Source of the DNA: a virus
IMG/VR virus record: IMGVR_UViG_3300013099_000020
Length of the DNA: 64,000 nt
Direction: 5' to 3' (one strand)
Shown: positions 1-64,000 of the stretch, piece after piece
How positions within the stretch are numbered: the stretch's first letter is position 1
How the letters are laid out: every line of letters starts with the position of its first letter
The notes under the pieces: generated by a model
Database searches by the model: none
Told to the model about the DNA's origin: nothing
The model's input: the letters and a program-made list of their open reading frames with translations, nothing else
Translations under genes and position numbers: made by a program

Positions 1-16248: not shown

Positions 16249-16580
16249 TCGACTTCAAAACATACCTGGAAGCTATCCGGGACGAGCTGTGTGAACTTGA
16301 CGACCTGAGTTCGTCACTCACCACCTTCATCGCCGGATGCGAGACGGGTGGCAACAGGGCGGGTGCGGACTTCGTCCGCACCCTCAAGCGGAAGCTGAAC
16401 GTCTCCGTCAATGGGGCCCGCCGCTCTGTCGACGCTGTCGAGCGTATGGCTGCGGATGTTCAGGTCGCCATCAAGGAGGCCGAGGACATGAAGCAGGTAG
16501 CGGCGGACTCCATCAAGCAGACTCAGGCCAAGATGGACAAGCTCAAGCGCACCATGGATGGGGCGCGGGCCGTACGATGA
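16245..16580 (+). CDS. hypothetical coiled-coil protein
   Basis: ORF with ATGA overlap. Confidence 0.45.
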   Translation: MIDFKTYLEAIRDELCELDDLSSSLTTFIAGCETGGNRAGADFVRTLKRKLNVSVNGARRSVDAVERMAADVQVAIKEAEDMKQVAADSIKQTQAKMDKLKRTMDGARAVR

Positions 16581-16793
16581 ACGCCTCCGACAACGACTGC
16601 CAGTTTCGGATACGGAAGATCGACAATGGCTTCTTGGTCATCAGCGGGTCTCATTACTTCTGCCGCACGCCTGAAGAGGTTCACGAACGGGTGTCTGTAC
16701 TTCTCGATGAGTGGCAGGACCCCAAGGCTGCCAAGAAGGCTGCACGAAGGTCACGTCGTGACGAGCGACGTGACGAGAGGGATGAAGAAGCAT
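16578..16793 (+). CDS. hypothetical small protein with basic/acidic tail
   Basis: ATG at 16578 overlapping the previous stop; C-terminal part of the 16337..16795 ORF. Confidence 0.35.
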
Positions 16794-17667
16794 GACGATC
16801 TACGTGAACTTCGATATCGAGACGACTGGTTCGGTCCCGGGGCTGTACTCCATGGTCAGCTTCGGGGCTATTGCCCACCAACACAACCCCGAGTCCGACT
16901 TCGTTACCCTCGGCCAGTTCGAGATCAACATCAAGGAGATGGAGGACGCTGACTGGGACCCCAGTACTCGGGCGTGGTGGGAAAGCCCGGAACAGGCCAA
17001 GGCGTTCGAGCATACGTTTGCGGCACCTCAGGTTCATCCGGACATCGCCATGGAAGAGATCTGCGCATGGCTCTTCTCCCTTGCGAAGTACGGAGGGCCC
17101 ATCGTCTTCGTCGCCTACCCGGCAACGTTCGACATGAGCTTCCTGAACTATTACATGCAGCGCTTCGTCCCCAAGACGTGGAAGGAGCTGACGTTCAACA
17201 AGATGGTGGGGTGGAGCTGCATGGATATCCTCTCCATGGCCTCGATGCTCCTCAACGAGCCCTACCTGAGTTCGACCAAGAGGCATTGGCCGGAGGAGTG
17301 GGTCTCGGAGAACGTGCTGCCGCATACGGCGATGTCAGATGCTCGGTCTCAGGCTGAGTCCTTCGTCGCGATGATGCGTGCGAGGCGGGTACCTACGGTT
17401 GACTCCAAGGTCTGGGTGGTGGTTTACAATCACCGCCATGGGTTCGACATCTGGACTACGTCTACGGAAGAGAAGGCTCTCTATTCTGCAACCGAGGTGA
17501 TACACGAGTATATCGTTGACCTGCCGGAAGAGGTTCAGCCAGAGATCGAGGGGCTCATCCAAAAGGGAAAGCATCAGGAGGCGATCGATAAATACACTGA
17601 GGTGCTTCAGGAACGCAACCCGATCAATGGTGAGTCGTTCACCATCGAGGAAAAGACTGTGACATGA
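16792..17667 (+). CDS. DEDDh 3'-5' exonuclease (DnaQ/RNase T-like) with C-terminal extension
   Basis: Exo I motif VNFDIETTG; Exo III-like H-x4-D (LPHTAMSDA); ATGA overlap with the upstream gene. Confidence 0.7.
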   Translation: MTIYVNFDIETTGSVPGLYSMVSFGAIAHQHNPESDFVTLGQFEINIKEMEDADWDPSTRAWWESPEQAKAFEHTFAAPQVHPDIAMEEICAWLFSLAKYGGPIVFVAYPATFDMSFLNYYMQRFVPKTWKELTFNKMVGWSCMDILSMASMLLNEPYLSSTKRHWPEEWVSENVLPHTAMSDARSQAESFVAMMRARRVPTVDSKVWVVVYNHRHGFDIWTTSTEEKALYSATEVIHEYIVDLPEEVQPEIEGLIQKGKHQEAIDKYTEVLQERNPINGESFTIEEKTVT

Positions 17668-18095
17668 CCAAGAAGTACAAGCCGAAGATCTACGAGGTCT
17701 TCCTCGACATCGCCGACATTCTCGATGAGGAAGTGAAACACAGCTTCCGAAACACCCCTGAGGTTCGGAAGCGGTTGAAGGACACCAAGCACGTTATGGT
17801 GTTCCATGCGCCGGAGTCTCGAATCGATGTCTGCCTGAAGAAGATCTCTGAGGGTGAGCGTTCCAAGTGGAAGGTCGACATCGAGGTTGGGTGGCCAACG
17901 AGTACTTACCACCCGGTGTACGCCATGGAGTGCGCTCGTCAGCACTCCGAGGCAGCTTCCCTGTCTCTTCGGGCTCTTGTGATCGCTGCGGGCTGGGAGT
18001 ACACGAACAAGGAGGTGAGAGCCTCTTGGGCAGAGTACGAGAGCTACCTTCGGAGCCTCGAACATGAGGAGGATAGGGATGAGCAAGAAGCCTGA
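17664..18095 (+). CDS. hypothetical protein
   Basis: ORF; the opposite-strand ORF 17607..18188 has a junk-like R/S/P-rich composition. Confidence 0.5.
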   Translation: MTKKYKPKIYEVFLDIADILDEEVKHSFRNTPEVRKRLKDTKHVMVFHAPESRIDVCLKKISEGERSKWKVDIEVGWPTSTYHPVYAMECARQHSEAASLSLRALVIAAGWEYTNKEVRASWAEYESYLRSLEHEEDRDEQEA

Positions 18096-18777
18096 GCGGT
18101 TCCTTCTGGGGATCGATGAGGCGGGGACCGGCGCGTGGGCGGGTCCTTTTTGCGTAGCCGGCACTGTCTTCCCCCTCGACTTCGACAAAGCTCCCCTATC
18201 AGAGGCGGCGACGTCGCTGGTCTGGGAGGTTACGGCTCCGGAAGGATCGCTCCGACCCTACCGGGACTCGAAGAAGCTCTCCGCGAAGAAGCGCGCTGCG
18301 CTGAGGCCGAGGATCGAACTGCTGGCTGTTGCCCACGATGTGGTCTACGTCTCTCCAGCTACCATTGAGAAGCGTGAGCAGGGTCCGGCTTGGCAGGACG
18401 CCATCATCGAGGTCATTGAGACACTGCTGGATGAGGTTGGGAACAAGGGGGTCGGCCACAGTCGGGTCGACATCATGATCGATGGCAAGCTGAACCACCA
18501 CCTCACCAACAGGATTCACAACGAAGTAGAGCCGGACCTTCAGGTTGATCATCGACCCAAGGGTGATGAGGCATTTCTCGCTGTGTGCGCTGCCTCAATC
18601 TTGGCCAAGACAGGCAGGGACGACTACATGCATGACCTGCACGAGCGGCTTCCCGAGTACAAGTTCAACACGAACGTCGGCTATGGAACGGAGGAGCATG
18701 CTCATGCTCTCGTCTGCCATGGTCGAACAAAGTTTCACAGACCCCTTACGAAGAAGTGGGACCTAGCGGATCGATAG
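18079..18777 (+). CDS. rnhB: ribonuclease HII
   Basis: LGIDEAGTGAWAGP (GIDEAGRG motif), DSKKLS, AASILAK, GYGT..H; ATG at 18079 after GAGGAGGATAGGG. Confidence 0.85.
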   Translation: MSKKPERFLLGIDEAGTGAWAGPFCVAGTVFPLDFDKAPLSEAATSLVWEVTAPEGSLRPYRDSKKLSAKKRAALRPRIELLAVAHDVVYVSPATIEKREQGPAWQDAIIEVIETLLDEVGNKGVGHSRVDIMIDGKLNHHLTNRIHNEVEPDLQVDHRPKGDEAFLAVCAASILAKTGRDDYMHDLHERLPEYKFNTNVGYGTEEHAHALVCHGRTKFHRPLTKKWDLADR

Positions 18778-18842
18778 ATCTTCAGCTAAGGTGCCGCCGG
18801 ATGACCTCGTGCCTGCACGGGGTTTTCCATTGGAGGATGCTT

Positions 18843-19880
18843 ATGAAGAACATCGTAGGAACCGCAGCCGCTGCGCTCATGCTCTGTTCATGTACTGATC
18901 CGATACTCGATGTGGAACAGCAGCAGGAGCAGGAGCCCGAGCCCATCCTGGAAGTTCAGGTTGAGGATGCGTCGGAGGCTGAAGTTGTGGAGCCTGTAAC
19001 GCTGGCGTCGATCTCCGCAGTCCTGGCTGCGTCTCCCAGACGCGGTGAAGATAGCTGGGTGGTGCCGCGTGACCCGAGAGCCCTTCGCCTCAAGACCATG
19101 GAGGCCCTTCTCCGGGTCACCACCAGTGAAGAAGGCTGGGCCAACCACATAGGTATCAGCGCCATCTACGCCGTGATGACTGAGACACGGCGATGCCTAT
19201 CGGTTGGGAACTTCGATGTGTCATGTCGAGACTCCCGTTCGAGCCGTCGAAGGGCACCGGAGCTGTCGTCCCTGTGGCGGCATTCCCCTCGGGCTACTGG
19301 CCAGTATGAGTCCCGGACACGCCGGCAACGCTGGACCAGCACCATGACCCTAGACTGTGGGGAGCCTTCGGGCTGGCCACCCCCACCCTATGCCCAGTGG
19401 GTCAACTACCGGCCCCTCTGTGAGGCGCTGGTAGAGGAGATTGCAGAGGTGGTGGATGGTGAGGCTGCGCGGGCCTGTCCCGAGGGCTCACGGCCCATTA
19501 CATGGGGCTGTGACCCCTTTCGACGCAGAGCAATCTGTGAGGTGCTCGGCCGCCACTGCAACGCAGAGGGGGTAGCTATCACACGGGGGTGCAATGACAC
19601 CCCCATCGCTCACAGGAGAGGCCTGGAGCGGCTTGACTGTGGGGAGACGGCGAACGCCTATTGGTGTCGCCCGGGGACACCCCACTGCGGGACTTTACCG
19701 GAGAGCGAGAGGGTGTTACACGATCGTATACGCTCGGGGGAGGGCGAACGAGATGCAGAGCATGGCTTACGTGGTGGAGCGGATCAGGTGCAAGAACCAT
19801 CAGAAGGTCTTCAGCGGGGAAACATTCCCAACGATGGACCGCTGGTTCTGGGCGTGTTCCGAGTGTCTGGAAACGGGTAG
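18843..19880 (+). CDS. Cys-rich lipoprotein (signal MKNIVGTAAAALMLCSC)
   Basis: Lipobox LMLCSC; many Cys pairs. GC3 in this frame drops after ~19600, where a second frame (19753..19980) has high GC3, so the 3' boundary is uncertain. Confidence 0.45.
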   Translation: MKNIVGTAAAALMLCSCTDPILDVEQQQEQEPEPILEVQVEDASEAEVVEPVTLASISAVLAASPRRGEDSWVVPRDPRALRLKTMEALLRVTTSEEGWANHIGISAIYAVMTETRRCLSVGNFDVSCRDSRSSRRRAPELSSLWRHSPRATGQYESRTRRQRWTSTMTLDCGEPSGWPPPPYAQWVNYRPLCEALVEEIAEVVDGEAARACPEGSRPITWGCDPFRRRAICEVLGRHCNAEGVAITRGCNDTPIAHRRGLERLDCGETANAYWCRPGTPHCGTLPESERVLHDRIRSGEGERDAEHGLRGGADQVQEPSEGLQRGNIPNDGPLVLGVFRVSGNG

Positions 19881-19980
19881 CGACAAGCTGGAGGAGGCTC
19901 CAGAGGTCGCAGCCAAGGAGTACTGGGCGCTGATGCGCGAACTCAAACCGGACTGCTGGGTTCCAGCAAGGTACAGATGA
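19753..19980 (+). CDS. hypothetical small Cys-containing protein
   Basis: ATG at 19753; third-codon-position GC ~75% versus low in the overlapping lipoprotein frame. Confidence 0.45.
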   Translation: MQSMAYVVERIRCKNHQKVFSGETFPTMDRWFWACSECLETGSDKLEEAPEVAAKEYWALMRELKPDCWVPARYR

Positions 19981-19982
19981 AC

Positions 19983-20020
19983 AGGGCGGCCTTCGGGTCG
20001 CCCTTTTCGTATTTTTGCAC
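19983..20020 (+). terminator. rho-independent terminator
   Basis: GGGCGGCC-TTCG-GGTCGCCC hairpin followed by TTTTCGTATTTTTG. Confidence 0.55.
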
Positions 20021-20028
20021 CAAGATCG

Positions 20029-20038
20029 CCTATTAGCA
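20029..20038 (+). promoter_or_regulatory. conserved upstream motif CCTATTAGCA
   Basis: 37 nt upstream of the 20075 start, immediately after a terminator. Confidence 0.45.
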
Positions 20039-20074
20039 TAGTGAGCGGAAGACCTGCTCAGAAGGAGAGATAGG

Positions 20075-20287
20075 ATGTTCTGGATAGCCATGTTTATATG
20101 GGGCGCCATGAAGGGGGTTGGTGCGCGCGGTCGTGCGGCTGAAGCTCACGAGGCAGAGCTTCATGCGAACGAGATGATCAAGGCGATGATTCGCCACGCT
20201 CAGTACACCCGAGAGGATGTGAGTCAAGAAGATGTCGCCCAGGCGATCATCGATCTCGAAGGCATCTTGGGCCGCCCGGTCCGCTAA
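20075..20287 (+). CDS. small membrane protein (one transmembrane helix, 70 aa)
   Basis: GAAGGAGAGATAGG RBS; N-terminal hydrophobic MFWIAMFIWGAM. Confidence 0.45.
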   Translation: MFWIAMFIWGAMKGVGARGRAAEAHEAELHANEMIKAMIRHAQYTREDVSQEDVAQAIIDLEGILGRPVR

Positions 20288-20344
20288 CAACACACAGAGA
20301 ACTTCGAGTTCTCGGAACCCCTCAGGGTTCTTTTACCCTAACGC

Positions 20345-20354
20345 CCTATTAGCA
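20345..20354 (+). promoter_or_regulatory. conserved upstream motif CCTATTAGCA
   Basis: 17 nt upstream of the 20371 start; preceded by two hairpins (20300-20335). Confidence 0.45.
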
Positions 20355-20370
20355 AAGTGAAGGAGGACCT

Positions 20371-20502
20371 ATGTTCCAGTTCTTTCAATCAATGAGAGGG
20401 GCGAAGTTCTTCGAGGCCGATGTCCCCCGCCTCATCCGCGCCCTAGAGCGCATAGCCGATGCCCTGGAGAAGTTGGAGGCCCGTGCGAAGGAAGAAGACT
20501 AA
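20371..20502 (+). CDS. hypothetical 43-aa helical peptide
   Basis: Strong GTGAAGGAGGACCT RBS; hand-found ORF below the track cutoff. Confidence 0.4.
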   Translation: MFQFFQSMRGAKFFEADVPRLIRALERIADALEKLEARAKEED

Positions 20503-20521
20503 GTTCGTACCATCCCCATTC

Positions 20522-20962
20522 ATGCTGGAAGCGAAAGCGTTCAGCGACAGAGAGCCGGTAGGTGTTCCCCTACCGGCTCGTTGCGTTCAGATGCTCCTCG
20601 ATGCGTTGGATGTCTTCGAGGATGAGCCTGAGATGCGCCACCGCAGGGAACACTGCTCAGAGAAGTTCTGGAGTTTCGAGGAGAGCTGCGAGAAGCAGTT
20701 CTGGGGCTTCAGCCTCTTGGGACTCATCGCTGCTGAGCAAGGGCTCGATCTCGTAGAGATCCCCCGCAACCAACAGATCGTTCCGGTGAGAGAGTTCCTA
20801 TCGAAGATAGGCTTCACCTACTACGACCAGCTGTGCCTTGAAGAGATCAATGGGCACAGCCTAAACAATGAGGTCCTACGAGAACGTACGCTGCGTTTCA
20901 CCGCTACAGGTGACCGCATGCCCTTCCTCGATGACCTTCTAGATATCGACAAGGAGACCTAA
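20522..20962 (+). CDS. hypothetical protein
   Basis: Internal ATG of the 20459..20962 ORF, downstream of the small-peptide stop. Confidence 0.45.
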   Translation: MLEAKAFSDREPVGVPLPARCVQMLLDALDVFEDEPEMRHRREHCSEKFWSFEESCEKQFWGFSLLGLIAAEQGLDLVEIPRNQQIVPVREFLSKIGFTYYDQLCLEEINGHSLNNEVLRERTLRFTATGDRMPFLDDLLDIDKET

Positions 20963-21906
20963 TGTTTGGAATGCCGCACTTCCTCTTGACTGCTGAACAG
21001 AAGCGACGACAGGCGCAGGAGGACGCAGACGCCGCAGAAGCGGAGAAGCGACACTTCGAGAATGTTCTGGTGCCAAACGCTGTGCCTTGGGACCCGAACT
21101 TCAGGCGCTCAGGCCTCGACGAGAACAAGCAGATCTGCTTCAAGGCGTCGACCTACGAGTTGCCCATGGCCCCGCACTTCGATGCGGAGACCACGGCACT
21201 CAACGCGGCTACAATGGCCCGGCCCCAGAAGGGGGACATCGTTGGGCCCTCTCATGGTACGCCACGCAGTCAGAGCACGTGGGTCTACAGGCATGCCAAG
21301 CTTCCTCGTGGGGAGAGCCTGTGGGTTCGCTTCGGCAATGCGCCAGGGGAGATCTTCTTCGACGGCGACATCACTTTCCCCGTCCTCTACGAATGGCGAG
21401 AGTGGATCACTTATGACAGGGCCCTCTTCGTCTGGATGAGCCTCACCCCCATGGAGGTGTTCTCTCAACGCCAGGGTGTGCGCCATTGCTCGGGCAAGGT
21501 GTGCATCGGGGGGTATGGCCTCGGGTGGTTCCTGGAGCAGGTGGCTCGCAAGAAGTCGGTGACAGAGATTGTCATCGTCGAGAAGGACAAGCAGTTCCTC
21601 AGCTGGTTCGCCCGGGAGCACGCCAAGAAGGTACGCAAGGAGACCGGCAAGAAGATCAAGATCGTCTGCGCCGATGTCTATGATTACCTGGCTGATCATC
21701 ACGGGGAGTTCGACAAGATCGCCCTGGATGTCTTTGAGCACTATGGGAACAACAACGCAGAGGACAATGCCCAGCTTCGGAAGCTGCTCTATCCGAAAGG
21801 GGACTACTGGAGCTACCAGGCGGAGCCGCTGATCAACTCCAAGAAGCTCTGGTGCTGGGGATCAGCGAGAATCGGGACGAAGGAGGGCTACCAATACCGG
21901 TGGTGA
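20962..21906 (+). CDS. hypothetical protein with possible Rossmann-fold SAM-methyltransferase-like core (weak)
   Basis: CIGGYGLGWFLEQV...EIVIVEKDK resembles a GxGxG nucleotide-binding fold; no DPPY or other diagnostic motif. Confidence 0.35.
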   Translation: MFGMPHFLLTAEQKRRQAQEDADAAEAEKRHFENVLVPNAVPWDPNFRRSGLDENKQICFKASTYELPMAPHFDAETTALNAATMARPQKGDIVGPSHGTPRSQSTWVYRHAKLPRGESLWVRFGNAPGEIFFDGDITFPVLYEWREWITYDRALFVWMSLTPMEVFSQRQGVRHCSGKVCIGGYGLGWFLEQVARKKSVTEIVIVEKDKQFLSWFAREHAKKVRKETGKKIKIVCADVYDYLADHHGEFDKIALDVFEHYGNNNAEDNAQLRKLLYPKGDYWSYQAEPLINSKKLWCWGSARIGTKEGYQYRW

Positions 21907-21926
21907 GATTCTAAGGGGGGAATCAG

Positions 21927-21966
21927 GAACCTGACCGCCTTCGGGCGGTCTCAGGTTTCTTCTTGC
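21927..21966 (+). terminator. rho-independent terminator
   Basis: CCTGACCGCC-TTCG-GGCGGTCTCAGG hairpin followed by TTTCTTCTTG. Confidence 0.45.
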
Positions 21967-21989
21967 CCCCCTTCTGGTAGGCTGCACCT

Positions 21990-22352
21990 ATGCGCTGCCT
22001 GAGTTGCCAGCAAGAGTGCCCGTCCACTCAACTTCAGATCTTCGACAAGCTCCTGCTCTGTCCCAGCTGCTCTGCGCTTGCGGAGAAGGCGGACACTGAG
22101 ATCGATCGTGAGATCAGCAGGGCCCGAGAAATGACTCGGAACTGGCTTCAGCAGCACATCATGCGTGGTGGGCTCTTACGTGGAGGTGATGGTGGGGGAC
22201 TACAGAGACGTACCCAAGAGTGTCTTGGACCCGGACTACGGGATGTACTTCATGGAGCTGAAGTGCCAGGCATGCGGAGCCCCGAGGGGGGTTCACTACC
22301 CGGCAACAGGGATCCCTCAGGGGACAGTGCTGACCCCCTACGCGGGGGATAA
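21990..22352 (+). CDS. zinc-ribbon protein (CxxC...CPSC); coding signal fades after ~22170
   Basis: High GC3 for the first ~60 codons, then low; the frame stays open. Possible frameshift relative to the next gene. Confidence 0.4.
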   Translation: MRCLSCQQECPSTQLQIFDKLLLCPSCSALAEKADTEIDREISRAREMTRNWLQQHIMRGGLLRGGDGGGLQRRTQECLGPGLRDVLHGAEVPGMRSPEGGSLPGNRDPSGDSADPLRGG

Positions 22353-22455
22353 AGGAATCTCCTCGTGTCTGAGATGCGGCAAAGCCAAGATGGAGGTGGT
22401 GAACCGACCCCCCTCCGAACCCCTGCCCAAGAAGCCCCGTGGCTGGCGGACCTGA
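22189..22455 (+). CDS. zinc-ribbon protein (CQAC...CLRC)
   Basis: High GC3; ATG at 22189 preceded by GGAGGTG (or GTG at 22165). Confidence 0.5.
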   Translation: MVGDYRDVPKSVLDPDYGMYFMELKCQACGAPRGVHYPATGIPQGTVLTPYAGDKGISSCLRCGKAKMEVVNRPPSEPLPKKPRGWRT

Positions 22456-22505
22456 CCGTCCTCAACCCTGAGGGGGAGGCCTGGGCCTGGGCCCCTCGAT
22501 GGCGC

Positions 22506-22787
22506 ATGGGCGCCTATGATGACGTGACCCTCGTCGTCATCCCTAAGCTCCACCTCTCCCAGAGAGCCATCTACCAGCTCGTCCATGTGCGGGGTTACAC
22601 CGATGTCTTCGGAGGCTGCCTTTTCCGGGGTGCCTCGCTGAACTGGGCACGGTTTCAGGTGTTTGGAGCAGGGTTCCCCTTCTACAAGACGGGGCGGCCT
22701 GAGATGCACAATGTCTTCACCTGCCTCGAAGGCGGGACCGCTGATATAGCGAAAATCATTAGACTTGGCTCATCCCTGTTGACATAA
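22506..22787 (+). CDS. hypothetical protein
   Basis: Internal ATG of the 22365..22787 ORF, downstream of the previous stop. Confidence 0.4.
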   Translation: MGAYDDVTLVVIPKLHLSQRAIYQLVHVRGYTDVFGGCLFRGASLNWARFQVFGAGFPFYKTGRPEMHNVFTCLEGGTADIAKIIRLGSSLLT

Positions 22788-22814
22788 CTGTATTCAGTTT
22801 GTAAACACAGGGTC

Positions 22815-23735
22815 ATGTCTGATGATCCGAAGTTCGTAGGTGTCCCTCCAGGAGAGGACCCCGTTGTCGCCCAGTATCGGGATGGTGTCGCTGCTCGTGC
22901 CCGAGCTGAGGGGGAGAAGAAGCGGGTCAAGATCCCCAACCTCACCGAAGCCCAGTCACAGTTCAATCCGAAGAAGGATCGACCGATGACGCTGGGTGAG
23001 ATGGGCCAGGCGCAGACCATCATGGGGGATGCGGCGGAGCATGCCGATCAGCCGCAGCAAACCTTGAGCGATGACTCGGTGCGCGGCCTTCAGGCACTCT
23101 ACACGGCCACATCAGAACAGCGAGGCCCCATGACCGAAGCCGAAGAGACCGACGAGACCGACGAGACCGAAGACTCCGTAGAGAAGCCCCTCCCCGGGAA
23201 GCTCTCGGATGCGATGGAGTCGACCGACGACCTCGACCTCGACCTGTTCATGCAGCGCATGCGGCAGGACCTCATCAACAACGAGGACCAGCGCAAGATC
23301 ATCGCGGCGCGGGTCAAGCCCATGAACCTCGGGGATGGCATCGCCACCGGAGAGTTCACGCAGTTCGTCCCCATCAAGCCCAAGACCCTGGAGGTGCTAT
23401 ACCGCACTGTCTCTCCGATGGAGGTCGAGCACATCCGCCGCATCGTCTTGGAGATGGAGCTGCGCGATGAGCGGCTCGCCAACATGACCGTCGACCGGTT
23501 CTCCCTCATGCAGATGGTCGCCTCGGTCGTGTCCATCAACGGCAAGCCTCTGCCGACCCACCTCAGGAACCCCGGAACCATCCGTGTCGAGTTCCTGGAA
23601 GATCCCTTCATGAAGAAGTACGCGATCATCTCGAACTACCCCGGACCCTTCATCCACACGCTCTCGACGCACAGCTACTGGTTCGACATCAGGGTGAGGG
23701 AACTCTTCACTATGGCCGAACTAAAAAATGGCTAA
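22815..23735 (+). CDS. hypothetical protein with acidic TDETDETED repeat (scaffold-like?)
   Basis: ORF; 9-bp tandem GAGACCGAC repeats around 23150-23180. Confidence 0.5.
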   Translation: MSDDPKFVGVPPGEDPVVAQYRDGVAARARAEGEKKRVKIPNLTEAQSQFNPKKDRPMTLGEMGQAQTIMGDAAEHADQPQQTLSDDSVRGLQALYTATSEQRGPMTEAEETDETDETEDSVEKPLPGKLSDAMESTDDLDLDLFMQRMRQDLINNEDQRKIIAARVKPMNLGDGIATGEFTQFVPIKPKTLEVLYRTVSPMEVEHIRRIVLEMELRDERLANMTVDRFSLMQMVASVVSINGKPLPTHLRNPGTIRVEFLEDPFMKKYAIISNYPGPFIHTLSTHSYWFDIRVRELFTMAELKNG

Positions 23736-23830
23736 AGACTCCGGTTGGCTGGGCGCGTGCCAACATCCTCTTTGACAAGACGGAGCAGGCGCCACCCACG
23801 AACAGCCTCCTGGAGTCACTATTCATCCTC

Positions 23831-24142
23831 GTGTTCCTACAGCGACAAGAAGCGGAGCTGATGGCCACCCGGGCGCTTGTAGAAGCATCCCTGGCAGACG
23901 AGGAGCGGAAGGACGCTGTCGAAGCGTTCGAGAAGTACTGCGAGAAGATGTTCCCGTTCTGGAAGCGGGCTTCGGAGCTGGAAGGTGACGAAGAAAAGAA
24001 GGCGCTCATGCAGCTGGTGAAGAAGCCTCTGAAGCTCAACATGTCGGCGATCTGGAGCACCCAGGCCAAGGCACTCAAGCGGAAGCACAAGCGGAAACAG
24101 AAGATCCCCAACCGACTCCGAGCGAAAGAAAAGAATGGCTGA
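23831..24142 (+). CDS. hypothetical Lys-rich protein
   Basis: ORF; alternative start at 23861. Confidence 0.4.
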   Translation: MFLQRQEAELMATRALVEASLADEERKDAVEAFEKYCEKMFPFWKRASELEGDEEKKALMQLVKKPLKLNMSAIWSTQAKALKRKHKRKQKIPNRLRAKEKNG

Positions 24143-24659
24143 AATACACCCCACCTGTCCTGACTGCGGCTCGATCGATGTGGAGACCACGACGATCACT
24201 GCGGAAGCTGCCTGCCCCAACTGCGACTGGAGGGGAGGCTCTGCCGAAACCGTAGGCGTAGCTTCCTCTGAGGACTTCTGGGACATCGAGCGTGTGGGCC
24301 ATGTCCTGCTTCGGGTCATCTCGAAGTGGGGCGCGGGCCCGATGTGTCAGGTCTTCGAGTTCATCGGGATCTTGGAGAAGGGTGACGACGAGGCTCGGGA
24401 TGTGATCATGCAGGCCGCTTCGGCAGCGTGCATCCAGGCTGCATTCGAGGCAGCGCACGCCGTGCATATCCGGAAGCTCTTCATGAAGTCTGAGGATGAG
24501 CTGAACGATGCGGAGAAGGCTCTCCTGGTGGCGGCGAAGAAGAGGGTGAAGGGCGACACGTGCCCAGCCGAGCCCGGGAAGAAGTGCGAGTACATCGAGG
24601 CCCTTCAGGCACCGAGCGGCTCCGCCTGCCGTAACTGTGGCGGGGAGAGGTTGGTCTGA
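24135..24659 (+). CDS. zinc-ribbon protein (CPDC...CPNC...CRNC)
   Basis: ORF with CxxC pairs at both ends. Confidence 0.5.
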   Translation: MAEIHPTCPDCGSIDVETTTITAEAACPNCDWRGGSAETVGVASSEDFWDIERVGHVLLRVISKWGAGPMCQVFEFIGILEKGDDEARDVIMQAASAACIQAAFEAAHAVHIRKLFMKSEDELNDAEKALLVAAKKRVKGDTCPAEPGKKCEYIEALQAPSGSACRNCGGERLV

Positions 24660-25003
24660 TGGGTGAGCGAGACCAAGAGCTGGATGATCTGGAGGAGGAA
24701 CTCCGGACCCCCTACATCGAAACCCCAGCTCGGGTAGACGAGGGGTCTGGGCAGACGTGCTTCCTCAACCAGGACCGGCAGTGCATGCCGGACTGCACTT
24801 CGTACAACGTTCACGTAGACATCCCTCAAGGGCCGGAGCGTTGCATCCTCCTCGTCTACGCAGCGAACTGTGCGGTCAATACACAGGAACTCGTTCAGCT
24901 CAGCCGGAAGATGGTCGGGCAGGCCAAGACACAGGCCGCGGACGAAGCCAGGGCAGCCATAGCCGGCGCCCCGATCCCCAACCCGTACGGAGAATCCCGA
25001 TGA
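24659..25003 (+). CDS. hypothetical protein
   Basis: ORF with ATGA overlap. Confidence 0.45.
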   Translation: MGERDQELDDLEEELRTPYIETPARVDEGSGQTCFLNQDRQCMPDCTSYNVHVDIPQGPERCILLVYAANCAVNTQELVQLSRKMVGQAKTQAADEARAAIAGAPIPNPYGESR

Positions 25004-25737
25004 AGATTTCTGTTGATGTGAAGAAAGTCCTCCAGGAGATCGACCTGGACACCGGAGTGACTTCTAACTTCCTGGTCTTCGTGATCGGAGGTGTGGAGCA
25101 GGTGGTTCCGGCCACCGAAGAGCAGCTCCAGGAAGCCATCTACGAGGCTACCGTCCAGAACGATGTGGTCCCCGAGCGTGCTGTTCGGAGAGAGCCTCCC
25201 CGTATCGGGGCTGTCGGGGAGATCCCCCAGGAGGAGTCCTCGCACTTCGTCGATGAGCTGCTGGAGGAACCCATCAGTGATGGGGATAACCCTTTCGCTG
25301 AGGTGAATGCCCCCGTCACCTACGAAGAGATGGCGGAGTTCCATACCGGAGGGGCCTCGGTCATCCCCATGAATGTTGACCTCGTCTCCGATGATGACAC
25401 GGAAGGGGTTGTCTTCGAGGAGATCATGCAGCGCGGAGGGACCAACCCGGATGCTCCCCTATCCGGGCCGCAGCAGCGGCAGCAGAACATCCAAGAGCGC
25501 CATCAGGCAGGCATCCCCCAGAGCCGGAAGCAGACCATTGCCGCTCTCCGGAAGAAGGCCAAGGAGCGTCCTGCACGGCGGTTGCCGCCCCATCAGGTGG
25601 ACGAGGCCGGGAACCCTAAGAACGTCCCCCAGGTTGAGCCGGCACAGCCCGCGATGCGTCAGCAAGACCAGGAGGTTCGGCTCACCAACGGTCCCGCACC
25701 TCGGGGGTTTGACGACGACGGCTTCGAGCAGGGGTGA
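25000..25737 (+). CDS. hypothetical acidic protein
   Basis: ATG at 25000 in frame with the 24757 ORF; overlaps the previous stop. Confidence 0.45.
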   Translation: MKISVDVKKVLQEIDLDTGVTSNFLVFVIGGVEQVVPATEEQLQEAIYEATVQNDVVPERAVRREPPRIGAVGEIPQEESSHFVDELLEEPISDGDNPFAEVNAPVTYEEMAEFHTGGASVIPMNVDLVSDDDTEGVVFEEIMQRGGTNPDAPLSGPQQRQQNIQERHQAGIPQSRKQTIAALRKKAKERPARRLPPHQVDEAGNPKNVPQVEPAQPAMRQQDQEVRLTNGPAPRGFDDDGFEQG

Positions 25738-26357
25738 TGCAGCTCCACTACACACGGCTGGAGTACGGGAGCTACGAGTACCGCCTCGAATGGTGGGACC
25801 CGGAGACAGGAGAGGACCATCTTCTAGAGCCCAAGAAGCCTGAGGAGCGGAGCCAGATGATCACGTCGCTATGCGGGTGTATTCTCCTCAACCCACCCAA
25901 GCAGGTGGAGATCTTCATCGAAGGTTCCAAGACTCCGCTATGCCTGAACCACCAGACGGTGCAGGACATTGCCGATGGGAAGCGTAAGCCGCAGGACCTC
26001 ACCTTCGGCGTGTCGCAGTACACGCCCTACACGAAGATGCGGGAAGCGGTCAGTAGGTGGTTCGTGCTGCGACCTATGCCTGGCCAGCAAGACATGTTCG
26101 AGTGCCCTGCTTGTGGGCGAGGCGCTCACCTCGAAGGGAGCCTGCACTGTGACAAGTGCGGACTCACGTTCATCACCTCGGCCAAGTACTGGGGGGTCTC
26201 AGCCGACCTCCTGGACTCTCTGTTCACGAACAAGGATCGCGATCGGTATTACATCGACCGTCCTTGGAACGCTCACCCTCCCTGGATGTCCAGGGAGGTT
26301 TTGACCAAGACCCTAGGACTCTACACGGACGTCGTGAGGGCATTTTCGGAGGAATGA
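25734..26357 (+). CDS. hypothetical zinc-ribbon protein (CPACG...CDKCG)
   Basis: ORF. Confidence 0.5.
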   Translation: MMQLHYTRLEYGSYEYRLEWWDPETGEDHLLEPKKPEERSQMITSLCGCILLNPPKQVEIFIEGSKTPLCLNHQTVQDIADGKRKPQDLTFGVSQYTPYTKMREAVSRWFVLRPMPGQQDMFECPACGRGAHLEGSLHCDKCGLTFITSAKYWGVSADLLDSLFTNKDRDRYYIDRPWNAHPPWMSREVLTKTLGLYTDVVRAFSEE

Positions 26358-26725
26358 TGGGAACGATTCACGACTACAAGAACCGCGATCAGTACCGCGA
26401 GGGCATGCCGAACACTGTCATCTCTGTGGCCAAGGTGGATCGCTACGCGGTCAAGTACACCACCGCCGAGGGCAAGGAGACCATGTGTCTCGTCGACTGC
26501 TTCGGGAAGCTGGCCGATGGAGAGCTAGGCATCTTCATCATCGCAAACGAGAGGGAGATGACTGAGCGCCTGCGGCGCCCCGGTCCGAACCAGCTCGCTC
26601 AGATCCGAGGCAAGATCGCGGACATGATTCCATCGACGATGGATGAGCTGCCCGGTGACCCCGTGCCCGGTGTGGCCGAGGCTCTCGATGATGTCGTGCC
26701 ATCCGATGAGGAAGCGACGGGATGA
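26354..26725 (+). CDS. hypothetical protein
   Basis: ATG at 26354 after GGAGG; ATGA overlap with the previous stop. Confidence 0.45.
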   Translation: MMGTIHDYKNRDQYREGMPNTVISVAKVDRYAVKYTTAEGKETMCLVDCFGKLADGELGIFIIANEREMTERLRRPGPNQLAQIRGKIADMIPSTMDELPGDPVPGVAEALDDVVPSDEEATG

Positions 26726-27123
26726 GACATCCGGCCGACACCTTCGAGTTCAAGGATGGGACGAAGCTCCGACTGATGAACGAAAGCGTTCTGGTCAAGA
26801 TGGATCCCGAGGCTGAGGAAACCTCAGGGGGTATCCTCAAGCCTGACGGTGCGGTCGAACACATCTACATGACCGGCACCATCCTGGCCTTCGGGTGGGT
26901 CCTGGAGAAGAAGCTCGAAGGGACATCCAAGACCAAGTCGCTGGAGAAGCCCTACCCAGTCCCGAACATCGAGCCAGGGCTGAAGTGCTGCTTCATCCGC
27001 TACCGGCGGTGGCAAGACACCAACAAGCAGCTCCGGCATATGTTCGGGGATGACATCATCAGCCTGAAGCCGGAGGATATGATCTTCGTCTTTCCGGCTG
27101 GTGAAGAATACGAACTGGGGTAG
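26722..27123 (+). CDS. GroES/Cpn10-like co-chaperonin (T4 gp31-like)
   Basis: VLVKMDPEAEETSGGILKPDGA....GTILAFG...GDDIISLKPEDMIFVF matches the Cpn10 pattern (V.VK..E.E..T.GGI.LP......G.VLAVG...GD.V.F). Confidence 0.55.
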   Translation: MRHPADTFEFKDGTKLRLMNESVLVKMDPEAEETSGGILKPDGAVEHIYMTGTILAFGWVLEKKLEGTSKTKSLEKPYPVPNIEPGLKCCFIRYRRWQDTNKQLRHMFGDDIISLKPEDMIFVFPAGEEYELG

Positions 27124-27132
27124 CATGGGCAG

Positions 27133-27534
27133 ATGACTACGGCGGAGGACTGGGCCACCCGACAGGCCCATGAGGATTTCGAGCGCAAGCGGCTCAACAG
27201 AGCTTTCCTCGACACACCTTCGGGGTGGCACCGAGGCACTCCCCAGCCGGTATGGCACAAGCCGGAGGGGAGGTGTCAGCTGGTGTTCGAGGGCATGGGC
27301 CTCCGTCTTTTTGCTGCCTGCCCGGTGGTGCCTAGTGACCCAGGGTACGACCTGGAGAACGAGCTTCTCATCCTCTCCCTCATCTGTATCGATGGCTCCA
27401 CGCCCAACGAAGCGCAGCGGGCAGCTTTCCAGCAAGCGTTCTTCCCCGACGTGGGTGCGGCACTTCTTGCTGTGGGTCGATCACCCATGGGAGTGTTTAC
27501 ATACCATCTTCCTATGCCCGTTGTGCTAGGATAG
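27133..27534 (+). CDS. hypothetical protein
   Basis: ORF. Confidence 0.45.
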   Translation: MTTAEDWATRQAHEDFERKRLNRAFLDTPSGWHRGTPQPVWHKPEGRCQLVFEGMGLRLFAACPVVPSDPGYDLENELLILSLICIDGSTPNEAQRAAFQQAFFPDVGAALLAVGRSPMGVFTYHLPMPVVLG

Positions 27535-27635
27535 GGGACCTAGTTCCCCCATGCGCCCTCGGCCCTTTTGGCTGGGGGCGCACTCATCTGGGTTGACGGT
27601 TCCGCTGAAGTAGGGGCTGGTGCTACTCTTGCGGC

Positions 27636-29468
27636 ATGGCCGAGTATCGCATCGATCAGGCAACCCCGGGAGCAGGCGTACCCAACGTCGCTCGGCATGA
27701 CCTTATCGCCGGGGAGATTCTTACGCTGACAGCCATTTCGCCGGCCCCAGGAGCCGGCGTCAGCTACCTCTGGGAGATTGTCGACAAGATAGGGTCGACA
27801 GCGACCCTGAGCGCCACCACTGGGGCCTCCGTCACCATCGGCCCAGGTGGCTCCATCGTCCAGCCCTGCGGCTTCCAGGTCCGCCTCACAGCCAACGACA
27901 ATGGGGTCATCACCGTCGTCGAGCGGGTCTTCAGCGTCACGACAACCAACCTCGGGCTGAGAGTTCCTCTGTTCGCTGAGACTTCGCCCCCTGAAGCCGA
28001 TCTGGGGTCGAACGATCCCGACGCCTCGACCGACAATGCGGTCTATGTCGATCGGGCTGGGCTGGGCGTCGCCGACCAGAACTGGCGCGGCTGGGCAGAG
28101 TGGGCCTATCGAATCACCATTGCGCTGGATGCTGCCTCGGGTGGGGCCGTAGACACGGATGCCATCCACGATAATGTGGCAGCGGAGATCTCCGCCATCA
28201 CCGAGAAGGTGATTCCGGTTGCAGGCGATCACCTCCTTATCGAGGACAGTGCAAACCTCAACAACAAGAAGCGGGTTCAGATTGGGAACCTCCCCTCCAG
28301 CGCCAGCTCTCAGCAGGATACCTACGACGTAGGCGCGGGCATCGTCCAGACCGATGCTGGCGGGAAGGTGGAGATCGACGACACGGGGACCACCGTTCCG
28401 ACGGACGGGTTCAGTGTTCGTAAGACGACCACCGATGGCGTCGCTGCCTTCTTCCGAAACGAGCAGGTGGGTGGGGCCAACACAGCCCTCCTTACATCTG
28501 GCAAGTCAGCATTCGTCGCACCGTCCGCAGCTCAGGTGGGGGACGTAGGGCACACGTTTGCCCCGGGACGTACGGAGACTCAGGGCGCCCGGAAGGTGAC
28601 CCTGCCCTGGGCGGTGGACGAGTCGTTCGCGGCCATCGGCGGGAACTTCAACTTCATCATCACCGATGGTGATCCCGATGCGCACGTCACATCGGGTGAC
28701 CCAGGATCACTGGCAATCAATCCGACCTCGGGTTCGATCTACAAGAAGACATCGAACCCTTCTTCGTGGGAAGAGCTTGGAGGGGCAGACCTTCCGGAAG
28801 ATAATGAGGTTACCCACGCCACCAACACTACGGTGCTTGGGACCACCTATGTGCTCGTGGGGTCTGTGTACCTCCCGGCGGGAACCATCACAGCCGCTGA
28901 CAGCCGAGTCATGCTTGGCACAGATCAAGTTGCGGATACGGCTGATCTTCAGATTCGACGATTCACGGGCGGCGCAGTCATCGCCACGATCTCTGCAACG
29001 GGGGTGCTCCAGGAAGCGCAGCCCGGCGGGAACATCACTGTCCCAGCAGATGACTGGTACGATCTCTACCTCAAAGCCGATGTTGTCACGACCAATGCCC
29101 TCCTTCGGGGGCTGAGGTTCGTCTATACCCTCAACGCCGGTACTCGGATTCGACAGGCGTTCAATCAGACACAGACGGGTACCACGCCGCTTCTCATAGG
29201 CTCGGTTTATCTGCCCGCAGGCACGCTCCAAGCTACGGCGAAGTGCATGCTGGGTACCTTGGCAGGAGGCACAGCCACTATTGAGCTTAGGCGGTTCACG
29301 GGAGGAGCAGCCATCACGACGTGGACGGCTACCGGGGCTCTTCAAAACTCGGTTCTCGGAGGCAGTGTCGTCACCCCGGCAGACGATTGGTACGACCTCT
29401 ACCTCTACGGCGACGCAGGTCCCACGGTCGCGATTCTCAAGGGCCTTGATTGGACGGTGTTGACATGA
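27636..29468 (+). CDS. tail-fibre-like structural protein with internally duplicated ~90-aa C-terminal domain
   Basis: Two near-identical segments (VLVGSVYLPAGTITAADSRVMLGT...PADDWYDLYLKAD and LLIGSVYLPAGTLQATAKCMLGT...PADDWYDLYLYGD); Gly/Thr-rich beta-type composition. Confidence 0.5.
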   Translation: MAEYRIDQATPGAGVPNVARHDLIAGEILTLTAISPAPGAGVSYLWEIVDKIGSTATLSATTGASVTIGPGGSIVQPCGFQVRLTANDNGVITVVERVFSVTTTNLGLRVPLFAETSPPEADLGSNDPDASTDNAVYVDRAGLGVADQNWRGWAEWAYRITIALDAASGGAVDTDAIHDNVAAEISAITEKVIPVAGDHLLIEDSANLNNKKRVQIGNLPSSASSQQDTYDVGAGIVQTDAGGKVEIDDTGTTVPTDGFSVRKTTTDGVAAFFRNEQVGGANTALLTSGKSAFVAPSAAQVGDVGHTFAPGRTETQGARKVTLPWAVDESFAAIGGNFNFIITDGDPDAHVTSGDPGSLAINPTSGSIYKKTSNPSSWEELGGADLPEDNEVTHATNTTVLGTTYVLVGSVYLPAGTITAADSRVMLGTDQVADTADLQIRRFTGGAVIATISATGVLQEAQPGGNITVPADDWYDLYLKADVVTTNALLRGLRFVYTLNAGTRIRQAFNQTQTGTTPLLIGSVYLPAGTLQATAKCMLGTLAGGTATIELRRFTGGAAITTWTATGALQNSVLGGSVVTPADDWYDLYLYGDAGPTVAILKGLDWTVLT

Positions 29469-30484
29469 CCTGGCAGTTCACACCCAATGTTGCTGGCACC
29501 AGCACCTCGGACAACACGGGCCTGGCCCTTCGTGCGCTCTGGGATCTCATGTTGCTACACGGCACGCACGAGATTGTCGGTAGCAGCGATGGTGTCGCGA
29601 CATTTGCGAATGAGGGAGACACCGCTGGCCCCTACGACTTCACGACCATTGGAGCGACGTGGGGAACGGGCAATGCGGGCGAGTGGTCGAACACCGAAGC
29701 GTGGCTTCGGTTGCGCGAGGTGGGCACAACGAGGGAGTGGATCTTCTGGCGGTACTTGAGTGTCGCTTCATACTCGAACCGCATCACGATCGCGTTTTCG
29801 CCCACAGGCTTCGTGTCCACTGGCACGGCGGACGCGAACACCCCTCCTGATGCGCCGTTGGACATGGTGCTGATTCACGGAACAGCTTACGCCGGAACCG
29901 CTGGCGCCTGGGGGCCGTCGCAGGGGGTAGCGTGTACGATGCACGTAGCTGTCAACGATGCCCAGGGGGCCGTTGGCGCTGGCGGCACCCATGCGTTCTA
30001 TCTTTTCGGGGTCAATACCGCAACGAAGTCGGCTCAAGGGTTTTGGTTTGTCGATTCGCTAGTGGATGGCATTGCTGGCGACACTCAGGCGTGGGCAACG
30101 CTCACCACAGGAGTGCCAACTACCGCGCCCGTGGATAGCGTCCTAGATGGCAAGGTCGGCACGTACCGCGATTTCGGTGGAGCTAATGAGGCGTGGCTAG
30201 ACGGCCGTAGTGGTGGGGGTGCCTCTCCTGCGATCGTGGAGGCCGATGGCACGGTCCTCTTCCCCGGGGGCTGTCCGACGCAAGATGATGGCAATGCGCG
30301 CACGGGGGAGATCCACCTAGCCAGGGCTCAAGACGGCATCTACCGTGGCAAACTGGAGAACGTGGTTTGGAAAGACACCACCGCCCGCGTCTACCCGACT
30401 ACGGCGCACCTGGCCACCGCAGACGCCAAAGTCTACGTAGGCGACCTACTGCTTCCTTGGCCGCAAGGCGTGGCCCCAATCTAA
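29465..30484 (+). CDS. receptor-binding / tail-fibre-like protein, distant paralog of the next two large genes
   Basis: ATG at 29465; shares the C-terminal pattern (TDAKVYVGDLLLPWPQGVAPI vs TDAYIYLEDSLVPWEDGTLPLV). Confidence 0.5.
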   Translation: MTWQFTPNVAGTSTSDNTGLALRALWDLMLLHGTHEIVGSSDGVATFANEGDTAGPYDFTTIGATWGTGNAGEWSNTEAWLRLREVGTTREWIFWRYLSVASYSNRITIAFSPTGFVSTGTADANTPPDAPLDMVLIHGTAYAGTAGAWGPSQGVACTMHVAVNDAQGAVGAGGTHAFYLFGVNTATKSAQGFWFVDSLVDGIAGDTQAWATLTTGVPTTAPVDSVLDGKVGTYRDFGGANEAWLDGRSGGGASPAIVEADGTVLFPGGCPTQDDGNARTGEIHLARAQDGIYRGKLENVVWKDTTARVYPTTAHLATADAKVYVGDLLLPWPQGVAPI

Positions 30485-30487
30485 GCC

Positions 30488-30745
30488 ATGGCCGACTTCA
30501 CTGACACTGTAGCGACCGCCCTGGAGACCACCATGGTCGGGCACTACAATACTGATGCCGTAGATCTGGTCTACCCCGGAGGGGTGCCGACGTACTACTT
30601 CCAGCGGCTCTACGACACCGGAACGGGGGACTGGGTCTACTACACCAAGACGTCGATCGACCCTGCCCCCCTGGCCTCCGAGACGACCCCCAACTACACC
30701 GGGGCGATCAGTGCTCATTCCATCGTCACGATCACTGCTGACTGA
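30488..30745 (+). CDS. small protein paralogous to 32881..33171 (tail-fibre accessory or chaperone?)
   Basis: YYFQRLYDTGTGDWVYYTKTSIDPAPLA vs KYLQRLWDTGLGAYVYFTRESTDPTTPALA. Confidence 0.45.
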   Translation: MADFTDTVATALETTMVGHYNTDAVDLVYPGGVPTYYFQRLYDTGTGDWVYYTKTSIDPAPLASETTPNYTGAISAHSIVTITAD

Positions 30746-30754
30746 GAGACCAAA

Positions 30755-31804
30755 ATGGCAAAAGTAACCAGCGTAAATCTCCTCCCGACATCGGGCTCAG
30801 ACGCGATCTTCTTGCTCAAGGAGGTGTTGGTGCTTGCAGGGTGGGTGGTGCCTTCTTCAAGTGATGGCACCACCTACAACGCTGCTGGAGACCAAATCAC
30901 GCACTCCGGGTCGGGGGCAAATGGCTTGGCCAACTCGAATGCCTGGTTCCGACTTCGGAGTCCTGCTGGGCGCGAGTACACCTACCAGCGAGACACGATC
31001 TACCACTACCAATGGAGAATCAAGTACAGTGCGCTCGATCAGTTTGTTGGGGGATCACCCGACGCTATCGAGACTCCTTCAGCTAGTGATGAGCAGATCA
31101 TCATTGGCACGGGCACTGATGCGTCCCCCACGCATCACTCCTTTTTCGATTCTGCTGCTGGGTCTTTCCGGTGGCACATCATCGCTCAAGATGCTGCGAC
31201 GGGGCCCGCAGGCAACGAGGTCTACGGGTTCTGGGCCTTCGCTACCGAGGTGAGCACGGGTGATCTCGAAACCGTTCTCATGCAGGAGCCCACGGATCCT
31301 GGCAGCTACCCGGCACTCGTAGGGACACGTGCTGCGCCGATCACTGGGGACCCTGACCCAGTCATCATCATCTTCCAGCACAGTGGGTCGAAGGGCCATA
31401 TGAGGCACACACAAGGTACCTCAAGGGGGTGGTCCGACCAGGTCGTGTCATCCAACAGCAAGAGGTATTGGTTTCAGTACAACAACACGAACGAGGGGGC
31501 GGAGGCTTTTGTGGGAGGCCAAGGGGGTATGTGGATCGGGGACAACTCACCGGCAGCCGCGCACATGCCTGGGCACATGGGTGCGAACCCCTACGACAAC
31601 TCGGAAGAAGGTTTTGGCTTCCTTTTCGGACGGCCGGGGCTCGGGTATACGACGCAAGTAGGCTCGAAAGGCATCCCAGCCTTCATTCGAGTGAAAGCAG
31701 TGAACCGGGAGTACCCAAGCGTCATCAACCTCAATACCGACGCCTACATATACCTCGAAGACAGTCTCGTACCTTGGGAAGATGGCACGCTACCGCTCGT
31801 GTGA
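30755..31804 (+). CDS. receptor-binding / tail-fibre-like protein (paralog A)
   Basis: Shares long blocks with 31814..32878: WRIKYSALD, HIIAQDAATGP, SYPALVGTRAAP, GDPDPV, KYWFQYNNTN, GAEAFV, GDNSP. Confidence 0.55.
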   Translation: MAKVTSVNLLPTSGSDAIFLLKEVLVLAGWVVPSSSDGTTYNAAGDQITHSGSGANGLANSNAWFRLRSPAGREYTYQRDTIYHYQWRIKYSALDQFVGGSPDAIETPSASDEQIIIGTGTDASPTHHSFFDSAAGSFRWHIIAQDAATGPAGNEVYGFWAFATEVSTGDLETVLMQEPTDPGSYPALVGTRAAPITGDPDPVIIIFQHSGSKGHMRHTQGTSRGWSDQVVSSNSKRYWFQYNNTNEGAEAFVGGQGGMWIGDNSPAAAHMPGHMGANPYDNSEEGFGFLFGRPGLGYTTQVGSKGIPAFIRVKAVNREYPSVINLNTDAYIYLEDSLVPWEDGTLPLV

Positions 31805-31813
31805 GAGAAGGCC

Positions 31814-32878
31814 ATGGCAAAGATCACAGACGTAAATAACAACGGCATCAACGGGTCCGCAGCGATCTTCCGTCTCAAGGCCGTACTGAAAGCGGCTGGC
31901 TGGACCGTCACACAATCGAGTGATGGTACGACATACAATGCCTCCGGGGACCAGATTTCAATCGAAGGGGCGGGTGCTGGTGGAATGGAGAACACCAATG
32001 CCTGGTTCGAGATCCAAGATCCAGCGGGTGGGCGCGAGCTTAGCATCCAGCGTGGTACGACCAACGTTGCGTGGCGGATCAAGTACAGCGCGCTCGACAC
32101 CTTCTCTGCGGGTTCTCCCGGGGCCACACAGGTCGGGGCCACGGCGGGTGGTCCGGGAGATGACGAGCAGATCCTCCATGGTGCCGGCACCGACGCGAGC
32201 CCCACGTTCTCGACGCTCTTCGCATCGGCCAGTACTTTTTATTGGCATGTCATCGCTCAGGATGCTGCCACGGGTCCAGTGGGTAACGAGTCCTATCCAT
32301 TTTGGGCGTTCGCTACGCATGATGGGTCGGGCGAAATACGCACCACCATCTTCTGTGAGGTGATGGACCCCGATAGCTACCCGGCACTCGTAGGGACACG
32401 CGCCGCTCCCACCACCGGAGACCCCGACCCCGTTGTGCTGTGTGTTCAGTACGATTCGAGTGGTGGGGGGATTTTCAAGCTATCCCAAGGGGCCACCAAT
32501 GGGTGGTGTGAGACTACTGCAACCAACAAGAAGAAGTATTGGTTTCAGTACAACAACACGAACAGTGGAGCCGAGGCGTTTGTGCAGGGTCATGGCGGAG
32601 GTACAATCCTTGGAGACAACTCCCCCACTGTAACGCTTTCGCGGAACTTCCCGAGCAACCCCTATGACGGGTCAGATCAAGTGCTTCAGTTCCTACTCGC
32701 ACGCACGGGGGCGGCGTATACCACTCAGCTTGGCCTAAAGGGCTACCCCATGTTCATGAGGTCGCGCACCATCTCTGGTCGTGCATACCCGGACACGCTT
32801 TCTCTGGCCACTGACGCCTACGTCTACGTCGAGGACACCTTGATTCCCTGGGAAGACAACACAACTCCGATCGTATAA
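31814..32878 (+). CDS. receptor-binding / tail-fibre-like protein (paralog B, tandem duplicate)
   Basis: As above; the same GAGAAGGCCATGGCAAAG start context as paralog A. Confidence 0.55.
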   Translation: MAKITDVNNNGINGSAAIFRLKAVLKAAGWTVTQSSDGTTYNASGDQISIEGAGAGGMENTNAWFEIQDPAGGRELSIQRGTTNVAWRIKYSALDTFSAGSPGATQVGATAGGPGDDEQILHGAGTDASPTFSTLFASASTFYWHVIAQDAATGPVGNESYPFWAFATHDGSGEIRTTIFCEVMDPDSYPALVGTRAAPTTGDPDPVVLCVQYDSSGGGIFKLSQGATNGWCETTATNKKKYWFQYNNTNSGAEAFVQGHGGGTILGDNSPTVTLSRNFPSNPYDGSDQVLQFLLARTGAAYTTQLGLKGYPMFMRSRTISGRAYPDTLSLATDAYVYVEDTLIPWEDNTTPIV

Positions 32879-32880
32879 TC

Positions 32881-33171
32881 ATGGCAGATTTTTCAGCACT
32901 CCTGACTTCGGAAACCACCTTCTTCGGCAAGGTAGGCAATGGGGGAGTAGGCGTCCTGGTGCCTGTGGTTACTCTCTTCGGTGAGTCTCCTGGAGTGGTG
33001 GCACCGACTAAGTACCTCCAGCGCCTATGGGACACGGGCTTGGGCGCCTACGTCTACTTCACCCGAGAGTCTACAGACCCGACCACCCCCGCACTGGCGA
33101 CAGGGGACACCCAGCCCACCAATACAGGTGCTTTCGATTTCGCTAACCACGCGCTCTTGGCGGAGATTTGA
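32881..33171 (+). CDS. small protein paralogous to 30488..30745
   Basis: See 30488..30745. Confidence 0.45.
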   Translation: MADFSALLTSETTFFGKVGNGGVGVLVPVVTLFGESPGVVAPTKYLQRLWDTGLGAYVYFTRESTDPTTPALATGDTQPTNTGAFDFANHALLAEI

Positions 33172-33174
33172 GCG

Positions 33175-33331
33175 GTGATCGAGCGTGCTATTCTACTTCT
33201 TGTACTGTTGGCTTCGTGCGCAAGCTCCCCACCGCCTGGGCCTGTGTGCGTGGTCTCTGGTTGTGCTCCTGACCAGCGTTTCGATGCTGATCATTGCCGT
33301 TGCGTGCTGAGAGACGATGCGAGCCTTGAGT
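33175..33331 (+). CDS. small Cys-rich lipoprotein (~51 aa; ILLLVLLASC lipobox)
   Basis: GTG start right after the upstream stop; hydrophobic segment ending LASC; stop overlaps the kinase start (TGATG). Confidence 0.35.
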
Positions 33332-34439
33332 GATGGTGATCGACTACCAGAAGTTCTTCGATGCTGCATTCGATCTCCTCTGCGTGGTTGATGCCACTCA
33401 TTTCCTGTCAGTGAATCAGGCGTGGGTTACGGTGCTGGGGTACTCCAAGGAAGAGCTGCTAGGCAGTCCTTGGGAAGACTTCATTCACCCGGAGGACCGG
33501 CAGCGAAGCAGAGATCGGTACGGTCAAGTACCTTCCGAAGGGGCCTTCGTGAATCGGTACATCACCAAGGATGGTGATGTCGTCTGGTTGGAGTGGTCCC
33601 TGCTTCCCCATCAGGACAGTGACTGTGTGCATGCCGTGGCGAGGGATATCAGCAGCTGCAAGGTGGTGGAAGAGCAGCTCGGAAAGTCCGTGCTGAAGCT
33701 CCGTAGGAAGGCGGAGGAGCTGGAAAGATCGAACCGTGACCTGGAGCAGTTCGCCTACGTCGCATCCCACGACCTCCAGACTCCACTGCGCAAGGTCAAG
33801 AACTTCACCATACTCCTACGCCGAGAGTACGGGGACGTGCTGCCCAGCGAGGATGCCCAGAAGTACCTGCGCTTCATCATCAATGGGGCGGAGAAGTCCC
33901 AGGCTCTGATTGATGGACTACTGGCCTTCTCTCGCACTGGACGGCACCTGCGGATAGAGGAGACAGACTTGAACGTCCCCCTCCGAGAAGCACTCTCGAT
34001 CCTTAGCGAGTTCATCCAGGAGCGCGGAGTTTGTGTGACGGCAGACTCACTACCCATAGTACAGTGTGACTCGGTCCTTCTGGCGCGTGTGTTTCAGAAC
34101 TTGGTGGGCAATGCGGTCAAGTTCCGTCACCTCGAACGCCCACCAAGGGTTCATGTGGGTGTCGAAGTTGAGGGCACCGACTGGAAGTTCACAGTAGAAG
34201 ATAATGGAGTCGGTTTTGACCCAAGGCACGCAGAGCGGATTTTCGTAATCTTCCAACGTCTTCCGGGTATAAAGCAGGGGACAGGTCTCGGCCTGGCCCT
34301 CTGCAAGAAGATCATTGAGCAGCATGGTGGCCGCATATGGGCAGAGAGTACCCCCGGGGAAGGCTCTCGGTTCATCTTCACCATTCCGCAGGAATACAAG
34401 AACGGTCATGCATACACTGAACCCCCTGCGCCCCGCTGA
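33332..34439 (+). CDS. cytoplasmic PAS-domain sensor histidine kinase (PAS - HisKA - HATPase_c)
   Basis: PAS-like N-terminus; H-box FAYVASHDLQTPLR; N-box NLVGNAVKF; G1 DNGVGFD; G2 GTGLGLALCKKIIEQHGGRIWAES; no transmembrane segment. Confidence 0.8.
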
Positions 34440-34854
34440 GATCCTTCTCGTAGAAGACGATGAAGGTGATGCTCTTCTGACCGAGAAGGCCCTGGAGATG
34501 GGGGAGATCCCCTTCCACCTTCAGGTAGTGGAGACCGGGGAGGAAGCCCTCGAACTCATCTATGGGGAAACGAAGTTGCGCCCAGACCTCATCTTATTGG
34601 ACCTCAATCTCCCCGGTGTGCAGGGTGGGGAGGTGCTTGAGACCCTCAAGACTGATCTTGAACTGCGTAGGATACCAATCGTTATCCTGACGAGTTCCAG
34701 GTCGGAAAGTGACATTCTTGCTTCATATGAGAGGCACGCAAACACCTATATGGTAAAGCCAGGGGACCCTGACATTTTTGAAAGGGTTGCGCGTACCTTG
34801 GGGGACTACTGGTTCCAGGTCGCGTTGCTGCCTCGGGGGTACTTGTGTCCATAA
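34408..34854 (+). CDS. single-domain CheY-like response regulator
   Basis: ILLVEDDEGD ... LILLDLNLP ... ILTSS ... K: receiver-domain hallmarks with phospho-acceptor Asp in LLDLNLP; start overlaps the kinase 3' end. Confidence 0.75.
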   Translation: MHTLNPLRPAEILLVEDDEGDALLTEKALEMGEIPFHLQVVETGEEALELIYGETKLRPDLILLDLNLPGVQGGEVLETLKTDLELRRIPIVILTSSRSESDILASYERHANTYMVKPGDPDIFERVARTLGDYWFQVALLPRGYLCP

Positions 34855-35636
34855 TCGATGTGCTGCTGGTAGAGGATGATGAGGGCGAAGCCTTCGTCAT
34901 CGCGCGCCTACTGGGTGAGGCTGTCGATGTACGGTTCACGGTGGCGCATGTCACCACACTGAAGAGCTGCCTACAGTATCTGGAGCTGAGGAAACCCGAC
35001 ATCGTACTGTTGGATCTCTCACTCCCCGACTTCCATGGGTATGACACTGTCGTGGAGTACACCAAGCACGCAGAGACCCCCTTCCTTGTGCTCACGGGGA
35101 ATGATGACATGCACATGGCTGCACGCTCTATGGGTCTAGGAGCGCAGGACTATGTTTTGAAGAACGATCTCCAGGCGCGGAAGCTGGAGATGTCGATCTT
35201 GTTGGCTGTTCGTCGCCATAATGCACAGACCGTTTCTCGAAAGCTTGAGCACTCTTCACGCACGTTGGTGTTTGATGGGAATGAGACGCGGGCAACACTG
35301 TCCATGGTGCGCCCCCATATCGAGGAGCTGATTGCGGCTATCGAAGATCTTGAGGACCACCTACGACGTAACGCCCCAAACACCATGGATGATGTCGAAG
35401 CCCTCCTGAAAAAGCATCATGTACACCCCACCATCCGTGAGGTTCAGAGCATTCTGCGGCTTCAAAAGGAAGTGCGCCCAACGCGCTCTCGATCAATATC
35501 GGAGCAAGCCATTCAGATGATAGAGGGGGTTGTCACGAGAAGGCAGGCAAAAGACTCTGAGGCCCCTCAAGACTTCTCTACCGCAGAGGCTGACCTTCTA
35601 GATGTGATCAATCGCCGTGAGGGTGGCAATGGCTGA
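34845..35636 (+). CDS. response regulator: REC domain plus ~140-aa C-terminal domain of unknown function
   Basis: VLLVEDDEGE ... IVLLDLSLP ... LVLTGNDD; the C-terminal half has no recognisable output domain. Confidence 0.7.
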   Translation: MSIIDVLLVEDDEGEAFVIARLLGEAVDVRFTVAHVTTLKSCLQYLELRKPDIVLLDLSLPDFHGYDTVVEYTKHAETPFLVLTGNDDMHMAARSMGLGAQDYVLKNDLQARKLEMSILLAVRRHNAQTVSRKLEHSSRTLVFDGNETRATLSMVRPHIEELIAAIEDLEDHLRRNAPNTMDDVEALLKKHHVHPTIREVQSILRLQKEVRPTRSRSISEQAIQMIEGVVTRRQAKDSEAPQDFSTAEADLLDVINRREGGNG

Positions 35637-36039
35637 CGGGAATAAAGTGTACATCCAGCTCTCCAAGGAAATCGCCGAACTAGATAAGGACCTGACCCGT
35701 GGGCTGGCCTCAGTCGGGTATATGGCGAAGGCGAACAAGGGTGACCTTGATCGTCTCATTGAGCGGGTCGAGAAGCTGGAGGAAGAACTTCAGGCAGTGC
35801 GGCGACGTGAGGCCGCCAATGGGGTGCGGCTGCACACCCTCGAAGATGCGAAGAAGGACCACACAGGCAAGTTCGAGACGATCTCTAGCCAAGGGTTCCA
35901 TGTCGCTGTTGAAAACAAGAAGGCTCGCACTGAGAGCATGAAGGCTCGCCTAGCCTTTTGGGGGCCTATCGCCCTCCTGATCATCGCGAATGTCATCTCC
36001 CTTGCGCTGCACTGGGCTGGCATTAGTTTCGGAAACTGA
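35629..36039 (+). CDS. coiled-coil protein with C-terminal transmembrane helix
   Basis: ATG at 35629; C-terminal FWGPIALLIIANVISLALHWAGI. Confidence 0.45.
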   Translation: MADGNKVYIQLSKEIAELDKDLTRGLASVGYMAKANKGDLDRLIERVEKLEEELQAVRRREAANGVRLHTLEDAKKDHTGKFETISSQGFHVAVENKKARTESMKARLAFWGPIALLIIANVISLALHWAGISFGN

Positions 36040-36040
36040 C

Positions 36041-37735
36041 ATGGTTGACCCCCTCACTGAGCATACAGACCCTAACCAGCGCTGCACCTGTGGGTGGAAG
36101 CGTTTCAGGGAGATCAGTGTCTCGGCAGAGGAGTCAACCACTCGTTGGGTTCTCTATGATACAGGTACGCCCGGCGGCTTCGGGGCATCGGAGTTCGGCA
36201 CCTACTTCGGGGCAGGCACCTCGGGGGCATACGGGGAGTTCGAGACTACACTGAGGTCCTGTAGTGCAGAGGTGCGGTGCGAGAACTGCACCCGCCTCCG
36301 GCTGACCAAGCTCGTCTCATCGAGCACAATCTTCGGAGCGTACGTCCAGGGATCGGATTTCTATGTGGTGACGGGGGATGTCCTTGATGTCGGATGCCTC
36401 ACTGTCGAGTGGCGGGGCCCCGTCACCCTCACGTCCTTCCTGAAGATTACGAGTGACACTCAGCTCCCCCTGCTCATCTCCGATACACCTCTCAATGGCC
36501 CTCTACCCGCGCCCCCTGTCGGGGCGGCTGTGGCGGATGTGCTACTGAAGACCTCGTTGCCTCAGGCCCCCGTCGAGGGGGATTACGAGGCGGTCCTTGT
36601 GAACAGCTGTTGTGGCTTCGAGATCCCTCTGGGTACAATCTCGTTGGAGGTTGATGTGGTTGTCCTGATTCCCACCGATGCAGAACTGTCCGCCTGGCAG
36701 CCCTTTGAGGTTGGGACCTCGGGGTATCCCCTCTCCCCCCAGCAGCCTGGAGGGGTCGGCAAGGGCATCCCCTTCGACTACTGCTCGGCGGTGATCGAGT
36801 ATGACCCTCGGTTCGAGACGCTCCCGGACGCCCAGGGCTGGACCCACGTCGCAGGTGGCGACAGTGATTCGGGAGATCCTACCGACTGGGCCCTCGTTGA
36901 CGGCAATGTGCTGGCGGGCACCACCCCGGGCAGCACCAACCCCTCCTACTGGGAGCAGGTCTTCCTCTTCCCCAGCGCTCCTGCCAACAGCGTGGTCTAC
37001 GGGCACTCGGAGTTCCTGTACGACGACGAGGCAGGATCTCACGTAGAGGTGGGTGGCGGTCTCGACTTCCAGGCACGCCATGGGCTCGATAGCAGCCCTT
37101 TCACAGGTGTTCGCTGGAACCGCGAAGCGGGAGATCTCTATGGGACTCGGCTCGATGGTGCCTCTGAAGGGGAGACCATCTACACATTGCAGAATCAGGC
37201 GGAGGGCTACCACCGTGCTGGGGGCTTCTCCGCAGGACTCGGCGCCGAGACCATCAACTACAACGATACCCAGGATGACACCTTCGCCTTGGGGACTGAT
37301 GGGACTGCCGTAGGGGATCAGCTCCTGGCCCGTTTCGGAGACACCGTAGGTGAAGGGGTCACAGATGCCCGCGTCCGAGCCTTCCACATCTCACACCCTG
37401 GGCGGTTCCTCCGGGCATGGTTCCGGACCTACACGACCGTAGCCGCCCCTGTGCTGCGCCTTTACTTGGCTTTGGATGCCGGAGGCTCCGGGGAGAACTT
37501 GGCGCGCTTCAAGGTTCGCTACGGCCCGGCAGTATCCAATCAGGTCCCCACCCTCACGGCGGATGTCTCCGTCAACTTCACGGCGCGCAACACCCTCTTC
37601 GAGGTAGCGCTCAACCTGCCGAACCTCACCCCCAACACCCCCCTGTGGTTCACCGTCGAACGGGACTGGACCCATGCAGACAATCGGACTGAGGCGACAG
37701 CCTGGCTGACGCAGGCAACCGTTCGAGGGGCATGA
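36041..37735 (+). CDS. virion structural protein (564 aa), function unknown
   Basis: ATG at 36041 right after the previous stop; Gly/Thr/Asp-rich beta-type composition. Confidence 0.5.
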   Translation: MVDPLTEHTDPNQRCTCGWKRFREISVSAEESTTRWVLYDTGTPGGFGASEFGTYFGAGTSGAYGEFETTLRSCSAEVRCENCTRLRLTKLVSSSTIFGAYVQGSDFYVVTGDVLDVGCLTVEWRGPVTLTSFLKITSDTQLPLLISDTPLNGPLPAPPVGAAVADVLLKTSLPQAPVEGDYEAVLVNSCCGFEIPLGTISLEVDVVVLIPTDAELSAWQPFEVGTSGYPLSPQQPGGVGKGIPFDYCSAVIEYDPRFETLPDAQGWTHVAGGDSDSGDPTDWALVDGNVLAGTTPGSTNPSYWEQVFLFPSAPANSVVYGHSEFLYDDEAGSHVEVGGGLDFQARHGLDSSPFTGVRWNREAGDLYGTRLDGASEGETIYTLQNQAEGYHRAGGFSAGLGAETINYNDTQDDTFALGTDGTAVGDQLLARFGDTVGEGVTDARVRAFHISHPGRFLRAWFRTYTTVAAPVLRLYLALDAGGSGENLARFKVRYGPAVSNQVPTLTADVSVNFTARNTLFEVALNLPNLTPNTPLWFTVERDWTHADNRTEATAWLTQATVRGA

Positions 37736-37947
37736 TGGATATCCTGGTCCTCAAGGCCTTCGCCAAGCATGCCTCTAGCTGGGATCCCGGAAGCCTGGAG
37801 GCAGCAGCGATGCCTCAGCAAGAGTTCGAGGCCCTGTACAACAAGCTGCCGCACCAGATCGCGAAAAGGGAAGAGCAGCAGAAGCGCGAGAAGGCCAAGG
37901 CACAAAGCTCGGGCCCGTTTGCCTGGTTGCAGAAGCTCCTGCCATGA
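37732..37947 (+). CDS. hypothetical small protein
   Basis: ORF with ATGA overlap. Confidence 0.35.
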   Translation: MMDILVLKAFAKHASSWDPGSLEAAAMPQQEFEALYNKLPHQIAKREEQQKREKAKAQSSGPFAWLQKLLP

Positions 37948-38216
37948 GGCTCGTCCAGGACAACGGCGGCCGGCTTGAAGTCACGTGGACCTGGCTGCCC
38001 TTCTGGCTCGCTACGAATCCAGCCCTCAAGGAGCAGGTCGAGCGCGAGCTGCGAGACGGTGTCCTGATGGGCGGGGTGACCGACTCCCCCGAAGACATGG
38101 ACGCCATGCATGACTTCGTAGTTCGCAGGCTCCAGGAGCTTTTCCCCTCCCACGATGGGCTCGCTGAGTACCTGGATGGGCTGAAGTACGTACGAGAAAC
38201 TCAGCCACCCGCTTGA
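37944..38216 (+). CDS. hypothetical protein
   Basis: ORF with ATGA overlap. Confidence 0.4.
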   Translation: MRLVQDNGGRLEVTWTWLPFWLATNPALKEQVERELRDGVLMGGVTDSPEDMDAMHDFVVRRLQELFPSHDGLAEYLDGLKYVRETQPPA

Positions 38217-38262
38217 CATCGCACGTGTAAACGCGCTAGGTGTTTACACGTTTACATGGTCA
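38214..38262 (+). promoter_or_regulatory. putative promoter (TTGACA) overlapping palindromic operator ACGTGTAAAC-N8-GTTTACACGT plus an extra half-site GTTTACATGG
   Basis: Perfect 10-bp inverted repeat immediately upstream of a ribbon-helix-helix gene; TTGACA hexamer at 38214. Confidence 0.5.
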
Positions 38263-38477
38263 GGCAGAGGAAATCCAAACCGTTTGCTGTGCGCTTGCCT
38301 GTCTCCCTGGCGGAGTGGGTGGAGCGGTACGCCAAGGAGCAAGGGGTTACGAAGACTGAGGTCATGGAGGCCGCGGTGGAGAAGCTCAAGGTCTCTGAGG
38401 GGCGTCGGCTCAACGGGAAGCGGAAGTTCCTGCTGGAGACTATCGCAAGGACTAAGGATGGAACAAAGCACCCGTAG
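38256..38477 (+). CDS. ribbon-helix-helix (CopG/Arc-like) DNA-binding protein
   Basis: KPFAVRLPVSLAEWVERYAKEQGVTKTEVMEAAVEKL has the N-terminal beta-strand plus two helices typical of RHH repressors/antitoxins. Confidence 0.6.
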   Translation: MVRQRKSKPFAVRLPVSLAEWVERYAKEQGVTKTEVMEAAVEKLKVSEGRRLNGKRKFLLETIARTKDGTKHP

Positions 38478-38982
38478 GCACGACGAGCCCCTACCCAGCA
38501 CGTTCGATGGAGTCATGGCCTACCTGAAGAAGGTCTTGGTTCTCCCGAGCGTGCAGAAGGTGGAGGTGACCCCCTCTCAGATCTCGGTGTTCCGAGAGGT
38601 ACGAGAGGGGGAGGCCGTCGTCCCGGGTGGGGATGTCGCCGAGGTTGAGGTTGATATCGGCGATCTGATCCGAAGCATCGAACTTGTGAACCACGAGTTC
38701 ATCCCAGGGGAGCACCCCTACATCTCCTTGGAGCGGGCCGCCCGGACCCTCACCGAGGAGGACATGTTCGTGACTCACATCCTCGCCCCGGAAGGGGAGT
38801 GGTTGTCTGCTTGGCTCAGCCTCGATTACGTCCCACCGCAAGAAGGCCGTGTGCTGGGGATGAAGGTGATGTACTCCACGAGTGATATGCTCGATGGTCG
38901 AGTACTCCTCCTTGGGTCCCCCAGCAGCGCGGGATTGTTGGTGGACACCACCAATGGCATCGTCATAGATATGGATACCTAA
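38461..38982 (+). CDS. hypothetical protein immediately downstream of and overlapping the RHH gene
   Basis: ATG at 38461 (17-nt overlap); no recognisable toxin fold. Confidence 0.4.
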   Translation, partial: EQSTRRHDEPLPSTFDGVMAYLKKVLVLPSVQKVEVTPSQISVFREVREGEAVVPGGDVAEVEVDIGDLIRSIELVNHEFIPGEHPYISLERAARTLTEEDMFVTHILAPEGEWLSAWLSLDYVPPQEGRVLGMKVMYSTSDMLDGRVLLLGSPSSAGLLVDTTNGIVIDMDT

Positions 38983-39455
38983 TGCGACTCGATCAAGCAC
39001 TCGCCAAGATCGGGGTTCAAGTCATTGAGGCGAACCCCCAAGCCGGACAGCTCACGATCCACCTGCGGGTGCTTCGAGACCACCAAGGTCTGAACGCATC
39101 GCGGTGGAACAAGGCTGCGTCGAAGCTCGTCACTCTGGCGGAGTCGAGTGGGCGGAAGTCCGGGTCCTGGGATGGCGAGGTCGCCAAGGTCCTATCCGCC
39201 AATGCAGGGGTGGTGACATACACTTGGAGGGTGGTCCTCACGGGCAACGTCAAGACAGCCCAGCGCATCTTCGGTGAGGCTGCTCTCGAAGCTCTGCGGA
39301 CGGGTGTCGAGGTCACCTCCGCCCCCCTCATCGGGCAGGTCCAGTACGAGTACGACCCCGCCAAGGGGAAGCTGAAGGGCGGGCATCCCGTCGGCTCAGC
39401 AGGTGACTCCGCTGGTCCTGCCAACATTGCGCCGCACTTCACACCGGGGATCTGA
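38982..39455 (+). CDS. hypothetical protein
   Basis: ORF with ATGA-type coupling. Confidence 0.45.
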   Translation: MRLDQALAKIGVQVIEANPQAGQLTIHLRVLRDHQGLNASRWNKAASKLVTLAESSGRKSGSWDGEVAKVLSANAGVVTYTWRVVLTGNVKTAQRIFGEAALEALRTGVEVTSAPLIGQVQYEYDPAKGKLKGGHPVGSAGDSAGPANIAPHFTPGI

Positions 39456-40135
39456 TGGGTAATCAAATAAGGTCAGACGGTGCATCGCGGGTCCCAGATG
39501 GCGTCGAGGACCTGGCCGCTATCGGGAACGAGTCTGAGATTGATTTGGAACTCGAAAAGCAGATCTCAGACCTGCTCGACCTGACGGAGGACAAGTCCAA
39601 AGCTCGCTTCAAGCTGGAGGTCATCTTCGCCGCAGAGCGGTCTCGGATGGAGAGTTACCCCGGGGTCATCGTTGCGTGGACCAACGGAGGCTTCGCCAGC
39701 GGCGGCGGAGATGAGGTCGTCTATTTTTGCACAGCCTCTGTTGAGAAGGACGGGGAGACCCGGAGCTGTAACGCCCCCCTCGACCTGAAGTTCGTCTCCA
39801 GGGAGATAGCGGTGTGCCCGACATGCTGCAATGTCATCAAACCTCAGGAACTTACCGGGCAGGTGATGGCGAGGCTGACCTCTCAGAACTGGGCCAAGCT
39901 CCTCACCCGGATGTTCATGCTCCTCGAAGCGAATGCGGACATCCGGATGGGCTTCATGCCTGGAGATCTACGTGGTGCGGCGAAGGTCGAGCAGGACAAG
40001 CCCCGGCACGGGGACGTACTGAACCGGGTTCGTTTGGAGCGGAACTGGGTTCACTACGCCCTCAAGGACATCATCCGAGACACCTCGACGGGCTCCTCTC
40101 TTTACCAAAGGATCCGCGTCTTCTTGGAGGCGTGA
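39455..40135 (+). CDS. hypothetical protein with CPTCC zinc-binding motif
   Basis: ORF. Confidence 0.5.
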   Translation: MGNQIRSDGASRVPDGVEDLAAIGNESEIDLELEKQISDLLDLTEDKSKARFKLEVIFAAERSRMESYPGVIVAWTNGGFASGGGDEVVYFCTASVEKDGETRSCNAPLDLKFVSREIAVCPTCCNVIKPQELTGQVMARLTSQNWAKLLTRMFMLLEANADIRMGFMPGDLRGAAKVEQDKPRHGDVLNRVRLERNWVHYALKDIIRDTSTGSSLYQRIRVFLEA

Positions 40136-40140
40136 GCACT

Positions 40141-40500
40141 ATGCCTACCGTCGGAGAAACGATTGCGAAGATCTCTGAGCTGAGGTCACGATGGGCGATA
40201 CTCCACGAGGTACTCGTGTATCTGGAGACGCACTACAAGTCCTCGGACGCAGGTCCGCCGGAGATCAAGATCCACACGAACGAGAACACCATTGTTCCGG
40301 AAGAGCACATCGACATTGAGGTCTCGAACATCACCCACCAAATGGATCAGATCAGCCAAGAGCTGGATGAGTGGGAGAAGCTCGTAGTGATGAGCCCAGG
40401 TGAGGAGCCTAAACCACCAAGAAAGAGGAAACCCCGTGGAGCTAAAAGTCAGCATCAGAATCAAACCCCCGCCGGAAACCGCGGACAAAAGAGTGGTTGA
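40141..40500 (+). CDS. hypothetical protein with basic C-terminal tail
   Basis: ATG at 40141 in the 39814..40500 frame. Confidence 0.45.
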   Translation: MPTVGETIAKISELRSRWAILHEVLVYLETHYKSSDAGPPEIKIHTNENTIVPEEHIDIEVSNITHQMDQISQELDEWEKLVVMSPGEEPKPPRKRKPRGAKSQHQNQTPAGNRGQKSG

Positions 40501-40666
40501 TCGTCTCCTCGATAAGGAGATCGTCAAGTTCGAGGAGTACTACTCACAGAAGCAGCGGGAGGCAGGGTTCGATGGAGCACCTCTCGCTACCTTCGAGCGG
40601 TCTGTCCTGAAGGGCTACCTCTACTTCGCCTCGACCGAGCGGAGGGACGACGATGTTGATGGATGA
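40436..40666 (+). CDS. hypothetical small protein
   Basis: Tail of the 40400..40666 ORF; start uncertain (GTG 40436 or ATG 40400). Confidence 0.35.
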   Translation: MELKVSIRIKPPPETADKRVVDRLLDKEIVKFEEYYSQKQREAGFDGAPLATFERSVLKGYLYFASTERRDDDVDG

Positions 40667-40928
40667 GCTGGTCTTCAAGCGTCAGTGTGGTCGATGCCCT
40701 GCGGTGGGGGAGATAGCCGTCACCTTCGACGAAATCAAGAAGGGCAAGGACCCAGGCAAGGACAAGTCCCGGGCGATGAAGATCGTCGTCGGAGGGAAGA
40801 CTCTCGTCGACCACGATTACCTCTGTGACGCCTGCCAGGAGATCACAGCCCGCTACATCGAGAGCATTGGGCGGGAGCTGGAGAAGAGGTCCTCGACCCG
40901 AGAGCGCAGGGCTGACGACGAGGAGTAG
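40653..40928 (+). CDS. small zinc-finger protein (CGRC...CDAC)
   Basis: ORF. Confidence 0.45.
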   Translation: MLMDELVFKRQCGRCPAVGEIAVTFDEIKKGKDPGKDKSRAMKIVVGGKTLVDHDYLCDACQEITARYIESIGRELEKRSSTRERRADDEE

Positions 40929-40939
40929 GGCAAAAGAAA

Positions 40940-40968
40940 AGCTGACCAGGTTGGGTAACCGGTCAGCT
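40940..40968. terminator. bidirectional terminator between convergent + and - gene blocks
   Basis: AGCTGACC-AGGTTGGGTAA-CCGGTCAGCT hairpin flanked by an A-run (5') and a T/C-rich tract (3'). Confidence 0.5.
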
Positions 40969-41207
40969 CTTCCCCAGAGACGGCAGAAGGGGGGGTACTG
41001 CGCCTCCGTCCCCGGTAGTCTAAGAGAGGGGCAGCTCCCCGTCGACTACCGGCGTCCTGAGAGAGTCGAGGATGCCTTTCGCAAGGGCTGCCTGCTCCTT
41101 GTGAGTGGGGATCTCTCCCCTTCGTTTCGGCCATACGGTGGGCCGCCCGCAGTCGGGCAGCTCCTCGCAAGGCGTACTTCCGCAACTGGGACAGACCCCC
41201 TGGGCCA

Positions 41208-41780
41208 CTAGGCCTTCTCCTGCATGCCGGCCGGGGCCCTCGACCCCTGTACGATCTGGATCTTCGCACAGTTCAGGAAGTAGGCCGCCTGCTTGACCCT
41301 CTTCCGTGCTGCCTTGTGTGGGTCCCATACTTTGCGACCCTGCACCCCCTTGGGGGCGCTTTGGTGTTTCGGACCCAGTTGGGGTACGAACTTCGCGAGG
41401 TCCTCAATCGCGAGCTTCTCCCTTCGGCGAAGCTCTCGCATCGGGTCGTCCCCGTGGGCCACGAAGTGTAGCCCTGCATGCTCCCGGAGTGGGAGCCGTA
41501 GCGCCACGTTGGGTTCCCCCTCCGCAGCCATCTCTTCGATGCCGGCGACCTCGGGGAGGTCGGGCTTCGGGGTGTTGCCCTCGTTGGGCTTGGAGCTGTC
41601 GAGGCGCCCGGTCTTGACTCCGGCAGCCATGTCGGGGTGACTCATCATGCTTTCGTAGGTCGCCACGAGGCGCCCCTTGGTCGCACGAGTCATGCCCGTG
41701 GCTTCTCCCGGAAAATCTTCCTTGAGCTGCTGGTACATGTCATCCCGCTTGAGAGCTTTGAACTTTTTGATGGTGATCAT
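41208..41780 (-). CDS. hypothetical protein (minus-strand island)
   Basis: ORF; GAGGAGGAGACTTCCTCAGAAGGAAACT upstream of the start; upstream motif CTTATTAGCC. Confidence 0.5.
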   Translation of the reverse strand: MITIKKFKALKRDDMYQQLKEDFPGEATGMTRATKGRLVATYESMMSHPDMAAGVKTGRLDSSKPNEGNTPKPDLPEVAGIEEMAAEGEPNVALRLPLREHAGLHFVAHGDDPMRELRRREKLAIEDLAKFVPQLGPKHQSAPKGVQGRKVWDPHKAARKRVKQAAYFLNCAKIQIVQGSRAPAGMQEKA

Positions 41781-41812
41781 AGTTTCCTTCTGAGGAAGTC
41801 TCCTCCTCAGTT

Positions 41813-41822
41813 GGCTAATAAG
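41813..41822 (-). promoter_or_regulatory. conserved upstream motif variant CTTATTAGCC (minus strand)
   Basis: 33 nt upstream of the minus-strand start at 41780. Confidence 0.4.
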
Positions 41823-41830
41823 CCGATCGG

Positions 41831-42499
41831 CTATGCATTTACCGTGTGGCGAAGCTGAGGCAGGGCTTCATCGATCATCGTGTAGAACTCCGGCAGAGTG
41901 CCTGTGTTGTCGAGCACCTTGTCGAAGATCGAGAGGCTGATGTTGGCCAGCTCAGCTTCACTGGCGTGGCTGAAGCGCTGCTCACCTCGAAGGAGCCTCG
42001 CAACCACCCCACCTGCATCCTTGATACCCACGACTTCGTTTAGGAAGCGGCAGTCGGGGATCACCCAGTCCTCTTCCCCTATGTCCACACGTCGTCGGAT
42101 GTGGCTGAGGCAGGCATCCACCCAGATGTTCGGGTAGAGGGTGCGCCCCCACTCTGTGCCAAGCGTCTGGAGCGCCAGGCGCGGGGTGACGAACTCCCTG
42201 TAGTGGACGTCGCAGGCCTCGCACCACCAGATGGCCCATTCAGGCATGGCGTCTTTGTGCCAGCGCCGGCATCCTTGTTGGCAGTGTGGGCAGGTCCCTG
42301 AGAACAGGTAGCGTGTGTCCTCCTCTTCCCTGAAGGAGCTGGGTCCGTAGAGCTGCTCATCGGAGAAGTCGAAAGCGATCCGTGCGGCCTCCTTCAGGGG
42401 GAAGGCGAAGCTGACCTTGTTGAACCCGTGGTGGGCTACGAGGTGATCGGCGAAGGTGTCCTTCCCCGAGCCAGCGAACCCACACACCCCTATGATCAT
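41831..42499 (-). CDS. deoxynucleoside-monophosphate kinase-like P-loop kinase (T4 gp1-like) with inserted zinc finger
   Basis: N-terminus MIIGVCGFAGSGKDTFADHL parallels T4 dNMP kinase MKLIFLSGVKRSGKDTTADF; insert CPHCQ...C...CEAC; the track start at 42631 adds a P/R-rich junk-like extension, so the ATG at 42499 is preferred. Confidence 0.6.
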   Translation of the reverse strand: MIIGVCGFAGSGKDTFADHLVAHHGFNKVSFAFPLKEAARIAFDFSDEQLYGPSSFREEEDTRYLFSGTCPHCQQGCRRWHKDAMPEWAIWWCEACDVHYREFVTPRLALQTLGTEWGRTLYPNIWVDACLSHIRRRVDIGEEDWVIPDCRFLNEVVGIKDAGGVVARLLRGEQRFSHASEAELANISLSIFDKVLDNTGTLPEFYTMIDEALPQLRHTVNA

Positions 42500-42792
42500 G
42501 CGCCCCCCTCTTCGTCTCGGGACGCCTGGATAGCTTGGGACGCCCGGATGTCGATGGATTGGGAATGGACTGCGCGGGTTCGGGCCTCTTCGCAGAGGCG
42601 TTCCAGAGCCCCTATCTCTTCCATAGACCACTCGTTACGGGCCTCCGGGTTGGCTTCGAGAGCCTCTGGGGGTACTACTTTGGTGATGGAGGCCTTCAGT
42701 TTGCGGTGAAGCCCTTCCCCTTCCCAGTAGGTGAGGAGCTGTACGTCTCCGATCCTAAGTAGAAGATCCTCGGTCTTGGTTTTTTTCGGCAT
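42496..42792 (-). CDS. hypothetical protein
   Basis: ORF; ATGA-coupled to the kinase gene; conserved motif 18 nt upstream. Confidence 0.45.
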   Translation of the reverse strand: MPKKTKTEDLLLRIGDVQLLTYWEGEGLHRKLKASITKVVPPEALEANPEARNEWSMEEIGALERLCEEARTRAVHSQSIDIRASQAIQASRDEEGGA

Positions 42793-42809
42793 GTATTTTC
42801 CTTTCGCTG

Positions 42810-42819
42810 TGCTGATAGG
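42810..42819 (-). promoter_or_regulatory. conserved upstream motif CCTATCAGCA (minus strand)
   Basis: 18 nt upstream of the minus-strand start at 42792. Confidence 0.5.
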
Positions 42820-42846
42820 CAGATGAGATAGACTACTCGGAGCACG

Positions 42847-45800
42847 ATGACCTATTTCACCTCAGGGACCATAAGCCAAATGATGGCTGGGCAGAACTCC
42901 ATGTTCTCCCAGAACGCCTACATGGCTCAGCAGATGTCCCAAAGCATGGGGGGCGCAGGCATGTCCGGGGGGATGCCCATGCCGCAAGCGGCGCCCCCAC
43001 CTCCCATGATGATGCCTCCGCCCCCCATCTCTCGGGGCGGGGCTGGCGCAGCCATGATGGGCGAGCGTATGGCGGGAGGCGTAGCCTCCTTCGGACAGAA
43101 CGTCGCCGCACCGGCAGCGATGGGTGCCGCCTCCTTGTTCGGGGCCGCCGGAAGCATGGGCATGATGGGGACCGCCGGCAAGATGGCCGGGATGCTCGAT
43201 CCCATGAGCATGATGATGCGCGGCGGCTCGATGGGGTCGGCCATGATGGGCGGCGGTGCCATGGGCATGGTCGGAGGCATGATGGGTGCGGGAGCAGTGG
43301 CAGCTCCCCTCTATGCCGGTGCCAAGGCCGTCGGGGCGTATGCCGATGCCTTCAGTGGGGGGATGCAGGATCAATCGGCCCTCAACTCGAACCTGCGTCA
43401 GAACTTCAACTTCGCTGGGGGACGCCAGGGGCGAGGCTTCAACCAACAGCAGATGGGTGCTGTCGGTGGGGTCATTCAGCAGGAGCTGAACCGCAACGTC
43501 TTCTCGAACGCAGGGGAGATGAACCAGCTCGTCTCCGGGGGAGCCCAGGCGGGCATGTTTACGGGGGTTCGAGATGTCTCGGCCTTCGCTACGAAGTTCC
43601 GCCAGATGCTCGACACCCTGAAGGCAGTGCAGACAGAGCTGGGTGGCACACTCACTGAAGCCCTTCAGTTCGTCAACGAGTCGAAGCAGGCCGGCATCTT
43701 CCAGCAGATGGATCGGTCACAGTTCGCGACCCAGATCCGAAACGTGACTCAGGTTACGGGGATGAGTCGGCAGGACGCCATGAGCATGGCCGTCCAGGGA
43801 GCCTCGATCGCTCGTCAGACGGGAGGCGTCGGCGCTCAAGGTGCGATGGGCGCCACCAAGATGGCCACGACGATGGGTACGGCCCTCAATGAGGGGATCG
43901 TCAGCCAGGAGATGCTGTCGGAAGCAACTGGTGGGGCGACAGGTACCCAGGCTATCCAGCAGTTCACCACCAATATGATGCAGCGTACTGGCCGCTTCCT
44001 GAAGCGTCCGGGGATGGGGCGTTACGCGACGTTCGCTTTGGCCGGAGAGGATGGGAACCTCGACGAGGGGATGTTCAACCGGTTCCTGACTGGGGACATC
44101 TCGACAGGCTCAGTCGGCAATGCAGCTCGCCGGAATGTCCGTTCGATGGGCAGGGCGGAAGCTATCAACCGTTCTGGTGAGATCCGAGGCTCCATCATGG
44201 AGCGAGGAGGCATGGCCGGACAGATCGGCATGATGAAGCTCATGCTCGGTGATCGAGTGATGCAGGGCGGGGATCACCTCTCCTCCTTGGTCATGCAGCG
44301 TCGCTTCAAGATGTCTCGTCCAGAGGCGGACATCATGCAGACCCTGATGCGGAATCAGGGTCAGATTGCCCAGACCGAGAACATCGAGCGCGGGATAGGG
44401 AGGCGGAGCGCAGAGCGCGAGCAGGACATCGCTCAGAACCGAAGCTTCGATGCGGTGTCGAAGCACATCGGTCATGGCCTCAAGGAAGGGCTTGGGATCA
44501 ACAAGGTTCGGCAGATGGGTCGGCGTTTTATCACAGGGCTGTCTTCTCAGGTTCAGGATGTCATGGACGACATGCTCGGCATCGTTCGAGACGAGATGAG
44601 CCGAGGGTCGGCCATGGCCATGGAGCGGGCCTCCATCGGCCGTGCCACCGCTGGGGACATCCGACGGCTGGATGCGTTGCAGCAGATCGGTGGTGGCGGT
44701 GGAGGCGGTGGTGGAGACCCCTTTGAGCAGGGGATCCTGGAGCGGTTTGGTCCTGATCGAGGTCGCGGGCGACAGCTAGAGTCAGCTGGGTTTGACATCA
44801 GCGGTCGTGGCGGTGGTCGGCGTGGGAGGATTATCCGAGAAGCCGTTGGCAGCAGCATACCTTTAGATGAGCAAAGGGAGCGGGCAAGCGTTGCTGAGGC
44901 AGCGATGCGGGATGCGAGGGCAGGGATAGCTACCGGCCCTCGGGCTCGTCGCCAACTTCAGGAGATGCTGGCCGATAGGCAGGGTACTCAGACGAAGATC
45001 AGGCGGGCCAGGATGCTCGCCCGTGGCCGCGAGGGAGGCGTTGAAGCTGACTTCTCAAACGACATGTCAGAAGACGGGATGGAGCCGACAGCAGTCGCAG
45101 CCTTTATGGCTCGGACGGGGATGGCTGAATCGGAAGGGCTGACAGAAGATAGCCAAGCAGGCAGTGGTGCCGCTGGGCGTGGCGCCAGAAACATTGCGCG
45201 CGGTGTCGTTATGGGTGCGGCCACCATGCTGACGATGGGGGTTGGGGGGATTGCTCTCTATGCGGCTGGGGCGGCGGCCGAGAGCATGGGTCTTACCGAC
45301 ACCAACATCATGGCTATGGAGGAGGCCCCGGGCGTGGCAGCCCGGGATACAGCCGCCGAGTACTTCATGGGGGGAGGAGCCCTGGGAGAGGCCGGAAGGC
45401 ACGCCAAGGAAAACCGAGGCTATGCTCAGAGGTTGGCGGGCCACGGAGATGACATCATCGCTCGGGGTCAAGCTGCCCAGATAGGTAGCCGTGAAACGAT
45501 CGATGCAATCTTTGACGGCGTAGAGATGCAGGACGTCGCTTTCGCCATGATGGAAGGCGGGGACAGCGCCACCGCGGCTCTTGGACGGTTGCAGGATATG
45601 GCTACGGCTGAACAAGACCCGACCCGTCGCCAGGCTTTGGAGTCGATGGCAGAGAGTGCTACCCAGGAGATCAGGGACACTGGGAAGGTCGGAGAGCAGT
45701 GGGGGCGGATGGCCTTCACTGATCGCGTTGCTCAGGAAGCTACCCAGTCGGAGGGCCGCCGTCTAGGCGTCGCTAGGAACTACGGAGCTGTGGCCGGCGC

Positions 45801-46638
45801 GCTCGGACAGCTTGAGAACAACAGCATGGCCGCGATCTTGGCCGATGACATGTCAAGTCTGGGTGCGGCTTTCCGAGACAGCACAGGCTCTGGGAATGCG
45901 ACTGCCCAAACCCTCATCACAGACCTTGCTGCCCTGGATGAAGGGTCCGTGAATGACATTCAAGGGGCCCTGGGTCAGGTGATCACCGGGGAAGGAAGGG
46001 AAGAAGTACGTGAACAAGCGCGTGGTTTCTCCATGGCTCTCGGACAACAGCGTGCCACCCGAGAAGCTCTTATTGGCAGAGGTCGGCGAGGGCGCAGGCA
46101 GTCCCTCGAAACAGCCATGGGAGTCGCAGGAGGGCTCGGTCGAAACCTAGAGATCAAGATGGGCGAGGGCGACGACCAGAGAAGCATTCGAGGGCAACGC
46201 TCTGAACGCATGGTCGAGAGGTTCCTGCGCGGTGGCCGGGGGATGGGTCGAGAGCAGCGGGAGGCAGTGCGGCAGGCGCTCAGTTTGCAGATGGAGACTG
46301 GGGGCCTCGGTGAGGACCAGCAGCAAGAACTTCAGGAAGCCCTTGAGGGTGTTGCTCGTGGAGGCTCGCGTGAGGATCGTTCCGCCGCCGCCGATGTCAT
46401 GATGGGTCTCCAGAAAAACCCAGCGTTCCGAAGGACTTTCGAGGAGCTGAACAAGCAGCAGACAGATCAGGCGATGGCAGCAGCCGGGCGACGAGACCCC
46501 ATGGGTCAGCAGCGGAATGATCTCCTCACCCGCATCCTTGCAGCGCCCGGCGTTTCAAACGCCCCTAACGGTGAGCAGGTTCCTCCTGCGAATGGTGGCG
46601 TCGCTGACGGCCCCGACCAGAATATGTCACGTGGATAA
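42847..46638 (+). CDS. giant virion protein (1263 aa): Gly/Met/Ala-rich N-terminus, long Q/A/R-rich helical body, poly-Gly, hydrophobic segment; tape-measure or ejection-protein-like
   Basis: Low-complexity MGGAGMSGGMPMP... N-terminus; GGGGGGGGG run (~44690); transmembrane-like GVVMGAATMLTMGVGGIALYAAGAAA; size and composition are typical of tape-measure/internal proteins; no catalytic motif seen. Confidence 0.45.
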   Translation: MTYFTSGTISQMMAGQNSMFSQNAYMAQQMSQSMGGAGMSGGMPMPQAAPPPPMMMPPPPISRGGAGAAMMGERMAGGVASFGQNVAAPAAMGAASLFGAAGSMGMMGTAGKMAGMLDPMSMMMRGGSMGSAMMGGGAMGMVGGMMGAGAVAAPLYAGAKAVGAYADAFSGGMQDQSALNSNLRQNFNFAGGRQGRGFNQQQMGAVGGVIQQELNRNVFSNAGEMNQLVSGGAQAGMFTGVRDVSAFATKFRQMLDTLKAVQTELGGTLTEALQFVNESKQAGIFQQMDRSQFATQIRNVTQVTGMSRQDAMSMAVQGASIARQTGGVGAQGAMGATKMATTMGTALNEGIVSQEMLSEATGGATGTQAIQQFTTNMMQRTGRFLKRPGMGRYATFALAGEDGNLDEGMFNRFLTGDISTGSVGNAARRNVRSMGRAEAINRSGEIRGSIMERGGMAGQIGMMKLMLGDRVMQGGDHLSSLVMQRRFKMSRPEADIMQTLMRNQGQIAQTENIERGIGRRSAEREQDIAQNRSFDAVSKHIGHGLKEGLGINKVRQMGRRFITGLSSQVQDVMDDMLGIVRDEMSRGSAMAMERASIGRATAGDIRRLDALQQIGGGGGGGGGDPFEQGILERFGPDRGRGRQLESAGFDISGRGGGRRGRIIREAVGSSIPLDEQRERASVAEAAMRDARAGIATGPRARRQLQEMLADRQGTQTKIRRARMLARGREGGVEADFSNDMSEDGMEPTAVAAFMARTGMAESEGLTEDSQAGSGAAGRGARNIARGVVMGAATMLTMGVGGIALYAAGAAAESMGLTDTNIMAMEEAPGVAARDTAAEYFMGGGALGEAGRHAKENRGYAQRLAGHGDDIIARGQAAQIGSRETIDAIFDGVEMQDVAFAMMEGGDSATAALGRLQDMATAEQDPTRRQALESMAESATQEIRDTGKVGEQWGRMAFTDRVAQEATQSEGRRLGVARNYGAVAGALGQLENNSMAAILADDMSSLGAAFRDSTGSGNATAQTLITDLAALDEGSVNDIQGALGQVITGEGREEVREQARGFSMALGQQRATREALIGRGRRGRRQSLETAMGVAGGLGRNLEIKMGEGDDQRSIRGQRSERMVERFLRGGRGMGREQREAVRQALSLQMETGGLGEDQQQELQEALEGVARGGSREDRSAAADVMMGLQKNPAFRRTFEELNKQQTDQAMAAAGRRDPMGQQRNDLLTRILAAPGVSNAPNGEQVPPANGGVADGPDQNMSRG

Positions 46639-46841
46639 TGGCTAGACAAGAAACACTCCTCCGACTCAAGCTCGACAAACGCTTCGCTGAGGTGAAGGCC
46701 TTTGATACAGTCGGAGTCGAGGACGTCATGAACGTTCAGATGCGCGCAGCACTTCACCGCATCATGACTGGGGAGGACTGGACCGAGCCGGCTGCCCGTG
46801 AGATCAAAGACTGGATCTTGAAGACGGACATGTTCATCTAG
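46638..46841 (+). CDS. hypothetical small protein
   Basis: ORF; ATGG overlap with the giant gene. Confidence 0.35.
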   Translation: MARQETLLRLKLDKRFAEVKAFDTVGVEDVMNVQMRAALHRIMTGEDWTEPAAREIKDWILKTDMFI

Positions 46842-47335
46842 AGATCGTCTAAGGCCATGAGCGGTGGCGCGGTGGGCTGCATCACACTCGAACGTGTTAT
46901 CGATGTGTCCACCTCATCCTGTGCTTCTTGGATCAGGCGAGGCATATCGTGTTGCCTGACCACACCACCGCTGGCCAGAGGGATGACACCATGCCGGGCC
47001 CTCATCTCGTTGAGTATCGCTAGGATGTCGTGGCGTAGCTCCTCGTCTACGTTGTCCCGGACATTGAGTTCATCGATGATCAGCTCCCTAGAGATGTTCA
47101 CGTTCTCTGCGACCCGTTCGTTGATGTCGGCTTGCTCTTCTCTGAGGGAAGAGGCTGCTGTCTTCAGAGTAGAGATGTCGACGGCACTCTGCTCGATGGC
47201 GGTCAGTTTGGCGTTGACCCAGGTGTGGCCCGCCAGTAAGGCAGCGACGACACCCAAGATGGTCTTGACGTGAGACCACGAGCCCTTGAGTTTCTTGAAG
47301 CTGATCGAATGCTCCTGGGGATTTTCTTCTGACAT
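46838..47335 (-). CDS. membrane protein with N-terminal transmembrane helix and coiled coil (spanin/holin-like topology?)
   Basis: Transmembrane helix ILGVVAALLAGHTWV followed by heptad-like charged sequence; isolated minus-strand gene. Confidence 0.4.
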   Translation of the reverse strand: MSEENPQEHSISFKKLKGSWSHVKTILGVVAALLAGHTWVNAKLTAIEQSAVDISTLKTAASSLREEQADINERVAENVNISRELIIDELNVRDNVDEELRHDILAILNEMRARHGVIPLASGGVVRQHDMPRLIQEAQDEVDTSITRSSVMQPTAPPLMALDDL

Positions 47336-47370
47336 GTCTACCTCTCCGAAGAGTAGGGTACACTCTCCCC

Positions 47371-48567
47371 ATGGCTGTCTTCATCTCGGTCACCACCAAC
47401 GCCTTCGAGGAGGTCTTCGCGGACAATCAGTCCCGACCTACCCCCAAGAACGTGAACATCCGGCGCCCCTTGCGGGGGATCGAGGTCAAGGAGGATACCT
47501 ACTCCGTCATCAAGATCATCGACTCCCTGGGTAGGGACCTCCCGATCATCAGCTCTTCTGCGACGAATAGTGAGGGCAACATTGGGAAGGACACCCACTA
47601 CGCCAACTTCATTATCACGAACGTGCAGGAGACTCGGGTCGAGAAGCAGCAGATCGTAGAGACCTTCGGGGAAGACTTCATCTTCTTCTTCGGGGAGCGC
47701 CCAAGGACGCTGACATTCACAGGAGCCCTCCTCAACACGAACGACTTCAACTGGAAGAGCGAGTTCTGGACGAACTACGAACAGTACCTTCGGGGTACCC
47801 GATTGGTGGAGAGCAACGCTCGGGCCTACATCTACTGGGATGACGTTGTGGTGGAGGGCTATTTCCTCCAGGCACAGACGGTGCTCGACACCAACAGCCC
47901 CTACCACATGGCCTGGTCGTTTCAGTTCTTCGTCACCAACTACGCCTTCCTCTCAAACGTAGGGAACATCTTCATCCCCACGAGGGAGGGAAAGACTGGG
48001 ATGGGTACAGATCAGTGGGACACCCGAGGAGAGCTTGAAGAGATCACCGCGGGGAACCTTCCTGCGGATACAGGCGCCTCCGGGGGAAGCCTCAGCGCCT
48101 TCTTGACTTCGGCACAGGAGTTCCAGAACAGCGCCTCATTTAGTATCCAAAGCACCCTGGAGACGATCAAGAATACCTTCTATGGAAGACGACTCGTTGT
48201 TCCACGAGGCATAGGGAATCAGCTCTTCCATCCTCCGATTGATAACCAGGCGCAGCTCAGGAACACCAGCAGAGGTCTGTTGGGCTATGGTGTCCCCATC
48301 CATCAGCAGCGGGACGAGTTCGTCGAGAGCGAGAGCATCAAGCCCCAGTATGATCAGGCTGAGCTGGAGCGGGTGCGGAAAGAGTTACGGATCCGCTCCC
48401 CCAAGGAGTTGGAAGCAGAGGCTCGTCAGCAGCTCGCAGCCCTAGGCATCGATGTGACTCGGAGGAACACCAACTACCTGCTCCTGGGACGTGCAGCCTT
48501 CGCAGGGCTTCAGACCTTCGGCTCGTTCGGCATGCGGCAGGCTGACGGCGCGCTGAATATCCTATAG
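47371..48567 (+). CDS. virion structural protein (398 aa), unknown role
   Basis: ORF in the structural block. Confidence 0.5.
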   Translation: MAVFISVTTNAFEEVFADNQSRPTPKNVNIRRPLRGIEVKEDTYSVIKIIDSLGRDLPIISSSATNSEGNIGKDTHYANFIITNVQETRVEKQQIVETFGEDFIFFFGERPRTLTFTGALLNTNDFNWKSEFWTNYEQYLRGTRLVESNARAYIYWDDVVVEGYFLQAQTVLDTNSPYHMAWSFQFFVTNYAFLSNVGNIFIPTREGKTGMGTDQWDTRGELEEITAGNLPADTGASGGSLSAFLTSAQEFQNSASFSIQSTLETIKNTFYGRRLVVPRGIGNQLFHPPIDNQAQLRNTSRGLLGYGVPIHQQRDEFVESESIKPQYDQAELERVRKELRIRSPKELEAEARQQLAALGIDVTRRNTNYLLLGRAAFAGLQTFGSFGMRQADGALNIL

Positions 48568-48624
48568 CAAAAGAACACCTGGGATGGCTTACGCCCCCAG
48601 GTGTCTCACAGACGCCCCGGAGGG

Positions 48625-49170
48625 CTAGCTCGTCTTCGGGATGGGGTCTATCTTCCTTCGCGCATTCCTAATCTTCCTCCGGTTTTTGGGTAGCATGTAC
48701 TCATCCTCCAGGTGGCAGAAGCATGGCCCGCGAAGATCATGCAGGAATCCGATCTGACCCCAGAGCATGAATGCCTCCGGGTCAAAGGTGAGGTCTCCAT
48801 CACCAGGACCATCGTCAAGGAAGGCCTTGGCGACAGTCTTGCTATAGACTGGCCGCGTCGCATCGGTGTGGGCGATCGTCACGTGTGGGGCCGAAGCCCA
48901 CTCTAGAAGCTCACGGTGCTTCGGGTCGACCGCTTCAACGATGGCGCACTGTGCGCCGCCCTCGTCGCGGATCCCGATGACCGAGAACTGGGCCCACTGA
49001 CCCATGAGGTCGGCGGGGATCTTGTCCGGGTTGCCTCGGAAGCTAAGGGTGATGTGATCCCCCTTAGTGTTCGGGTGCAGTTTCCCGAGGTGCCGTTTGG
49101 CTGTGCTGAGGAGCCTCCGTTTGGAATCATTTCCAAGGAAGATTCCTGTGTAGACTGACGCTGTGGTCAT
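48625..49170 (-). CDS. 2H phosphoesterase superfamily protein (LigT / cyclic phosphodiesterase-like)
   Basis: Two H-x-T/S-x motifs about 65 aa apart: GDHITLSF and APHVTIAHTD; ~180 aa as for LigT-like enzymes. Confidence 0.6.
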   Translation of the reverse strand: MTTASVYTGIFLGNDSKRRLLSTAKRHLGKLHPNTKGDHITLSFRGNPDKIPADLMGQWAQFSVIGIRDEGGAQCAIVEAVDPKHRELLEWASAPHVTIAHTDATRPVYSKTVAKAFLDDGPGDGDLTFDPEAFMLWGQIGFLHDLRGPCFCHLEDEYMLPKNRRKIRNARRKIDPIPKTS

Positions 49171-49212
49171 GTGTCTAAATACCTTTCTGAGGAGGTGGTA
49201 CCCTTCTCACTC

Positions 49213-49222
49213 TGCTAATAGG
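49213..49222 (-). promoter_or_regulatory. conserved upstream motif CCTATTAGCA (minus strand)
   Basis: 43 nt upstream of the minus-strand start at 49170. Confidence 0.45.
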
Positions 49223-49248
49223 CCCTAGACGCTCGGTTTTACTGACGC

Positions 49249-52200
49249 ATGGCATACGCACAACGATTACACCTCCGACTGTTTCTAGAAGGGGTCGAGG
49301 TCCCCGTGATCTCTGCCAATGTTCAGTCTGGGATCAACCAGGCGGCCGTGGCATCCATTCAGATCCCCGCCAACGACTTCGCCCTCGAACTCAAGCCACG
49401 TACCCTCGTCCACCTGTTCTTCTACGACTTCTATCGAGGTGCCCCGCCGGAGGGGAGGAACTTCGTCCAGGGTGAGGGGATCACGGTCTCCCAAGAGCAA
49501 GAGGTAGACCCAGAACTCGAAAGTGTTCTCGCTGAGCTGCGCATCAACGAGTCGACCCCAGACCAACTTGCGATCGATCTGGAGAACGAAAACTACAAGC
49601 TCATGTTCGGTGGAGAGATCACCGGCATCTCGGTGTCCAAGACGCCCACCACCCGGGGGATCGTTCTCCAGTGCATGGACTGGTCCAGCTACTGGGACTT
49701 CGCCTTCCAGTATCAGGTCAGCGGCTACAGCTTGGGCGGCGGTGGGATCCGAGCTGCCTTCACTGGTGCAAGCACGACCATCTTCAATAGCTTCCTGGAT
49801 GGGGATGCAGACATCATCACCCAGCTGATGTCGACTGCTCCCCGGGGGTTCCCCCAACTCCAGGGCACACTCCTCGGTGCCTTGGTACACATCATCGAAG
49901 CGATCGGAGGAACTTACTATGGGCGGAATGCTGTTCGAGGCACTAACGATTTCTTCAGCCTGGCAGAGATGCGTCTGCACCTCACTCAGATGGTTGGAGC
50001 AAACCCCTTCTCGAATCGAGATGAGAATCGCCTACTACGTGCTCATGGGTTTGGGAGTCTTTTTCGACGGAAGCTCGCCGGTCTGGGGAAGCAGGTATCG
50101 ATTAGGGCTGTGCTCAATGCTCTTCAGCCCTACATATTCCACGACATTGTCCCCGTCACATCGCCGCATTTTATCCCAGCTACGACTGACCCCCGGCTGC
50201 CCCAGTTCGAGAAGGTGGGGATCGAGGAAGATGAAGAGTCTGCCCCCATCGCTCGAACGGCGCGGTTCATCAAGAGCAGGGCCCTGGAGCTGAAGAGCCG
50301 GCAGGGGAACAGCACAGACTCCCGGTCATCCCAGAGGCAGTCTCGCCGACGCGGAGGGCTGGCCAGGGAGATAGACCGCTACCGCCGCATGTGCATCACC
50401 GCTATGGAGCGTGCTCGGGGCGTCGGGGTCAACCGACGGGTAGACCGCAGGTTCGATCGGCTGTTCCGCCTCGAAGGTGTTCACGAGAAGTTTGCTGCGG
50501 CTGCGGAGAAGTTCCGAGGGATCAAGAACGCCACACGAACGGCGTCGGGTGCAGGCGTCCGCCCCCACCAGCTCTTCTTGACGGGGAGTCGGTCTGCCAA
50601 GGCAGTCGTCCGCCTCTGTGACGAGCTTGAAGCGGACATGAACAAAGTCCTGGCGTCGAAACATCGGCGTCGGATAGCCCGCACCACCCAGCAGCCCGAC
50701 CCCCCGCCACGCCTGATCACGCAGGCCTGGCGCCCAGACGTGTGGATGGTGGCGCCCCCACGTTGCAATGTGATCTTCCCTGAGCTGTACTCGCAGTTCT
50801 CCTACAGCCGCAACTTCATGCAGGAGACCACGAGGCTCTTGCTGCGTACGTCCTCCGTCTTCTTCGGCAGTGACATCCTGTTCGACGGGTTCTACATGGC
50901 CCCCAGTCGGGCGGTAGGTCAGCGGGACGGGGAGCGATCTCCTGCAAGAGGCAGGCTCAACAAGACCCCACCTGACGTGGTTGATGCTCCGGCCTGGTTC
51001 ATCCGCGACCTCATGGAGCACGAGCTGTACACGGGGATCCTCCCGAAGTTCGAGCGCATGTCGAACCTGAACCTGCATGCGCTTCGTGGGGCGACGGGCA
51101 CTGTGGCTACGGAGCAGGGCGCTGTCCGCGTCAGCTATGCAGCCCTGGCCTGCAACCACATCTTCTTCAAGCAGCGCTTCCAGAGTCGCCAGCTTCAGTT
51201 CTCCGGGAAGTTCAACCCCTTCGTGGTGAATGGTTTCCCCACGGTGATCATCGACAAGTACCAGAGTCGAGCAGACGTCGACAACAGCGAGTACGACGCG
51301 GCGCTCGCGGCCCGGATTGCGGAAGCAGCCAACGAGGGTCGAGGGGAGATAGGCGGCCTGCCTGCCGAGCAGGAAGATCAAGTTGCTCTAGCTTCGGATG
51401 GGCGGGTCCTCGAACTCGCTGATCAGATTGCGGCACAGACCCCCAACACCCACTACCTCGGGACTCCCCAGGCTCTTACCCACACCGTCTCCATAGATGG
51501 TGGGGGCACCACCTCGATGCAGATGGGCTATGCCCGGACGACCAACGAGACCACCGAGTTCTTGGGAGATGCTCGATCAACTACGGGGCGAAGCCCCCAG
51601 TTCGACCGCCTTCGAGACACCTCGGTTGCGAGCACCGTTGCCTGGACCTCTGAGCCACAGGTAGGGGATCGAGGCCCGCGGGGAGGGGACATCACTCACG
51701 TAGATGATGTCACGGAGGAGTACCGCCGTAGGCAGGGCGCGCGACCCACTCGGGGACGCAGGGGTCGGACCGCCTCGGGTCAAGACAGGCTTCGTCATGC
51801 AAGCCGCACTCAGATCCCCTTGTGGATCCCCGGAGGAACTATCTCCCGGCGGCGCTACCGAGGGACCCGGGTCTTGGTCGGAGTGTCGCAGGCTGCCGCA
51901 GCCTACGGGCCGGAGGTCGTGGCTATCGTCGGTTCGATTGGGGAGCAGCAGGCTGGGTTCATCACCCGGACAGATGGGACCCGGACTGAGATCTTCATCG
52001 AGTTCAAGGCCTGGCGTATCCGCGAGACCATTGGTATCTACAGGCGCCGAGGCACCACCTCACTTCCTCCAGAAGAGCTGGTCTTCCCACCTTGGTATGG
52101 GGACCACTGGAAGGCTCATGCGGTTGGAGGGATCTACTCGCACCTCTTCGGTACGGGATCTATCGTCGATGAGACGACCTTCCGCGCACCCACGGACTCC

Positions 52201-52842
52201 TCGGGGAGGACCACCCGAGATGCAGATGGGGGAGATCCCAGCGGAGTCACCCAGCCCAGAGACACTGATCCGACCAAGCCGATGGTGACCGAGTCTGAGG
52301 ACATCCCAGGTGAGGGGCACTCGACTCAGCCTGCGACTGGGGGTGACGCCCATGGTCCGCCTCGTCAGGATACCGAGCCGGTTGGGGAGACCATCGGGAT
52401 GGTCCAGGGTCGGGGTGAGATCAACCAGGCCATCGAGGAACTGGTCCGGGTGTACAGCCGAGTTCGCCAGGAGCGTTGGGACGTCAACGAGTTCATCCGC
52501 TCCTACACATGGCGGCCGATTGCGTCTGTCGTCGACCTCTTCGGGACAGCGAGCTTGGAGATTAGCGACGAGGGTGAGGTCGTTCAGGGCCATGAAGGGT
52601 TCCACAGCCGGGCCTTCGGAGATGTGGATGACCTGCGGCAGCTCGTCTCGAATGTTGATGGACGCCCTCGTAGGATTCTGGGGCTCACCTTGGAAGATCC
52701 TGACGACCCCAGCACCAGCGATGCCGATAGGGCTGAGAGAGACCAGGGAATCGCAGCCAGACTGGATACCCGGAGGGAGAAACGCCTGCCGGTCTTCCGT
52801 TACCTCCAGGCTCTGCTATCGTCCCGGGGCATTCTAGGGTAG
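49249..52842 (+). CDS. very large virion protein (1197 aa), putative tail/baseplate or internal structural protein
   Basis: ORF; no motif; position among structural genes. Confidence 0.5.
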   Translation: MAYAQRLHLRLFLEGVEVPVISANVQSGINQAAVASIQIPANDFALELKPRTLVHLFFYDFYRGAPPEGRNFVQGEGITVSQEQEVDPELESVLAELRINESTPDQLAIDLENENYKLMFGGEITGISVSKTPTTRGIVLQCMDWSSYWDFAFQYQVSGYSLGGGGIRAAFTGASTTIFNSFLDGDADIITQLMSTAPRGFPQLQGTLLGALVHIIEAIGGTYYGRNAVRGTNDFFSLAEMRLHLTQMVGANPFSNRDENRLLRAHGFGSLFRRKLAGLGKQVSIRAVLNALQPYIFHDIVPVTSPHFIPATTDPRLPQFEKVGIEEDEESAPIARTARFIKSRALELKSRQGNSTDSRSSQRQSRRRGGLAREIDRYRRMCITAMERARGVGVNRRVDRRFDRLFRLEGVHEKFAAAAEKFRGIKNATRTASGAGVRPHQLFLTGSRSAKAVVRLCDELEADMNKVLASKHRRRIARTTQQPDPPPRLITQAWRPDVWMVAPPRCNVIFPELYSQFSYSRNFMQETTRLLLRTSSVFFGSDILFDGFYMAPSRAVGQRDGERSPARGRLNKTPPDVVDAPAWFIRDLMEHELYTGILPKFERMSNLNLHALRGATGTVATEQGAVRVSYAALACNHIFFKQRFQSRQLQFSGKFNPFVVNGFPTVIIDKYQSRADVDNSEYDAALAARIAEAANEGRGEIGGLPAEQEDQVALASDGRVLELADQIAAQTPNTHYLGTPQALTHTVSIDGGGTTSMQMGYARTTNETTEFLGDARSTTGRSPQFDRLRDTSVASTVAWTSEPQVGDRGPRGGDITHVDDVTEEYRRRQGARPTRGRRGRTASGQDRLRHASRTQIPLWIPGGTISRRRYRGTRVLVGVSQAAAAYGPEVVAIVGSIGEQQAGFITRTDGTRTEIFIEFKAWRIRETIGIYRRRGTTSLPPEELVFPPWYGDHWKAHAVGGIYSHLFGTGSIVDETTFRAPTDSSGRTTRDADGGDPSGVTQPRDTDPTKPMVTESEDIPGEGHSTQPATGGDAHGPPRQDTEPVGETIGMVQGRGEINQAIEELVRVYSRVRQERWDVNEFIRSYTWRPIASVVDLFGTASLEISDEGEVVQGHEGFHSRAFGDVDDLRQLVSNVDGRPRRILGLTLEDPDDPSTSDADRAERDQGIAARLDTRREKRLPVFRYLQALLSSRGILG

Positions 52843-52877
52843 TTCCTTAGAAGTAAACGCTGAGGTACACTTCGGCC

Positions 52878-53918
52878 ATGGAGTTCCCCTTCTCCAAAGG
52901 AAAGCGGCCTCGAAAGAGCCGCTCTGGTGCTATGCCTCTAAATGTGGAGACGCTCACCAAGCAAGAGCGTCATGGGAAGGCCAAGATTTCTGGGCTCACC
53001 TTCGATGCATTCTCCTCAACTATGATGGGGAAGTGGTCCGCCTACCCCGATCCCTCGGCAGGGACGGTCTCCCCGACGACCGGCATCCAGCGCACTCCCA
53101 GCACTCTGGCGGACGACGACGACGCCGAAGAGGCGGTCAAGACCTTGAGCCACGGGAAGAACGTCCGGAAGCACCTGGGTATAGGGGCCGTGGGTGCCGC
53201 CGCGGGCCCCCTCATCGCTGCTGCTTCCCGAGGGGCCAAGGGCTTCCTCGATACCAAGGGCGGTGTCGGTGTACGGACAGGAGGGGCGCTGAAGGAGGTC
53301 AGCAAGGCTTCGCTAGGTGATGTCGGGTCTCAGGCCGTGGGTGGGGGCCTCGGAGGTGTGGTCTCCTCGATGGGTCTGGAAGAAATCAAAGTCAGGCAGG
53401 CCCAAGACAAGCTGCGCTCCTTCCTACAACGCTCGAAAGGGGGCGCCACGAAGGAAGCCGGAAGGATGTCCCCCGTCGCTCGGGCCACAGCCTTCCGAAG
53501 GCTGAAGCAGCTGGGAGACACGGGGGTCCACAGCTTCCAGCAGAACTCCAATGACATTCCTCAGATCGGAAGAGATCTCGAAAATATCATCGGGGGGCAA
53601 CTCAAGGAGCCCTTCGAGCAGCTGGTAGAGACCGCCCGCACACCCCAGTACCTCGGAGAAACCGCGAAGCGGATGAAGCAAAAGAGGGCGGCTGATGGCA
53701 TGACCGGCATGGGCGGCACCACAGGAGCCAGGGTGGGGGGCACCTCCGGAGTTGTCGGCGGGGCTCCCCCCTTCAACGCTGCGCAGATGGCTAACTCAGC
53801 CCGAGGAGCCGGAGACTTCACCCCGTCTGTCCCCAAGGCCAAGGCACACTCTGTTCGAGGTAGTTCAACCAACCCCCGACTCCGTTTGCTGGACGCCATG
53901 AATAAGGGGACGGCATAA
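52878..53918 (+). CDS. Gly-rich virion/internal protein (346 aa)
   Basis: ORF; GGxGG-rich low-complexity middle and C-terminus. Confidence 0.45.
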   Translation: MEFPFSKGKRPRKSRSGAMPLNVETLTKQERHGKAKISGLTFDAFSSTMMGKWSAYPDPSAGTVSPTTGIQRTPSTLADDDDAEEAVKTLSHGKNVRKHLGIGAVGAAAGPLIAAASRGAKGFLDTKGGVGVRTGGALKEVSKASLGDVGSQAVGGGLGGVVSSMGLEEIKVRQAQDKLRSFLQRSKGGATKEAGRMSPVARATAFRRLKQLGDTGVHSFQQNSNDIPQIGRDLENIIGGQLKEPFEQLVETARTPQYLGETAKRMKQKRAADGMTGMGGTTGARVGGTSGVVGGAPPFNAAQMANSARGAGDFTPSVPKAKAHSVRGSSTNPRLRLLDAMNKGTA

Positions 53919-53919
53919 C

Positions 53920-53929
53920 GCTATCAGCC
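53920..53929 (+). promoter_or_regulatory. conserved upstream motif variant GCTATCAGCC
   Basis: 13 nt upstream of the 53942 start. Confidence 0.4.
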
Positions 53930-53941
53930 TTGTGAGGAGCC

Positions 53942-54268
53942 ATGATCAGAAAACTAGCAGAAGAACTCGCGACGGATGGTGCCGTTCCCGGTGGGAACGA
54001 CGCTCGACCATTGGACGAGCCAAGTGCTCCGGCAATCAAGTCGGACTTCACACCAGACCCTGATCACGGCTTCACCGCACACAGTGGTGAGGGCCACGCG
54101 CAAACTACGGCGGGAGTGCTGAGCCGATCTCTGACGAACTACGAACCTGCCGCTCAGGATTATGAGCGGACGATGTCACGGGTCCTTGGGGATCACGTGA
54201 AGAACATCTCAGGCTCGTCGGCTACGTCACAGCGATCGGTGAAGCGGTTCCAAGGTCGTAAGCGCTGA
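53942..54268 (+). CDS. hypothetical protein
   Basis: ORF with GTGAGGAGCC RBS. Confidence 0.4.
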   Translation: MIRKLAEELATDGAVPGGNDARPLDEPSAPAIKSDFTPDPDHGFTAHSGEGHAQTTAGVLSRSLTNYEPAAQDYERTMSRVLGDHVKNISGSSATSQRSVKRFQGRKR

Positions 54269-54287
54269 GCCCTCCCTTGGAGGAGGC

Positions 54288-55097
54288 ATGGTGAAGAAGA
54301 GGCTCGGCAAGAGGGAGCTAGACGCATTCCTCCAGCAGGGGCGTAAGGCAAAGCTGCATGCTGCGCAGGCGAAGGCTCCTAAAGAGGTGGAGCTGTGGAA
54401 GGACTGGCACAGCGGAGGCCGGCGACAGAAGGACCTGGTCCCGCTCATGAAGAGCCTGGAGAATGTCGTACGCTCTCAGGCGCGACAGTACAGCTCTGGG
54501 TATGGGGGGTCGCTTGTACCAGGAGCCACGGAGCTTGAGCTTCGCAGGCACATGAAGAAGGCGATCGAGAGCTACGATCCCAACCGAGGGGTCAAGCTTT
54601 CGACGTGGGCGATCAGCCAGATGCGTGCCTTCACCGGGAAGGCAGCCAAGCGGAGGAACTTCGGGACCCAATCCAAGAAGGACTTCCAGGCAACGCAGGA
54701 GTTCAACAACGCGATCAACGAGCTGCACTCGCAAGGGAAGCTGGACCCGACGCATCATGAGATCGCCGAGCGAGTGGGCTGGCCTATTTCTCGTGTGAAG
54801 AGGATGCAGACGGGGACCATGCGGCGAGAGCTGTACACCGGGATCACTCCCGGACAGGACGACGATGTCGGAGGAGCACCGAGCCAGATGCGTAGCATCA
54901 TGAGCTTGATGTACTTCAACAACGACGAGGAGAAGAAGGTCTTCAGGGCTCTGAAGCTGCACTCTCCGGATCGAGACCTGGACAGCCGGGTCAACATGGC
55001 GCGTACTGCCAAGACTCTAGGCATACCCTTGTCTCGGTTGTACAAGATCCGAGACACTCTCAAGAAGAGAGTTCAACCCCTGGTCAGTAGGATCTGA
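54288..55097 (+). CDS. sigma-70 family sigma factor (regions 2 and 4 only)
   Basis: Region 2 signature ESYDPNRGVKLSTWAISQMRAF (cf. DP.RG.KFSTYA..WI); C-terminal HTH MARTAKTLGIPLSRLYKIRDTLKKR resembling region 4.2. Confidence 0.7.
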   Translation: MVKKRLGKRELDAFLQQGRKAKLHAAQAKAPKEVELWKDWHSGGRRQKDLVPLMKSLENVVRSQARQYSSGYGGSLVPGATELELRRHMKKAIESYDPNRGVKLSTWAISQMRAFTGKAAKRRNFGTQSKKDFQATQEFNNAINELHSQGKLDPTHHEIAERVGWPISRVKRMQTGTMRRELYTGITPGQDDDVGGAPSQMRSIMSLMYFNNDEEKKVFRALKLHSPDRDLDSRVNMARTAKTLGIPLSRLYKIRDTLKKRVQPLVSRI

Positions 55098-55324
55098 TGT
55101 CAAGCCCGCAACAGCGAGAGGACCGAGATGCCCGACTGGATCGTCTTCAGTCGGCGCTCGATGATTGGCATACAGCTGAGCGCAAGCGCTTGGAGGATGA
55201 AGCGACGTACCTGAAGAGCATTCTTCGAGGTCGTACGGGTTCCGAGAGGCTCGCCCGTGAGAACACTGCTGAGGCTGAGGTGCTGGTGATCGATGACATC
55301 ACCAGCTTCCTTGCCGGAACCTGA
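55097..55324 (+). CDS. hypothetical small charged protein immediately after the sigma gene (anti-sigma/regulatory?)
   Basis: ORF overlapping the sigma-gene stop (ATGA). Confidence 0.4.
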   Translation: MSSPQQREDRDARLDRLQSALDDWHTAERKRLEDEATYLKSILRGRTGSERLARENTAEAEVLVIDDITSFLAGT

Positions 55325-55333
55325 TGACCTGTA

Positions 55334-55774
55334 ATGGCTTCAGATGTCTATGCCAACGCCAAGCTGTTAGCCGCCACCGACCAGCTTGAGTGGGTAGATC
55401 CCTTGGTGACCTTTCGGGGCCTCCTGGTCGGAGTGGGGTACACCTATAGCCATGTTCAGACCTATGTCTCGGACATCGTGGCCTCCGAGGTCACAGGAGG
55501 AACCTACGCTCGGGTTGATGTTGTCGGACGCGCGGCTGCCTTGGATCTGCCAGGCAATCGTGCGCTCCTGGACGCCACCAACCCCCTTTTTCCTTTGCTT
55601 ACTGGGGTTACCCCCAGTGGGCTCATCATCTACAAACAGGTAGGAGGCGATGATCTAACCCCAGCAAATGATCCGCTTATCGTGTTCATCGACTTCCCCG
55701 CGACGCCCACAAACGGGAACAACTTCCTTGTGGAGTTCGACCCGGACGGCGTCTTCGCACTGACCTTCTGCTGA
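55334..55774 (+). CDS. structural protein, unknown
   Basis: ORF. Confidence 0.45.
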   Translation: MASDVYANAKLLAATDQLEWVDPLVTFRGLLVGVGYTYSHVQTYVSDIVASEVTGGTYARVDVVGRAAALDLPGNRALLDATNPLFPLLTGVTPSGLIIYKQVGGDDLTPANDPLIVFIDFPATPTNGNNFLVEFDPDGVFALTFC

Positions 55775-55791
55775 GTGGTACGGTAGGGGCG

Positions 55792-56475
55792 ATGGAGGTT
55801 CAGAACCAAGCATCAATCCCTCGCTCAGAAAAGATTCTGGGCAGGGCGGATGGCCCCGCCTCGCTGGCGGTAGGCGATGTCGTTCGGATAGCCAGTGCCA
55901 AGGTCGGTAATCGCTATCAGATTGTTCTGGCAGATCCTTCTTCAAGCTCTGGTGTTCCGGCTGTAGCCATAGTGCTCAAGAAGCTTGGGACGACCGACTA
56001 CAAGATCCAGTTCCACGGCCCCGTCAAGAGCACCTACACAGGACTTACCCCGGGGGAGATTTACTACCTCGGCACGGACGGGGCTTTGGCCACAGTGGGT
56101 GGTGTGAACTTCCCAATAGCTGGGGGAGCCATGCACTTCCAACAGCTGGGGGCGGCGACGTCCACGGATGAGCTTCTCCTCCAGGTAGTGGCCCCTCGTG
56201 TCGGCTCAGCCACCAGCGGGTCCCGCTACTACCATCAATCAGTAGCGGGGATACAGAATGGGGTAAACACTGCGTTTACATCCGCCCAGACGTTTATAGC
56301 ATCTGGCCCTCGCCAGCAGGTGCTTGTCGTGAATGGTGTGCGCCAAGAACCTGGGGTGGGGTGTGACTACGAGGTGTCGGAATCGGTACCTAGCGCAGGG
56401 TTCGACACGCTCACGTTGGCATACTCACCCCTTGTGGACGATGTACTGCGCCTGGACTTCGACCCAGACCTTTGA
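55792..56475 (+). CDS. structural protein, unknown
   Basis: ORF. Confidence 0.5.
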   Translation: MEVQNQASIPRSEKILGRADGPASLAVGDVVRIASAKVGNRYQIVLADPSSSSGVPAVAIVLKKLGTTDYKIQFHGPVKSTYTGLTPGEIYYLGTDGALATVGGVNFPIAGGAMHFQQLGAATSTDELLLQVVAPRVGSATSGSRYYHQSVAGIQNGVNTAFTSAQTFIASGPRQQVLVVNGVRQEPGVGCDYEVSESVPSAGFDTLTLAYSPLVDDVLRLDFDPDL

Positions 56476-56512
56476 TCTGGTAGTATTATCCCCCAACTAG
56501 GAGCACCGCAGC

Positions 56513-58084
56513 ATGGCCAGAACATTCATTCGCCAGGACGCCCAGATCGGGTCCACTCTTGATACCCTTATCGGGTTCAGCGACGCCGTTGCGCCTGCTG
56601 CGACTATGGAGTCGGGTGCAGGGACGATCGCAGACGACCTGAACAACCTGCGCTCGATTGCCTCGCTCCTGAAGGATGGGCAGGCGGGCAACTGGTACGA
56701 CGACCTTGTTGCTCCGAGTACGCTTGAAGCGGGCACGAAGCGCGGCGTCGATGCTGTGAACGATGGCCTACACGCGGTCGAAAAGAAGCGCGTGCTCGCA
56801 GACACTTTCATCCACACGGATGTTACCGTCACGGCCGCGCAGAACTTCGAGATTCTGTTGCTGGCTGAGCTGCCGTCAAATGCCATAGCGGCAGTCGGAG
56901 CGGTCACCACTCTCGGCACCGTGGCAGCCTTCCACTCAGGTACGTTCGGACAGCACTCGCTGGATCTGGTTGCGGGGTCGGATGCAGTCTCTCCGCTCAA
57001 CCTCGGGCTCGTCGTTGATTCGGCGACACACGATCCTCTCGTGTCAGCTGGTCGTCAAATCTGGGCTCTGTTCCAGACCGAGACCGTGACAGACGGGCAC
57101 ACCATGACCGGCACCACGCCGGTTCGCGCGCAGCTTTCCTTCGTTCGCCTGAACGCTGCGGGCACCGCGCTCGAAGCGTGCCCGGCCGGGGACATCGCGG
57201 GACAGACCATTCACTACTGGGTCCGTGAGCGTAAGCGCCTCGAAGACCTGACCGAATCCGACTTCCTGCGCGGCGCGAGCATCGACATCGGAGCGGGTTC
57301 CACTACCGTCGATCGACAGACCTCGTACACCAACCAGGGCACGACCCCGGTTGATCTCACAACCAATGCGATCCTCGATCTCGAAGGCGCAGGCCTTGCG
57401 TGGTCTATCCGCGATGATCTCGAAGCCGACCTCTTCAAGGTCACTGAGGGCAGCGCGGGCGGTACAAGCGAAGTGCAACTCGCAGCCGCCGTCGATGTGT
57501 TCAACGTGGACGCGATCGTCAACGACTTCGCAGCTGGTGCAACTATTCGTAGTGGAGGCACTCGGCCCATCGCGGCGGGGGTCACTGACGGGGTCATTGA
57601 GACCACGGCGGGCGACCTACAGCTCGGCGGCGCCAATGGCGAAACCATCCTGAATGATGTCAACATGGACACCGAAGGCACCTGGACTGGCCCAGGCGTC
57701 AAGGTCTCTGAGACTGTCACTGAAGTCAGCGACTACGAGACGGCATTCGGGGGTGAGGTCTCGCTCATGAACGCCATCGTCCAAGCCAAGCAGGGGTCGA
57801 GTCGCACGCGAGTTGACTCGACCATGACCGCAAACGCCGCCGCGGCGGCCGATGTGAACGGGCCGGGTACTGCGCACGCCAACTGTGACACCGACCTACT
57901 CCCCTACGACACTGCTGGGATCGCTTCACTCGAAGTCTTCCTCAACGGTGAGTTGTACCGCCTCACTGACGACTACACCGCTGGGGGTACGCCGGCAGAA
58001 GGTGACCTTCAGTTCACGTTCAACCTCAAGGGCACAGGCGCCAAGCCGGACCAACTCACCGTCATCCGTAATGGCACCAACTGA
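56513..58084 (+). CDS. structural protein (523 aa; capsid or sheath-sized), unknown
   Basis: ORF with GGAGCACCGCAGC context; Ala/Thr/Gly-rich. Confidence 0.5.
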   Translation: MARTFIRQDAQIGSTLDTLIGFSDAVAPAATMESGAGTIADDLNNLRSIASLLKDGQAGNWYDDLVAPSTLEAGTKRGVDAVNDGLHAVEKKRVLADTFIHTDVTVTAAQNFEILLLAELPSNAIAAVGAVTTLGTVAAFHSGTFGQHSLDLVAGSDAVSPLNLGLVVDSATHDPLVSAGRQIWALFQTETVTDGHTMTGTTPVRAQLSFVRLNAAGTALEACPAGDIAGQTIHYWVRERKRLEDLTESDFLRGASIDIGAGSTTVDRQTSYTNQGTTPVDLTTNAILDLEGAGLAWSIRDDLEADLFKVTEGSAGGTSEVQLAAAVDVFNVDAIVNDFAAGATIRSGGTRPIAAGVTDGVIETTAGDLQLGGANGETILNDVNMDTEGTWTGPGVKVSETVTEVSDYETAFGGEVSLMNAIVQAKQGSSRTRVDSTMTANAAAAADVNGPGTAHANCDTDLLPYDTAGIASLEVFLNGELYRLTDDYTAGGTPAEGDLQFTFNLKGTGAKPDQLTVIRNGTN

Positions 58085-58099
58085 TAGTAAGGACCCACC

Positions 58100-58666
58100 G
58101 TGACCGTACGCAAAGACCAACTCCATACGTGGAAAGGTGCCGTCGATGCCACGGGCGCAGTGGGGCAAAACCTCGACAAGCTCGTGACTGATGCCGAGCA
58201 AACACAACACCGCTGTCGAGGGGGGAAGCTAGCCCTACAAGAGCAGGCTAAGAAACTGCAAAGCGTCCACGCTTACGCGGACGCCGAGTTTGCGGAGGGC
58301 AGTCTCGACGTGGAGACGCTCTCGCTCGTGAAGCGGTACGTCACACGGTGCATCGATGCAACGAGCAACGCTGCCAAGCAGCAAGAAGCTGAAGAGCTGG
58401 CGTCTGCGGGCAGAGTGTCTGCGTTTCGGGAGGCACTCGCTCTCACGGCGAATCACCACAAGGTTGCAAAGGGTCGCTTCGATCAGTTGAATACCCCCCT
58501 GCCTAAAGATGAACCCGATACCGAGAGGGCTCCTCGCAAGGGCCGACCCAGTCGATCCGAGCGTAAGGCGGCGCAGGCGAGGCTCGATACTGTACCCAAG
58601 AAGTCTGCGGCCAAGAAGGCTACCAAGAAGGGGACAGCTAAGAAGCGCATCCCGAAGGGGGTCTGA
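58100..58666 (+). CDS. protein with Lys-rich C-terminal tail (scaffold or DNA-binding?)
   Basis: ORF; C-terminal KKSAAKKATKKGTAKKRIPKG. Confidence 0.45.
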   Translation: MTVRKDQLHTWKGAVDATGAVGQNLDKLVTDAEQTQHRCRGGKLALQEQAKKLQSVHAYADAEFAEGSLDVETLSLVKRYVTRCIDATSNAAKQQEAEELASAGRVSAFREALALTANHHKVAKGRFDQLNTPLPKDEPDTERAPRKGRPSRSERKAAQARLDTVPKKSAAKKATKKGTAKKRIPKGV

Positions 58667-58947
58667 TGGCTCGCGACGAACGCATCCGTGATCTCTTTTT
58701 CACAGACCAGACATCGGAAGGCGCCCCCACTGAAGAGGGTCTTGTCCGTCGGGTCTCTGATGATCTAGTGGCTTTCATTGATGGGCAAGCAAAGTCGCTC
58801 ACAGCGGGTGGTGGTGCGATGCCCCCAGCAACCGAAATAGGCCAGGTGCTTTTCTCAGAGGACGGGGCTACCTTCACGGCTGAGACCCCACTCACAAGCT
58901 GTGAGGGCTGGCTCGTGAACAACGACGGGATTCTGTTGGTGGTCTGA
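58666..58947 (+). CDS. hypothetical protein
   Basis: ATGG/ATGA-coupled ORF. Confidence 0.4.
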   Translation: MARDERIRDLFFTDQTSEGAPTEEGLVRRVSDDLVAFIDGQAKSLTAGGGAMPPATEIGQVLFSEDGATFTAETPLTSCEGWLVNNDGILLVV

Positions 58948-59567
58948 TGAGTACAGGAACACACGGGGACCAAGGTCCCGCACAGGGCATCCATGTCATC
59001 CAGGCGTATGAGGTGGCCAATGCCGTTGCGCTCGCTGTGCTCCCGGTGGTGGCAGCGGACATCGGCAAGGTGGCGAGGAAACTCGACGACGACACCTTTC
59101 ACGTTCTTGTGTCCATCGGCCCCTCAGTCTGGGTGGACATTACGGCAGCCGGTGGTGGTGGCGGATCTGTCTTCGGACAGGGCTACCACTACGAAGAGAA
59201 GCTCACTCAGCAGAACACCTCATCGTCCTCGCTAGTCGAGTACATGACCACGACCACCCCCATACTGCTGGCAGGGGAGTACAGGATCGAATGGACGGTC
59301 ATCTACGGATACGGGTCGGCATCCCAAGATTTCATATTGGCGGTCCAAGTCGATAACAGCCAGGAGATCATCGACCCGTTGAATGGTGGGGTTATGCGGG
59401 AAGAGCCGAAGGACCCTGGGACAAATCAACGGTTCGCGCGGTCGGGCTCACGAGACCTGACGCTCACGCTGGGCGCCCACCAGATCGACATGGACTTCGG
59501 AGCCAGCAATGGGTCTGCACAGGCCCGCATCTACAATGGCACCCTACGACTCTACAGAGTGAGCTGA
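58947..59567 (+). CDS. structural protein, unknown
   Basis: ORF. Confidence 0.5.
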   Translation: MSTGTHGDQGPAQGIHVIQAYEVANAVALAVLPVVAADIGKVARKLDDDTFHVLVSIGPSVWVDITAAGGGGGSVFGQGYHYEEKLTQQNTSSSSLVEYMTTTTPILLAGEYRIEWTVIYGYGSASQDFILAVQVDNSQEIIDPLNGGVMREEPKDPGTNQRFARSGSRDLTLTLGAHQIDMDFGASNGSAQARIYNGTLRLYRVS

Positions 59568-59568
59568 C

Positions 59569-60699
59569 ATGCCCATCCACACCAAGACCTATACGATCTC
59601 GACCGCCGTTGGCGGTGGCGCCGTCGATGAGTCCCGCCTCGATTTGGAGATTCGCCAGAGCCCAGACATTCTACATGCGTTGAGCGGTATCTCCTCGGAC
59701 ATCGGGACGGACACGCTCTCGATCAGTTTCAGGGACATGCTCACGTCGCCCGAGGAAGTTGCACTGGGGCAGCTTGTCGCTGTTCACACCGGACTCCCCC
59801 TCGAAGAGCCGGTGAACAGCGACGGCGTGCCTCTTGTTGCGCTCGCTGGAATCGGCAGCGTCCAAGTGGTCGGGCGTACGGGCTCGGAGATGATTCGGGC
59901 CACGCATGACTTCTGTCATCCTTGCACTTGGTTCGGGGAGTCCGTGCGTACCTCCGAGGTGCTCACGAATCCTTCCGCAGATACCCTGACCTGGAAGAGC
60001 GCGAAGGCGTGCTGGATCGACCTGATGCACGGCAAGATCCACGACGAGGAGCGTATCTCGTCTACGATCTCTCACGGCTATCTGCCTGTAGTAAAGGTCA
60101 ATGGCGTGGCGCAGCTACGCCGCCCCTACCGCGCATCGGACTGGTCGCTCGGTGGGGACTACTACATCGACCATGAGGCTGGTGAGGTCGTCTTCCAGGC
60201 GGCTCCCGCTGCCGCTCCTGAGGCGGAGTACAGCTACGCGGTTGGCAGCGGGTGGGTCCTGCAACCAGATCCCGGTAAGGTCATCGAGATCGAAAACGCG
60301 GAGCTTCAGTGGATCGACGTGGACTACAATGCGGCGATCGTGCAAGACGTGGAATACTCGCCCGATGGCGGGACTACCTGGATCGTGGTTGACCGCAGTA
60401 TCTACAAGTCGTTCGCCCAGATCGTCGATGAGGCGCGGGGCTCATTCCCTGAGCAGGCTGCCGTGGTGGGGACCCCCACCTGGCGTGGTACCGCGGGCAC
60501 CATCCAGCACACGCCGCTGATCTATTCCGCCGTCAAGGCTCTCCGGTCGAGCCAGGGTATCCGCATGCGAATGTGGCTGGGCTACGTGTCTCATGCGGCA
60601 GACAATAGCGTCATCGTCACGGAGGTCGATCCCGCAGATGGTGGCTTCGGTGGCGAGCGAGCGACGGCTACTTTCTATGCCGTCAGCAAGGATGAGTGA
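59569..60699 (+). CDS. structural protein, unknown
   Basis: ORF. Confidence 0.5.
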   Translation: MPIHTKTYTISTAVGGGAVDESRLDLEIRQSPDILHALSGISSDIGTDTLSISFRDMLTSPEEVALGQLVAVHTGLPLEEPVNSDGVPLVALAGIGSVQVVGRTGSEMIRATHDFCHPCTWFGESVRTSEVLTNPSADTLTWKSAKACWIDLMHGKIHDEERISSTISHGYLPVVKVNGVAQLRRPYRASDWSLGGDYYIDHEAGEVVFQAAPAAAPEAEYSYAVGSGWVLQPDPGKVIEIENAELQWIDVDYNAAIVQDVEYSPDGGTTWIVVDRSIYKSFAQIVDEARGSFPEQAAVVGTPTWRGTAGTIQHTPLIYSAVKALRSSQGIRMRMWLGYVSHAADNSVIVTEVDPADGGFGGERATATFYAVSKDE

Positions 60700-61568
60700 C
60701 TATGCGTGGTGCAGCATTCAGCGGTGGTGGTTTCTATGGCAACGTGATTGTCGGGATGCTTCAGCGCATTTCAGAGGACGATGACTTCGAGCCTTGGGGC
60801 TGCATGACTGGCATCTCGACGGGGGCTTTGATCGAGAACGTCATCGCGCAGTACCCTAAGAGCCGGTTCAAGGATGCTATCCAAAAGCTCACAGGCATCT
60901 ATACCCCGCGGGTCACCGAGGACATCCATCGCAGATGGTTCATGGGGAAGATGGCTGCGCTATGGAAGCCTTCGCTACGGAACACCGCAGCACTCCGAGG
61001 GCTCATCGATGAGCTGAGCAACAACGAAGCCATCCGGACGGGGGACTATCGGACAGCGGTGGGGGTCGTGAACCTGGAGCAGGGGTACTACGAAGCGATC
61101 GGGCACGACTACATTCCCTTCAATAAAGCTGTCGAAGCGAGTGCATCCCTGCCTGCCTTCTTCGAGCCAGTGCGTGTGCCTGAGCATGGGTTGTGCGTTG
61201 ATGGGGGCGCTGCCGTGGGCTGCGACATCGGGACCCTAATCAAGATGGGTTGCACCGAGATCGATGCCTTCATCGCGATGCCAGAGAAGTTGGCCCCCAA
61301 GTTTATGCCAGATCCGGAAGCCCTCGACGTGGCCCTGCGCACCTTCGAGGTCATGGTTCACACGGCGTTGTGGCAGCAGGTCAAGATGACTCGAATCTAT
61401 AATCAGATCGCTCTTGGAGGGGATCAGCGCCGGAAGTACATCAAGCTGCGTGTCTTCGCTCCAGACCGTTTGGTGGGTGATGGGATGGAGTTCGTACCCT
61501 CACAAGCCATAGAGCTTCAGGAGATTGGACGCTCTGCTGCCTCCGAAGTCTTGCATAGCGTAGACTAG
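60696..61568 (+). CDS. patatin-like phospholipase
   Basis: Gly-rich oxyanion box AFSGGGFYG, nucleophile elbow GISTG (GxSxG), and DGG catalytic Asp (VDGGAAVG) in the canonical order and spacing. Confidence 0.65.
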   Translation: MTMRGAAFSGGGFYGNVIVGMLQRISEDDDFEPWGCMTGISTGALIENVIAQYPKSRFKDAIQKLTGIYTPRVTEDIHRRWFMGKMAALWKPSLRNTAALRGLIDELSNNEAIRTGDYRTAVGVVNLEQGYYEAIGHDYIPFNKAVEASASLPAFFEPVRVPEHGLCVDGGAAVGCDIGTLIKMGCTEIDAFIAMPEKLAPKFMPDPEALDVALRTFEVMVHTALWQQVKMTRIYNQIALGGDQRRKYIKLRVFAPDRLVGDGMEFVPSQAIELQEIGRSAASEVLHSVD

Positions 61569-61572
61569 GTAG

Positions 61573-62064
61573 GTGACTGCCAAGCTCACAGCCCTGATCG
61601 GCGCCGCAGTGAACCTCCCCTTCACGCTTTTTGACGTGGATGGGATCACCCCCTTGACAGGGGAAGCCGATGTGGACTTCACCAAGACTCTCTTCCGCGA
61701 TAGCGCGGATGAGACGGGTTCCATTCCGGTCACCATCACGGAGATCGGAGCGACCGGGCGGTACTACGCCGAGTTCACCCCCGATGCTCGGGGGCTTTGG
61801 TTCGTCAACGCCATCCATGCCGACACCGAGGTAGCCTTCGGTTGCTACGTGGATGTGGGGCTCTTCGACACCGTAGAGACACTTCGCAAGGAGACCTCGA
61901 ACCGGAATGAACTGGACTTCGCGACACAGGAAGAGATCGCCTACGACGATGACGGAACCACAATCATCCAGCGTTGGACGTTGGAGACGGATGGCGGTGA
62001 GCTGGTCACGACCCAGGTAGGTGTCCAGACGAAGCGTAAGGTCCCGACCCTGCCGAGGCCCTGA
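61573..62064 (+). CDS. hypothetical protein
   Basis: GTG-start ORF. Confidence 0.4.
   Translation: MTAKLTALIGAAVNLPFTLFDVDGITPLTGEADVDFTKTLFRDSADETGSIPVTITEIGATGRYYAEFTPDARGLWFVNAIHADTEVAFGCYVDVGLFDTVETLRKETSNRNELDFATQEEIAYDDDGTTIIQRWTLETDGGELVTTQVGVQTKRKVPTLPRP

Positions 62065-64000: not shown

Follow-up and report, generated by a model that had tools for sequence, protein, structure and literature searches.

A cassette of paralogous phage genes predicted to encode a host-attachment module with gp47/gp48-like arm proteins

The five-gene cassette described here, together with the gene located immediately upstream of it (X), is considered rather likely to represent a phage baseplate or tail-tip host-attachment module, in which the products of two adjacent paralogs, gB and gC, would co-assemble into arms. 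The cassette lies within a window of 64,000 nucleotides of viral DNA, this being the whole stretch that was analyzed, and is probably a host-attachment module rather than a set of switchable receptor genes, because the predicted fold of its large-protein family matches only the arm proteins of Pseudomonas phage JBD30. An earlier reading of the window, made from the sequence alone, had interpreted the locus as a host-range cassette. An attachment function is a reasonable part of that interpretation when paralogy, fold homology, the baseplate context of relatives, and the fiber-like nature of X are combined, while its proposals of switching and of alternative receptor proteins were not sustained.

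Organization and paralogy of the cassette

All five ORFs of the large-small-large-large-small arrangement recognized in the sequence-only reading are present on the plus strand at the positions given in Table 1. The module begins one gene upstream, at X, and consists of two units, gA+sA and gB+gC+sB, a starting point and a two-unit structure which that reading had overlooked. The genes are tightly packed, with X overlapping gA by 4 nt and the remaining spacers measuring 2 to 9 nt (sA starts 4 nt after gA, and sB 3 nt after gC). The start context TGAGAGA-N5/6-ATGGCAAA is common to gB and gC, as had been proposed. The tight spacers and this common start context suggest that the cassette genes may be co-expressed as an operon.

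Table 1. Coordinates and predicted products of the genes of the module
Feature	Coordinates	Strand	Description
X	27636..29468	+	610-aa modular fiber-like protein, upstream of gA
gA	29465..30484	+	339 aa; divergent full-length member of the large family (predicted gp47/gp48-like fold); unit 1 with sA
sA	30488..30745	+	85 aa; N-terminal MADF tag and class-1 C-terminal domain (Y.QR..DTG..W.YYT..DP)
gB	30755..31804	+	349 aa; paralog of the large family that opens unit 2; ortholog of L004 gene 1 (62% identity)
gC	31814..32878	+	354 aa; paralog of the large family that follows gB in unit 2; ortholog of L004 gene 2 (73% identity)
sB	32881..33171	+	96 aa; MADF tag and class-1 C-terminal domain

The products of gB and gC are 54% identical (69% positives; E = 4e-131) and are not of low complexity. 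Long conserved blocks had been noted for this pair, and pairwise alignment extends the likeness over the full length of both proteins, so that the objection of a similarity restricted to low-complexity regions fails. gA is genuinely paralogous along its full length, though distantly so, as its alignment to the family profile spans 291 columns (hhalign probability, 98.6%; E = 9.6e-16), in agreement with its earlier description as the more distant member; it also matches the large-family HMM (E = 2.8e-21), gC over the C-terminal 113 aa (E = 3e-7), and gB over about 300 aa (E = 6e-5). The suspected paralogy of the small genes was likewise confirmed, sA and sB sharing 46% identity over 57 aa (E = 8e-12). 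X was considered as a possible fourth paralog of the large family, which was ruled out (hhalign probability, 0.4%).

The suggestion that gB and gC diverge in their middle portion holds only roughly. When identity is assessed in 30-aa windows, minima are located at gC residues 106 to 135 (40%), 211 to 240 (30%), and 271 to 300 (33%), but a value of 77% is reached at residues 241 to 270. Family-wide, variability and indels are concentrated in residues ~211 to 270. Analysis of dN/dS along the genes, which had been recommended as a check, was uninformative because dS is saturated, at 1.78 for gB/gC and >2 or undefined for the orthologs.

X looks like a modular fiber with carbohydrate-binding-module (CBM)-like tips. 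Its predicted architecture includes an N-terminal PKD/Ig-like beta-sandwich (aa 1 to 110), one ~50-aa fiber-repeat unit (aa ~170 to 222; nt 28143 to 28301), a middle part of low-confidence prediction, and two tandem C-terminal CBM6/36-like jelly-roll domains (aa 394 to 495 and 505 to 610; nt 28815 to 29465). These C-terminal domains show the jelly-roll CBM fold (CBM6/CBM35/CBM36-like) in the prediction; X has no match in Pfam and so no CBM sequence-family membership. Within the subclade of the window, a fiber-like protein with CBM-like C-terminal domains precedes the large genes.

The large-protein family and its predicted fold

The large family comprises approximately 1,955 representatives of 50%-identity clusters, all globular proteins of about 300 to 360 aa. 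None of the cassette proteins has a significant match in Pfam, PHROGs, or NCBIfam, and the large-family profile finds nothing significant among PDB sequences. In 50,697 GenBank phage records, neither megablast of positions 27000 to 37000 nor tblastn of gC and P0031 returned a match, so that no cultured phage of this collection was matched by the tblastn queries. A scan of 185,579 bacterial and archaeal species genomes matched two MAG contigs only, and therefore no host can be assigned.

Related loci were gathered with a narrower family alignment, the broad alignment having no conserved stretch to search with, and 27 of them were supplied by IMG/VR viral contigs. In locus L035, a family member is located between Dit_like/Pam3_gp18/E217_GP41/PF18352 and Sheath_initiator/Phage_Wedge1 genes, while in L036 and L001 it is located downstream of tape measure and Baseplate_J_C genes; these relatives thus reside in baseplate clusters, yet not directly behind the tape measure gene. 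A further member, P0118, is fused to a CBM_5_12 domain. The family is present in myophage-like and 394- to 448-kb phage contigs, not in siphophages alone, and the order large-small-large-large-small recurs in a 448-kb phage contig (L012/L034). Among about 50 ORFs neighboring the window cassette that were scanned, no tape measure, tube, sheath, or baseplate gene was recognized, and the neighbors of 610, 1263, and 1197 aa gave no PDB match by sequence.

Structure prediction, proposed in the sequence-only reading as a means of evaluating the large proteins, was performed for gC and returned a fold match to JBD30 gp47 and gp48, with 9 to 10% identity in structural alignment. On the basis of this model, the large proteins are fold-level homologs of the JBD30 receptor-binding baseplate fiber proteins. 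The JBD30 proteins themselves match phrog_687 (E = 1e-101 for gp47 and 5e-97 for gp48), for which no match was obtained with gA, gB, gC, P0010, P0031, P0078, or P0117, and hhalign comparison of the family profile with gp47 and gp48 gave probabilities of 0.5% and 7.5%, respectively. As a sequence-level link is absent, the homology rests on predicted structure.

The gp47 and gp48 proteins of JBD30 are encoded by adjacent genes, adopt similar folds, and are obligate partners of one heterodimeric fiber, not alternative receptor-binding proteins; three heterodimers stack into each lateral baseplate arm, thus forming “tail fibers” of globular subunits, which bind the type IV pilus (PMC11445458). The window resembles this system in protein size (305 to 360 aa), in the adjacent, co-oriented, and tightly spaced genes for two proteins of similar (here predicted) fold, with 9 nt separating gB and gC, and in the baseplate gene clusters in which relatives of its family sit. 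It differs in the clear sequence identity of gB and gC, whereas gp47 and gp48 lack BLAST similarity to each other, in its three copies (one to four per family locus), and in its possession of an MA(D/N)(F/Y) partner gene and an upstream fiber gene with predicted CBM tips, neither of which is present in JBD30; a small-family HMM found no match in the JBD30 locus. In JBD30, moreover, gp47 and gp48 lie between the tape measure gene and the gene for the distal tail protein, whereas no tape measure gene was recognized next to the cassette. A second comparison is provided by phage Lydia (Mesyanzhinovviridae), whose gp67 and gp68 are predicted to form a JBD30-like two-protein heterodimeric fiber (PMC11946847). 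Lydia likewise encodes two adjacent proteins of similar predicted fold, its fiber also being a prediction, and differs in that the genes directly follow the tape measure gene, in a Pseudomonas siphophage (PMC11946847).

Small partner proteins and proposed assembly

Across the window and all loci (duplicates included), 24 of the 25 ORFs starting with MA[DN][FY] are located just after a large gene, 22 at a distance of 2 to 13 nt and two at 134 to 162 nt, and a small gene of this type trails the last large-gene copy almost everywhere in related contigs. Class-1 and class-2 partners have the N-terminal MA(D/N)(F/Y) peptide alone in common, their C-terminal domains being different, and only six word-indexed homologs of the small proteins were found. 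Neither sA nor sB has a significant match in Pfam, PHROGs, or NCBIfam (the best for sA being phrog_20861, E = 0.071), the small-family profile yields nothing better than E = 0.31 against PDB sequences, and no sequence or profile match to the tail fiber chaperone/adhesin families (Tfa, gp38-type) was detected. Their position directly 3′ of a fiber-type gene, as in nearly all related loci, and their variable C-terminal part are reminiscent of the coupled downstream small genes of lambda Stf/Tfa, Mu S/U, T4 gp37/gp38, and T2 gp38, and a function as fiber chaperones is possible. In contrast to proteins of the Tfa/gp38 type, sA and sB are defined by their N-terminal peptide and lack a chaperone or adhesin match, and, unlike fibers of the Stf/gp37 type, the putative window fiber would be built from globular subunits and not as a trimeric beta-helical shaft.

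It is proposed that the translationally coupled gB and gC products co-assemble, in the virion of the window phage, into gp47/gp48-like lateral arms which would grip a surface filament, to which gA would add a subunit or layer of another kind. Residues ~211 to 300, which are variable, would represent the exposed, host-facing part of these arms, and the conserved N-terminal half and C terminus their assembly core. The MA(D/N)(F/Y) peptide probably anchors sA and sB to the arm, where they would form a cap or tip; alternatively, these small proteins may act as arm-specific assembly factors. X is presumed to serve as a fiber-like adhesin that probably recognizes a glycan on the surface through its tandem CBM-like domains. 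The family does not require heteromers, given that one large gene is all that is present in about half of the loci. Against the module reading stand these single-copy loci, the missing sequence-level link to gp47, gp48, or phrog_687, the lack of recognizable tail genes beside the window cassette, the grouping of paralogs by lineage, and the absence of an MADF partner from JBD30.

Alternative readings of the cassette

The sequence-only reading had also raised multiple receptor specificities, in which case gA, gB, and gC would each form a homo-oligomeric fiber or arm with its own receptor specificity, assisted by one small chaperone per unit and conferring a broad or multivalent host range. This reading is considered doubtful, albeit with several observations in its favor: copy number varies among loci, phages with a single copy imply a working homomeric form, and the patches in which gB and gC diverge are also the most variable family-wide. 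Paralogs cluster by lineage in both the tree and the identity matrix, the duplications being lineage specific or recurrent, and such grouping also fits diversification into independent binders; a scheme of two ancient partner clades, corresponding to first and second genes, was ruled out by the same data. Moreover, the cassette is 61 to 72% identical to that of its closest relative, L004, and thus far better conserved than the other shared genes, these being 23 to 33% identical and differing in position relative to the cassette, a mosaicism typical of host-range genes. Against this stands JBD30, the only solved relative, in which neighbors of similar fold are obligate partners in one fiber (PMC11445458). 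In addition, gB and gC retain their order and orthology in L004, are coupled by a short spacer, and have one small partner gene between the two of them rather than one apiece, while in L001 the unit of pair and small gene has been duplicated as a whole.

It is improbable that the large family is not a virion component at all but an enzyme or intracellular factor, such as a nitrilase-like hydrolase or a two-component-linked protein, with its baseplate neighborhood elsewhere being incidental. The lack of recognizable tail genes adjoining the window cassette, which is followed by genes for a PAS histidine kinase and two response regulators, would be in keeping with such a role, as would the not obviously structural neighbors of the family in the 394-kb contig L037 and the labeling of JBD30 gp47 as a nitrilase-superfamily hydrolase (PMC11445458). 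However, gp47 and gp48 have been resolved within the baseplate of JBD30 (PDB 8rk3/8rk5; PMC11445458), the baseplate context recurs across unrelated phage types, and the kinase block is missing from L004. Membership of the nitrilase (CN-hydrolase) superfamily was rejected on the grounds of family models, fold, and active site: Pfam, including its nitrilase model, gave no match for gp47, gp48, or the window proteins, the fold was not that of a nitrilase, and no cysteine of the family is invariant or nearly so, as a conserved Glu-Lys-Cys triad would require.

That host range is switched by using the paralogs as silent templates or as invertible alternatives, in the manner of Mu Gin/P1 Cin or a diversity-generating retroelement, is suggested by their tandem arrangement only and is very improbable, given that every copy is a complete ORF with its own start codon on the same strand, that the gB/gC DNA repeats are diverged coding blocks of 70 to 81% identity, that neither long exact repeats nor inverted repeats on the flanks nor near-identical template/variable-repeat pairs were found at positions 27500 to 33500 (where a single inverted repeat has 19-nt arms of 79% complementarity), that the gB/gC dS of ~1.8 argues against recent conversion, and that neither an invertase nor a reverse transcriptase was present among the ORFs scanned, which cover part of the window.

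To our knowledge, fibers of stacked globular heterodimers, as opposed to trimeric shafts, have been solved for one phage only, JBD30, in 2024. The occurrence of a family of the same predicted fold, itself without a Pfam, PHROG, or NCBIfam model, in baseplate clusters of very different uncultivated phages suggests that this stacked-globular type is common and not a Pseudomonas curiosity. A more speculative reading is that uncultivated phages, those of 394 to 448 kb among them, widely share a previously unrecognized adhesion device of three parts, which would comprise a CBM-tipped X, stacked arms of the gp47/gp48 fold whose subunits were duplicated independently many times, turning homomeric into heteromeric forms, and MA(D/N)(F/Y)-docked small proteins with exchangeable receptor-binding tips. 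The fold match provides many “hypothetical” genes with an annotation that can be put to the test, and the one to four tandem copies, with their recurrent duplication, offer a natural series for the evolution of a virion part from homomeric to heteromeric. If the MA(D/N)(F/Y)-tagged partners are tip proteins, their swappable C-terminal domains would constitute a simple, engineerable handle on host range.

Paralogy within the five-gene cassette

The sequence-only reading had described a cassette of three paralogous large genes and two paralogous small ones, an arrangement which is borne out by the present analysis; none of the similarities is attributable to low complexity. The full-length alignment of the large proteins gB and gC shows 54-56% identity (E 4e-131), while the products of the small genes sA and sB share 46% identity across 57 residues (E 8e-12). 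The third large protein, gA, displays weak similarity to gC and gB in pairwise BLAST (E 3e-7 and 6e-5, respectively), and its match to the family profile spans 291 columns (hhalign probability 98.6%, E 9.6e-16). Spacers within the cassette are 2-9 nt in length, the stop codon of X, the gene upstream, falls within gA, and gB and gC have the start context TGAGAGA...ATGGCAAA in common. gB and gC diverge in patches, with identity minima at gC residues 106-135, 211-240, and 271-300 and a peak of 77% at residues 241-270; the variable, indel-rich part of the family as a whole corresponds to residues ~211-270.

Cassette genes and other features of the window
Feature	Coordinates	Strand	Length	Remarks
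tRNA genes (n = 4)	832-1072 and 12171-12247	-		Leu-CAA, Tyr-GTA, Leu-TAG, Ile-AAT; long ORFs nearly all plus
Vault-domain protein	1448-4063		871 aa	Major Vault Protein shoulder domain (PF11978, E 3e-22), Vault_3 repeat (E 8e-8); unusual on a phage-like contig
GroES/Cpn10-like protein	26722-27123			Weak match (E 7e-4); few hundred bases upstream of X
X	27636-29468		610 aa	Fibre-like protein
~50-aa unit of X	28143-28301			X residues 170-222; DTDAIHDNVAAEISAITEKVIPVAGDHLLIEDSANLNNKKRVQIGNLP
gA	29465-30484	+	339 aa	Large family
sA	30488-30745	+	85 aa	Small family
gB	30755-31804	+	349 aa	Large family
gC	31814-32878	+	354 aa	Large family
sB	32881-33171	+	96 aa	Small family
Small ORF	33175-33333		52 aa	Lipoprotein-like signal (LLLVLLASC), five cysteines; weak Rz-like spanin match (phrog_456, E 0.026); missing from the source contig's public gene calls
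Histidine kinase	33333-34439			PAS-HisKA-HATPase_c
Response regulator	34432-34854			Receiver domain
Response regulator	34845-35636			Receiver domain
Sigma-70-like protein	54288-55097			Weak matches to regions 2, 3, and 4
Patatin-like phospholipase	60696-61568			PF01734, E 5e-11; 59569-61568 with upstream neighbor

The large family, its partner genes, and their evolution

The cassette's large proteins matched no Pfam, PHROG, or NCBIfam model, and no GenBank phage record matched the large genes at the DNA or protein level. gA, gB, and gC are nonetheless part of a big family: a word-indexed search recovered 207 relatives, each annotated as "hypothetical" and none with a Pfam domain, and a profile run against 1.84 billion cluster representatives returned 1,955 hits at E ≤ 1e-3 (1,027 at E ≤ 1e-30), nearly all of them stand-alone proteins of 300-360 aa.

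HMMs built for this analysis were used to locate the two families in related loci (L numbers), 27 of which came from IMG/VR viral contigs, including contigs of 394 and 448 kb; the window itself derives from a 75-kb metagenome contig. The large family is present in one to four tandem copies per locus, with a single copy in approximately half of the loci, and in almost every locus an ORF starts 2-13 nt past the last large gene. Counting duplicate copies, the window and all loci contain 25 ORFs beginning with MA[DN][FY], of which 24 sit just past the last large gene, at 2-13 nt or, in two loci, 134-162 nt. At least two classes can be distinguished among these partners; their C-terminal domains are unrelated, and only the N-terminal heptapeptide is common to them. 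The sA/sB type comes directly after a unit's final large gene in L001 (twice), L004/5, L007, L015, L028, L030/31, L036, and the window (twice). The second class (138-152 aa), found right after the large gene in L009, L010, L018, L024, L032, and L035, starts with MA(D/E/N)(F/Y) in five of the six cases (MPAP in L018) and bears the C-terminal motif ...PVV..F.P..G...I.F.VTD.SG...E.VYDG..F...GF.F.V.R.GGW...V.A.D..GN; the partner ORFs of L023 and L025 comprise 357 and 303 aa. On this basis, the window cassette is composed of two units, gA+sA and gB+gC+sB. The order large, small, large, large, small recurs in the distantly related L012/L034 (8529-12423, on the 448-kb huge-phage contig), whose small genes (157 and 156 aa) both start with MANF.

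Paralogs within a locus are usually mutual closest relatives (L007, 69%; L036, 64%; window, 54-56%; L004, 55%; L028, 49%). In L001, identity is 53-57% within a pair and 68% between corresponding genes of its two pairs. Across lineages, identities of 42-58% favor no particular pairing of first- and second-gene positions, except in the orthologue pairs of the window and its closest relative, L004 (62% and 73%), and in the duplicated pair-plus-small unit of L001. Such within-locus closeness without cross-lineage pairing suggests that the tandem pairs had several origins or were homogenized by conversion. The dN/dS comparison proposed in the sequence-only reading gave low values overall; profiles along the genes were uninformative because dS was saturated. 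The cassettes of the window and L004 are about 61-73% identical, whereas the few other genes shared, located elsewhere, are 23-33% identical, a contrast which points to module exchange.

Upstream gene X and genomic context

X was ruled out as a large-family member by profile comparison. It belongs to the module: its C-terminal domain of ~100 aa, duplicated in the window, is of a type found at the end of the gene that directly precedes the large genes in L001, L004, L007, L028, L030/31, and L036. Its homologues are mosaic, and many have in common only the ~50-aa unit, which is found in numerous metagenomic proteins (55-78% identity), forms up to ten tandem repeats in other proteins (10 in P0257), and is only partially covered by Pfam, as "fvmX3"; the unit probably represents a fibre-shaft repeat that has yet to be described. 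Some homologues carry Mtd_N, K1-lyase_C, CBM_5_12, or PKD domains, and such mosaicism is what modular phage fibres would be expected to show.

In L035, the family member lies within a baseplate cluster like those of the myophages E217, Pam3, and PhiTE, flanked by Dit_like, Pam3_gp18, E217_GP41, and PF18352 on one side and by Sheath_initiator and Phage_Wedge1 on the other. In L036 and L001, it is downstream of a tape measure, a GpU/tube-like gene, and Baseplate_J_C. A scan of neighboring ORFs in the window recognized no tail genes adjoining the cassette. The kinase and response regulators right after the cassette represent a complete two-component set within a phage-like, almost all-plus-strand contig, a block missing at the corresponding position in L004. 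The patatin-like gene and its upstream neighbor are homologous to L004 genes at 4195-6020, ~3-6 kb upstream of that cassette; patatin-related genes are likewise next to the large family in L010/L011 and, in L037 (1-181), are found ~10 kb upstream of a large-family gene, and their association with the module may be a recurring one.

Relationship to JBD30 baseplate arms and proposed function

Sequence look-ups identified the structure chains matched by the predicted large-protein fold as gp47 and gp48 of the Pseudomonas phage JBD30, whose adjacent genes are directly downstream of the tape-measure gene. These proteins have similar folds and form heterodimers, three of which are stacked in each "tail fibre"; each baseplate bears three bent lateral fibres, the arms by which the type IV pilus is bound (PMC11445458). 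The predicted link to the large family is at the level of fold only: the family profile did not match gp47 or gp48, and PHROG family phrog_687 includes both but not the window family. PHROGs files phrog_687 under "head and packaging," yet gp47 and gp48 are baseplate parts. The classification of gp47 in the nitrilase superfamily (PMC11445458) found no confirmation in an hmmscan search of Pfam-A at E ≤ 0.1 (JBD30 locus, 6083-7964).

It is, with moderate confidence, proposed that the cassette and X constitute a baseplate attachment module, in which gB and gC would co-assemble into JBD30-like arms, gA would contribute another subunit type, the small MADF proteins would be caps or tips docked on the arms, or else assembly helpers, and the CBM-like domains of X would bind surface glycan. 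The data establish the paralogy, the size of the family, the match in fold, the conservation of gene order, and the baseplate setting in relatives; virion location in the window phage, hetero-oligomerization, and every binding function are what we infer. The main rival, in which every paralog would act on its own as a homomeric binder of distinct specificity, is rather unlikely. A non-virion or enzymatic role for the large family is quite improbable, as the fold matches resolved baseplate parts and a baseplate context recurs in relatives. A recombinational switching cassette, with the paralogs as templates, is scarcely credible, since every copy is a complete gene in the same orientation and no repeats fit for such switching were found at the cassette. 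The host-range interpretation of the sequence-only reading is retained in part: a host-attachment cassette is likely, but alternative or switchable receptor paralogs are not.

Fibres of the gp47/gp48 type, built from globular subunits, have already been described, recently. Novel in comparison are the large unannotated sequence family, its variable copy number and recurrent duplication, the conserved MA(D/N)(F/Y) partner genes, the linked gene for a CBM-tipped fibre, and the occurrence beyond siphophages. Extra-domain fusions in the large family, comprising a member with a CBM_5_12 domain (P0118) and members in L026 (11003-14233, 1076 aa), L021 (8536-9990, 484 aa), and L029 (9953-11362, 469 aa), could hint at the ligand or attachment point of the arm.

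Follow-up and report, generated by a model that had tools for sequence, protein, structure and literature searches.

The window, i.e., the complete stretch of 64,000 nt that was analyzed, contains a cassette of four genes that encode a putative histidine kinase (HK), two putative response regulators (RR1 and RR2), and a small protein with a predicted coiled coil. The genes and their domains are listed below, together with a doubtful open reading frame (ORF) that precedes the kinase. All coordinates are nucleotide positions of the window.

33175..33333, + strand: doubtful 52-aa ORF with a lipoprotein-type leader, inside the gap of 161 nt that precedes the kinase
33333..34439, + strand: HK, predicted soluble sensor histidine kinase, 368 aa from the ATG at 33333 (alternative start GTG at 33330)
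about 33342-33653, + strand: PAS domain of HK (Pfam)
about 33741-33935, + strand: HisKA/DHp domain of HK (Pfam), with the predicted phospho-acceptor H146 at nt 33768-33770
about 34068-34394, + strand: HATPase_c domain of HK (Pfam)
34408..34854, + strand: RR1, stand-alone receiver of the Rcp1/RcpA type, 148 aa (gene call and Pfam)
34845..35636, + strand: RR2, receiver with a predicted helical C-terminal domain (CTD), 263 aa
about 34860-35165, + strand: receiver domain of RR2, with D11, D57 (nt 35013-35015), T84, and K106
35166-35633, + strand: CTD of RR2, lineage-specific and predicted to be all-helical
35629..36039, + strand: fourth gene, predicted tail-anchored coiled-coil protein, 136 aa

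The reading frames overlap by 32 nt between HK and RR1, by 10 nt between RR1 and RR2, and by 8 nt between the stop of RR2 and the start of the fourth gene (ATGGCTGA). In the list of open reading frames, RR1 ends at 34854 and starts at either 34315 or 34408. The original prediction had listed a mini-lipoprotein, a kinase, and two regulators for this region. The kinase and both regulators were recovered, but the conserved fourth gene at 35629-36039 had been missed. A scan for promoters and terminators from 32.5 to 36.5 kb revealed nothing above the shuffled expectation. The GC content of the cassette is indeed lower than that of its surroundings, as had been noted; it amounts to 0.556 versus a mean of 0.595 (sd 0.016) for stretches of the same size and corresponds to the 0.3 percentile. 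The drop occurs mostly at codon position 2 (GC2 0.36-0.38). The GC2 deficit reflects the protein composition, and therefore, the low GC content alone does not indicate a foreign origin. A recent horizontal acquisition was rejected as the main explanation of the low GC content, because the deficit is driven by GC2 and the cassette appears to be ancient in its clade. In a search with PADLOC, the matches of RR1 and RR2 were restricted to a part of the receiver, the N-terminal 60 aa (PDC-M60B, SduA), and the kinase, the fourth gene, and the neighboring genes had no match at all. Membership in a defense system was rejected, as the PADLOC matches represent only the generic receiver.

The proposed mini-lipoprotein corresponds to the 52-aa ORF, and the results did not yield a uniform picture. 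The ORF contains a valid lipobox (LLAS directly followed by C; leader MIERAILLLVLLAS up to this C), which was tested with the pattern [LVI][ASTVI][GAS]C after a signal peptide. In the window, only 2 of 586 ORFs with 40 aa or more have such a leader. The TGA of the ORF overlaps the ATG of HK (TGATG), as had been stated. However, a real conserved gene was not supported: the ORF is absent from the gene calls of the source, its exact sequence is absent from a collection of 15 billion proteins, a homologue search found none, and it is missing in all nine related loci that were compared, including the closest one (L022). Its GC contents at the three codon positions are 0.70, 0.53, and 0.49, a composition that is atypical of the genes in the window, the GC3 values of which range from 0.62 to 0.81. 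In summary, the ORF does not belong to the conserved module and is doubtful as a gene.

The fourth protein is predicted to consist of an N-terminal coiled coil and a single C-terminal transmembrane helix. As the transmembrane helix is at the C-terminus, the coiled coil would be cytoplasmic. A family search with this protein revealed nothing beyond coiled-coil noise. Three of ten members showed a weak match to phrog_1193 'hemolysin' (3e-4), which could be explained by the coiled-coil bias. This match is the sole indication of a function in lysis. A spanin pair, with the 52-aa ORF as o-spanin and the fourth gene as i-spanin, was also considered, and it was ruled out because the ORF is not conserved and the transmembrane helix of the fourth protein is C-terminal.

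The kinase and the two response regulators

HK matched the Pfam families PAS_3 (5.9e-16), HisKA (1.1e-9), and HATPase_c (7.5e-27). It contains an H-box with the sequence ASHDLQTPL (H146), an N box (GNAVKF), a G1 box (DNGVGF), an F box (IFVIFQRL), and a G2 box (GTGLGLA). All of these boxes are kept in 12 of 12 loci, i.e., the window and 11 related loci, down to identities of 31-40%. A scan for hydrophobic segments found none in HK, RR1, or RR2, and thus, HK is predicted to be a soluble kinase. Pfam and the motifs are in agreement with the earlier description of a soluble PAS-domain kinase with H, N, G1, and G2 boxes. The N-terminal module varies across the clade. It is a single PAS_3 domain in the window and is absent or longer in relatives; the related kinases without a PAS domain have lengths of 259-280 aa, and another version has a length of 483 aa. 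Among solved structures, the PAS domain of HK is closest to PAS domains of a generic kind (ARNT-like or GGDEF-associated).

RR1 contains a Response_reg domain (2.8e-17) and no other Pfam domain, as expected for the stand-alone CheY-like receiver that had been postulated. Its receiver residues are D17/D18, the phospho-acceptor D65 (nt 34600-34602), T95, and K117. They are kept in the 12 loci, with the exception that D18 is replaced by Asn or His in some of them. The top PDB matches include Rcp1 (5e-25), the BphP-RR fusion 8avv (6.9e-25), RcpA (1.5e-24), and RcpB (1.2e-19). We classify RR1 as a putative Rcp-type single-domain response regulator, the gene of which overlaps that of its kinase.

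The closest solved class for the HK core (H-box ASHDLQxPLR) together with RR1 is the phytochrome/Rcp pair (Cph1-Rcp1, BphP-BphR). The closest solved structures of the HK core are bacteriophytochrome HK modules, and the solved relatives of the pair comprise 8avv, 8uph, and 9ys3 as well as 1i3c (Rcp1), 1k68 (RcpA), and 1k66 (RcpB). A common feature is the location of the regulator gene directly 3' of the kinase gene. In contrast, phytochrome kinases have a PAS-GAF-PHY photosensory module, whereas HK has a single PAS_3 domain; only PAS-family matches at residues 5-108, and neither GAF nor PHY, were found in HK with Pfam. The cassette also differs from the phytochrome/Rcp pair in that it adds a second regulator with a new putative output domain and a fourth protein that is predicted to be membrane-anchored, and in that it is carried by phage-like genomes.

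In RR2, the Response_reg domain spans residues 6-107 (8.6e-17) and is followed by about 155 aa without a family. In an alignment of 41 RR2 sequences, D11, D57, and K106 were invariant, and T84 was present in at least 90% of the sequences. With Pfam domains in all three proteins, all catalytic residues, and overlapping reading frames, the cassette is predicted to be a catalytically intact, complete two-component system, in congruence with the original proposal.

The structure predicted for RR2 has a pLDDT of 86, and its helix α5 runs on into a helical hairpin or bundle. In the model, α5 reaches residue 142, and further helices are located at residues 147-176, 178-190, and 193-209. They are followed by a basic linker (residues 210-217) and by two flexible helices at 218-235 and 244-260. 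The linker between the two C-terminal helices is disordered, acidic, and proline-containing and does not form a tight turn. The CTD is thus predicted to combine a compact, roughly 100-residue domain with two flexible helices, and N176-x-P178, K190, and S219 are near-invariant. As receiver matches dominated the fold search with full-length RR2, the CTD was modeled alone and compared with the PDB and BFVD. Helical receiver outputs that do not bind DNA are known from FrzS/AglZ REC-coiled-coil proteins and from RssB-type adaptor regulators. The CTD of RR2 differs from these; it had no sequence or fold match to any of them and forms neither a long coiled coil nor a PP2C domain.

In summary, the idea of a receiver fused to a novel C-terminal domain, a candidate output domain, held up: the roughly 155 aa have no known relative, are predicted to be helical, and are confined to the REC+CTD architecture. 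The further suggestion of a DNA-binding or enzymatic fold found no support in the model of an all-helical bundle without HTH or in the alignment, which contains neither a conserved His nor catalytic-type invariants in the CTD. An HPt-like or enzymatic CTD was ruled out for the latter reason, and an ANTAR identity of RR2 was ruled out because no member had a Pfam match. A wHTH, HTH, AAA+/Fis, LytTR, or ANTAR output domain was not found on RR2.

Conservation, origin, and genomic surroundings

The genes for HK, RR1, RR2, and the fourth protein have the same order in all 12 loci, and across the clade they are always adjacent, co-directional, and overlapping. The cassette was present in every related locus examined, and the identities among related loci range from 31 to 73%. 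In a tblastn comparison with nine loci, HK, RR1, and RR2 were the only genes of the window that had a match in all of them. Within ±10 kb, sub-lineage B has essentially no gene in common with the window apart from the four of the cassette. The flanking genes of the cassette differ between sub-lineages; in another sub-lineage, it adjoins NUDIX and DnaJ-like genes. A homologue of the fourth gene directly follows RR2 in 10 of 10 loci examined, and a gene of the same size is present after RR2 in L107 and L108. The fourth gene is as conserved as HK, RR1, and RR2. The invariant adjacency and the translational coupling make the fourth protein a candidate partner or target of RR2. Taken together, the conserved four-gene operon appears to characterize a clade of uncultivated phage-like genomes.

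A neighbor-joining tree, calculated without support values, separated a group of the 12 cassette kinases and 28 short metagenomic kinases, which contained 0 of 85 long bacterial kinases. The most divergent cassette kinases are about as far from the bacterial kinases as from one another. This grouping suggests a single origin of the cassette kinases, in one clade that excludes the nearest bacterial kinases. Among the best 80 matches in 185,579 GTDB species-representative genomes, there was no full-length RR2 and also no prophage or host copy of the cassette. The idea of a moron, as had been suggested, and that of an insertion recently taken up from a host do not agree with a module that is kept across the lineage, with kinases of one clade, and with an RR2 that lacks a counterpart among these 80 matches. 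Instead, the cassette appears to be an old module of the whole lineage and not a recent addition from a host.

The long contigs that carry the cassette have sizes of 111-196 kb. Six relatives are found in IMG/VR, the viral assignment of which is computational, and three of them are viral contigs of 169, 177, and 186 kb. Almost all of the genes lie on one strand and are ORFans, and ribosomal or core metabolic genes are absent. When 64 proteins of the window were scanned singly, only genes for replication and nucleotide metabolism were found. The window encodes a phage-type dNMP kinase (phrog_139, 4.9e-47), and other genes encode an HD hydrolase, an exonuclease, RNase HII, a Cpn10-like protein, and a sigma-like protein (54288-55097), whose match to Sigma70_r3 (2.1e-5) is below the threshold of Pfam. 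In addition, four clustered tRNAs were found, and related loci contain Tubulin and a faint match to CIS_tube. Profile searches of the 64-kb window and 11 kb beyond revealed no terminase, portal, capsid, or tail families. A megablast search of the region from 30 to 40 kb against deposited phages gave no match, and tblastn searches against deposited phages with the 610-, 564-, 1263-, and 1197-aa proteins gave none or one marginal match each. The genomes that carry the cassette are phage-like in content and probably belong to phages.

The cassette had been placed in a tail-fiber region of a phage. The phage-like genome is in agreement with this view, but the tail-fiber part is unproven, as the flanking proteins are ORFans. 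The 610-, 339/344-, 349-, 354-, 96-, and 564/581-aa neighbors were compared with Pfam, PHROGs, deposited phages, and, for two neighbors, the PDB, and no match to a structural family was found for any of them. Pfam and PHROG scans of the largest proteins of the window did not reveal a structural family either. Between relatives, the 610-aa neighbor has an N-terminus with 60% identity and a variable C-terminus, and a tandem pair of variable paralogues with 54% identity lies beside the cassette. These traits of the 610-aa protein and of the paralogue pair point to receptor-binding proteins only indirectly. A role of the cassette in a lysis-lysogeny decision had also been suggested. It was not supported: the Pfam and PHROG matches did not include an integrase family, and a related cassette was not found in the bacterial genomes searched.

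A proposed phosphorelay and alternative functions

We propose that the four-gene operon encodes a phage-autonomous, cytoplasmic, and branched phosphorelay whose output is a protein-protein interaction, probably located at the membrane, and assign a probability of roughly 60% to this interpretation. The soluble kinase would read an intracellular cue through its exchangeable N-terminal module, autophosphorylate on H146, and transfer the phosphate to D65 of RR1 and to D57 of RR2. RR1 would serve as a competing phosphate sink or as a small protein-binding switch. Branched pathways with a phosphate-sink receiver are known, e.g., CheA with CheY1/CheY2 in Sinorhizobium. Both cases involve one kinase and two receiver proteins, one of which is bare, and this likeness is compatible with a role of RR1 as a sink or competitor. 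However, the cassette does not contain chemotaxis components, and its branching is deduced only from the gene content. Phosphorylation of RR2 would alter the packing or the dimerization of the long α5-continuous helical bundle, so that the output would consist of a protein-protein interaction rather than of catalysis or the binding of DNA. As a partner of RR2, the co-translated tail-anchored coiled-coil protein would be most likely, and the response would then occur on the cytoplasmic side of the inner membrane. Lysis timing or the exclusion of other phages might be the membrane step that is controlled.

In a more specific version, which we regard as possible but speculative, a clade of large phages would have an autonomous circuit that leads from a kinase with an exchangeable sensor via a REC + 'NAP' regulator to a tail-anchored protein and to a membrane event that is set by the host physiology. 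If true, this would represent a virus-specific output branch of two-component signaling, a sensory control of the lytic program by a phage-encoded phosphorelay, and a decision circuit of the clade that is absent from every cellular genome examined.

Alternatively, the phage HK and its receivers could take over the host by mimicking bacteriophytochrome-type HK/Rcp pairs and by cross-talk with host pathways. Host regulators would be phosphorylated, or phosphate would be drained from host kinases, and the host physiology would be reprogrammed. The HK core and RR1 are nothing unusual within a very large class of bacterial proteins, with thousands of bacterial homologues at 42-47% identity and with bacteriophytochrome kinases and Rcp regulators as closest solved structures. 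Moreover, an action on regulators of the host has been proposed for phage-borne kinases that lack a regulator of their own, i.e., AgrC of phiCDHM1 (PMC3901668) and PhoR of soil viruses (PMC10987575). In contrast, the operon of every lineage also encodes two cognate-looking receivers, which argues for an insulated internal pathway, and RR2 and the fourth gene had no cellular counterpart in the searches made. We therefore regard a takeover of host pathways as rather unlikely.

Response regulators with an output domain are mostly transcription factors. For this reason, RR2 could also be a regulator of transcription or RNA, with C-terminal helices that bind DNA, RNA, RNA polymerase, or a sigma-like factor, and the system could switch gene expression programs of the phage, as was originally proposed. 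A sigma-like protein is encoded in the window, the linker of RR2 at residues 210-217 is basic, and 151 residues of the full-length model of RR2 can be aligned with the ANTAR regulator EutV, which is due to the extended α5 helix. However, HTH, winged-helix, ANTAR, or other nucleic-acid-binding families were not found with Pfam in 28 CTD sequences at E<=1, and a disordered acidic linker instead of a tight turn separates the C-terminal helices, so that we consider this function to be clearly unlikely.

It is very improbable that the region is non-viral, i.e., a misassigned bacterial chromosome, plasmid, or large mobile element with an ordinary cellular system: a virion hallmark family is missing in 75 kb, one relative is assigned to the bin of a 'Deltaproteobacteria' MAG (P0126), and many kinase-bearing 'phage' records in GenBank look like bacterial contamination, but the phage-like content with one-strand ORFans, dNMP kinase, and tRNA cluster, the six relatives in IMG/VR (three at 169-186 kb), Tubulin and the faint CIS_tube match in related loci, and the absence of the CTD from the best 80 matches in the species-representative genomes argue against it.

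Comparison with other phage-borne signaling genes

The branched phosphorelay, which is our preferred interpretation, would be of interest for several reasons. In bacteria, two-component systems are the main sensory devices, whereas to our knowledge, no more than single, scattered, and host-like genes of this type are known from phages. The operon is kept through a deep divergence of the viral clade (about 30% identity), which argues for a sustained selection for viral sensing during infection, and the viruses with the cassette probably sense something inside the infected cell. Whereas HK and RR1 seem to be familiar in type, the putative output domain of RR2 and the predicted membrane partner were not found in the cellular genomes searched. 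The cassette would thus add a new output domain to the repertoire of response regulators, and it represents a testable entry point to the question of how large lytic phages gauge the state of the host. The four proteins are all small, three of them are predicted to be soluble, and all should be expressible in principle.

In a literature search, no description of a complete two-component system encoded by a phage was found. A survey of jumbo phages contains only a divergent cREC outside of kinase systems, and a paper on huge phages does not mention kinases. Two-component systems of phages had been called very rare; phage-borne kinases are indeed rare, but precedents for them exist. The Clostridioides difficile phage phiCDHM1 encodes AgrC together with AgrB/AgrD, and explicitly no response regulator (PMC3901668). 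As with the cassette, a phage-borne histidine kinase is thought to give the virus a sensory input (PMC3901668). However, the phiCDHM1 locus is a host-derived accessory of one temperate phage, whereas the cassette is complete, clade-wide, and predicted to have a virus-specific output.

Further precedents are PhoR/PhoB genes in soil viral contigs (PMC10987575) and a gene pair of the Microcoleus phage My-WqHQDG (OR578706). They are isolated host-like genes that are interpreted as auxiliary, and in contrast to the cassette, they include neither a REC+CTD regulator nor a tail-anchored partner and show no evidence of clade-wide conservation. In My-WqHQDG, a 545-aa 'hypothetical' kinase is followed by a receiver-only protein, and this kinase is only 29% identical to the cassette kinase.

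Gene layout of the cassette

Four closely packed genes were found on the plus strand at 33.3-36.0 kb of the window. They encode a histidine kinase (HK), a stand-alone receiver (RR1), a receiver with a C-terminal domain (RR2 and CTD) and a tail-anchored coiled-coil protein.

Cassette genes and the ORF preceding them (window positions, E-values from Pfam)
33175-33333, plus: 52-aa ORF, lipobox LLAS|C, stop overlapping the ATG of HK
33333-34439, plus: HK, alternative start GTG at 33330; PAS_3 5.9e-16, HisKA 1.1e-9, HATPase_c 7.5e-27
34408-34854, plus: RR1, 148 aa, bare receiver; Response_reg 2.8e-17; D17/D18, D65, T95, K117
34845-35636, plus: RR2, 263 aa; receiver 8.6e-17; D11, D57, T84, K106
35629-36039, plus: fourth gene, 136 aa, directly after RR2 and overlapping its stop codon

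The Pfam matches to PAS_3, HisKA, HATPase_c and Response_reg, together with the motifs, bear out the two-component domains of the original prediction. The H-box of HK reads ASHDLQTPL (H146 at nt 33768-33770), and the N, G1, F and G2 boxes are also present. No hydrophobic segment was found in HK, and therefore it is taken to be a soluble cytoplasmic kinase. Consecutive cassette genes overlap by 32, 10 and 8 nt, a layout typical of translational coupling. The GC content of the cassette, 0.556, is the lowest of all stretches of this size in the window (mean 0.595; 0.3 percentile). The deficit resides mostly in codon position 2, which points to the composition of the proteins more than to a foreign origin.

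The fourth gene had been overlooked, but it belongs to the cassette module. Its product has a coiled coil at the N-terminus and one transmembrane helix at the C-terminus, and in each of the related loci examined RR2 is followed by a homologue of identical layout (129-185 aa). The homologues have the motifs L..DL.RG, (D/E)HTGK and, ahead of the transmembrane helix, K.K..WG in common. Searches against Pfam yielded only coiled-coil noise; against PHROGs, 3 of 10 members weakly matched phrog_1193 "hemolysin" (best E-value 3e-4), which is a hint at most.

The 52-aa ORF does have a textbook-quality lipobox, and its stop does overlap the HK start codon. Its role as a lipoprotein component of the system did not hold up: it was not called by the source's gene caller, is missing in all nine of the related loci compared (the closest included), has no entry in a collection of 15 billion proteins, yielded an empty homologue search, and has a GC3 of 0.49 versus 0.62-0.81 for window genes. 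The ORF does not belong to the conserved system, but could be a small gene specific to this lineage. Lipobox-type leaders occur in just 2 of 586 window ORFs. A second ORF of this type (10642-10791, plus; 49 aa, MQFKVMVFMLLVGC..., lipobox LVG|C) is preceded, at a distance of 7 nt, by a strong AAGGAG ribosome-binding site. Its GC1/2/3 values are gene-like, and it is the better small-lipoprotein candidate.

The output domain and a putative signalling route

The core of HK is closest to the bacteriophytochrome kinase modules 8avv, 8uph and 9ys3, and RR1 is closest to the phytochrome-associated regulators Rcp1, RcpA and RcpB. However, unlike bacteriophytochrome kinases, HK contains no GAF or PHY domain detectable with Pfam, and the only resemblance of its PAS domain is to generic ones of the ARNT-type or GGDEF-associated kind.

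The novelty claimed for the CTD was substantiated. The approximately 155 residues after the RR2 receiver match no Pfam family (0 of 28 members), and a sequence search of the PDB retrieved nothing. Among 1.84 billion representative proteins, a profile search yielded only 64 clusters, nearly all of them 245-300 aa long; the domain occupies about 110-260 and thus always follows a receiver. When RR2 was compared with 185,579 species-representative genomes, the best 80 matches were all receiver-only, and the CTD HMM found the domain in viral-type loci only. The CTD is predicted with confidence to be all-helical (pLDDT 86 for the full-length RR2 model, 85 for the CTD alone). Helix α5 extends to residue 142 and the chain folds back via helices 147-176, 178-190 and 193-209, which are followed by two flexible helices (218-235, 244-260). 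The conserved positions N176-x-P178, K190 and S219 look structural, and neither a conserved His nor a catalytic set was found in the CTD. Taken together, the model, the lack of family matches and the lack of a catalytic set speak against the DNA-binding or enzymatic fold envisaged earlier.

At the sequence level, the cassette comprises a complete and conserved set of a kinase, two receivers, a helical output domain without detectable relatives and an invariably coupled tail-anchored protein. We infer that HK would sense a cytoplasmic cue and phosphorylate RR1 and RR2. RR1 could be a phosphate sink or a small switch, while phosphorylation of RR2 might alter the packing or dimerisation of the α5-continuous bundle and pass on the signal via protein contacts. 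The most plausible partner of RR2 would be the membrane-anchored coiled-coil protein, which could couple a membrane step of infection to the state of the host. A rival explanation is that HK and the receivers act by cross-talk with host two-component systems. That RR2 regulates transcription or RNA, or modulates the sigma-like factor, is disfavoured because no nucleic-acid-binding fold of any kind was detected in it.

Conservation and origin of the cassette

HK, RR1 and RR2 are collinear in nine related loci (identities of 38-63%, 39-73% and 31-58%, respectively), and two others, L107 and L108, have the same arrangement. The flanks differ between sub-lineages. The window, L022, L004, L010 and L011 have 610-aa and 564-aa neighbours in common; in L024, L002 and L108 the cassette is preceded by a NUDIX gene and followed by a DnaJ-like gene, and these loci have essentially no match to the window except the cassette genes. 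The catalytic motifs of HK, RR1 and RR2 are all kept in every locus. In a neighbour-joining tree of the HK core (no support values), one split contains all 12 cassette kinases plus 28 short metagenomic kinases and excludes all 85 long bacterial kinases, which were the next-best database matches. The sensor module of HK is variable, with a PAS domain in the window and none in versions of 259-280 aa.

Cassette kinases in related loci
L002, 8782-9567: PAS-less version, 261 aa
L107, 8144-9595: 483 aa
L108, 8804-9823

Collinearity, differing flanks, kept motifs, the kinase split and the variable sensor together argue against a recent moron, and the host-derived origin originally suggested was not supported. 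The pattern argues for long-term purifying selection on what would be a working phosphorelay with a diversified input. The RR1 gene of L108 (9549-9998) is present, though uncalled by the source.

A phage-like genome and its relatives

The window represents 64 kb of a 75,377-bp ENA metagenome contig, of which the 11 kb beyond were also scanned (L109). Almost all window genes are ORFans on a single strand.

Further features (window positions unless L109 is named)
832-1072, minus: tRNA cluster Leu-CAA, Tyr-GTA, Leu-TAG
12171-12247, minus: lone tRNA Ile-AAT
26722-27123, plus: Cpn10/GroES-like protein, assigned via the L004 homologue
41831-42499, minus: phage-type dNMP kinase (phrog_139, 4.9e-47)
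42847-46638, plus: ORFan, 1263 aa
49249-52842, plus: ORFan, 1197 aa
54288-55097, plus: weak sigma-like protein (Sigma70_r3 2.1e-5, below Pfam's threshold)
60702-61568, plus: patatin-like phospholipase
L109 12646-15219: ORFan, 857 aa
L109 17331-end: ORFan, >1350 aa

Further recognisable functions are an HD hydrolase, a 3'-5' exonuclease, RNase HII and a methyltransferase. The four tRNA genes sit on the minus strand, whereas the genome is otherwise plus-strand. None of the four large ORFans belongs to a Pfam or PHROG family; the 1197-aa protein alone has a marginal match, at its N-terminus, to a Salmonella phage Arash protein named 'cell wall hydrolase'. An 871-aa protein (1448-4063, plus) has two vault-type matches, one to the shoulder domain of the major vault protein (PF11978, 3.1e-22) and one to a vault repeat (PF17795, 8.3e-8), which is unusual for a phage-like genome.

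The tail-fibre setting proposed for the cassette was not substantiated. Terminase, portal, capsid and tail families were detected neither in the window nor in the 11 kb beyond, and no homology evidence for receptor binding was obtained for the 610-aa neighbour (27636-29468, plus). Its first ~170 residues are ~60% identical in four related loci and the remainder is unmatched; such a conserved anchor with a variable tip is typical of receptor-binding proteins. Just upstream of the cassette lie two tandem paralogues of 349 and 354 aa (30755-31804 and 31814-32878, plus; 54% identical). Homologues of the pair were found neither in PDB nor in Pfam or PHROGs; among the nine related loci compared, only L010 gives a match, and a weak one.

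The approximately 40 full-length relatives of RR2 (31-58% identity) all come from metagenomes, and the contigs of several measure 111-196 kb. IMG/VR contains six relatives, including three contigs of 169, 177 and 186 kb. L024 has a faint CIS_tube match. Some jumbo phages carry tubulin homologues; L108 encodes a 433-aa tubulin-family protein (17903-19204, PF00091) ~8 kb downstream of the cassette. Because of gene content and IMG/VR classification, the source and its relatives are inferred to form a clade of phage-like genomes that are large and very divergent. That the source is cellular DNA misclassified as viral is disfavoured by the gene content, the IMG/VR relatives and the absence from GTDB genomes (best 80 matches). 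PADLOC gave no support for a defence role of the cassette.

Phage-borne kinases are known, but sporadic. phiCDHM1 has AgrC, explicitly without a regulator (PMC3901668), PhoR/PhoB-like genes in soil viral contigs were interpreted as auxiliary (PMC10987575), and for 224 surveyed jumbo phages a divergent cREC outside kinase systems is all that was reported (PMC7824862). The huge-phage paper is silent on kinases, and a literature phrase search for phage-encoded two-component systems found none. In the jumbo cyanophage Microcoleus phage My-WqHQDG (OR578706), a 545-aa PAS-kinase deposited as 'hypothetical protein' precedes a receiver-only protein at 5356-7406. This pair lies inside a replication gene block and is unmentioned in the preprint describing the phage. 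MW462191 'Bacteriophage sp.', with a PleC-like kinase, resembles bacterial DNA. In contrast to the known phage kinases, the cassette is distinguished by its completeness, its clade-wide conservation and its virus-restricted output branch.

Follow-up and report, generated by a model that had tools for sequence, protein, structure and literature searches.

The window analyzed here is a stretch of 64,000 nucleotides from the IMG/VR virus record IMGVR_UViG_3300013099_000020, and its plus strand between positions 53919 and 55324 carries a promoter-like element followed by three genes. The element (53919–53941; core CTATCAGC at 53921–53928, then cttGTGAGGAG and the ATG) belongs to the group termed class A below and fills the 23-nt gap in front of a 108-aa gene (53942–54268). 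This gene lies directly upstream of the sigma gene, with which it is probably co-transcribed; it is conserved in the related loci L001, L005, L006, L009 and L012–L014 and found no family match in Pfam or PHROGs. The sigma gene (54288–55097; 269 aa, pI 10.4) starts with ATG behind a strong GGAGGAGG ribosome-binding site, and its TGA shares one base with the ATG of a 75-aa gene (55097–55324), in agreement with the original prediction of a trailing charged ORF that overlaps the sigma stop. A 214-aa ORF on the minus strand (54318–54962) was treated as a GC-rich shadow of sigma, its only matches being antisense to sigma homologues.

As judged from profile matches and the predicted fold, the product of 54288–55097 is a genuine but very divergent sigma-70-family factor, group-3-like and composed of three domains (sigma2-sigma3-sigma4). 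The sigma2 domain (residues ~47–123; 54426–54656) was placed by alignment with region 2 of RpoS and RpoD and is modeled by AF2 with helices at residues 47–66, 78–95, and 104–123; its region 2.2–2.4 stretch, KKAIESYDPNRGVKLSTWAISQMRA, aligns with region 2 of RpoS, RpoD, and FliA (profile E 7e-7). The sigma3 domain (residues ~130–175; 54675–54812), with predicted helices at 130–148, 156–163, and 167–175, gives the best Pfam match of the protein (Sigma70_r3, residues 138–174, E 2e-5), and its presence overturns the two-domain sigma2/sigma4 architecture that had been proposed. An acidic linker resembling region 3.2 (TGITPGQDDDVGGAPSQMRS; residues ~176–199; 54813–54884) follows and is the best-conserved stretch of sigma in the alignment of close homologues; the low pLDDT at residues 179–198 is the expectation for an extended linker, and from its position the segment may represent the ‘sigma finger’. 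The C-terminal domain (residues ~200–268; 54885–55091) has predicted helices at 200–207, 213–221, 234–244, and 248–268 and ends in a helix-turn-helix that matches HTH_23 (residues 234–263, E 0.005). Pfam found no Sigma70_r4 match in this domain, the r4 match at residues 155–180 overlapping the sigma3 helix-turn-helix instead; what supports its assignment as sigma4 is the fold of the model in Foldseek comparisons.

That the phage encodes a sigma-70-family protein, as originally predicted, is borne out by the Pfam and NCBIfam matches, by the Foldseek comparisons and by the family profile, which detects RpoS in the PDB with an E value of 7e-7; PHROGs likewise matched the protein to a sigma family. 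None of the curated cut-offs (Pfam gathering, NCBIfam) was reached, Sigma70_r3 coming nearest (24.9 against 25.3 bits), and membership therefore rests on the profile and fold evidence. Sigma70_r2 matched residues 91–113 with an E value of 0.006 and 16.8 bits (cut-off 24), which is weak alone; the best-scoring NCBIfam subfamily was FliA/WhiG (TIGR02479; E 1e-6), at a score below membership (28.6 bits, cut-off 189.6), and TIGR02937 gave 19.3 bits (cut-off 42.9). When the AF2 model was compared with the PDB by Foldseek, all of the 50 matches listed were sigma factors aligned over ~230–330 columns, with TM scores that are low (0.22–0.33) because domain orientation is free; the best matches in BFVD were mostly phage sigma factors, headed by a FliA-like one. 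As in group 3 factors, the protein has a sigma3 domain but neither region 1.1 nor the non-conserved region, and only a short N-terminal extension of ~45 aa precedes sigma2; an ECF (group 4) assignment was rejected, given the sigma3 domain and the TIGR02937 score. With sigma70 numbering carried over onto the alignments, the residues that we take to line the A-11 and T-7 pockets are Y96, D97, R100, K103, L104, S105, T106, and W107 of region 2.3. All of these are retained or conservatively replaced relative to primary sigmas and, by sequence, they fit a TAnnnT-type element. By alignment, sigma lacks the WW dyad of primary sigmas, as FliA does, and the sigma4 recognition helix is weakly conserved across the clade. 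A word-seeded homologue search recovered only 10 clusters of sigma, and scans of IMG/VR and JGI metagenomes with the sigma alignment returned nothing or one short locus.

The sigma gene has a fixed position in a conserved module of genes that encode, in order, proteins of 1263, 67, 398, 1197, 346, and 108 aa, sigma, and the 75-aa protein. The carriers of this module are a clade of large uncultured phages (IMG/VR contigs of 72–209 kb, most of them 150–209 kb) that has Salmonella phage Arash and Vibrio phage D69 as distant relatives. The position is kept in close relatives, in L012–L014, in 13 of 17 IMG/VR loci and in Arash and D69 themselves, where the sigma homologues are Arash gp10 and D69 gp11 (28% identity, phmmer E 1e-13 to 1e-16) and the gene neighbors are the same. 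Sigma evolves faster than these neighbors. The original prediction had placed it amid virion genes. Upstream, the 398-aa and 1197-aa genes are homologous to Arash gp6 and gp8, both of which were detected in virions by mass spectrometry (PMC10585845); no sigma neighbor matched a virion-annotated family in Pfam or PHROGs searches covering most of the large neighboring ORFs, and the term ‘virion genes’ therefore rests on the homology to Arash gp6 and gp8. A 146-aa neighbor matched only phrog_644, whose function is not annotated, and gave nothing in tblastn, as did a nucleotide search of the 50–60-kb part of the window against a phage collection. Scans of GTDB species genomes with the 75-aa and 398-aa families were empty, so no host clue was obtained by that route.

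Two kinds of promoter-like element were found. The recurrent motif noted originally, CGCCTATYAGCA, occurs at three exact and two one-mismatch sites against 0.36 expected, and the true core of this element, termed class A, proved to be CTATYAGC, with 12 exact sites where 1.9 are expected, a number that no shuffle reached. The full form, gcCTATYAGCAnaGTGA followed by a ribosome-binding site, is long and nearly invariant; no conserved −35 element accompanies it, a count of enriched intergenic 8-mers recovered the class-A core alone, and Rfam detected only tRNAs, with nothing at the motif. Each of the 12 sites is closely followed by a ribosome-binding site and a start codon, toward which it is oriented. 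The genes served are those in the left 20 kb, minus-strand genes within the virion module, and the sigma operon (site 53921); none was found before plus-strand virion-module genes outside the sigma operon. On the plus strand the other cores are at 1437–1444 (CTATTAGC), 4127–4134 (upstream of gene 4157), 5983–5990 (upstream of a 346-aa ORF listed from 5994, with an ATG after a ribosome-binding site at ~6012), 7176–7183, 10614–10621 (upstream of ORF 10642), 12491–12498 (gene 12518), 15592–15599 (gene 15619), 20030–20037, and 20346–20353. On the minus strand, the core at 42811–42818 heads a block that includes the dNMP kinase gene (41831–42631) inside the virion module, and the core at 49214–49221 lies upstream of gene 48625–49170. 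Four sites (4127, 7176, 20030, and 20346) come directly after a hairpin and T run, the one at 4127 after a strong hairpin, which makes an RNA-processing site less likely. The element before the sigma operon is kept in relatives at L001:222, L003:808, L005:878, and L006:1563 and, as CCTATCAG/A, in 11 of 17 more distant loci; in relatives, plus-strand copies of class A are confined to the start of the sigma operon, and most minus-strand copies stand in front of minus-strand genes.

The second kind, class B, was first spotted by eye and then tested. It consists of (G)TAnnnT 5–7 nt before the start codon and occurs at 8 of 72 gene starts against a background of 1.6% (P 1.7e-5), all eight within 22–64 kb of the window and several of them at plus-strand genes of the virion module. 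A TACACT at 47359–47364 (+), 6 nt before the ATG of the 398-aa gene and with no ribosome-binding site, has leaderless geometry, and relatives have TAGGCT or TAGGAG at the same place. Among upstream promoter-like sites from which transcription could read through into the sigma operon, the closest is the TACACT at 52866–52871 (+), which stands 6 nt ahead of the ATG of the 346-aa gene; it recurs together with its upstream flank at L006:297 and L007:1436, 6 nt before the ATG of ORFs of 223 and 123 aa. Further plus-strand sites are a class-B-like TACGGT at 55779–55784 (7 nt before the ATG of a 227-aa gene), TAGACT at 61561–61566 (6 nt before the GTG of a 163-aa gene), and TAGACT at 62789–62794 (6 nt before the ATG of a 317-aa gene), the last being kept at L001:6718 with a different spacer sequence. 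The geometry is thus conserved in relatives despite differing spacers; a crude scan did not find it in the distant loci L029, L031, and L032, so the motif pair may be specific to one subclade. Class B has no −35 element, and canonical −35/−10 promoters are few, with one in the 1–20-kb part of the window against 4.8 (sd 2.2) in shuffles and one in the 20–40-kb part against 4.9. The original suggestion of an autonomous late-transcription program therefore holds in part: the recurrent motif is a genuine promoter-like element, and the phage thus seems to have promoter classes of its own, but class A marks early-type genes and the sigma operon rather than late genes, and it is TAnnnT that the virion genes carry.

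A search for a phage RNA polymerase, limited in reach, came up empty both in the window and in the readable part of the remaining contig. Within similarly limited comparisons, the 17 IMG/VR contigs with the module did not overlap with the 66 that carry an Arash-type polymerase, and none of the best 120 of 424 Arash-type polymerase clusters was matched to a contig of the 75-aa family. The idea that class A is read by a T7-like single-subunit polymerase was rejected, the 871-aa ORF at 1448 being major-vault-protein-like instead, and the other scanned ORFs of at least 344 aa in the window gave no polymerase match. Arash and D69 encode a fused beta-beta′N polymerase, so that for the wider lineage it is uncertain whether the host core is used.

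The sigma gene and the 108-aa gene stand behind a class-A element, as do the left-arm genes (first 20 kb) and the embedded minus-strand enzyme genes, and so fall outside the transcription class that surrounds them. Our preferred reading, held tentatively and given slightly less than an even chance, is that sigma made from class A directs the host polymerase to the class-B TAnnnT promoters. Sigma would be produced with the early- or middle-type class-A genes, bind the host core RNA polymerase and bring it to −10-only (G)TAnnnT sites 5–7 nt before start codons, giving leaderless mRNAs, a logic that we liken to T4 late transcription, where gp55 serves −10-only promoters. The pairing of factors with motifs, and with it the target promoters of sigma, is purely our inference. 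The identity of sigma, its conserved position, the class-A element at its operon, the class-B statistics, the scarcity of −35/−10 promoters, and the polymerase searches speak for this reading. Against it, class B (TAGRRT-like and leaderless) resembles the housekeeping −10 element of a host that uses leaderless mRNAs, in which case a phage sigma is perhaps unneeded; sigma scores below cut-offs and has a weakly conserved sigma4 recognition helix, and neither motif has a −35 element. Another reader would also be needed if the host sigma does not recognize class A, and the searches yielded no candidate.

The two motifs may also be assigned the other way round, which we consider somewhat unlikely: the phage sigma would read class A as a sigma28-like extended −10 element, activating left-arm and minus-strand genes together with its own operon in a positive loop, and the host primary sigma would read TAnnnT, with the first sigma arising by read-through from 52866 or coming from the virion. 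The class-A GCCTATYA resembles the −10 consensus of sigma28, which we take, as a lead, to be GCCGATAA; this likeness and the best subfamily, FliA/WhiG, favor the reversed assignment, and the FliA-like phage sigma at the head of the BFVD matches and the missing WW dyad point the same way. A long, nearly invariant element without a −35 is typical of phage-specific recognition, and class A precedes the sigma operon itself, whereas class B looks like a generic housekeeping −10 element. Read-through would meet no terminator between the 346-aa gene and the sigma operon, only the 23-nt gap, and in Thermus phage P23-45 middle and late genes are transcribed from extended −10 promoters with host sigmaA (PMC7403470). 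However, the host holoenzyme would then transcribe virion-module genes before enzyme genes, an unusual order; class A stays invariant across relatives in which sigma, faster-evolving than its neighbors, is only ~33% identical; and class A has G rather than T at the −7 equivalent, even though sigma retains the residues of the T-7 pocket.

The 75-aa product is an acidic protein (16 D/E, 12 K/R, pI 4.9) with no cysteine and therefore no zinc motif, and it is predicted to form a well-folded helical hairpin (helix-loop-helix, pLDDT 81). Its family comprises 253 clusters at 50% identity, in which the GRTGS of the motif L[RK]GRTGSERL never varies and ITSFLAG is conserved at the C-terminus; the ORF is a genuine, conserved gene. 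Foldseek found no match in the PDB; searches of Pfam, PHROGs, and NCBIfam with E values up to 1 gave no relevant match to anti-sigma families, and in the same profile searches no likeness emerged to FlgM, RsbW/SpoIIAB, AsiA, Srd, gp33, zinc-binding anti-sigma domains, or another known family. Homology to the genes at the same position in Arash (gp11), D69 (gp12), and L002 was rejected, as neither alignment nor the family HMM supports it.

The original prediction took this product for a cognate regulator or anti-sigma factor. A dedicated sigma partner, either an anti-sigma factor or a co-factor comparable to T4 gp33 or SPO1 gp33, held at a fixed ratio by translational coupling, would account for the presence of the 75-aa gene after a sigma homologue in every locus where the stretch is readable, down to 21% sigma identity, and for the pairing of a small acidic helical protein with a very basic sigma. 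In this phage the 75-aa gene would be translationally coupled to sigma, and the two genes overlap or are less than 25 nt apart in the window subclade and in L018, L021, L022, L031, L032, and L034. In six relatives (L012–L014 and L023–L025), however, a hairpin and T run separate them and the 75-aa gene has its own class-B promoter-like TAnnnT-N6-GTG start, and there it would therefore be transcribed apart from sigma, with the class-B genes; extra ORFs intervene in L020, L026, and L030. A distant lineage (P0284, P0323) has the 75-aa-type domain as the N-terminus of a VanY peptidoglycan peptidase, a fusion that sits at the same module position. The 75-aa protein is also better conserved than sigma (in L009, 76% against 43% identity), as might be expected if it bound a conserved surface. 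On the other hand, an anti-sigma usually changes more quickly than the sigma that it controls, and the slower 75-aa protein thus counts against a partner. Beyond adjacency nothing positive favored the regulator prediction, and given the lack of a family or structural match in the searches above, the apparently separate transcription in six relatives, and the VanY fusion, it was not upheld; a sigma partner is unlikely, and a late or virion-associated protein is more likely than an anti-sigma.

Virion association could extend to sigma itself. Sigma and the 75-aa protein would then be packaged and delivered with the DNA, reprogramming the host or phage polymerase at once to class A, and the 75-aa protein would serve as an adaptor for packaging or ejection, joined in some lineages to a cell-wall hydrolase. 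Injected as cargo, sigma, perhaps with the 75-aa protein, would let class-A transcription start from a phage-supplied factor without prior phage expression and, in the Arash/D69 branch, would serve a packaged beta/beta′ polymerase of bacterial type that the phage itself encodes. We hold both the packaging and this cargo role to be quite improbable, and to our knowledge no virion-delivered sigma-70-family factor has been described so far. The place of sigma inside the virion module is fixed across very divergent phages, the VanY fusion takes up the same position, and class A, which precedes the sigma operon, does not look like a host promoter. Purified Arash virions yielded gp10 (sigma) and gp11 at 100% coverage (467 and 156 spectra), along with the beta/beta′ polymerase of the phage (PMC10585845). 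The same proteome of 116 proteins includes ribonucleotide reductase, primase, and ligase, so lysate carry-over is likely, as the authors concede (PMC10585845), and Arash gp11 has no detectable homology to the 75-aa family. The promoter class of the sigma operon differs from that of the flanking virion-module genes and a terminator closes the operon in six relatives, both of which make joint expression with virion proteins less likely.

Sigma factors encoded by phages are a familiar finding, and the sigma gene alone is therefore ordinary. What distinguishes this locus is a compact two-class map, in which the sigma operon forms an early-type island in a module otherwise on −10-only, leaderless-type promoters; the clade shares this arrangement, and the promoter map is therefore directly testable. 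Synteny with Arash and D69 links the module to cultured phages in which experiments are possible, and the 75-aa family, 253 clusters with no assigned function that always follow sigma and in one lineage are fused to a cell-wall peptidase, is worth following. Should sigma be virion cargo, or the 75-aa protein a new RNA-polymerase-binding factor, the locus would represent a new phage route to transcription takeover.

‘Complete’ sigmas are known from group 2 jumbo phages (PMC7824862). Like these, the SigF/FliA-like factors of Bacillus phages and Arash gp10, the present sigma is a stand-alone sigma2-sigma3-sigma4 protein in the size range of ~230–270 aa and belongs to a large phage in which no RNA polymerase was detected; it differs from them in being far more divergent, below every cut-off, and in its pI of 10.4. 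Arash and D69 differ further in their fused polymerase, none having been found here. The sigma28/FliA-FlgM system shares the subfamily, the absent WW dyad, and an adjacent small gene, but the TIGR02479 score is far under its cut-off (28.6 against 189.6 bits), class A has no TAAA −35 element, and FlgM is intrinsically disordered, whereas the 75-aa protein is a predicted folded hairpin with no FlgM match. ECF operons likewise let a small anti-sigma gene overlap the sigma stop. Their sigmas lack the sigma3 domain present here (TIGR02937, 19.3 bits against a cut-off of 42.9), the 75-aa protein has neither a zinc-binding motif nor a membrane segment, and the overlap is not conserved across the clade. 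Transcripts of Thermus phage P23-45 are reportedly leaderless. In that phage, as proposed here, a later gene class is served by −10-type promoters independent of −35, but P23-45 uses host sigmaA remodeled by gp39 and encodes no sigma (PMC7403470). T4 late transcription (gp55, gp33, and the −10-only TATAAATA) is alike in that a sigma proposed here to be made early or middle would act on many scattered −10-only late promoters, and the small helical 75-aa protein is a possible counterpart of gp33. Pfam and PHROGs detected no homology to gp33 or gp45 here, and T4 gp55 is a truncated, sigma2-only protein, whereas the present factor keeps sigma3 and sigma4; the class-B promoters, its proposed targets, lie 5–7 nt from the start codon and would yield leaderless mRNAs.

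The open reading frame at 54288-55097 (plus strand) starts with ATG behind the ribosome-binding site GGAGGAGG and encodes a strongly basic protein (269 aa, pI 10.4), which is a very divergent three-domain, group-3-like sigma factor that lies outside every curated subfamily and is a member of neither FliA/WhiG nor the ECF sigma factors. Pfam gives a Sigma70_r3 match at residues 138-174 (E 2e-5, 24.9 bits versus a cut-off of 25.3), with sub-threshold matches to Sigma70_r2 at residues 91-113 (E 0.006) and to an HTH at residues 234-263. In NCBIfam the FliA/WhiG model ranks at the top (E 1e-6) and other sigma models follow, all well under their cut-offs, while PHROGs assigns a match to the sigma family phrog_351 (E 1e-5). 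A family profile built from ten homologues out of 5.8 billion proteins matched RpoS structures in the PDB (E 7e-7), covering regions 2.2-3.1, and RpoD, SigA and FliA less strongly. Against viral models, phage sigma factors make up most of the best matches, and a FliA-like one ranks first.

The AlphaFold model (pLDDT 71) shows helices for sigma2 (47-123), sigma3 (130-175) and sigma4 (200-268), and 50 of the 50 PDB matches listed by Foldseek are sigma factors, with approximately 230-330 columns aligned. By its predicted fold the protein is a sigma-70-family factor, though it scores under every curated cut-off. It had been described as a two-domain sigma; the family assignment holds, but the presence of sigma3 in both the Pfam match and the model contradicts the domain count. 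The linker at 179-198 is modeled with low confidence, yet it is the family's best-conserved stretch, TGITPGQDDDVGGAPSQMRS. The stretch ESYDPNRGVKLSTWAISQMRA aligns with a 21-residue E. coli segment. By sigma70 numbering, Y, D, R, K, L, S, T and W line the A-11 and T-7 pockets, each either retained or conservatively substituted, and S-Q takes the place of the WW dyad, as in FliA.

The sigma gene is followed by a 75-aa ORF (55097-55324, plus strand), whose ATG has one base in common with the sigma TGA stop; both ORFs are present as described, and the second is indeed charged (16 D/E and 12 K/R, pI 4.9, zero cysteine). This ORF is a real gene of no known family. A word-seeded search returned 75 clusters (49-83% identity, 71-80 aa, many on 100-196 kb contigs), and an exhaustive profile search yielded 253 clusters (50% identity); of those listed, nearly all are 55-105 aa. 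GRTGS is invariant within L[RK]GRTGSERL, and ITSFLAG is conserved at the C-terminus. The model (pLDDT 81) is built of two helices, a long one (4-50) and another at 54-72, joined by a loop; Foldseek found no PDB match for it. The protein is better conserved than the sigma factor, with identities of 76% versus 43% in locus L009. By family HMM, the gene lies downstream of a sigma homologue in all loci with a readable stretch, and the pairing holds as far as L018, where the sigma factor is 21% identical (hhalign probability 99.3%).

The small protein had been suggested as a possible cognate regulator or anti-sigma factor, but it matches no anti-sigma family in Pfam, PHROGs or NCBIfam. In six relatives (L012-L014 and L023-L025) a GC-rich hairpin and T run follow the sigma stop, and past these TAGACT, TATACT or TAGGAT is positioned exactly 6 nt ahead of the small gene's GTG, giving this gene its own promoter-like element, of the same class as those before virion-module genes. 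Extra ORFs lie between the two genes in three other loci (L020, L026 and L030). In two relatives' proteins, P0284 (L018:1536-2240, from a freshwater phage lineage) and P0323, the small domain is N-terminal to a VanY D-Ala-D-Ala carboxypeptidase domain (Pfam E 2.6e-17), and the fusion gene is directly 3' of the sigma homologue. Separate transcription, inserted ORFs and peptidase fusion count against a simple anti-sigma function, and the adjacency, which is robust, calls for an explanation. The 108-aa gene at the head of the sigma operon (53942-54268, plus strand), for which no family match was found, is no less plausible as a sigma partner than the 75-aa gene behind it. Throughout the clade this gene keeps its place upstream of sigma, a position held by a gene of 87-96 aa in two cultured phages, Salmonella phage Arash and Vibrio phage D69.

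The window (G+C 59.5%, with nearly all genes on the plus strand) belongs to a 75,377-bp metagenomic contig, ENA ERZ27227324 k141_1519713. No gene adjoining sigma matches any family annotated as a virion protein, so its placement amid virion genes rests on synteny and homology rather than direct annotation. Three window proteins have distant homologues, in conserved order, in the Arash and D69 lineages: the 398-aa protein starting at 47371 (Arash gp6, D69 gp7), the 1197-aa protein starting at 49249 (Arash gp8, "cell wall hydrolase, structural protein"; D69 gp9) and sigma (Arash gp10, D69 gp11). Mass spectrometry of Arash virions detected gp4 and gp6-gp17, gp9 excepted, with gp10 at 100% coverage and 467 spectra, in a proteome of 116 proteins that includes many enzymes and for which the authors deemed carry-over possible (PMC10585845). 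The same module recurs in much closer relatives: three contigs, L012-L014, span 134-196 kb, and another 17, from IMG/VR, span 72-209 kb (mostly 150-209 kb). The 75-kb contig may be only part of a genome that large. Sigma evolves faster than its neighbors, since it is merely ~33% identical in these relatives, whereas their 398-aa proteins are 35-57% identical and the 1197-aa protein of L012-L014 is also highly similar (~1,370 bits). A patatin-like phospholipase gene (60696-61568) lies within the virion-type module.

Two spatially separate classes of promoter-like element are observed. For class A, the 12-mer of the original prediction has three exact and two one-mismatch sites versus 0.36 expected, and its core, CTATYAGC, has 12 exact sites versus 1.9 expected. 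All 12 are upstream of a same-strand start codon, for nearly all of them a ribosome-binding site comes within the next ~5-25 nt, and the consensus is gcCTATYAGCAnaGTGAaGGAGG, with no conserved -35 element found at these sites. Four directly follow a stable hairpin and T run, which argues for re-initiation and thus for a promoter rather than a processing site. Terminator-like hairpins (window 4064-4126, 7120-7175, 19985-20029 and 20300-20345; L012:9940-9975; L014:9950-9985) share a recurrent tail, TTTTGCCC or TTTTACCC, which leads without a break into the following class-A or class-B element; their T run is short, and a simple terminator scan misses them. Nine sites lie within the left 20.4 kb, among genes for major-vault-protein-like, HD-domain, exonuclease, RNase HII and methyltransferase-like proteins, and two minus-strand sites inside the virion module precede a dNMP-kinase-containing block and a 181-aa gene. 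The remaining site, 53921, occupies the 23-nt gap preceding the 108-aa gene and is conserved among close relatives. In 11 of 17 more distant loci CCTATCAG/A is found ahead of the sigma operon; there the plus-strand motif occurs only at this position, and all other copies are on the minus strand, for the most part ahead of genes on that strand. From this distribution, class A marks a set of genes to which sigma belongs but the remaining plus-strand virion-module genes do not; contrary to the earlier reading, it is not a late-gene element.

Class B is found at several plus-strand genes from 22 kb on, five of them in the virion module, that are without a ribosome-binding site and instead have a TAnnnT hexamer, in most cases after a G, 5-7 nt ahead of the start codon. 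The elements are 21978-21983, 27121-27126, 27624-27629, 47359-47364, 52866-52871, 55779-55784, 61561-61566 and 62789-62794, for starts at 21990, 27133, 27636, 47371, 52878, 55792, 61573 and 62801, respectively. They occur at 8 of 72 gene starts versus a 1.6% background (P 1.7e-5), with all eight falling in the right two-thirds of the window, at 22-64 kb; their geometry is conserved in relatives while spacer and hexamer vary. Judged by established promoter geometry, when a -10-type hexamer stops 6 nt short of the A/G of the start codon, the spacing is that expected for leaderless mRNAs. Canonical -35/-10 promoters are rare (1 versus 4.8 in shuffles for the first 20 kb and 1 versus 4.9 for the second, sd ~2.2).

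Other window genes encode an 871-aa protein (1448-4063) with a major-vault-protein shoulder domain (E 3e-22) and vault repeat, unusual in a phage and positioned behind a class-A site; an HD-domain protein (5336-5971); an Rv2179c-like 3'-5' exonuclease (16792-17667); RNase HII (18064-18777); and a dNMP kinase (41831-42631, minus strand). A PAS-HisKA-HATPase histidine kinase (33330-34439, Pfam E 7.5e-27) makes up a phage-borne two-component pair with a response-regulator receiver-domain protein encoded 400 nt downstream (34845-35636, E 8.6e-17), which has no recognised output domain. Minus-strand tRNAs, opposite nearly all protein genes, lie at 832-1072 and 12171-12337; one cluster holds Leu-CAA, Tyr-GTA and Leu-TAG, and another Ile-AAT. 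Rfam scored an additional tRNA at 12254-12337, absent from the ARAGORN calls.

A sigma-family protein thus sits at a fixed module position in an operon behind a class-A element. We tentatively propose that it would be expressed together with class-A genes, bind the host core polymerase and steer it to the class-B, -10-only promoters of late genes, a scheme that falls just short of probable. Searches of the window, the readable rest of the contig and related IMG/VR contigs turned up no phage polymerase. This direction is preferred because a phage sigma typically activates the class after its own, because the A-11 and T-7 pocket residues would suit TAnnnT, and because numerous dispersed -10-only promoters are reminiscent of late promoters in T4. 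The main rival, in which sigma reads class A and the host primary sigma reads class B, is rather unlikely, though class-A GCCTATYA resembles the sigma28 -10 element GCCGATAA, FliA is the best subfamily match of sigma, and class B is also like the ordinary housekeeping -10 of a host using leaderless mRNAs. Thermus phage P23-45, whose middle and late genes are transcribed from extended -10 promoters with host sigmaA, provides a precedent for this reverse assignment (PMC7403470).

Both Arash and D69 have genes for an RNA polymerase of bacterial type, split into a beta-beta'N fusion and a separate beta'C protein. In Arash these are gp206 (1525 aa, L015:12094-16671; Pfam Rpb2_6, E 3e-56, with Rpb1_2 and Rpb1_1), just downstream of the portal gene, and gp216 (606 aa, L015:21442-23262; Rpb1_5). 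The D69 homologue of gp206 (143288-147856) is 56% identical, and the fusion is found in at least 424 metagenomic clusters at E < 1e-20. Polymerase and sigma might both be packaged in the Arash branch, with a packaged sigma acting on host polymerase here. In the Arash virion proteome gp206 has the most spectra, gp216 is among the five highest and gp10 is present (PMC10585845), but the distinct promoter class of the sigma operon counts against co-expression with virion proteins, and we regard packaging as improbable. The second Arash sigma, gp196, is absent from its virion protein list.

Phage sigma factors as such are already known. Three features are new: the conserved pairing of sigma with the small gene at one fixed position in the virion-type module of a large uncultured clade, the island-like placement of the sigma operon, which carries one promoter class amid the other, and the leaderless-type promoter class. 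In known systems the phage sigma activates the class following that of its synthesis, as for T4 gp55 and SPO1 gp28 and gp33/34, and class B, like the T4 late promoters, consists of many scattered -10-only promoters.

Follow-up and report, generated by a model that had tools for sequence, protein, structure and literature searches.

What does a patatin-like lipase gene do among the structural genes of a phage? The question is raised by a stretch of virus DNA of 64,000 nucleotides (IMG/VR virus record IMGVR_UViG_3300013099_000020; the whole stretch is called the window below). An earlier note, made from the letters of the sequence, had recognised such a gene between putative virion proteins, and had suggested either a virion-associated membrane-attacking enzyme, used for genome delivery or egress, or an effector acquired from a host defence island. 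So far phage patatin-like lipases have been noted in passing only, as 'auxiliary metabolic genes' or as an untested lytic candidate of phage WO.

The longest open reading frame of the locus extends from 60696 to 61568 on the plus strand, starts with GTG and encodes 290 amino acids. The true start is probably the ATG at 60702, because this codon is located 5-6 nucleotides past a Shine-Dalgarno-like AAGGATGAG (60688..60696, plus strand, within the 3' end of the upstream gene), the public protein call (P0001) has 288 residues and the homologs begin with MRGA. The gene for the predicted lipid acyl hydrolase is taken here as 60702..61568 (plus strand, 288 amino acids), and residue numbers such as Ser41 and Asp169 are counted from the GTG at 60696. 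The TGA stop codon of the upstream gene occupies positions 60697-60699, which leaves 2 nucleotides between this stop and the patatin ATG, and 4 nucleotides separate the patatin stop codon from the start of the following gene. No promoter- or terminator-like sites were found between patatin and the adjoining genes. Since the upstream gene ends at 60697-60699 and contains the Shine-Dalgarno-like sequence, packing of the two genes is tight and translational coupling between them is probable; patatin is probably also co-transcribed with virion-morphogenesis genes.

The canonical patatin elements were said to occur in order, and the translation bore this out: FSGGGFYG (aa 8-15) is followed by GISTG (aa 39-43) and VDGG (aa 168-171). 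On the plus strand the Gly-rich oxyanion box S-G-G-G-F-Y-G (aa 9-15) is encoded at 60720..60740, the nucleophile elbow G-I-S-T-G with Ser41 at 60810..60824 and the catalytic Asp motif D-G-G (aa 169-171, with Asp169) at 61200..61208. Conservation of these motifs was examined in 27 context-verified and 148 representative homologs. Residues S9, G10, G11, G12 and G15 were invariant among the seven closest homologs (alignment A1), and so were G39, S41, G43, D169, G170 and G171 (alignments A1 and A5). Family-wide, GxSxG was found in 143 and D[GA][GA] in 142 of the 148 representatives (~96%), so that the Ser and Asp motifs pointed out in the earlier note are conserved both among the nearest relatives and at a distance. 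At the basic position of the G-G-G-x-[K/R]-G box, K or R was present in 87 of 120 scorable representatives; the window protein has Tyr where Lys or Arg is usual, and its subclade has Y, F or W, with GGG and the last G kept.

The suggested membership in Pfam family Patatin (PF01734) was confirmed by a match to residues 7-173 with E 5.3e-11 and 43.5 bits (gathering cut-off 27.7). An AlphaFold2 model of the protein (pLDDT 83.6, pTM 0.86) was compared with the PDB by Foldseek, and every one of the top 30 matches had the patatin fold, in line with the phospholipase fold that had been proposed. Matches with E from 8e-12 to 4e-4 included CapV, PlpD, CapE, Pat17, VipD, iPLA2-beta and ExoU; TM was 0.6-0.7 for PlpD, CapE and Pat17, and 0.63-0.72 for PlpD alone. 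When PDB sequences were searched with the single patatin sequence, only sub-threshold matches were obtained (PlpD, E 0.42). The family profile gave PlpD as best match with E 1e-19, and CapV with 9e-11. A pseudo-enzyme or a chance reading frame is ruled out by the conservation of the motifs and by the fold. Judged by sequence and structural model, the gene at 60702..61568 really encodes a patatin-type enzyme with intact catalytic residues and the patatin fold. We infer that the protein is catalytically active on a lipid substrate. It would be a compact, single-domain lipid acyl hydrolase of ~288 amino acids, in which Ser41 would act as the nucleophile, Asp169 would be the general base and the backbone of G10-G12 would form the oxyanion hole.

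The fold and the Ser-Asp dyad are common to this protein and the PlpD/RssA-type bacterial patatins (PF01734), and RssA was the best or second-best NCBIfam match of distant members of the family. However, the phage protein is ~18% identical to PlpD, lacks its beta-barrel/POTRA passenger architecture and has no secretion signal; it differs from both PlpD and RssA in being phage-encoded and, in the subclade of the window, in carrying an aromatic residue in place of the Lys/Arg of the oxyanion box. The toxins ExoU and VipD are large, multi-domain proteins with a C-terminal localisation or cofactor-binding domain, whereas the phage protein has 288 amino acids and a single domain (target-normalised TM 0.24-0.30). 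Its catalytic strand starts at residue 3, and no N-terminal extension, signal peptide or tethering structural domain was found in the protein. An aromatic stretch, WF..K.AALWKPS (aa 81-94), is conserved and is the sole segment of the model with pLDDT below 50; it may be a mobile lid or a membrane-binding loop.

A word-indexed search returned 7 patatin homologs only, a strong underestimate when compared with an exhaustive profile search, which yielded 552 representative clusters (clustered at 50% identity) at E<=1e-30. IMG/VR contained at least 176 viral loci with members of the family, the longest contig measuring 529 kb, and the family was frequent on contigs longer than 200 kb. There was no PHROG match for patatin, and the sole cultured-phage match to the family, a remote one, was in Rhodothermus phage RM378. 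A nucleotide search with the 56.1-64 kb segment of the window against 50,697 phage genomes gave no match. In 185,579 species genomes, a pattern-limited search with alignment A1 detected two weak matches only (23-24% identity). By these searches the family is a large, previously undescribed one from uncultured, often very large phages.

The position of the gene among structural genes, asserted in the earlier note, was borne out mainly by synteny. In the window, patatin stands at the end of a conserved block of genes encoding proteins of 523, 188, 93, 206 and 376 amino acids followed by patatin, all on the plus strand. The first gene of the block (56513..58084) encodes the 523-aa core protein of the clade, for which at least 973 homologs were found, the best 120 of them at 52-69% identity; it had no match in Pfam, PHROG, PDB sequences or, by tblastn, GenBank phages. 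Homologs of the 188-aa and 93-aa proteins (58100..58947) are present in L001, L013 and other loci. The 206-aa protein (58947..59567) shares, by BLASTP, a domain of ~140 amino acids with larger open reading frames of related phages, where the domain lies within frames of 1,472, 1,602 and 200-500 amino acids just 5' of the 376-aa gene; an 884-aa homolog in L015 matched phrog_8510, a 'virion structural protein'. A PHROG search of ten neighbours in the window gave almost nothing, and BLAST detected no similarity between the 346-aa reading frame at 52878-53918 and the Phage_capsid protein encoded at the equivalent position of L013. In syntenic relatives, genes for Phage_capsid, prohead protease, Phage_base_V, GPW_gp25, tail sheath, T4_gp19 and tape-measure proteins were found at distances of up to 10 kb. 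Among the flanks of patatin genes family-wide, PHROG recognised major head, head-tail adaptor, tail terminator and virion structural proteins, and Pfam recognised Laminin_G_3, Beta_helix/Pectinesterase, TIG and PG_binding_1. The surroundings of patatin are, by these annotations, structural or host-surface-interacting, and include lectin/beta-helix fibre genes.

The 376-aa gene (59569..60699, plus strand) is the conserved upstream partner of patatin and encodes a jelly-roll protein. Its fold is similar to those of capsid turret and cement proteins, with a turret protein as best match, and 4 of 19 members of the partner family matched DUF2460 (Pfam PF09343) weakly, with a best E of 5.7e-6. The DUF2460 gene of a CbK-like siphophage comes after the tape-measure gene (PMC9127768). 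These resemblances point weakly to a virion protein related in type to DUF2460/distal-tail and turret/cement proteins. A single-sequence match to the endoglucanase 6gjf (E 1e-4) was lost in the profile search and was rejected as spurious. When phage genomes were searched with the partner by tblastn, the only match was in LR756511, the unannotated 595-kb genome of an uncultured phage without patatin. The partner was found directly upstream of patatin in the window and in L001, L002, L013, L015 and L097. Pairing was observed in 29 of 72 IMG/VR viral loci collected starting from patatin and in 19 of 77 collected starting from the neighbour; 43 of the 72 patatin-first loci had no detectable partner. 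Complete genomes of huge phages are among the carriers of the pair, for example IMGVR_UViG_3300035182_002586 (529 kb). Long reading frames in L013, L036 and L051 that seemed to be patatin-partner fusions were artefacts of longest-frame extension. The two proteins diverged together (Spearman 0.54, 209 pairs), with patatin identities down to 22-29%, and by these comparisons the patatin family is a deep, old, phage-borne clade that has co-diverged with the partner gene. Partner-less patatins occur in several settings: the close homologs of L006-L008 adjoin a tubulin gene, those of L098 and Rhodothermus phage RM378 are located amid replication genes, and that of L099 lies between portal/MuF and capsid genes.

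Where the slot next to the partner is not occupied by patatin, its occupant is often a permuted NlpC/P60 hydrolase of the Cys-His type that resembles YiiX. In the 77 loci patatin was present in 19 and the YiiX-like enzyme in 30 (in 27 of these directly after the partner), and no locus had both. The two states mostly track the phylogeny of the partner, so that their mutual exclusivity amounts to few independent events. The data show a large, phage-specific subfamily of patatins with intact catalytic residues, situated within virion modules, with a recurrent structural-type partner and a slot shared with a different hydrolase.

Tentatively, we read the patatin as an envelope-lipid hydrolase that is made late, is tied to a virion protein and probably travels with the virion, a reading that we regard as quite possible if short of probable. 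The two genes would form a cassette consisting of a virion adaptor and a free-standing envelope hydrolase. Nascent patatin would be captured by the 376-aa partner, and would in this way be kept off the inner membrane of the producer cell and loaded onto or into the particle. In the next infection, local hydrolysis of host-envelope glycerolipids would help the DNA-delivery machinery through a lipid barrier. Sister phages have the YiiX-like permuted NlpC/P60 Cys-His hydrolase in the slot in place of patatin. Binding of patatin to the partner, its presence in virions and its action at entry are what we infer from the genes.

An envelope-degrading enzyme of RcGTA offers a parallel. RcGTA g12, a distal tail protein, presumably belongs to the DUF2460 family. 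Near its gene RcGTA encodes g14, a free-standing peptidoglycan peptidase of 150 amino acids, which probably resides in the tail until its ejection into the periplasm (PMC7296036). The likeness is one of gene neighbourhood, with the gene for a small, free-standing enzyme of envelope degradation close to a Dit-type gene, and it is extended by the NlpC/P60-superfamily enzyme that alternately fills the slot here; in contrast to the phage patatin, g14 is a peptidase and not a lipase, and the g12 and g14 genes are not adjacent. In its general form, the proposal would be that large and huge uncultured phages carry a modular cassette in which a jelly-roll virion protein docks a swappable hydrolase, the patatin form being a virion phospholipase that opens the lipid barrier of the host; at this breadth we think it rather unlikely.

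Several observations count against a virion-borne entry enzyme. The protein has no tether, some homologs lack the partner, and the patatin/YiiX alternation reflects few events. To our knowledge, use of a lipase for entry has been shown in no tailed phage, and the outer leaflet of the Gram-negative outer membrane consists of LPS, a poor substrate for patatins. If patatin is virion-borne, phage entry would make use of lipid hydrolysis besides the degradation of peptidoglycan and polysaccharide. If the cassette is real, its patatin would be, as far as we know, the first entry enzyme of tailed phages to hydrolyse lipids, and the VP1u PLA2 of parvoviruses would have a counterpart among prokaryotes. 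VP1u, the best-known virion-borne phospholipase for entry, is a functional analogy in that it serves to cross a host membrane; it differs in its unrelated sPLA2 fold, in being a domain of a capsid protein and in belonging to a eukaryotic virus. The cassette also offers a concrete way into a structural region that lacks other annotation in an abundant clade of uncultured phages.

The main rival, which we consider possible but on balance doubtful, is an enzyme of lysis or egress, made late and doing no harm for as long as the inner membrane stays intact; once that membrane is permeabilised, the enzyme would degrade phospholipids of the inner or outer membrane and replace spanins. In favour of this reading, P2-like phages place their lysis cassettes between head and tail modules, and patatin is probably co-transcribed with late structural genes. 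LysB and the canonical endolysins have no signal peptide and depend on holin lesions; the patatin, too, lacks a signal peptide. Mycobacteriophage LysB resembles it further in being a lipolytic phage enzyme, made late and directed against an outer lipid layer, but differs in fold, catalytic residues, gene location and host range: it is a cutinase-type alpha/beta-hydrolase with a Ser-Asp-His triad, encoded in a lysis cassette and found only in phages of mycolic-acid bacteria. The varied contexts of patatin genes would suit an enzyme that is soluble and independent of any structural partner, and the alternative enzyme of the slot comes from a superfamily, NlpC/P60, that has cell-wall peptidases among its members. 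A 'patatin-based lytic cassette' has been proposed for phage WO, whose likewise phage-encoded, conserved patatin adjoins the tail module and was proposed to attack membranes as a lytic enzyme in place of the GH108 lysozyme of related phages (PMC9203015). That lytic function is itself hypothetical. Compared by gene content, the WO cassette has two further members, a holin-like membrane protein and an ankyrin protein, whereas here no ankyrin Pfam domain was found among the called neighbours or the 70 reading frames of the window, and a crude hydropathy scan of 24 loci revealed no conserved holin-like neighbour.

Other data speak against lysis. Endolysins, holins and spanins were absent from the 25 most frequent of the 97 PHROG families represented by 136 flanking proteins, and lysozyme and amidase Pfam domains were absent from 79 other flanks and from the 70 reading frames of the window. 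The hydropathy scan detected no membrane-spanning partner next to patatin in the window and no conserved small membrane protein among the flanking reading frames of the 24 loci; 3' of patatin, where the genes vary, no conserved small partner, inhibitor or holin was found across loci. Without some restraint, a cytosolic phospholipase produced at the same time as the capsid proteins would have early access to the inner membrane, and a lysis function leaves the recurrent tight pairing with a structural-type gene unexplained. Should the patatin nevertheless be a lysis enzyme, it would imply spanin-independent breakage of the outer membrane. On either reading, entry or lysis, it would be a compact membrane-active enzyme of possible enzybiotic use.

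We judge it improbable that the enzyme serves intracellular lipid remodelling, an auxiliary metabolic or cell-biological role. In infections by large phages it would then liberate lysolipids or fatty acids, or act on membrane compartments of host origin by remodelling or dissolving them. The protein looks cytosolic, the family is frequent on very long contigs and one close homolog adjoins a tubulin gene, all of which would agree with such a role. Patatins of a marine megaphage and of viral metagenome contigs have been interpreted as auxiliary metabolic genes (PMC9723777, PMC9469726), and membrane-derived vesicles are present early in infection by nucleus-forming jumbo phages, for which the exit of the genome is an open question (PMC13282480). 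However, the main context of the family is late structural genes and not early or metabolic ones, the pairing with a jelly-roll protein is unexplained, and the window yielded neither a recognisable chimallin nor a marker of viral RNA polymerase, though divergent ones may have escaped the tools.

The second suggestion of the earlier note, an effector from a host defence island, found no support as a recent acquisition. Patatin effectors are common in defence systems, AbCapV was the top Foldseek match (CapV and CapE are of similar size and share the fold, with E about 1e-11) and distant family members matched models of CBASS and other anti-phage phospholipases below threshold. Yet a defence-derived effector, or a protein of counter-defence or superinfection exclusion (for instance a captured CapV-like CBASS lipase, a cyclic-nucleotide decoy or a phage-borne abortive-infection toxin), is very improbable, because the window protein had no PADLOC or NCBIfam match, was below all CBASS cut-offs or undetected, is 12-18% identical to CapV/CapE and shows no sign of a nucleotide-binding site, relatives were far below the cut-offs (the distant relative P0005 scored 59 bits against the CBASS_lipase cut-off of 200), the family profile is nearer PlpD than CapV, no CD-NTase or other sensor Pfam domain was found among the called neighbours or the 70 reading frames of the window, GC and GC3 of the patatin gene match those of the adjoining genes, and the family is an old, phage-borne one that co-diverges with a structural-type gene and has no close cellular homolog in the pattern-limited search.

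Some further features of the neighbouring genes were recorded. The variable region 3' of patatin (61573..63754, plus strand) contains reading frames of 163, 240 and 317 amino acids, which had no BLAST homologs in the other loci and no PHROG or Pfam match; the 240-aa product consists in part of five acidic repeats of 34 amino acids. In the conserved block, the 188-aa protein appears helical by eye and has a lysine-rich C-terminal tail.

Translation of the ORF at 60696-61568 (+) yielded the motifs FSGGGFYG, GISTG and VDGG in canonical order, and the product matched Pfam Patatin above the curated threshold (43.5 bits versus 27.7, E 5.3e-11), bearing out the earlier note, which had read a Gly-rich box, GISTG and DGG from the sequence. 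The true start is probably the ATG at 60702, giving a product of 288 aa, since the preceding Shine-Dalgarno-like AAGGATGAG, the public gene calls and the start points of homologs all agree. An AlphaFold2 model built from seven homologs was confident (pLDDT 83.6, pTM 0.86), and the first 30 PDB structures matched by Foldseek were all patatin-fold enzymes (CapV, PlpD, CapE, patatin-17, VipD, iPLA2-beta and ExoU). Loss of the Ser or Asp motif in homologs, or lack of a predicted phospholipase fold, would have spoken against the assignment; both motifs are kept in the homologs and the predicted fold is that of a phospholipase. The phage protein belongs to the patatin superfamily by every feature of sequence and fold except the basic residue of the oxyanion box, which is Tyr in the window protein, Y/F/W in its subclade and Lys/Arg in most relatives. 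The Ser-Asp dyad is intact, and we infer that the enzyme cleaves acyl esters in the membrane lipids of the host. By itself, this enzyme identity is ordinary.

A word-indexed homolog search returned seven proteins only; a profile search run exhaustively over 1.84 billion representatives gave 552 clusters at E<=1e-30. The best 150 profile matches were mostly 270-310 aa long and covered nearly the full profile, including about 100 residues past the Pfam domain. Ten sampled clusters were metagenome-only singletons, one bearing the source name 'NTE family protein'. Scanning of IMG/VR detected 176 viral patatin loci, many on contigs of 200-529 kb. Relatives in GenBank phages, including Rhodothermus phage RM378 and two huge uncultured phages, were only remote (<=27% identity), a pattern-limited search of species-representative prokaryotic genomes gave two weak matches, and no PHROG was found for the family.

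The patatin gene is packed into a structural operon. The co-directional gene run around it is unbroken, only 2 and 4 nt separate it from the genes on either side, and nothing resembling a promoter or terminator was found between it and these neighbours. BLAST synteny defined a conserved block of consecutive genes, 523-188-93-206-376-patatin (product lengths in aa). Its first gene (56513-58084, +), 2.6 kb upstream of patatin, has at least 973 homologs, the best 120 of which show 52-69% identity and lie on contigs of up to 283 kb. None of these 120 is annotated or found in a GenBank phage, and the 523-aa protein had no Pfam, PHROG or PDB-sequence match. The protein belongs to the core of a large uncultured phage clade and is probably structural. 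The window lies on a metagenomic contig of 75 kb, and we conclude that it derives from a large, abundant, uncultured phage lineage.

Homologous loci in other contigs (L numbers) agree with the earlier placement of the gene among structural genes. In L013 a prohead protease and a Phage_capsid gene precede the block, in L002 and L015 a capsid gene lies on one side and head-tail adaptor, tail sheath, gp19 tube, baseplate and tape-measure genes on the other, and in L001 the block comes after Phage_base_V and GPW_gp25 baseplate genes. This context is not universal for close or family-level homologs: patatin was also found among replication genes (L098 and RM378), between portal/MuF and cement/capsid genes (L099) and beside a tubulin gene (L006). 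In the last case (L006 10883-12205; also L007) the patatin shares 64% identity with that of the window; an SNase gene and small ORFs precede it, the gene for a 440-aa Tubulin (PF00091) follows it directly, and the 376-aa protein gene is absent. Such an arrangement hints that the phage has a tubulin cytoskeleton.

The gene of the 376-aa protein (59569..60699, +), a jelly-roll protein of virion type, is the consistent immediate upstream partner of patatin. When IMG/VR was sampled by the partner, patatin followed it in 19 of 77 loci at -124 to +940 nt (in 16 of these 19, at no more than 115 nt); when sampled by patatin, the partner was immediately upstream in 29 of 72. The pair was also present on a 41-kb phage contig, adjoining a Laminin_G_3 fibre gene. 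Because the pairwise identities of the two genes correlate (Spearman 0.54, 209 pairs), the pairing is taken to be old. Alleles have nevertheless been swapped at times: compared with the window, patatin is 26% and the partner 50% identical in L013, and 64% and 39%, respectively, in L001. Loci with both genes are flanked by Laminin_G_3, right-handed beta-helix/pectinesterase, TIG and PG_binding_1 domains; the commonest flanks where no partner was detectable were major head protein, virion structural protein, head-tail adaptor, tail terminator and homing endonucleases. One viral contig of 187 kb (L064) has two paralogous patatin genes (7143-8012 and 9293-10294) downstream of a single partner gene; the gap between them is about 1.3 kb and the distance between their starts about 2.2 kb.

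In partner-positive loci without patatin the partner is usually followed directly by a protein of 160-200 aa. Invariant His...G..YD...C.E motifs characterise two clusters of such proteins, from 15 and 10 loci, whose profiles matched E. coli YiiX (PDB 2if6), a permuted NlpC/P60 papain-like enzyme, with E 2e-13 and 4.5e-6. The slot behind the virion-type gene carries one of these two unrelated hydrolases and not both: among 77 loci, patatin was found in 19, a YiiX-like enzyme in 30 (adjoining the partner in 27), both in none and neither in 28. Zero overlap has a nominal probability of 1.4e-5, a value to be read with few independent events in mind, since slot states follow the partner phylogeny (the nearest neighbour is in the same state for 17 of 19 patatin and 22 of 30 YiiX loci). 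Both hydrolases come from superfamilies with envelope-attacking members, acting via lipids, or via peptidoglycan and lipids. YiiX-like Cys-His enzymes occupy the patatin slot in L021, L024, L029, L031, L050, L055, L061, L067 and others. In L009/L010 the 376-aa homolog is followed by a cluster of about 10 kb (11107-21068) of glycosyltransferases, sugar epimerases/dehydratases and a methyltransferase rather than by a hydrolase, possibly a virion- or host-glycan modification module.

We tentatively prefer, at rather less than even probability, a model in which patatin and its partner form an 'adaptor + hydrolase' cassette carried by the particle and acting at the next infection. The partner would capture nascent patatin as it is made, and the captured enzyme would travel on or in the particle and act locally upon infection. 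Such a cassette would account for the tight packing and long-term adjacency of the genes, as well as for the interchangeable hydrolase and the surrounding lectin/beta-helix fibre genes; capture would also explain how a late-made cytosolic phospholipase spares the producer's membrane from early destruction. A precedent is the small free-standing 150-aa peptidase g14 of RcGTA, which the tail probably carries close to its distal tail protein g12 and ejects into the periplasm (PMC7296036). Against the cassette model, patatin has no tethering domain, contexts without the partner exist and, to our knowledge, lipase-assisted entry has been shown for no tailed phage. For a virion-borne phospholipase that serves entry we see a probability well below even.

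The main rival, an only slightly less probable reading, is a lipase for lysis or egress, analogous to LysB or to the putative patatin lytic cassette of phage WO (PMC9203015). Late expression and the absence of a signal peptide would fit this role, whereas the pairing with a structural-type gene does not, nor does the absence of neighbouring lysis genes: the 25 commonest PHROG families among the flanks of patatin loci included none of the lysis category, no flank matched a Pfam family of lysozymes or amidases, and a crude hydropathy scan showed no conserved holin-like membrane protein beside the gene. An intracellular role in lipid remodelling is possible, at a low probability. A defence-derived or anti-defence role is very improbable, and the earlier suggestion of an effector acquired from a host defence island is poorly supported, the family profile being closer to PlpD (1e-19) than to CapV (9e-11).

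The window protein is neither a CapV equivalog nor a toxin of the ExoU/VipD type, and its arrangement falls outside the definition of a WO-type cassette. Patatins have been reported in viral metagenomes (PMC9469726), in phage WO (PMC5062602, PMC9203015) and in a marine megaphage, whose patatin was presented as the first from any phage genome and read as an auxiliary metabolic gene (PMC9723777). Our literature search found no account of a compact phage-specific patatin subfamily, of its systematic virion-module placement behind a DUF2460-like or turret-like gene, or of alternation with YiiX-like enzymes. A conserved cassette in the structural regions of huge phages is new and testable.

The window has a GC content of about 60% and nearly all large ORFs on the + strand; its four tRNA genes (Leu-CAA, Tyr-GTA, Leu-TAG and Ile-AAT; 832-1072 and 12171-12247, -) are opposite to nearly all protein-coding genes. 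It had no nucleotide match among 50,697 GenBank phage genomes, and its large ORFs were dark to Pfam and PHROGs. Recognisable Pfam families were RNase HII, PAS histidine kinase, response regulator, sigma-70 regions 3 and 4, Cpn10, HD domain, exonuclease and a major-vault-protein-like protein; spermine-synthase-like and Matrixin-like domains are also encoded. Besides a response-regulator receiver domain, the two-component parts comprise a PAS/HisKA/HATPase_c histidine kinase (33330-34439, +) with matches to PHROG 'kinase' families. The gene for a sigma-70-like protein with regions 3 and 4 (54288-55097, +; weak PHROG 351 match) precedes the conserved block by about 1.4 kb. The 871-aa ORF at 1448-4063 (+) resembles eukaryotic major vault protein at comparable length (MVP_shoulder E 3e-22, Vault_3 E 8e-8; PDB major vault proteins E 3e-16 over residues 500-800), an unusual homolog for a phage contig. 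A 240-aa acidic protein (62064-62786, +), with no homologs in related loci, contains five exact-period 34-aa repeats (DDG..E.PQH...GLDPQ.DP...F.PDES), for which Tandem Repeats Finder detected nothing at the DNA level. Finally, the ORF at 27636-29468 (+) shares a 225-aa segment at 78% identity with L001 12704-14377, the phages being otherwise far more diverged. The gene lies about 2 kb downstream of patatin in L001 and about 31 kb upstream of it in the window, which suggests a shuffled or mobile domain.
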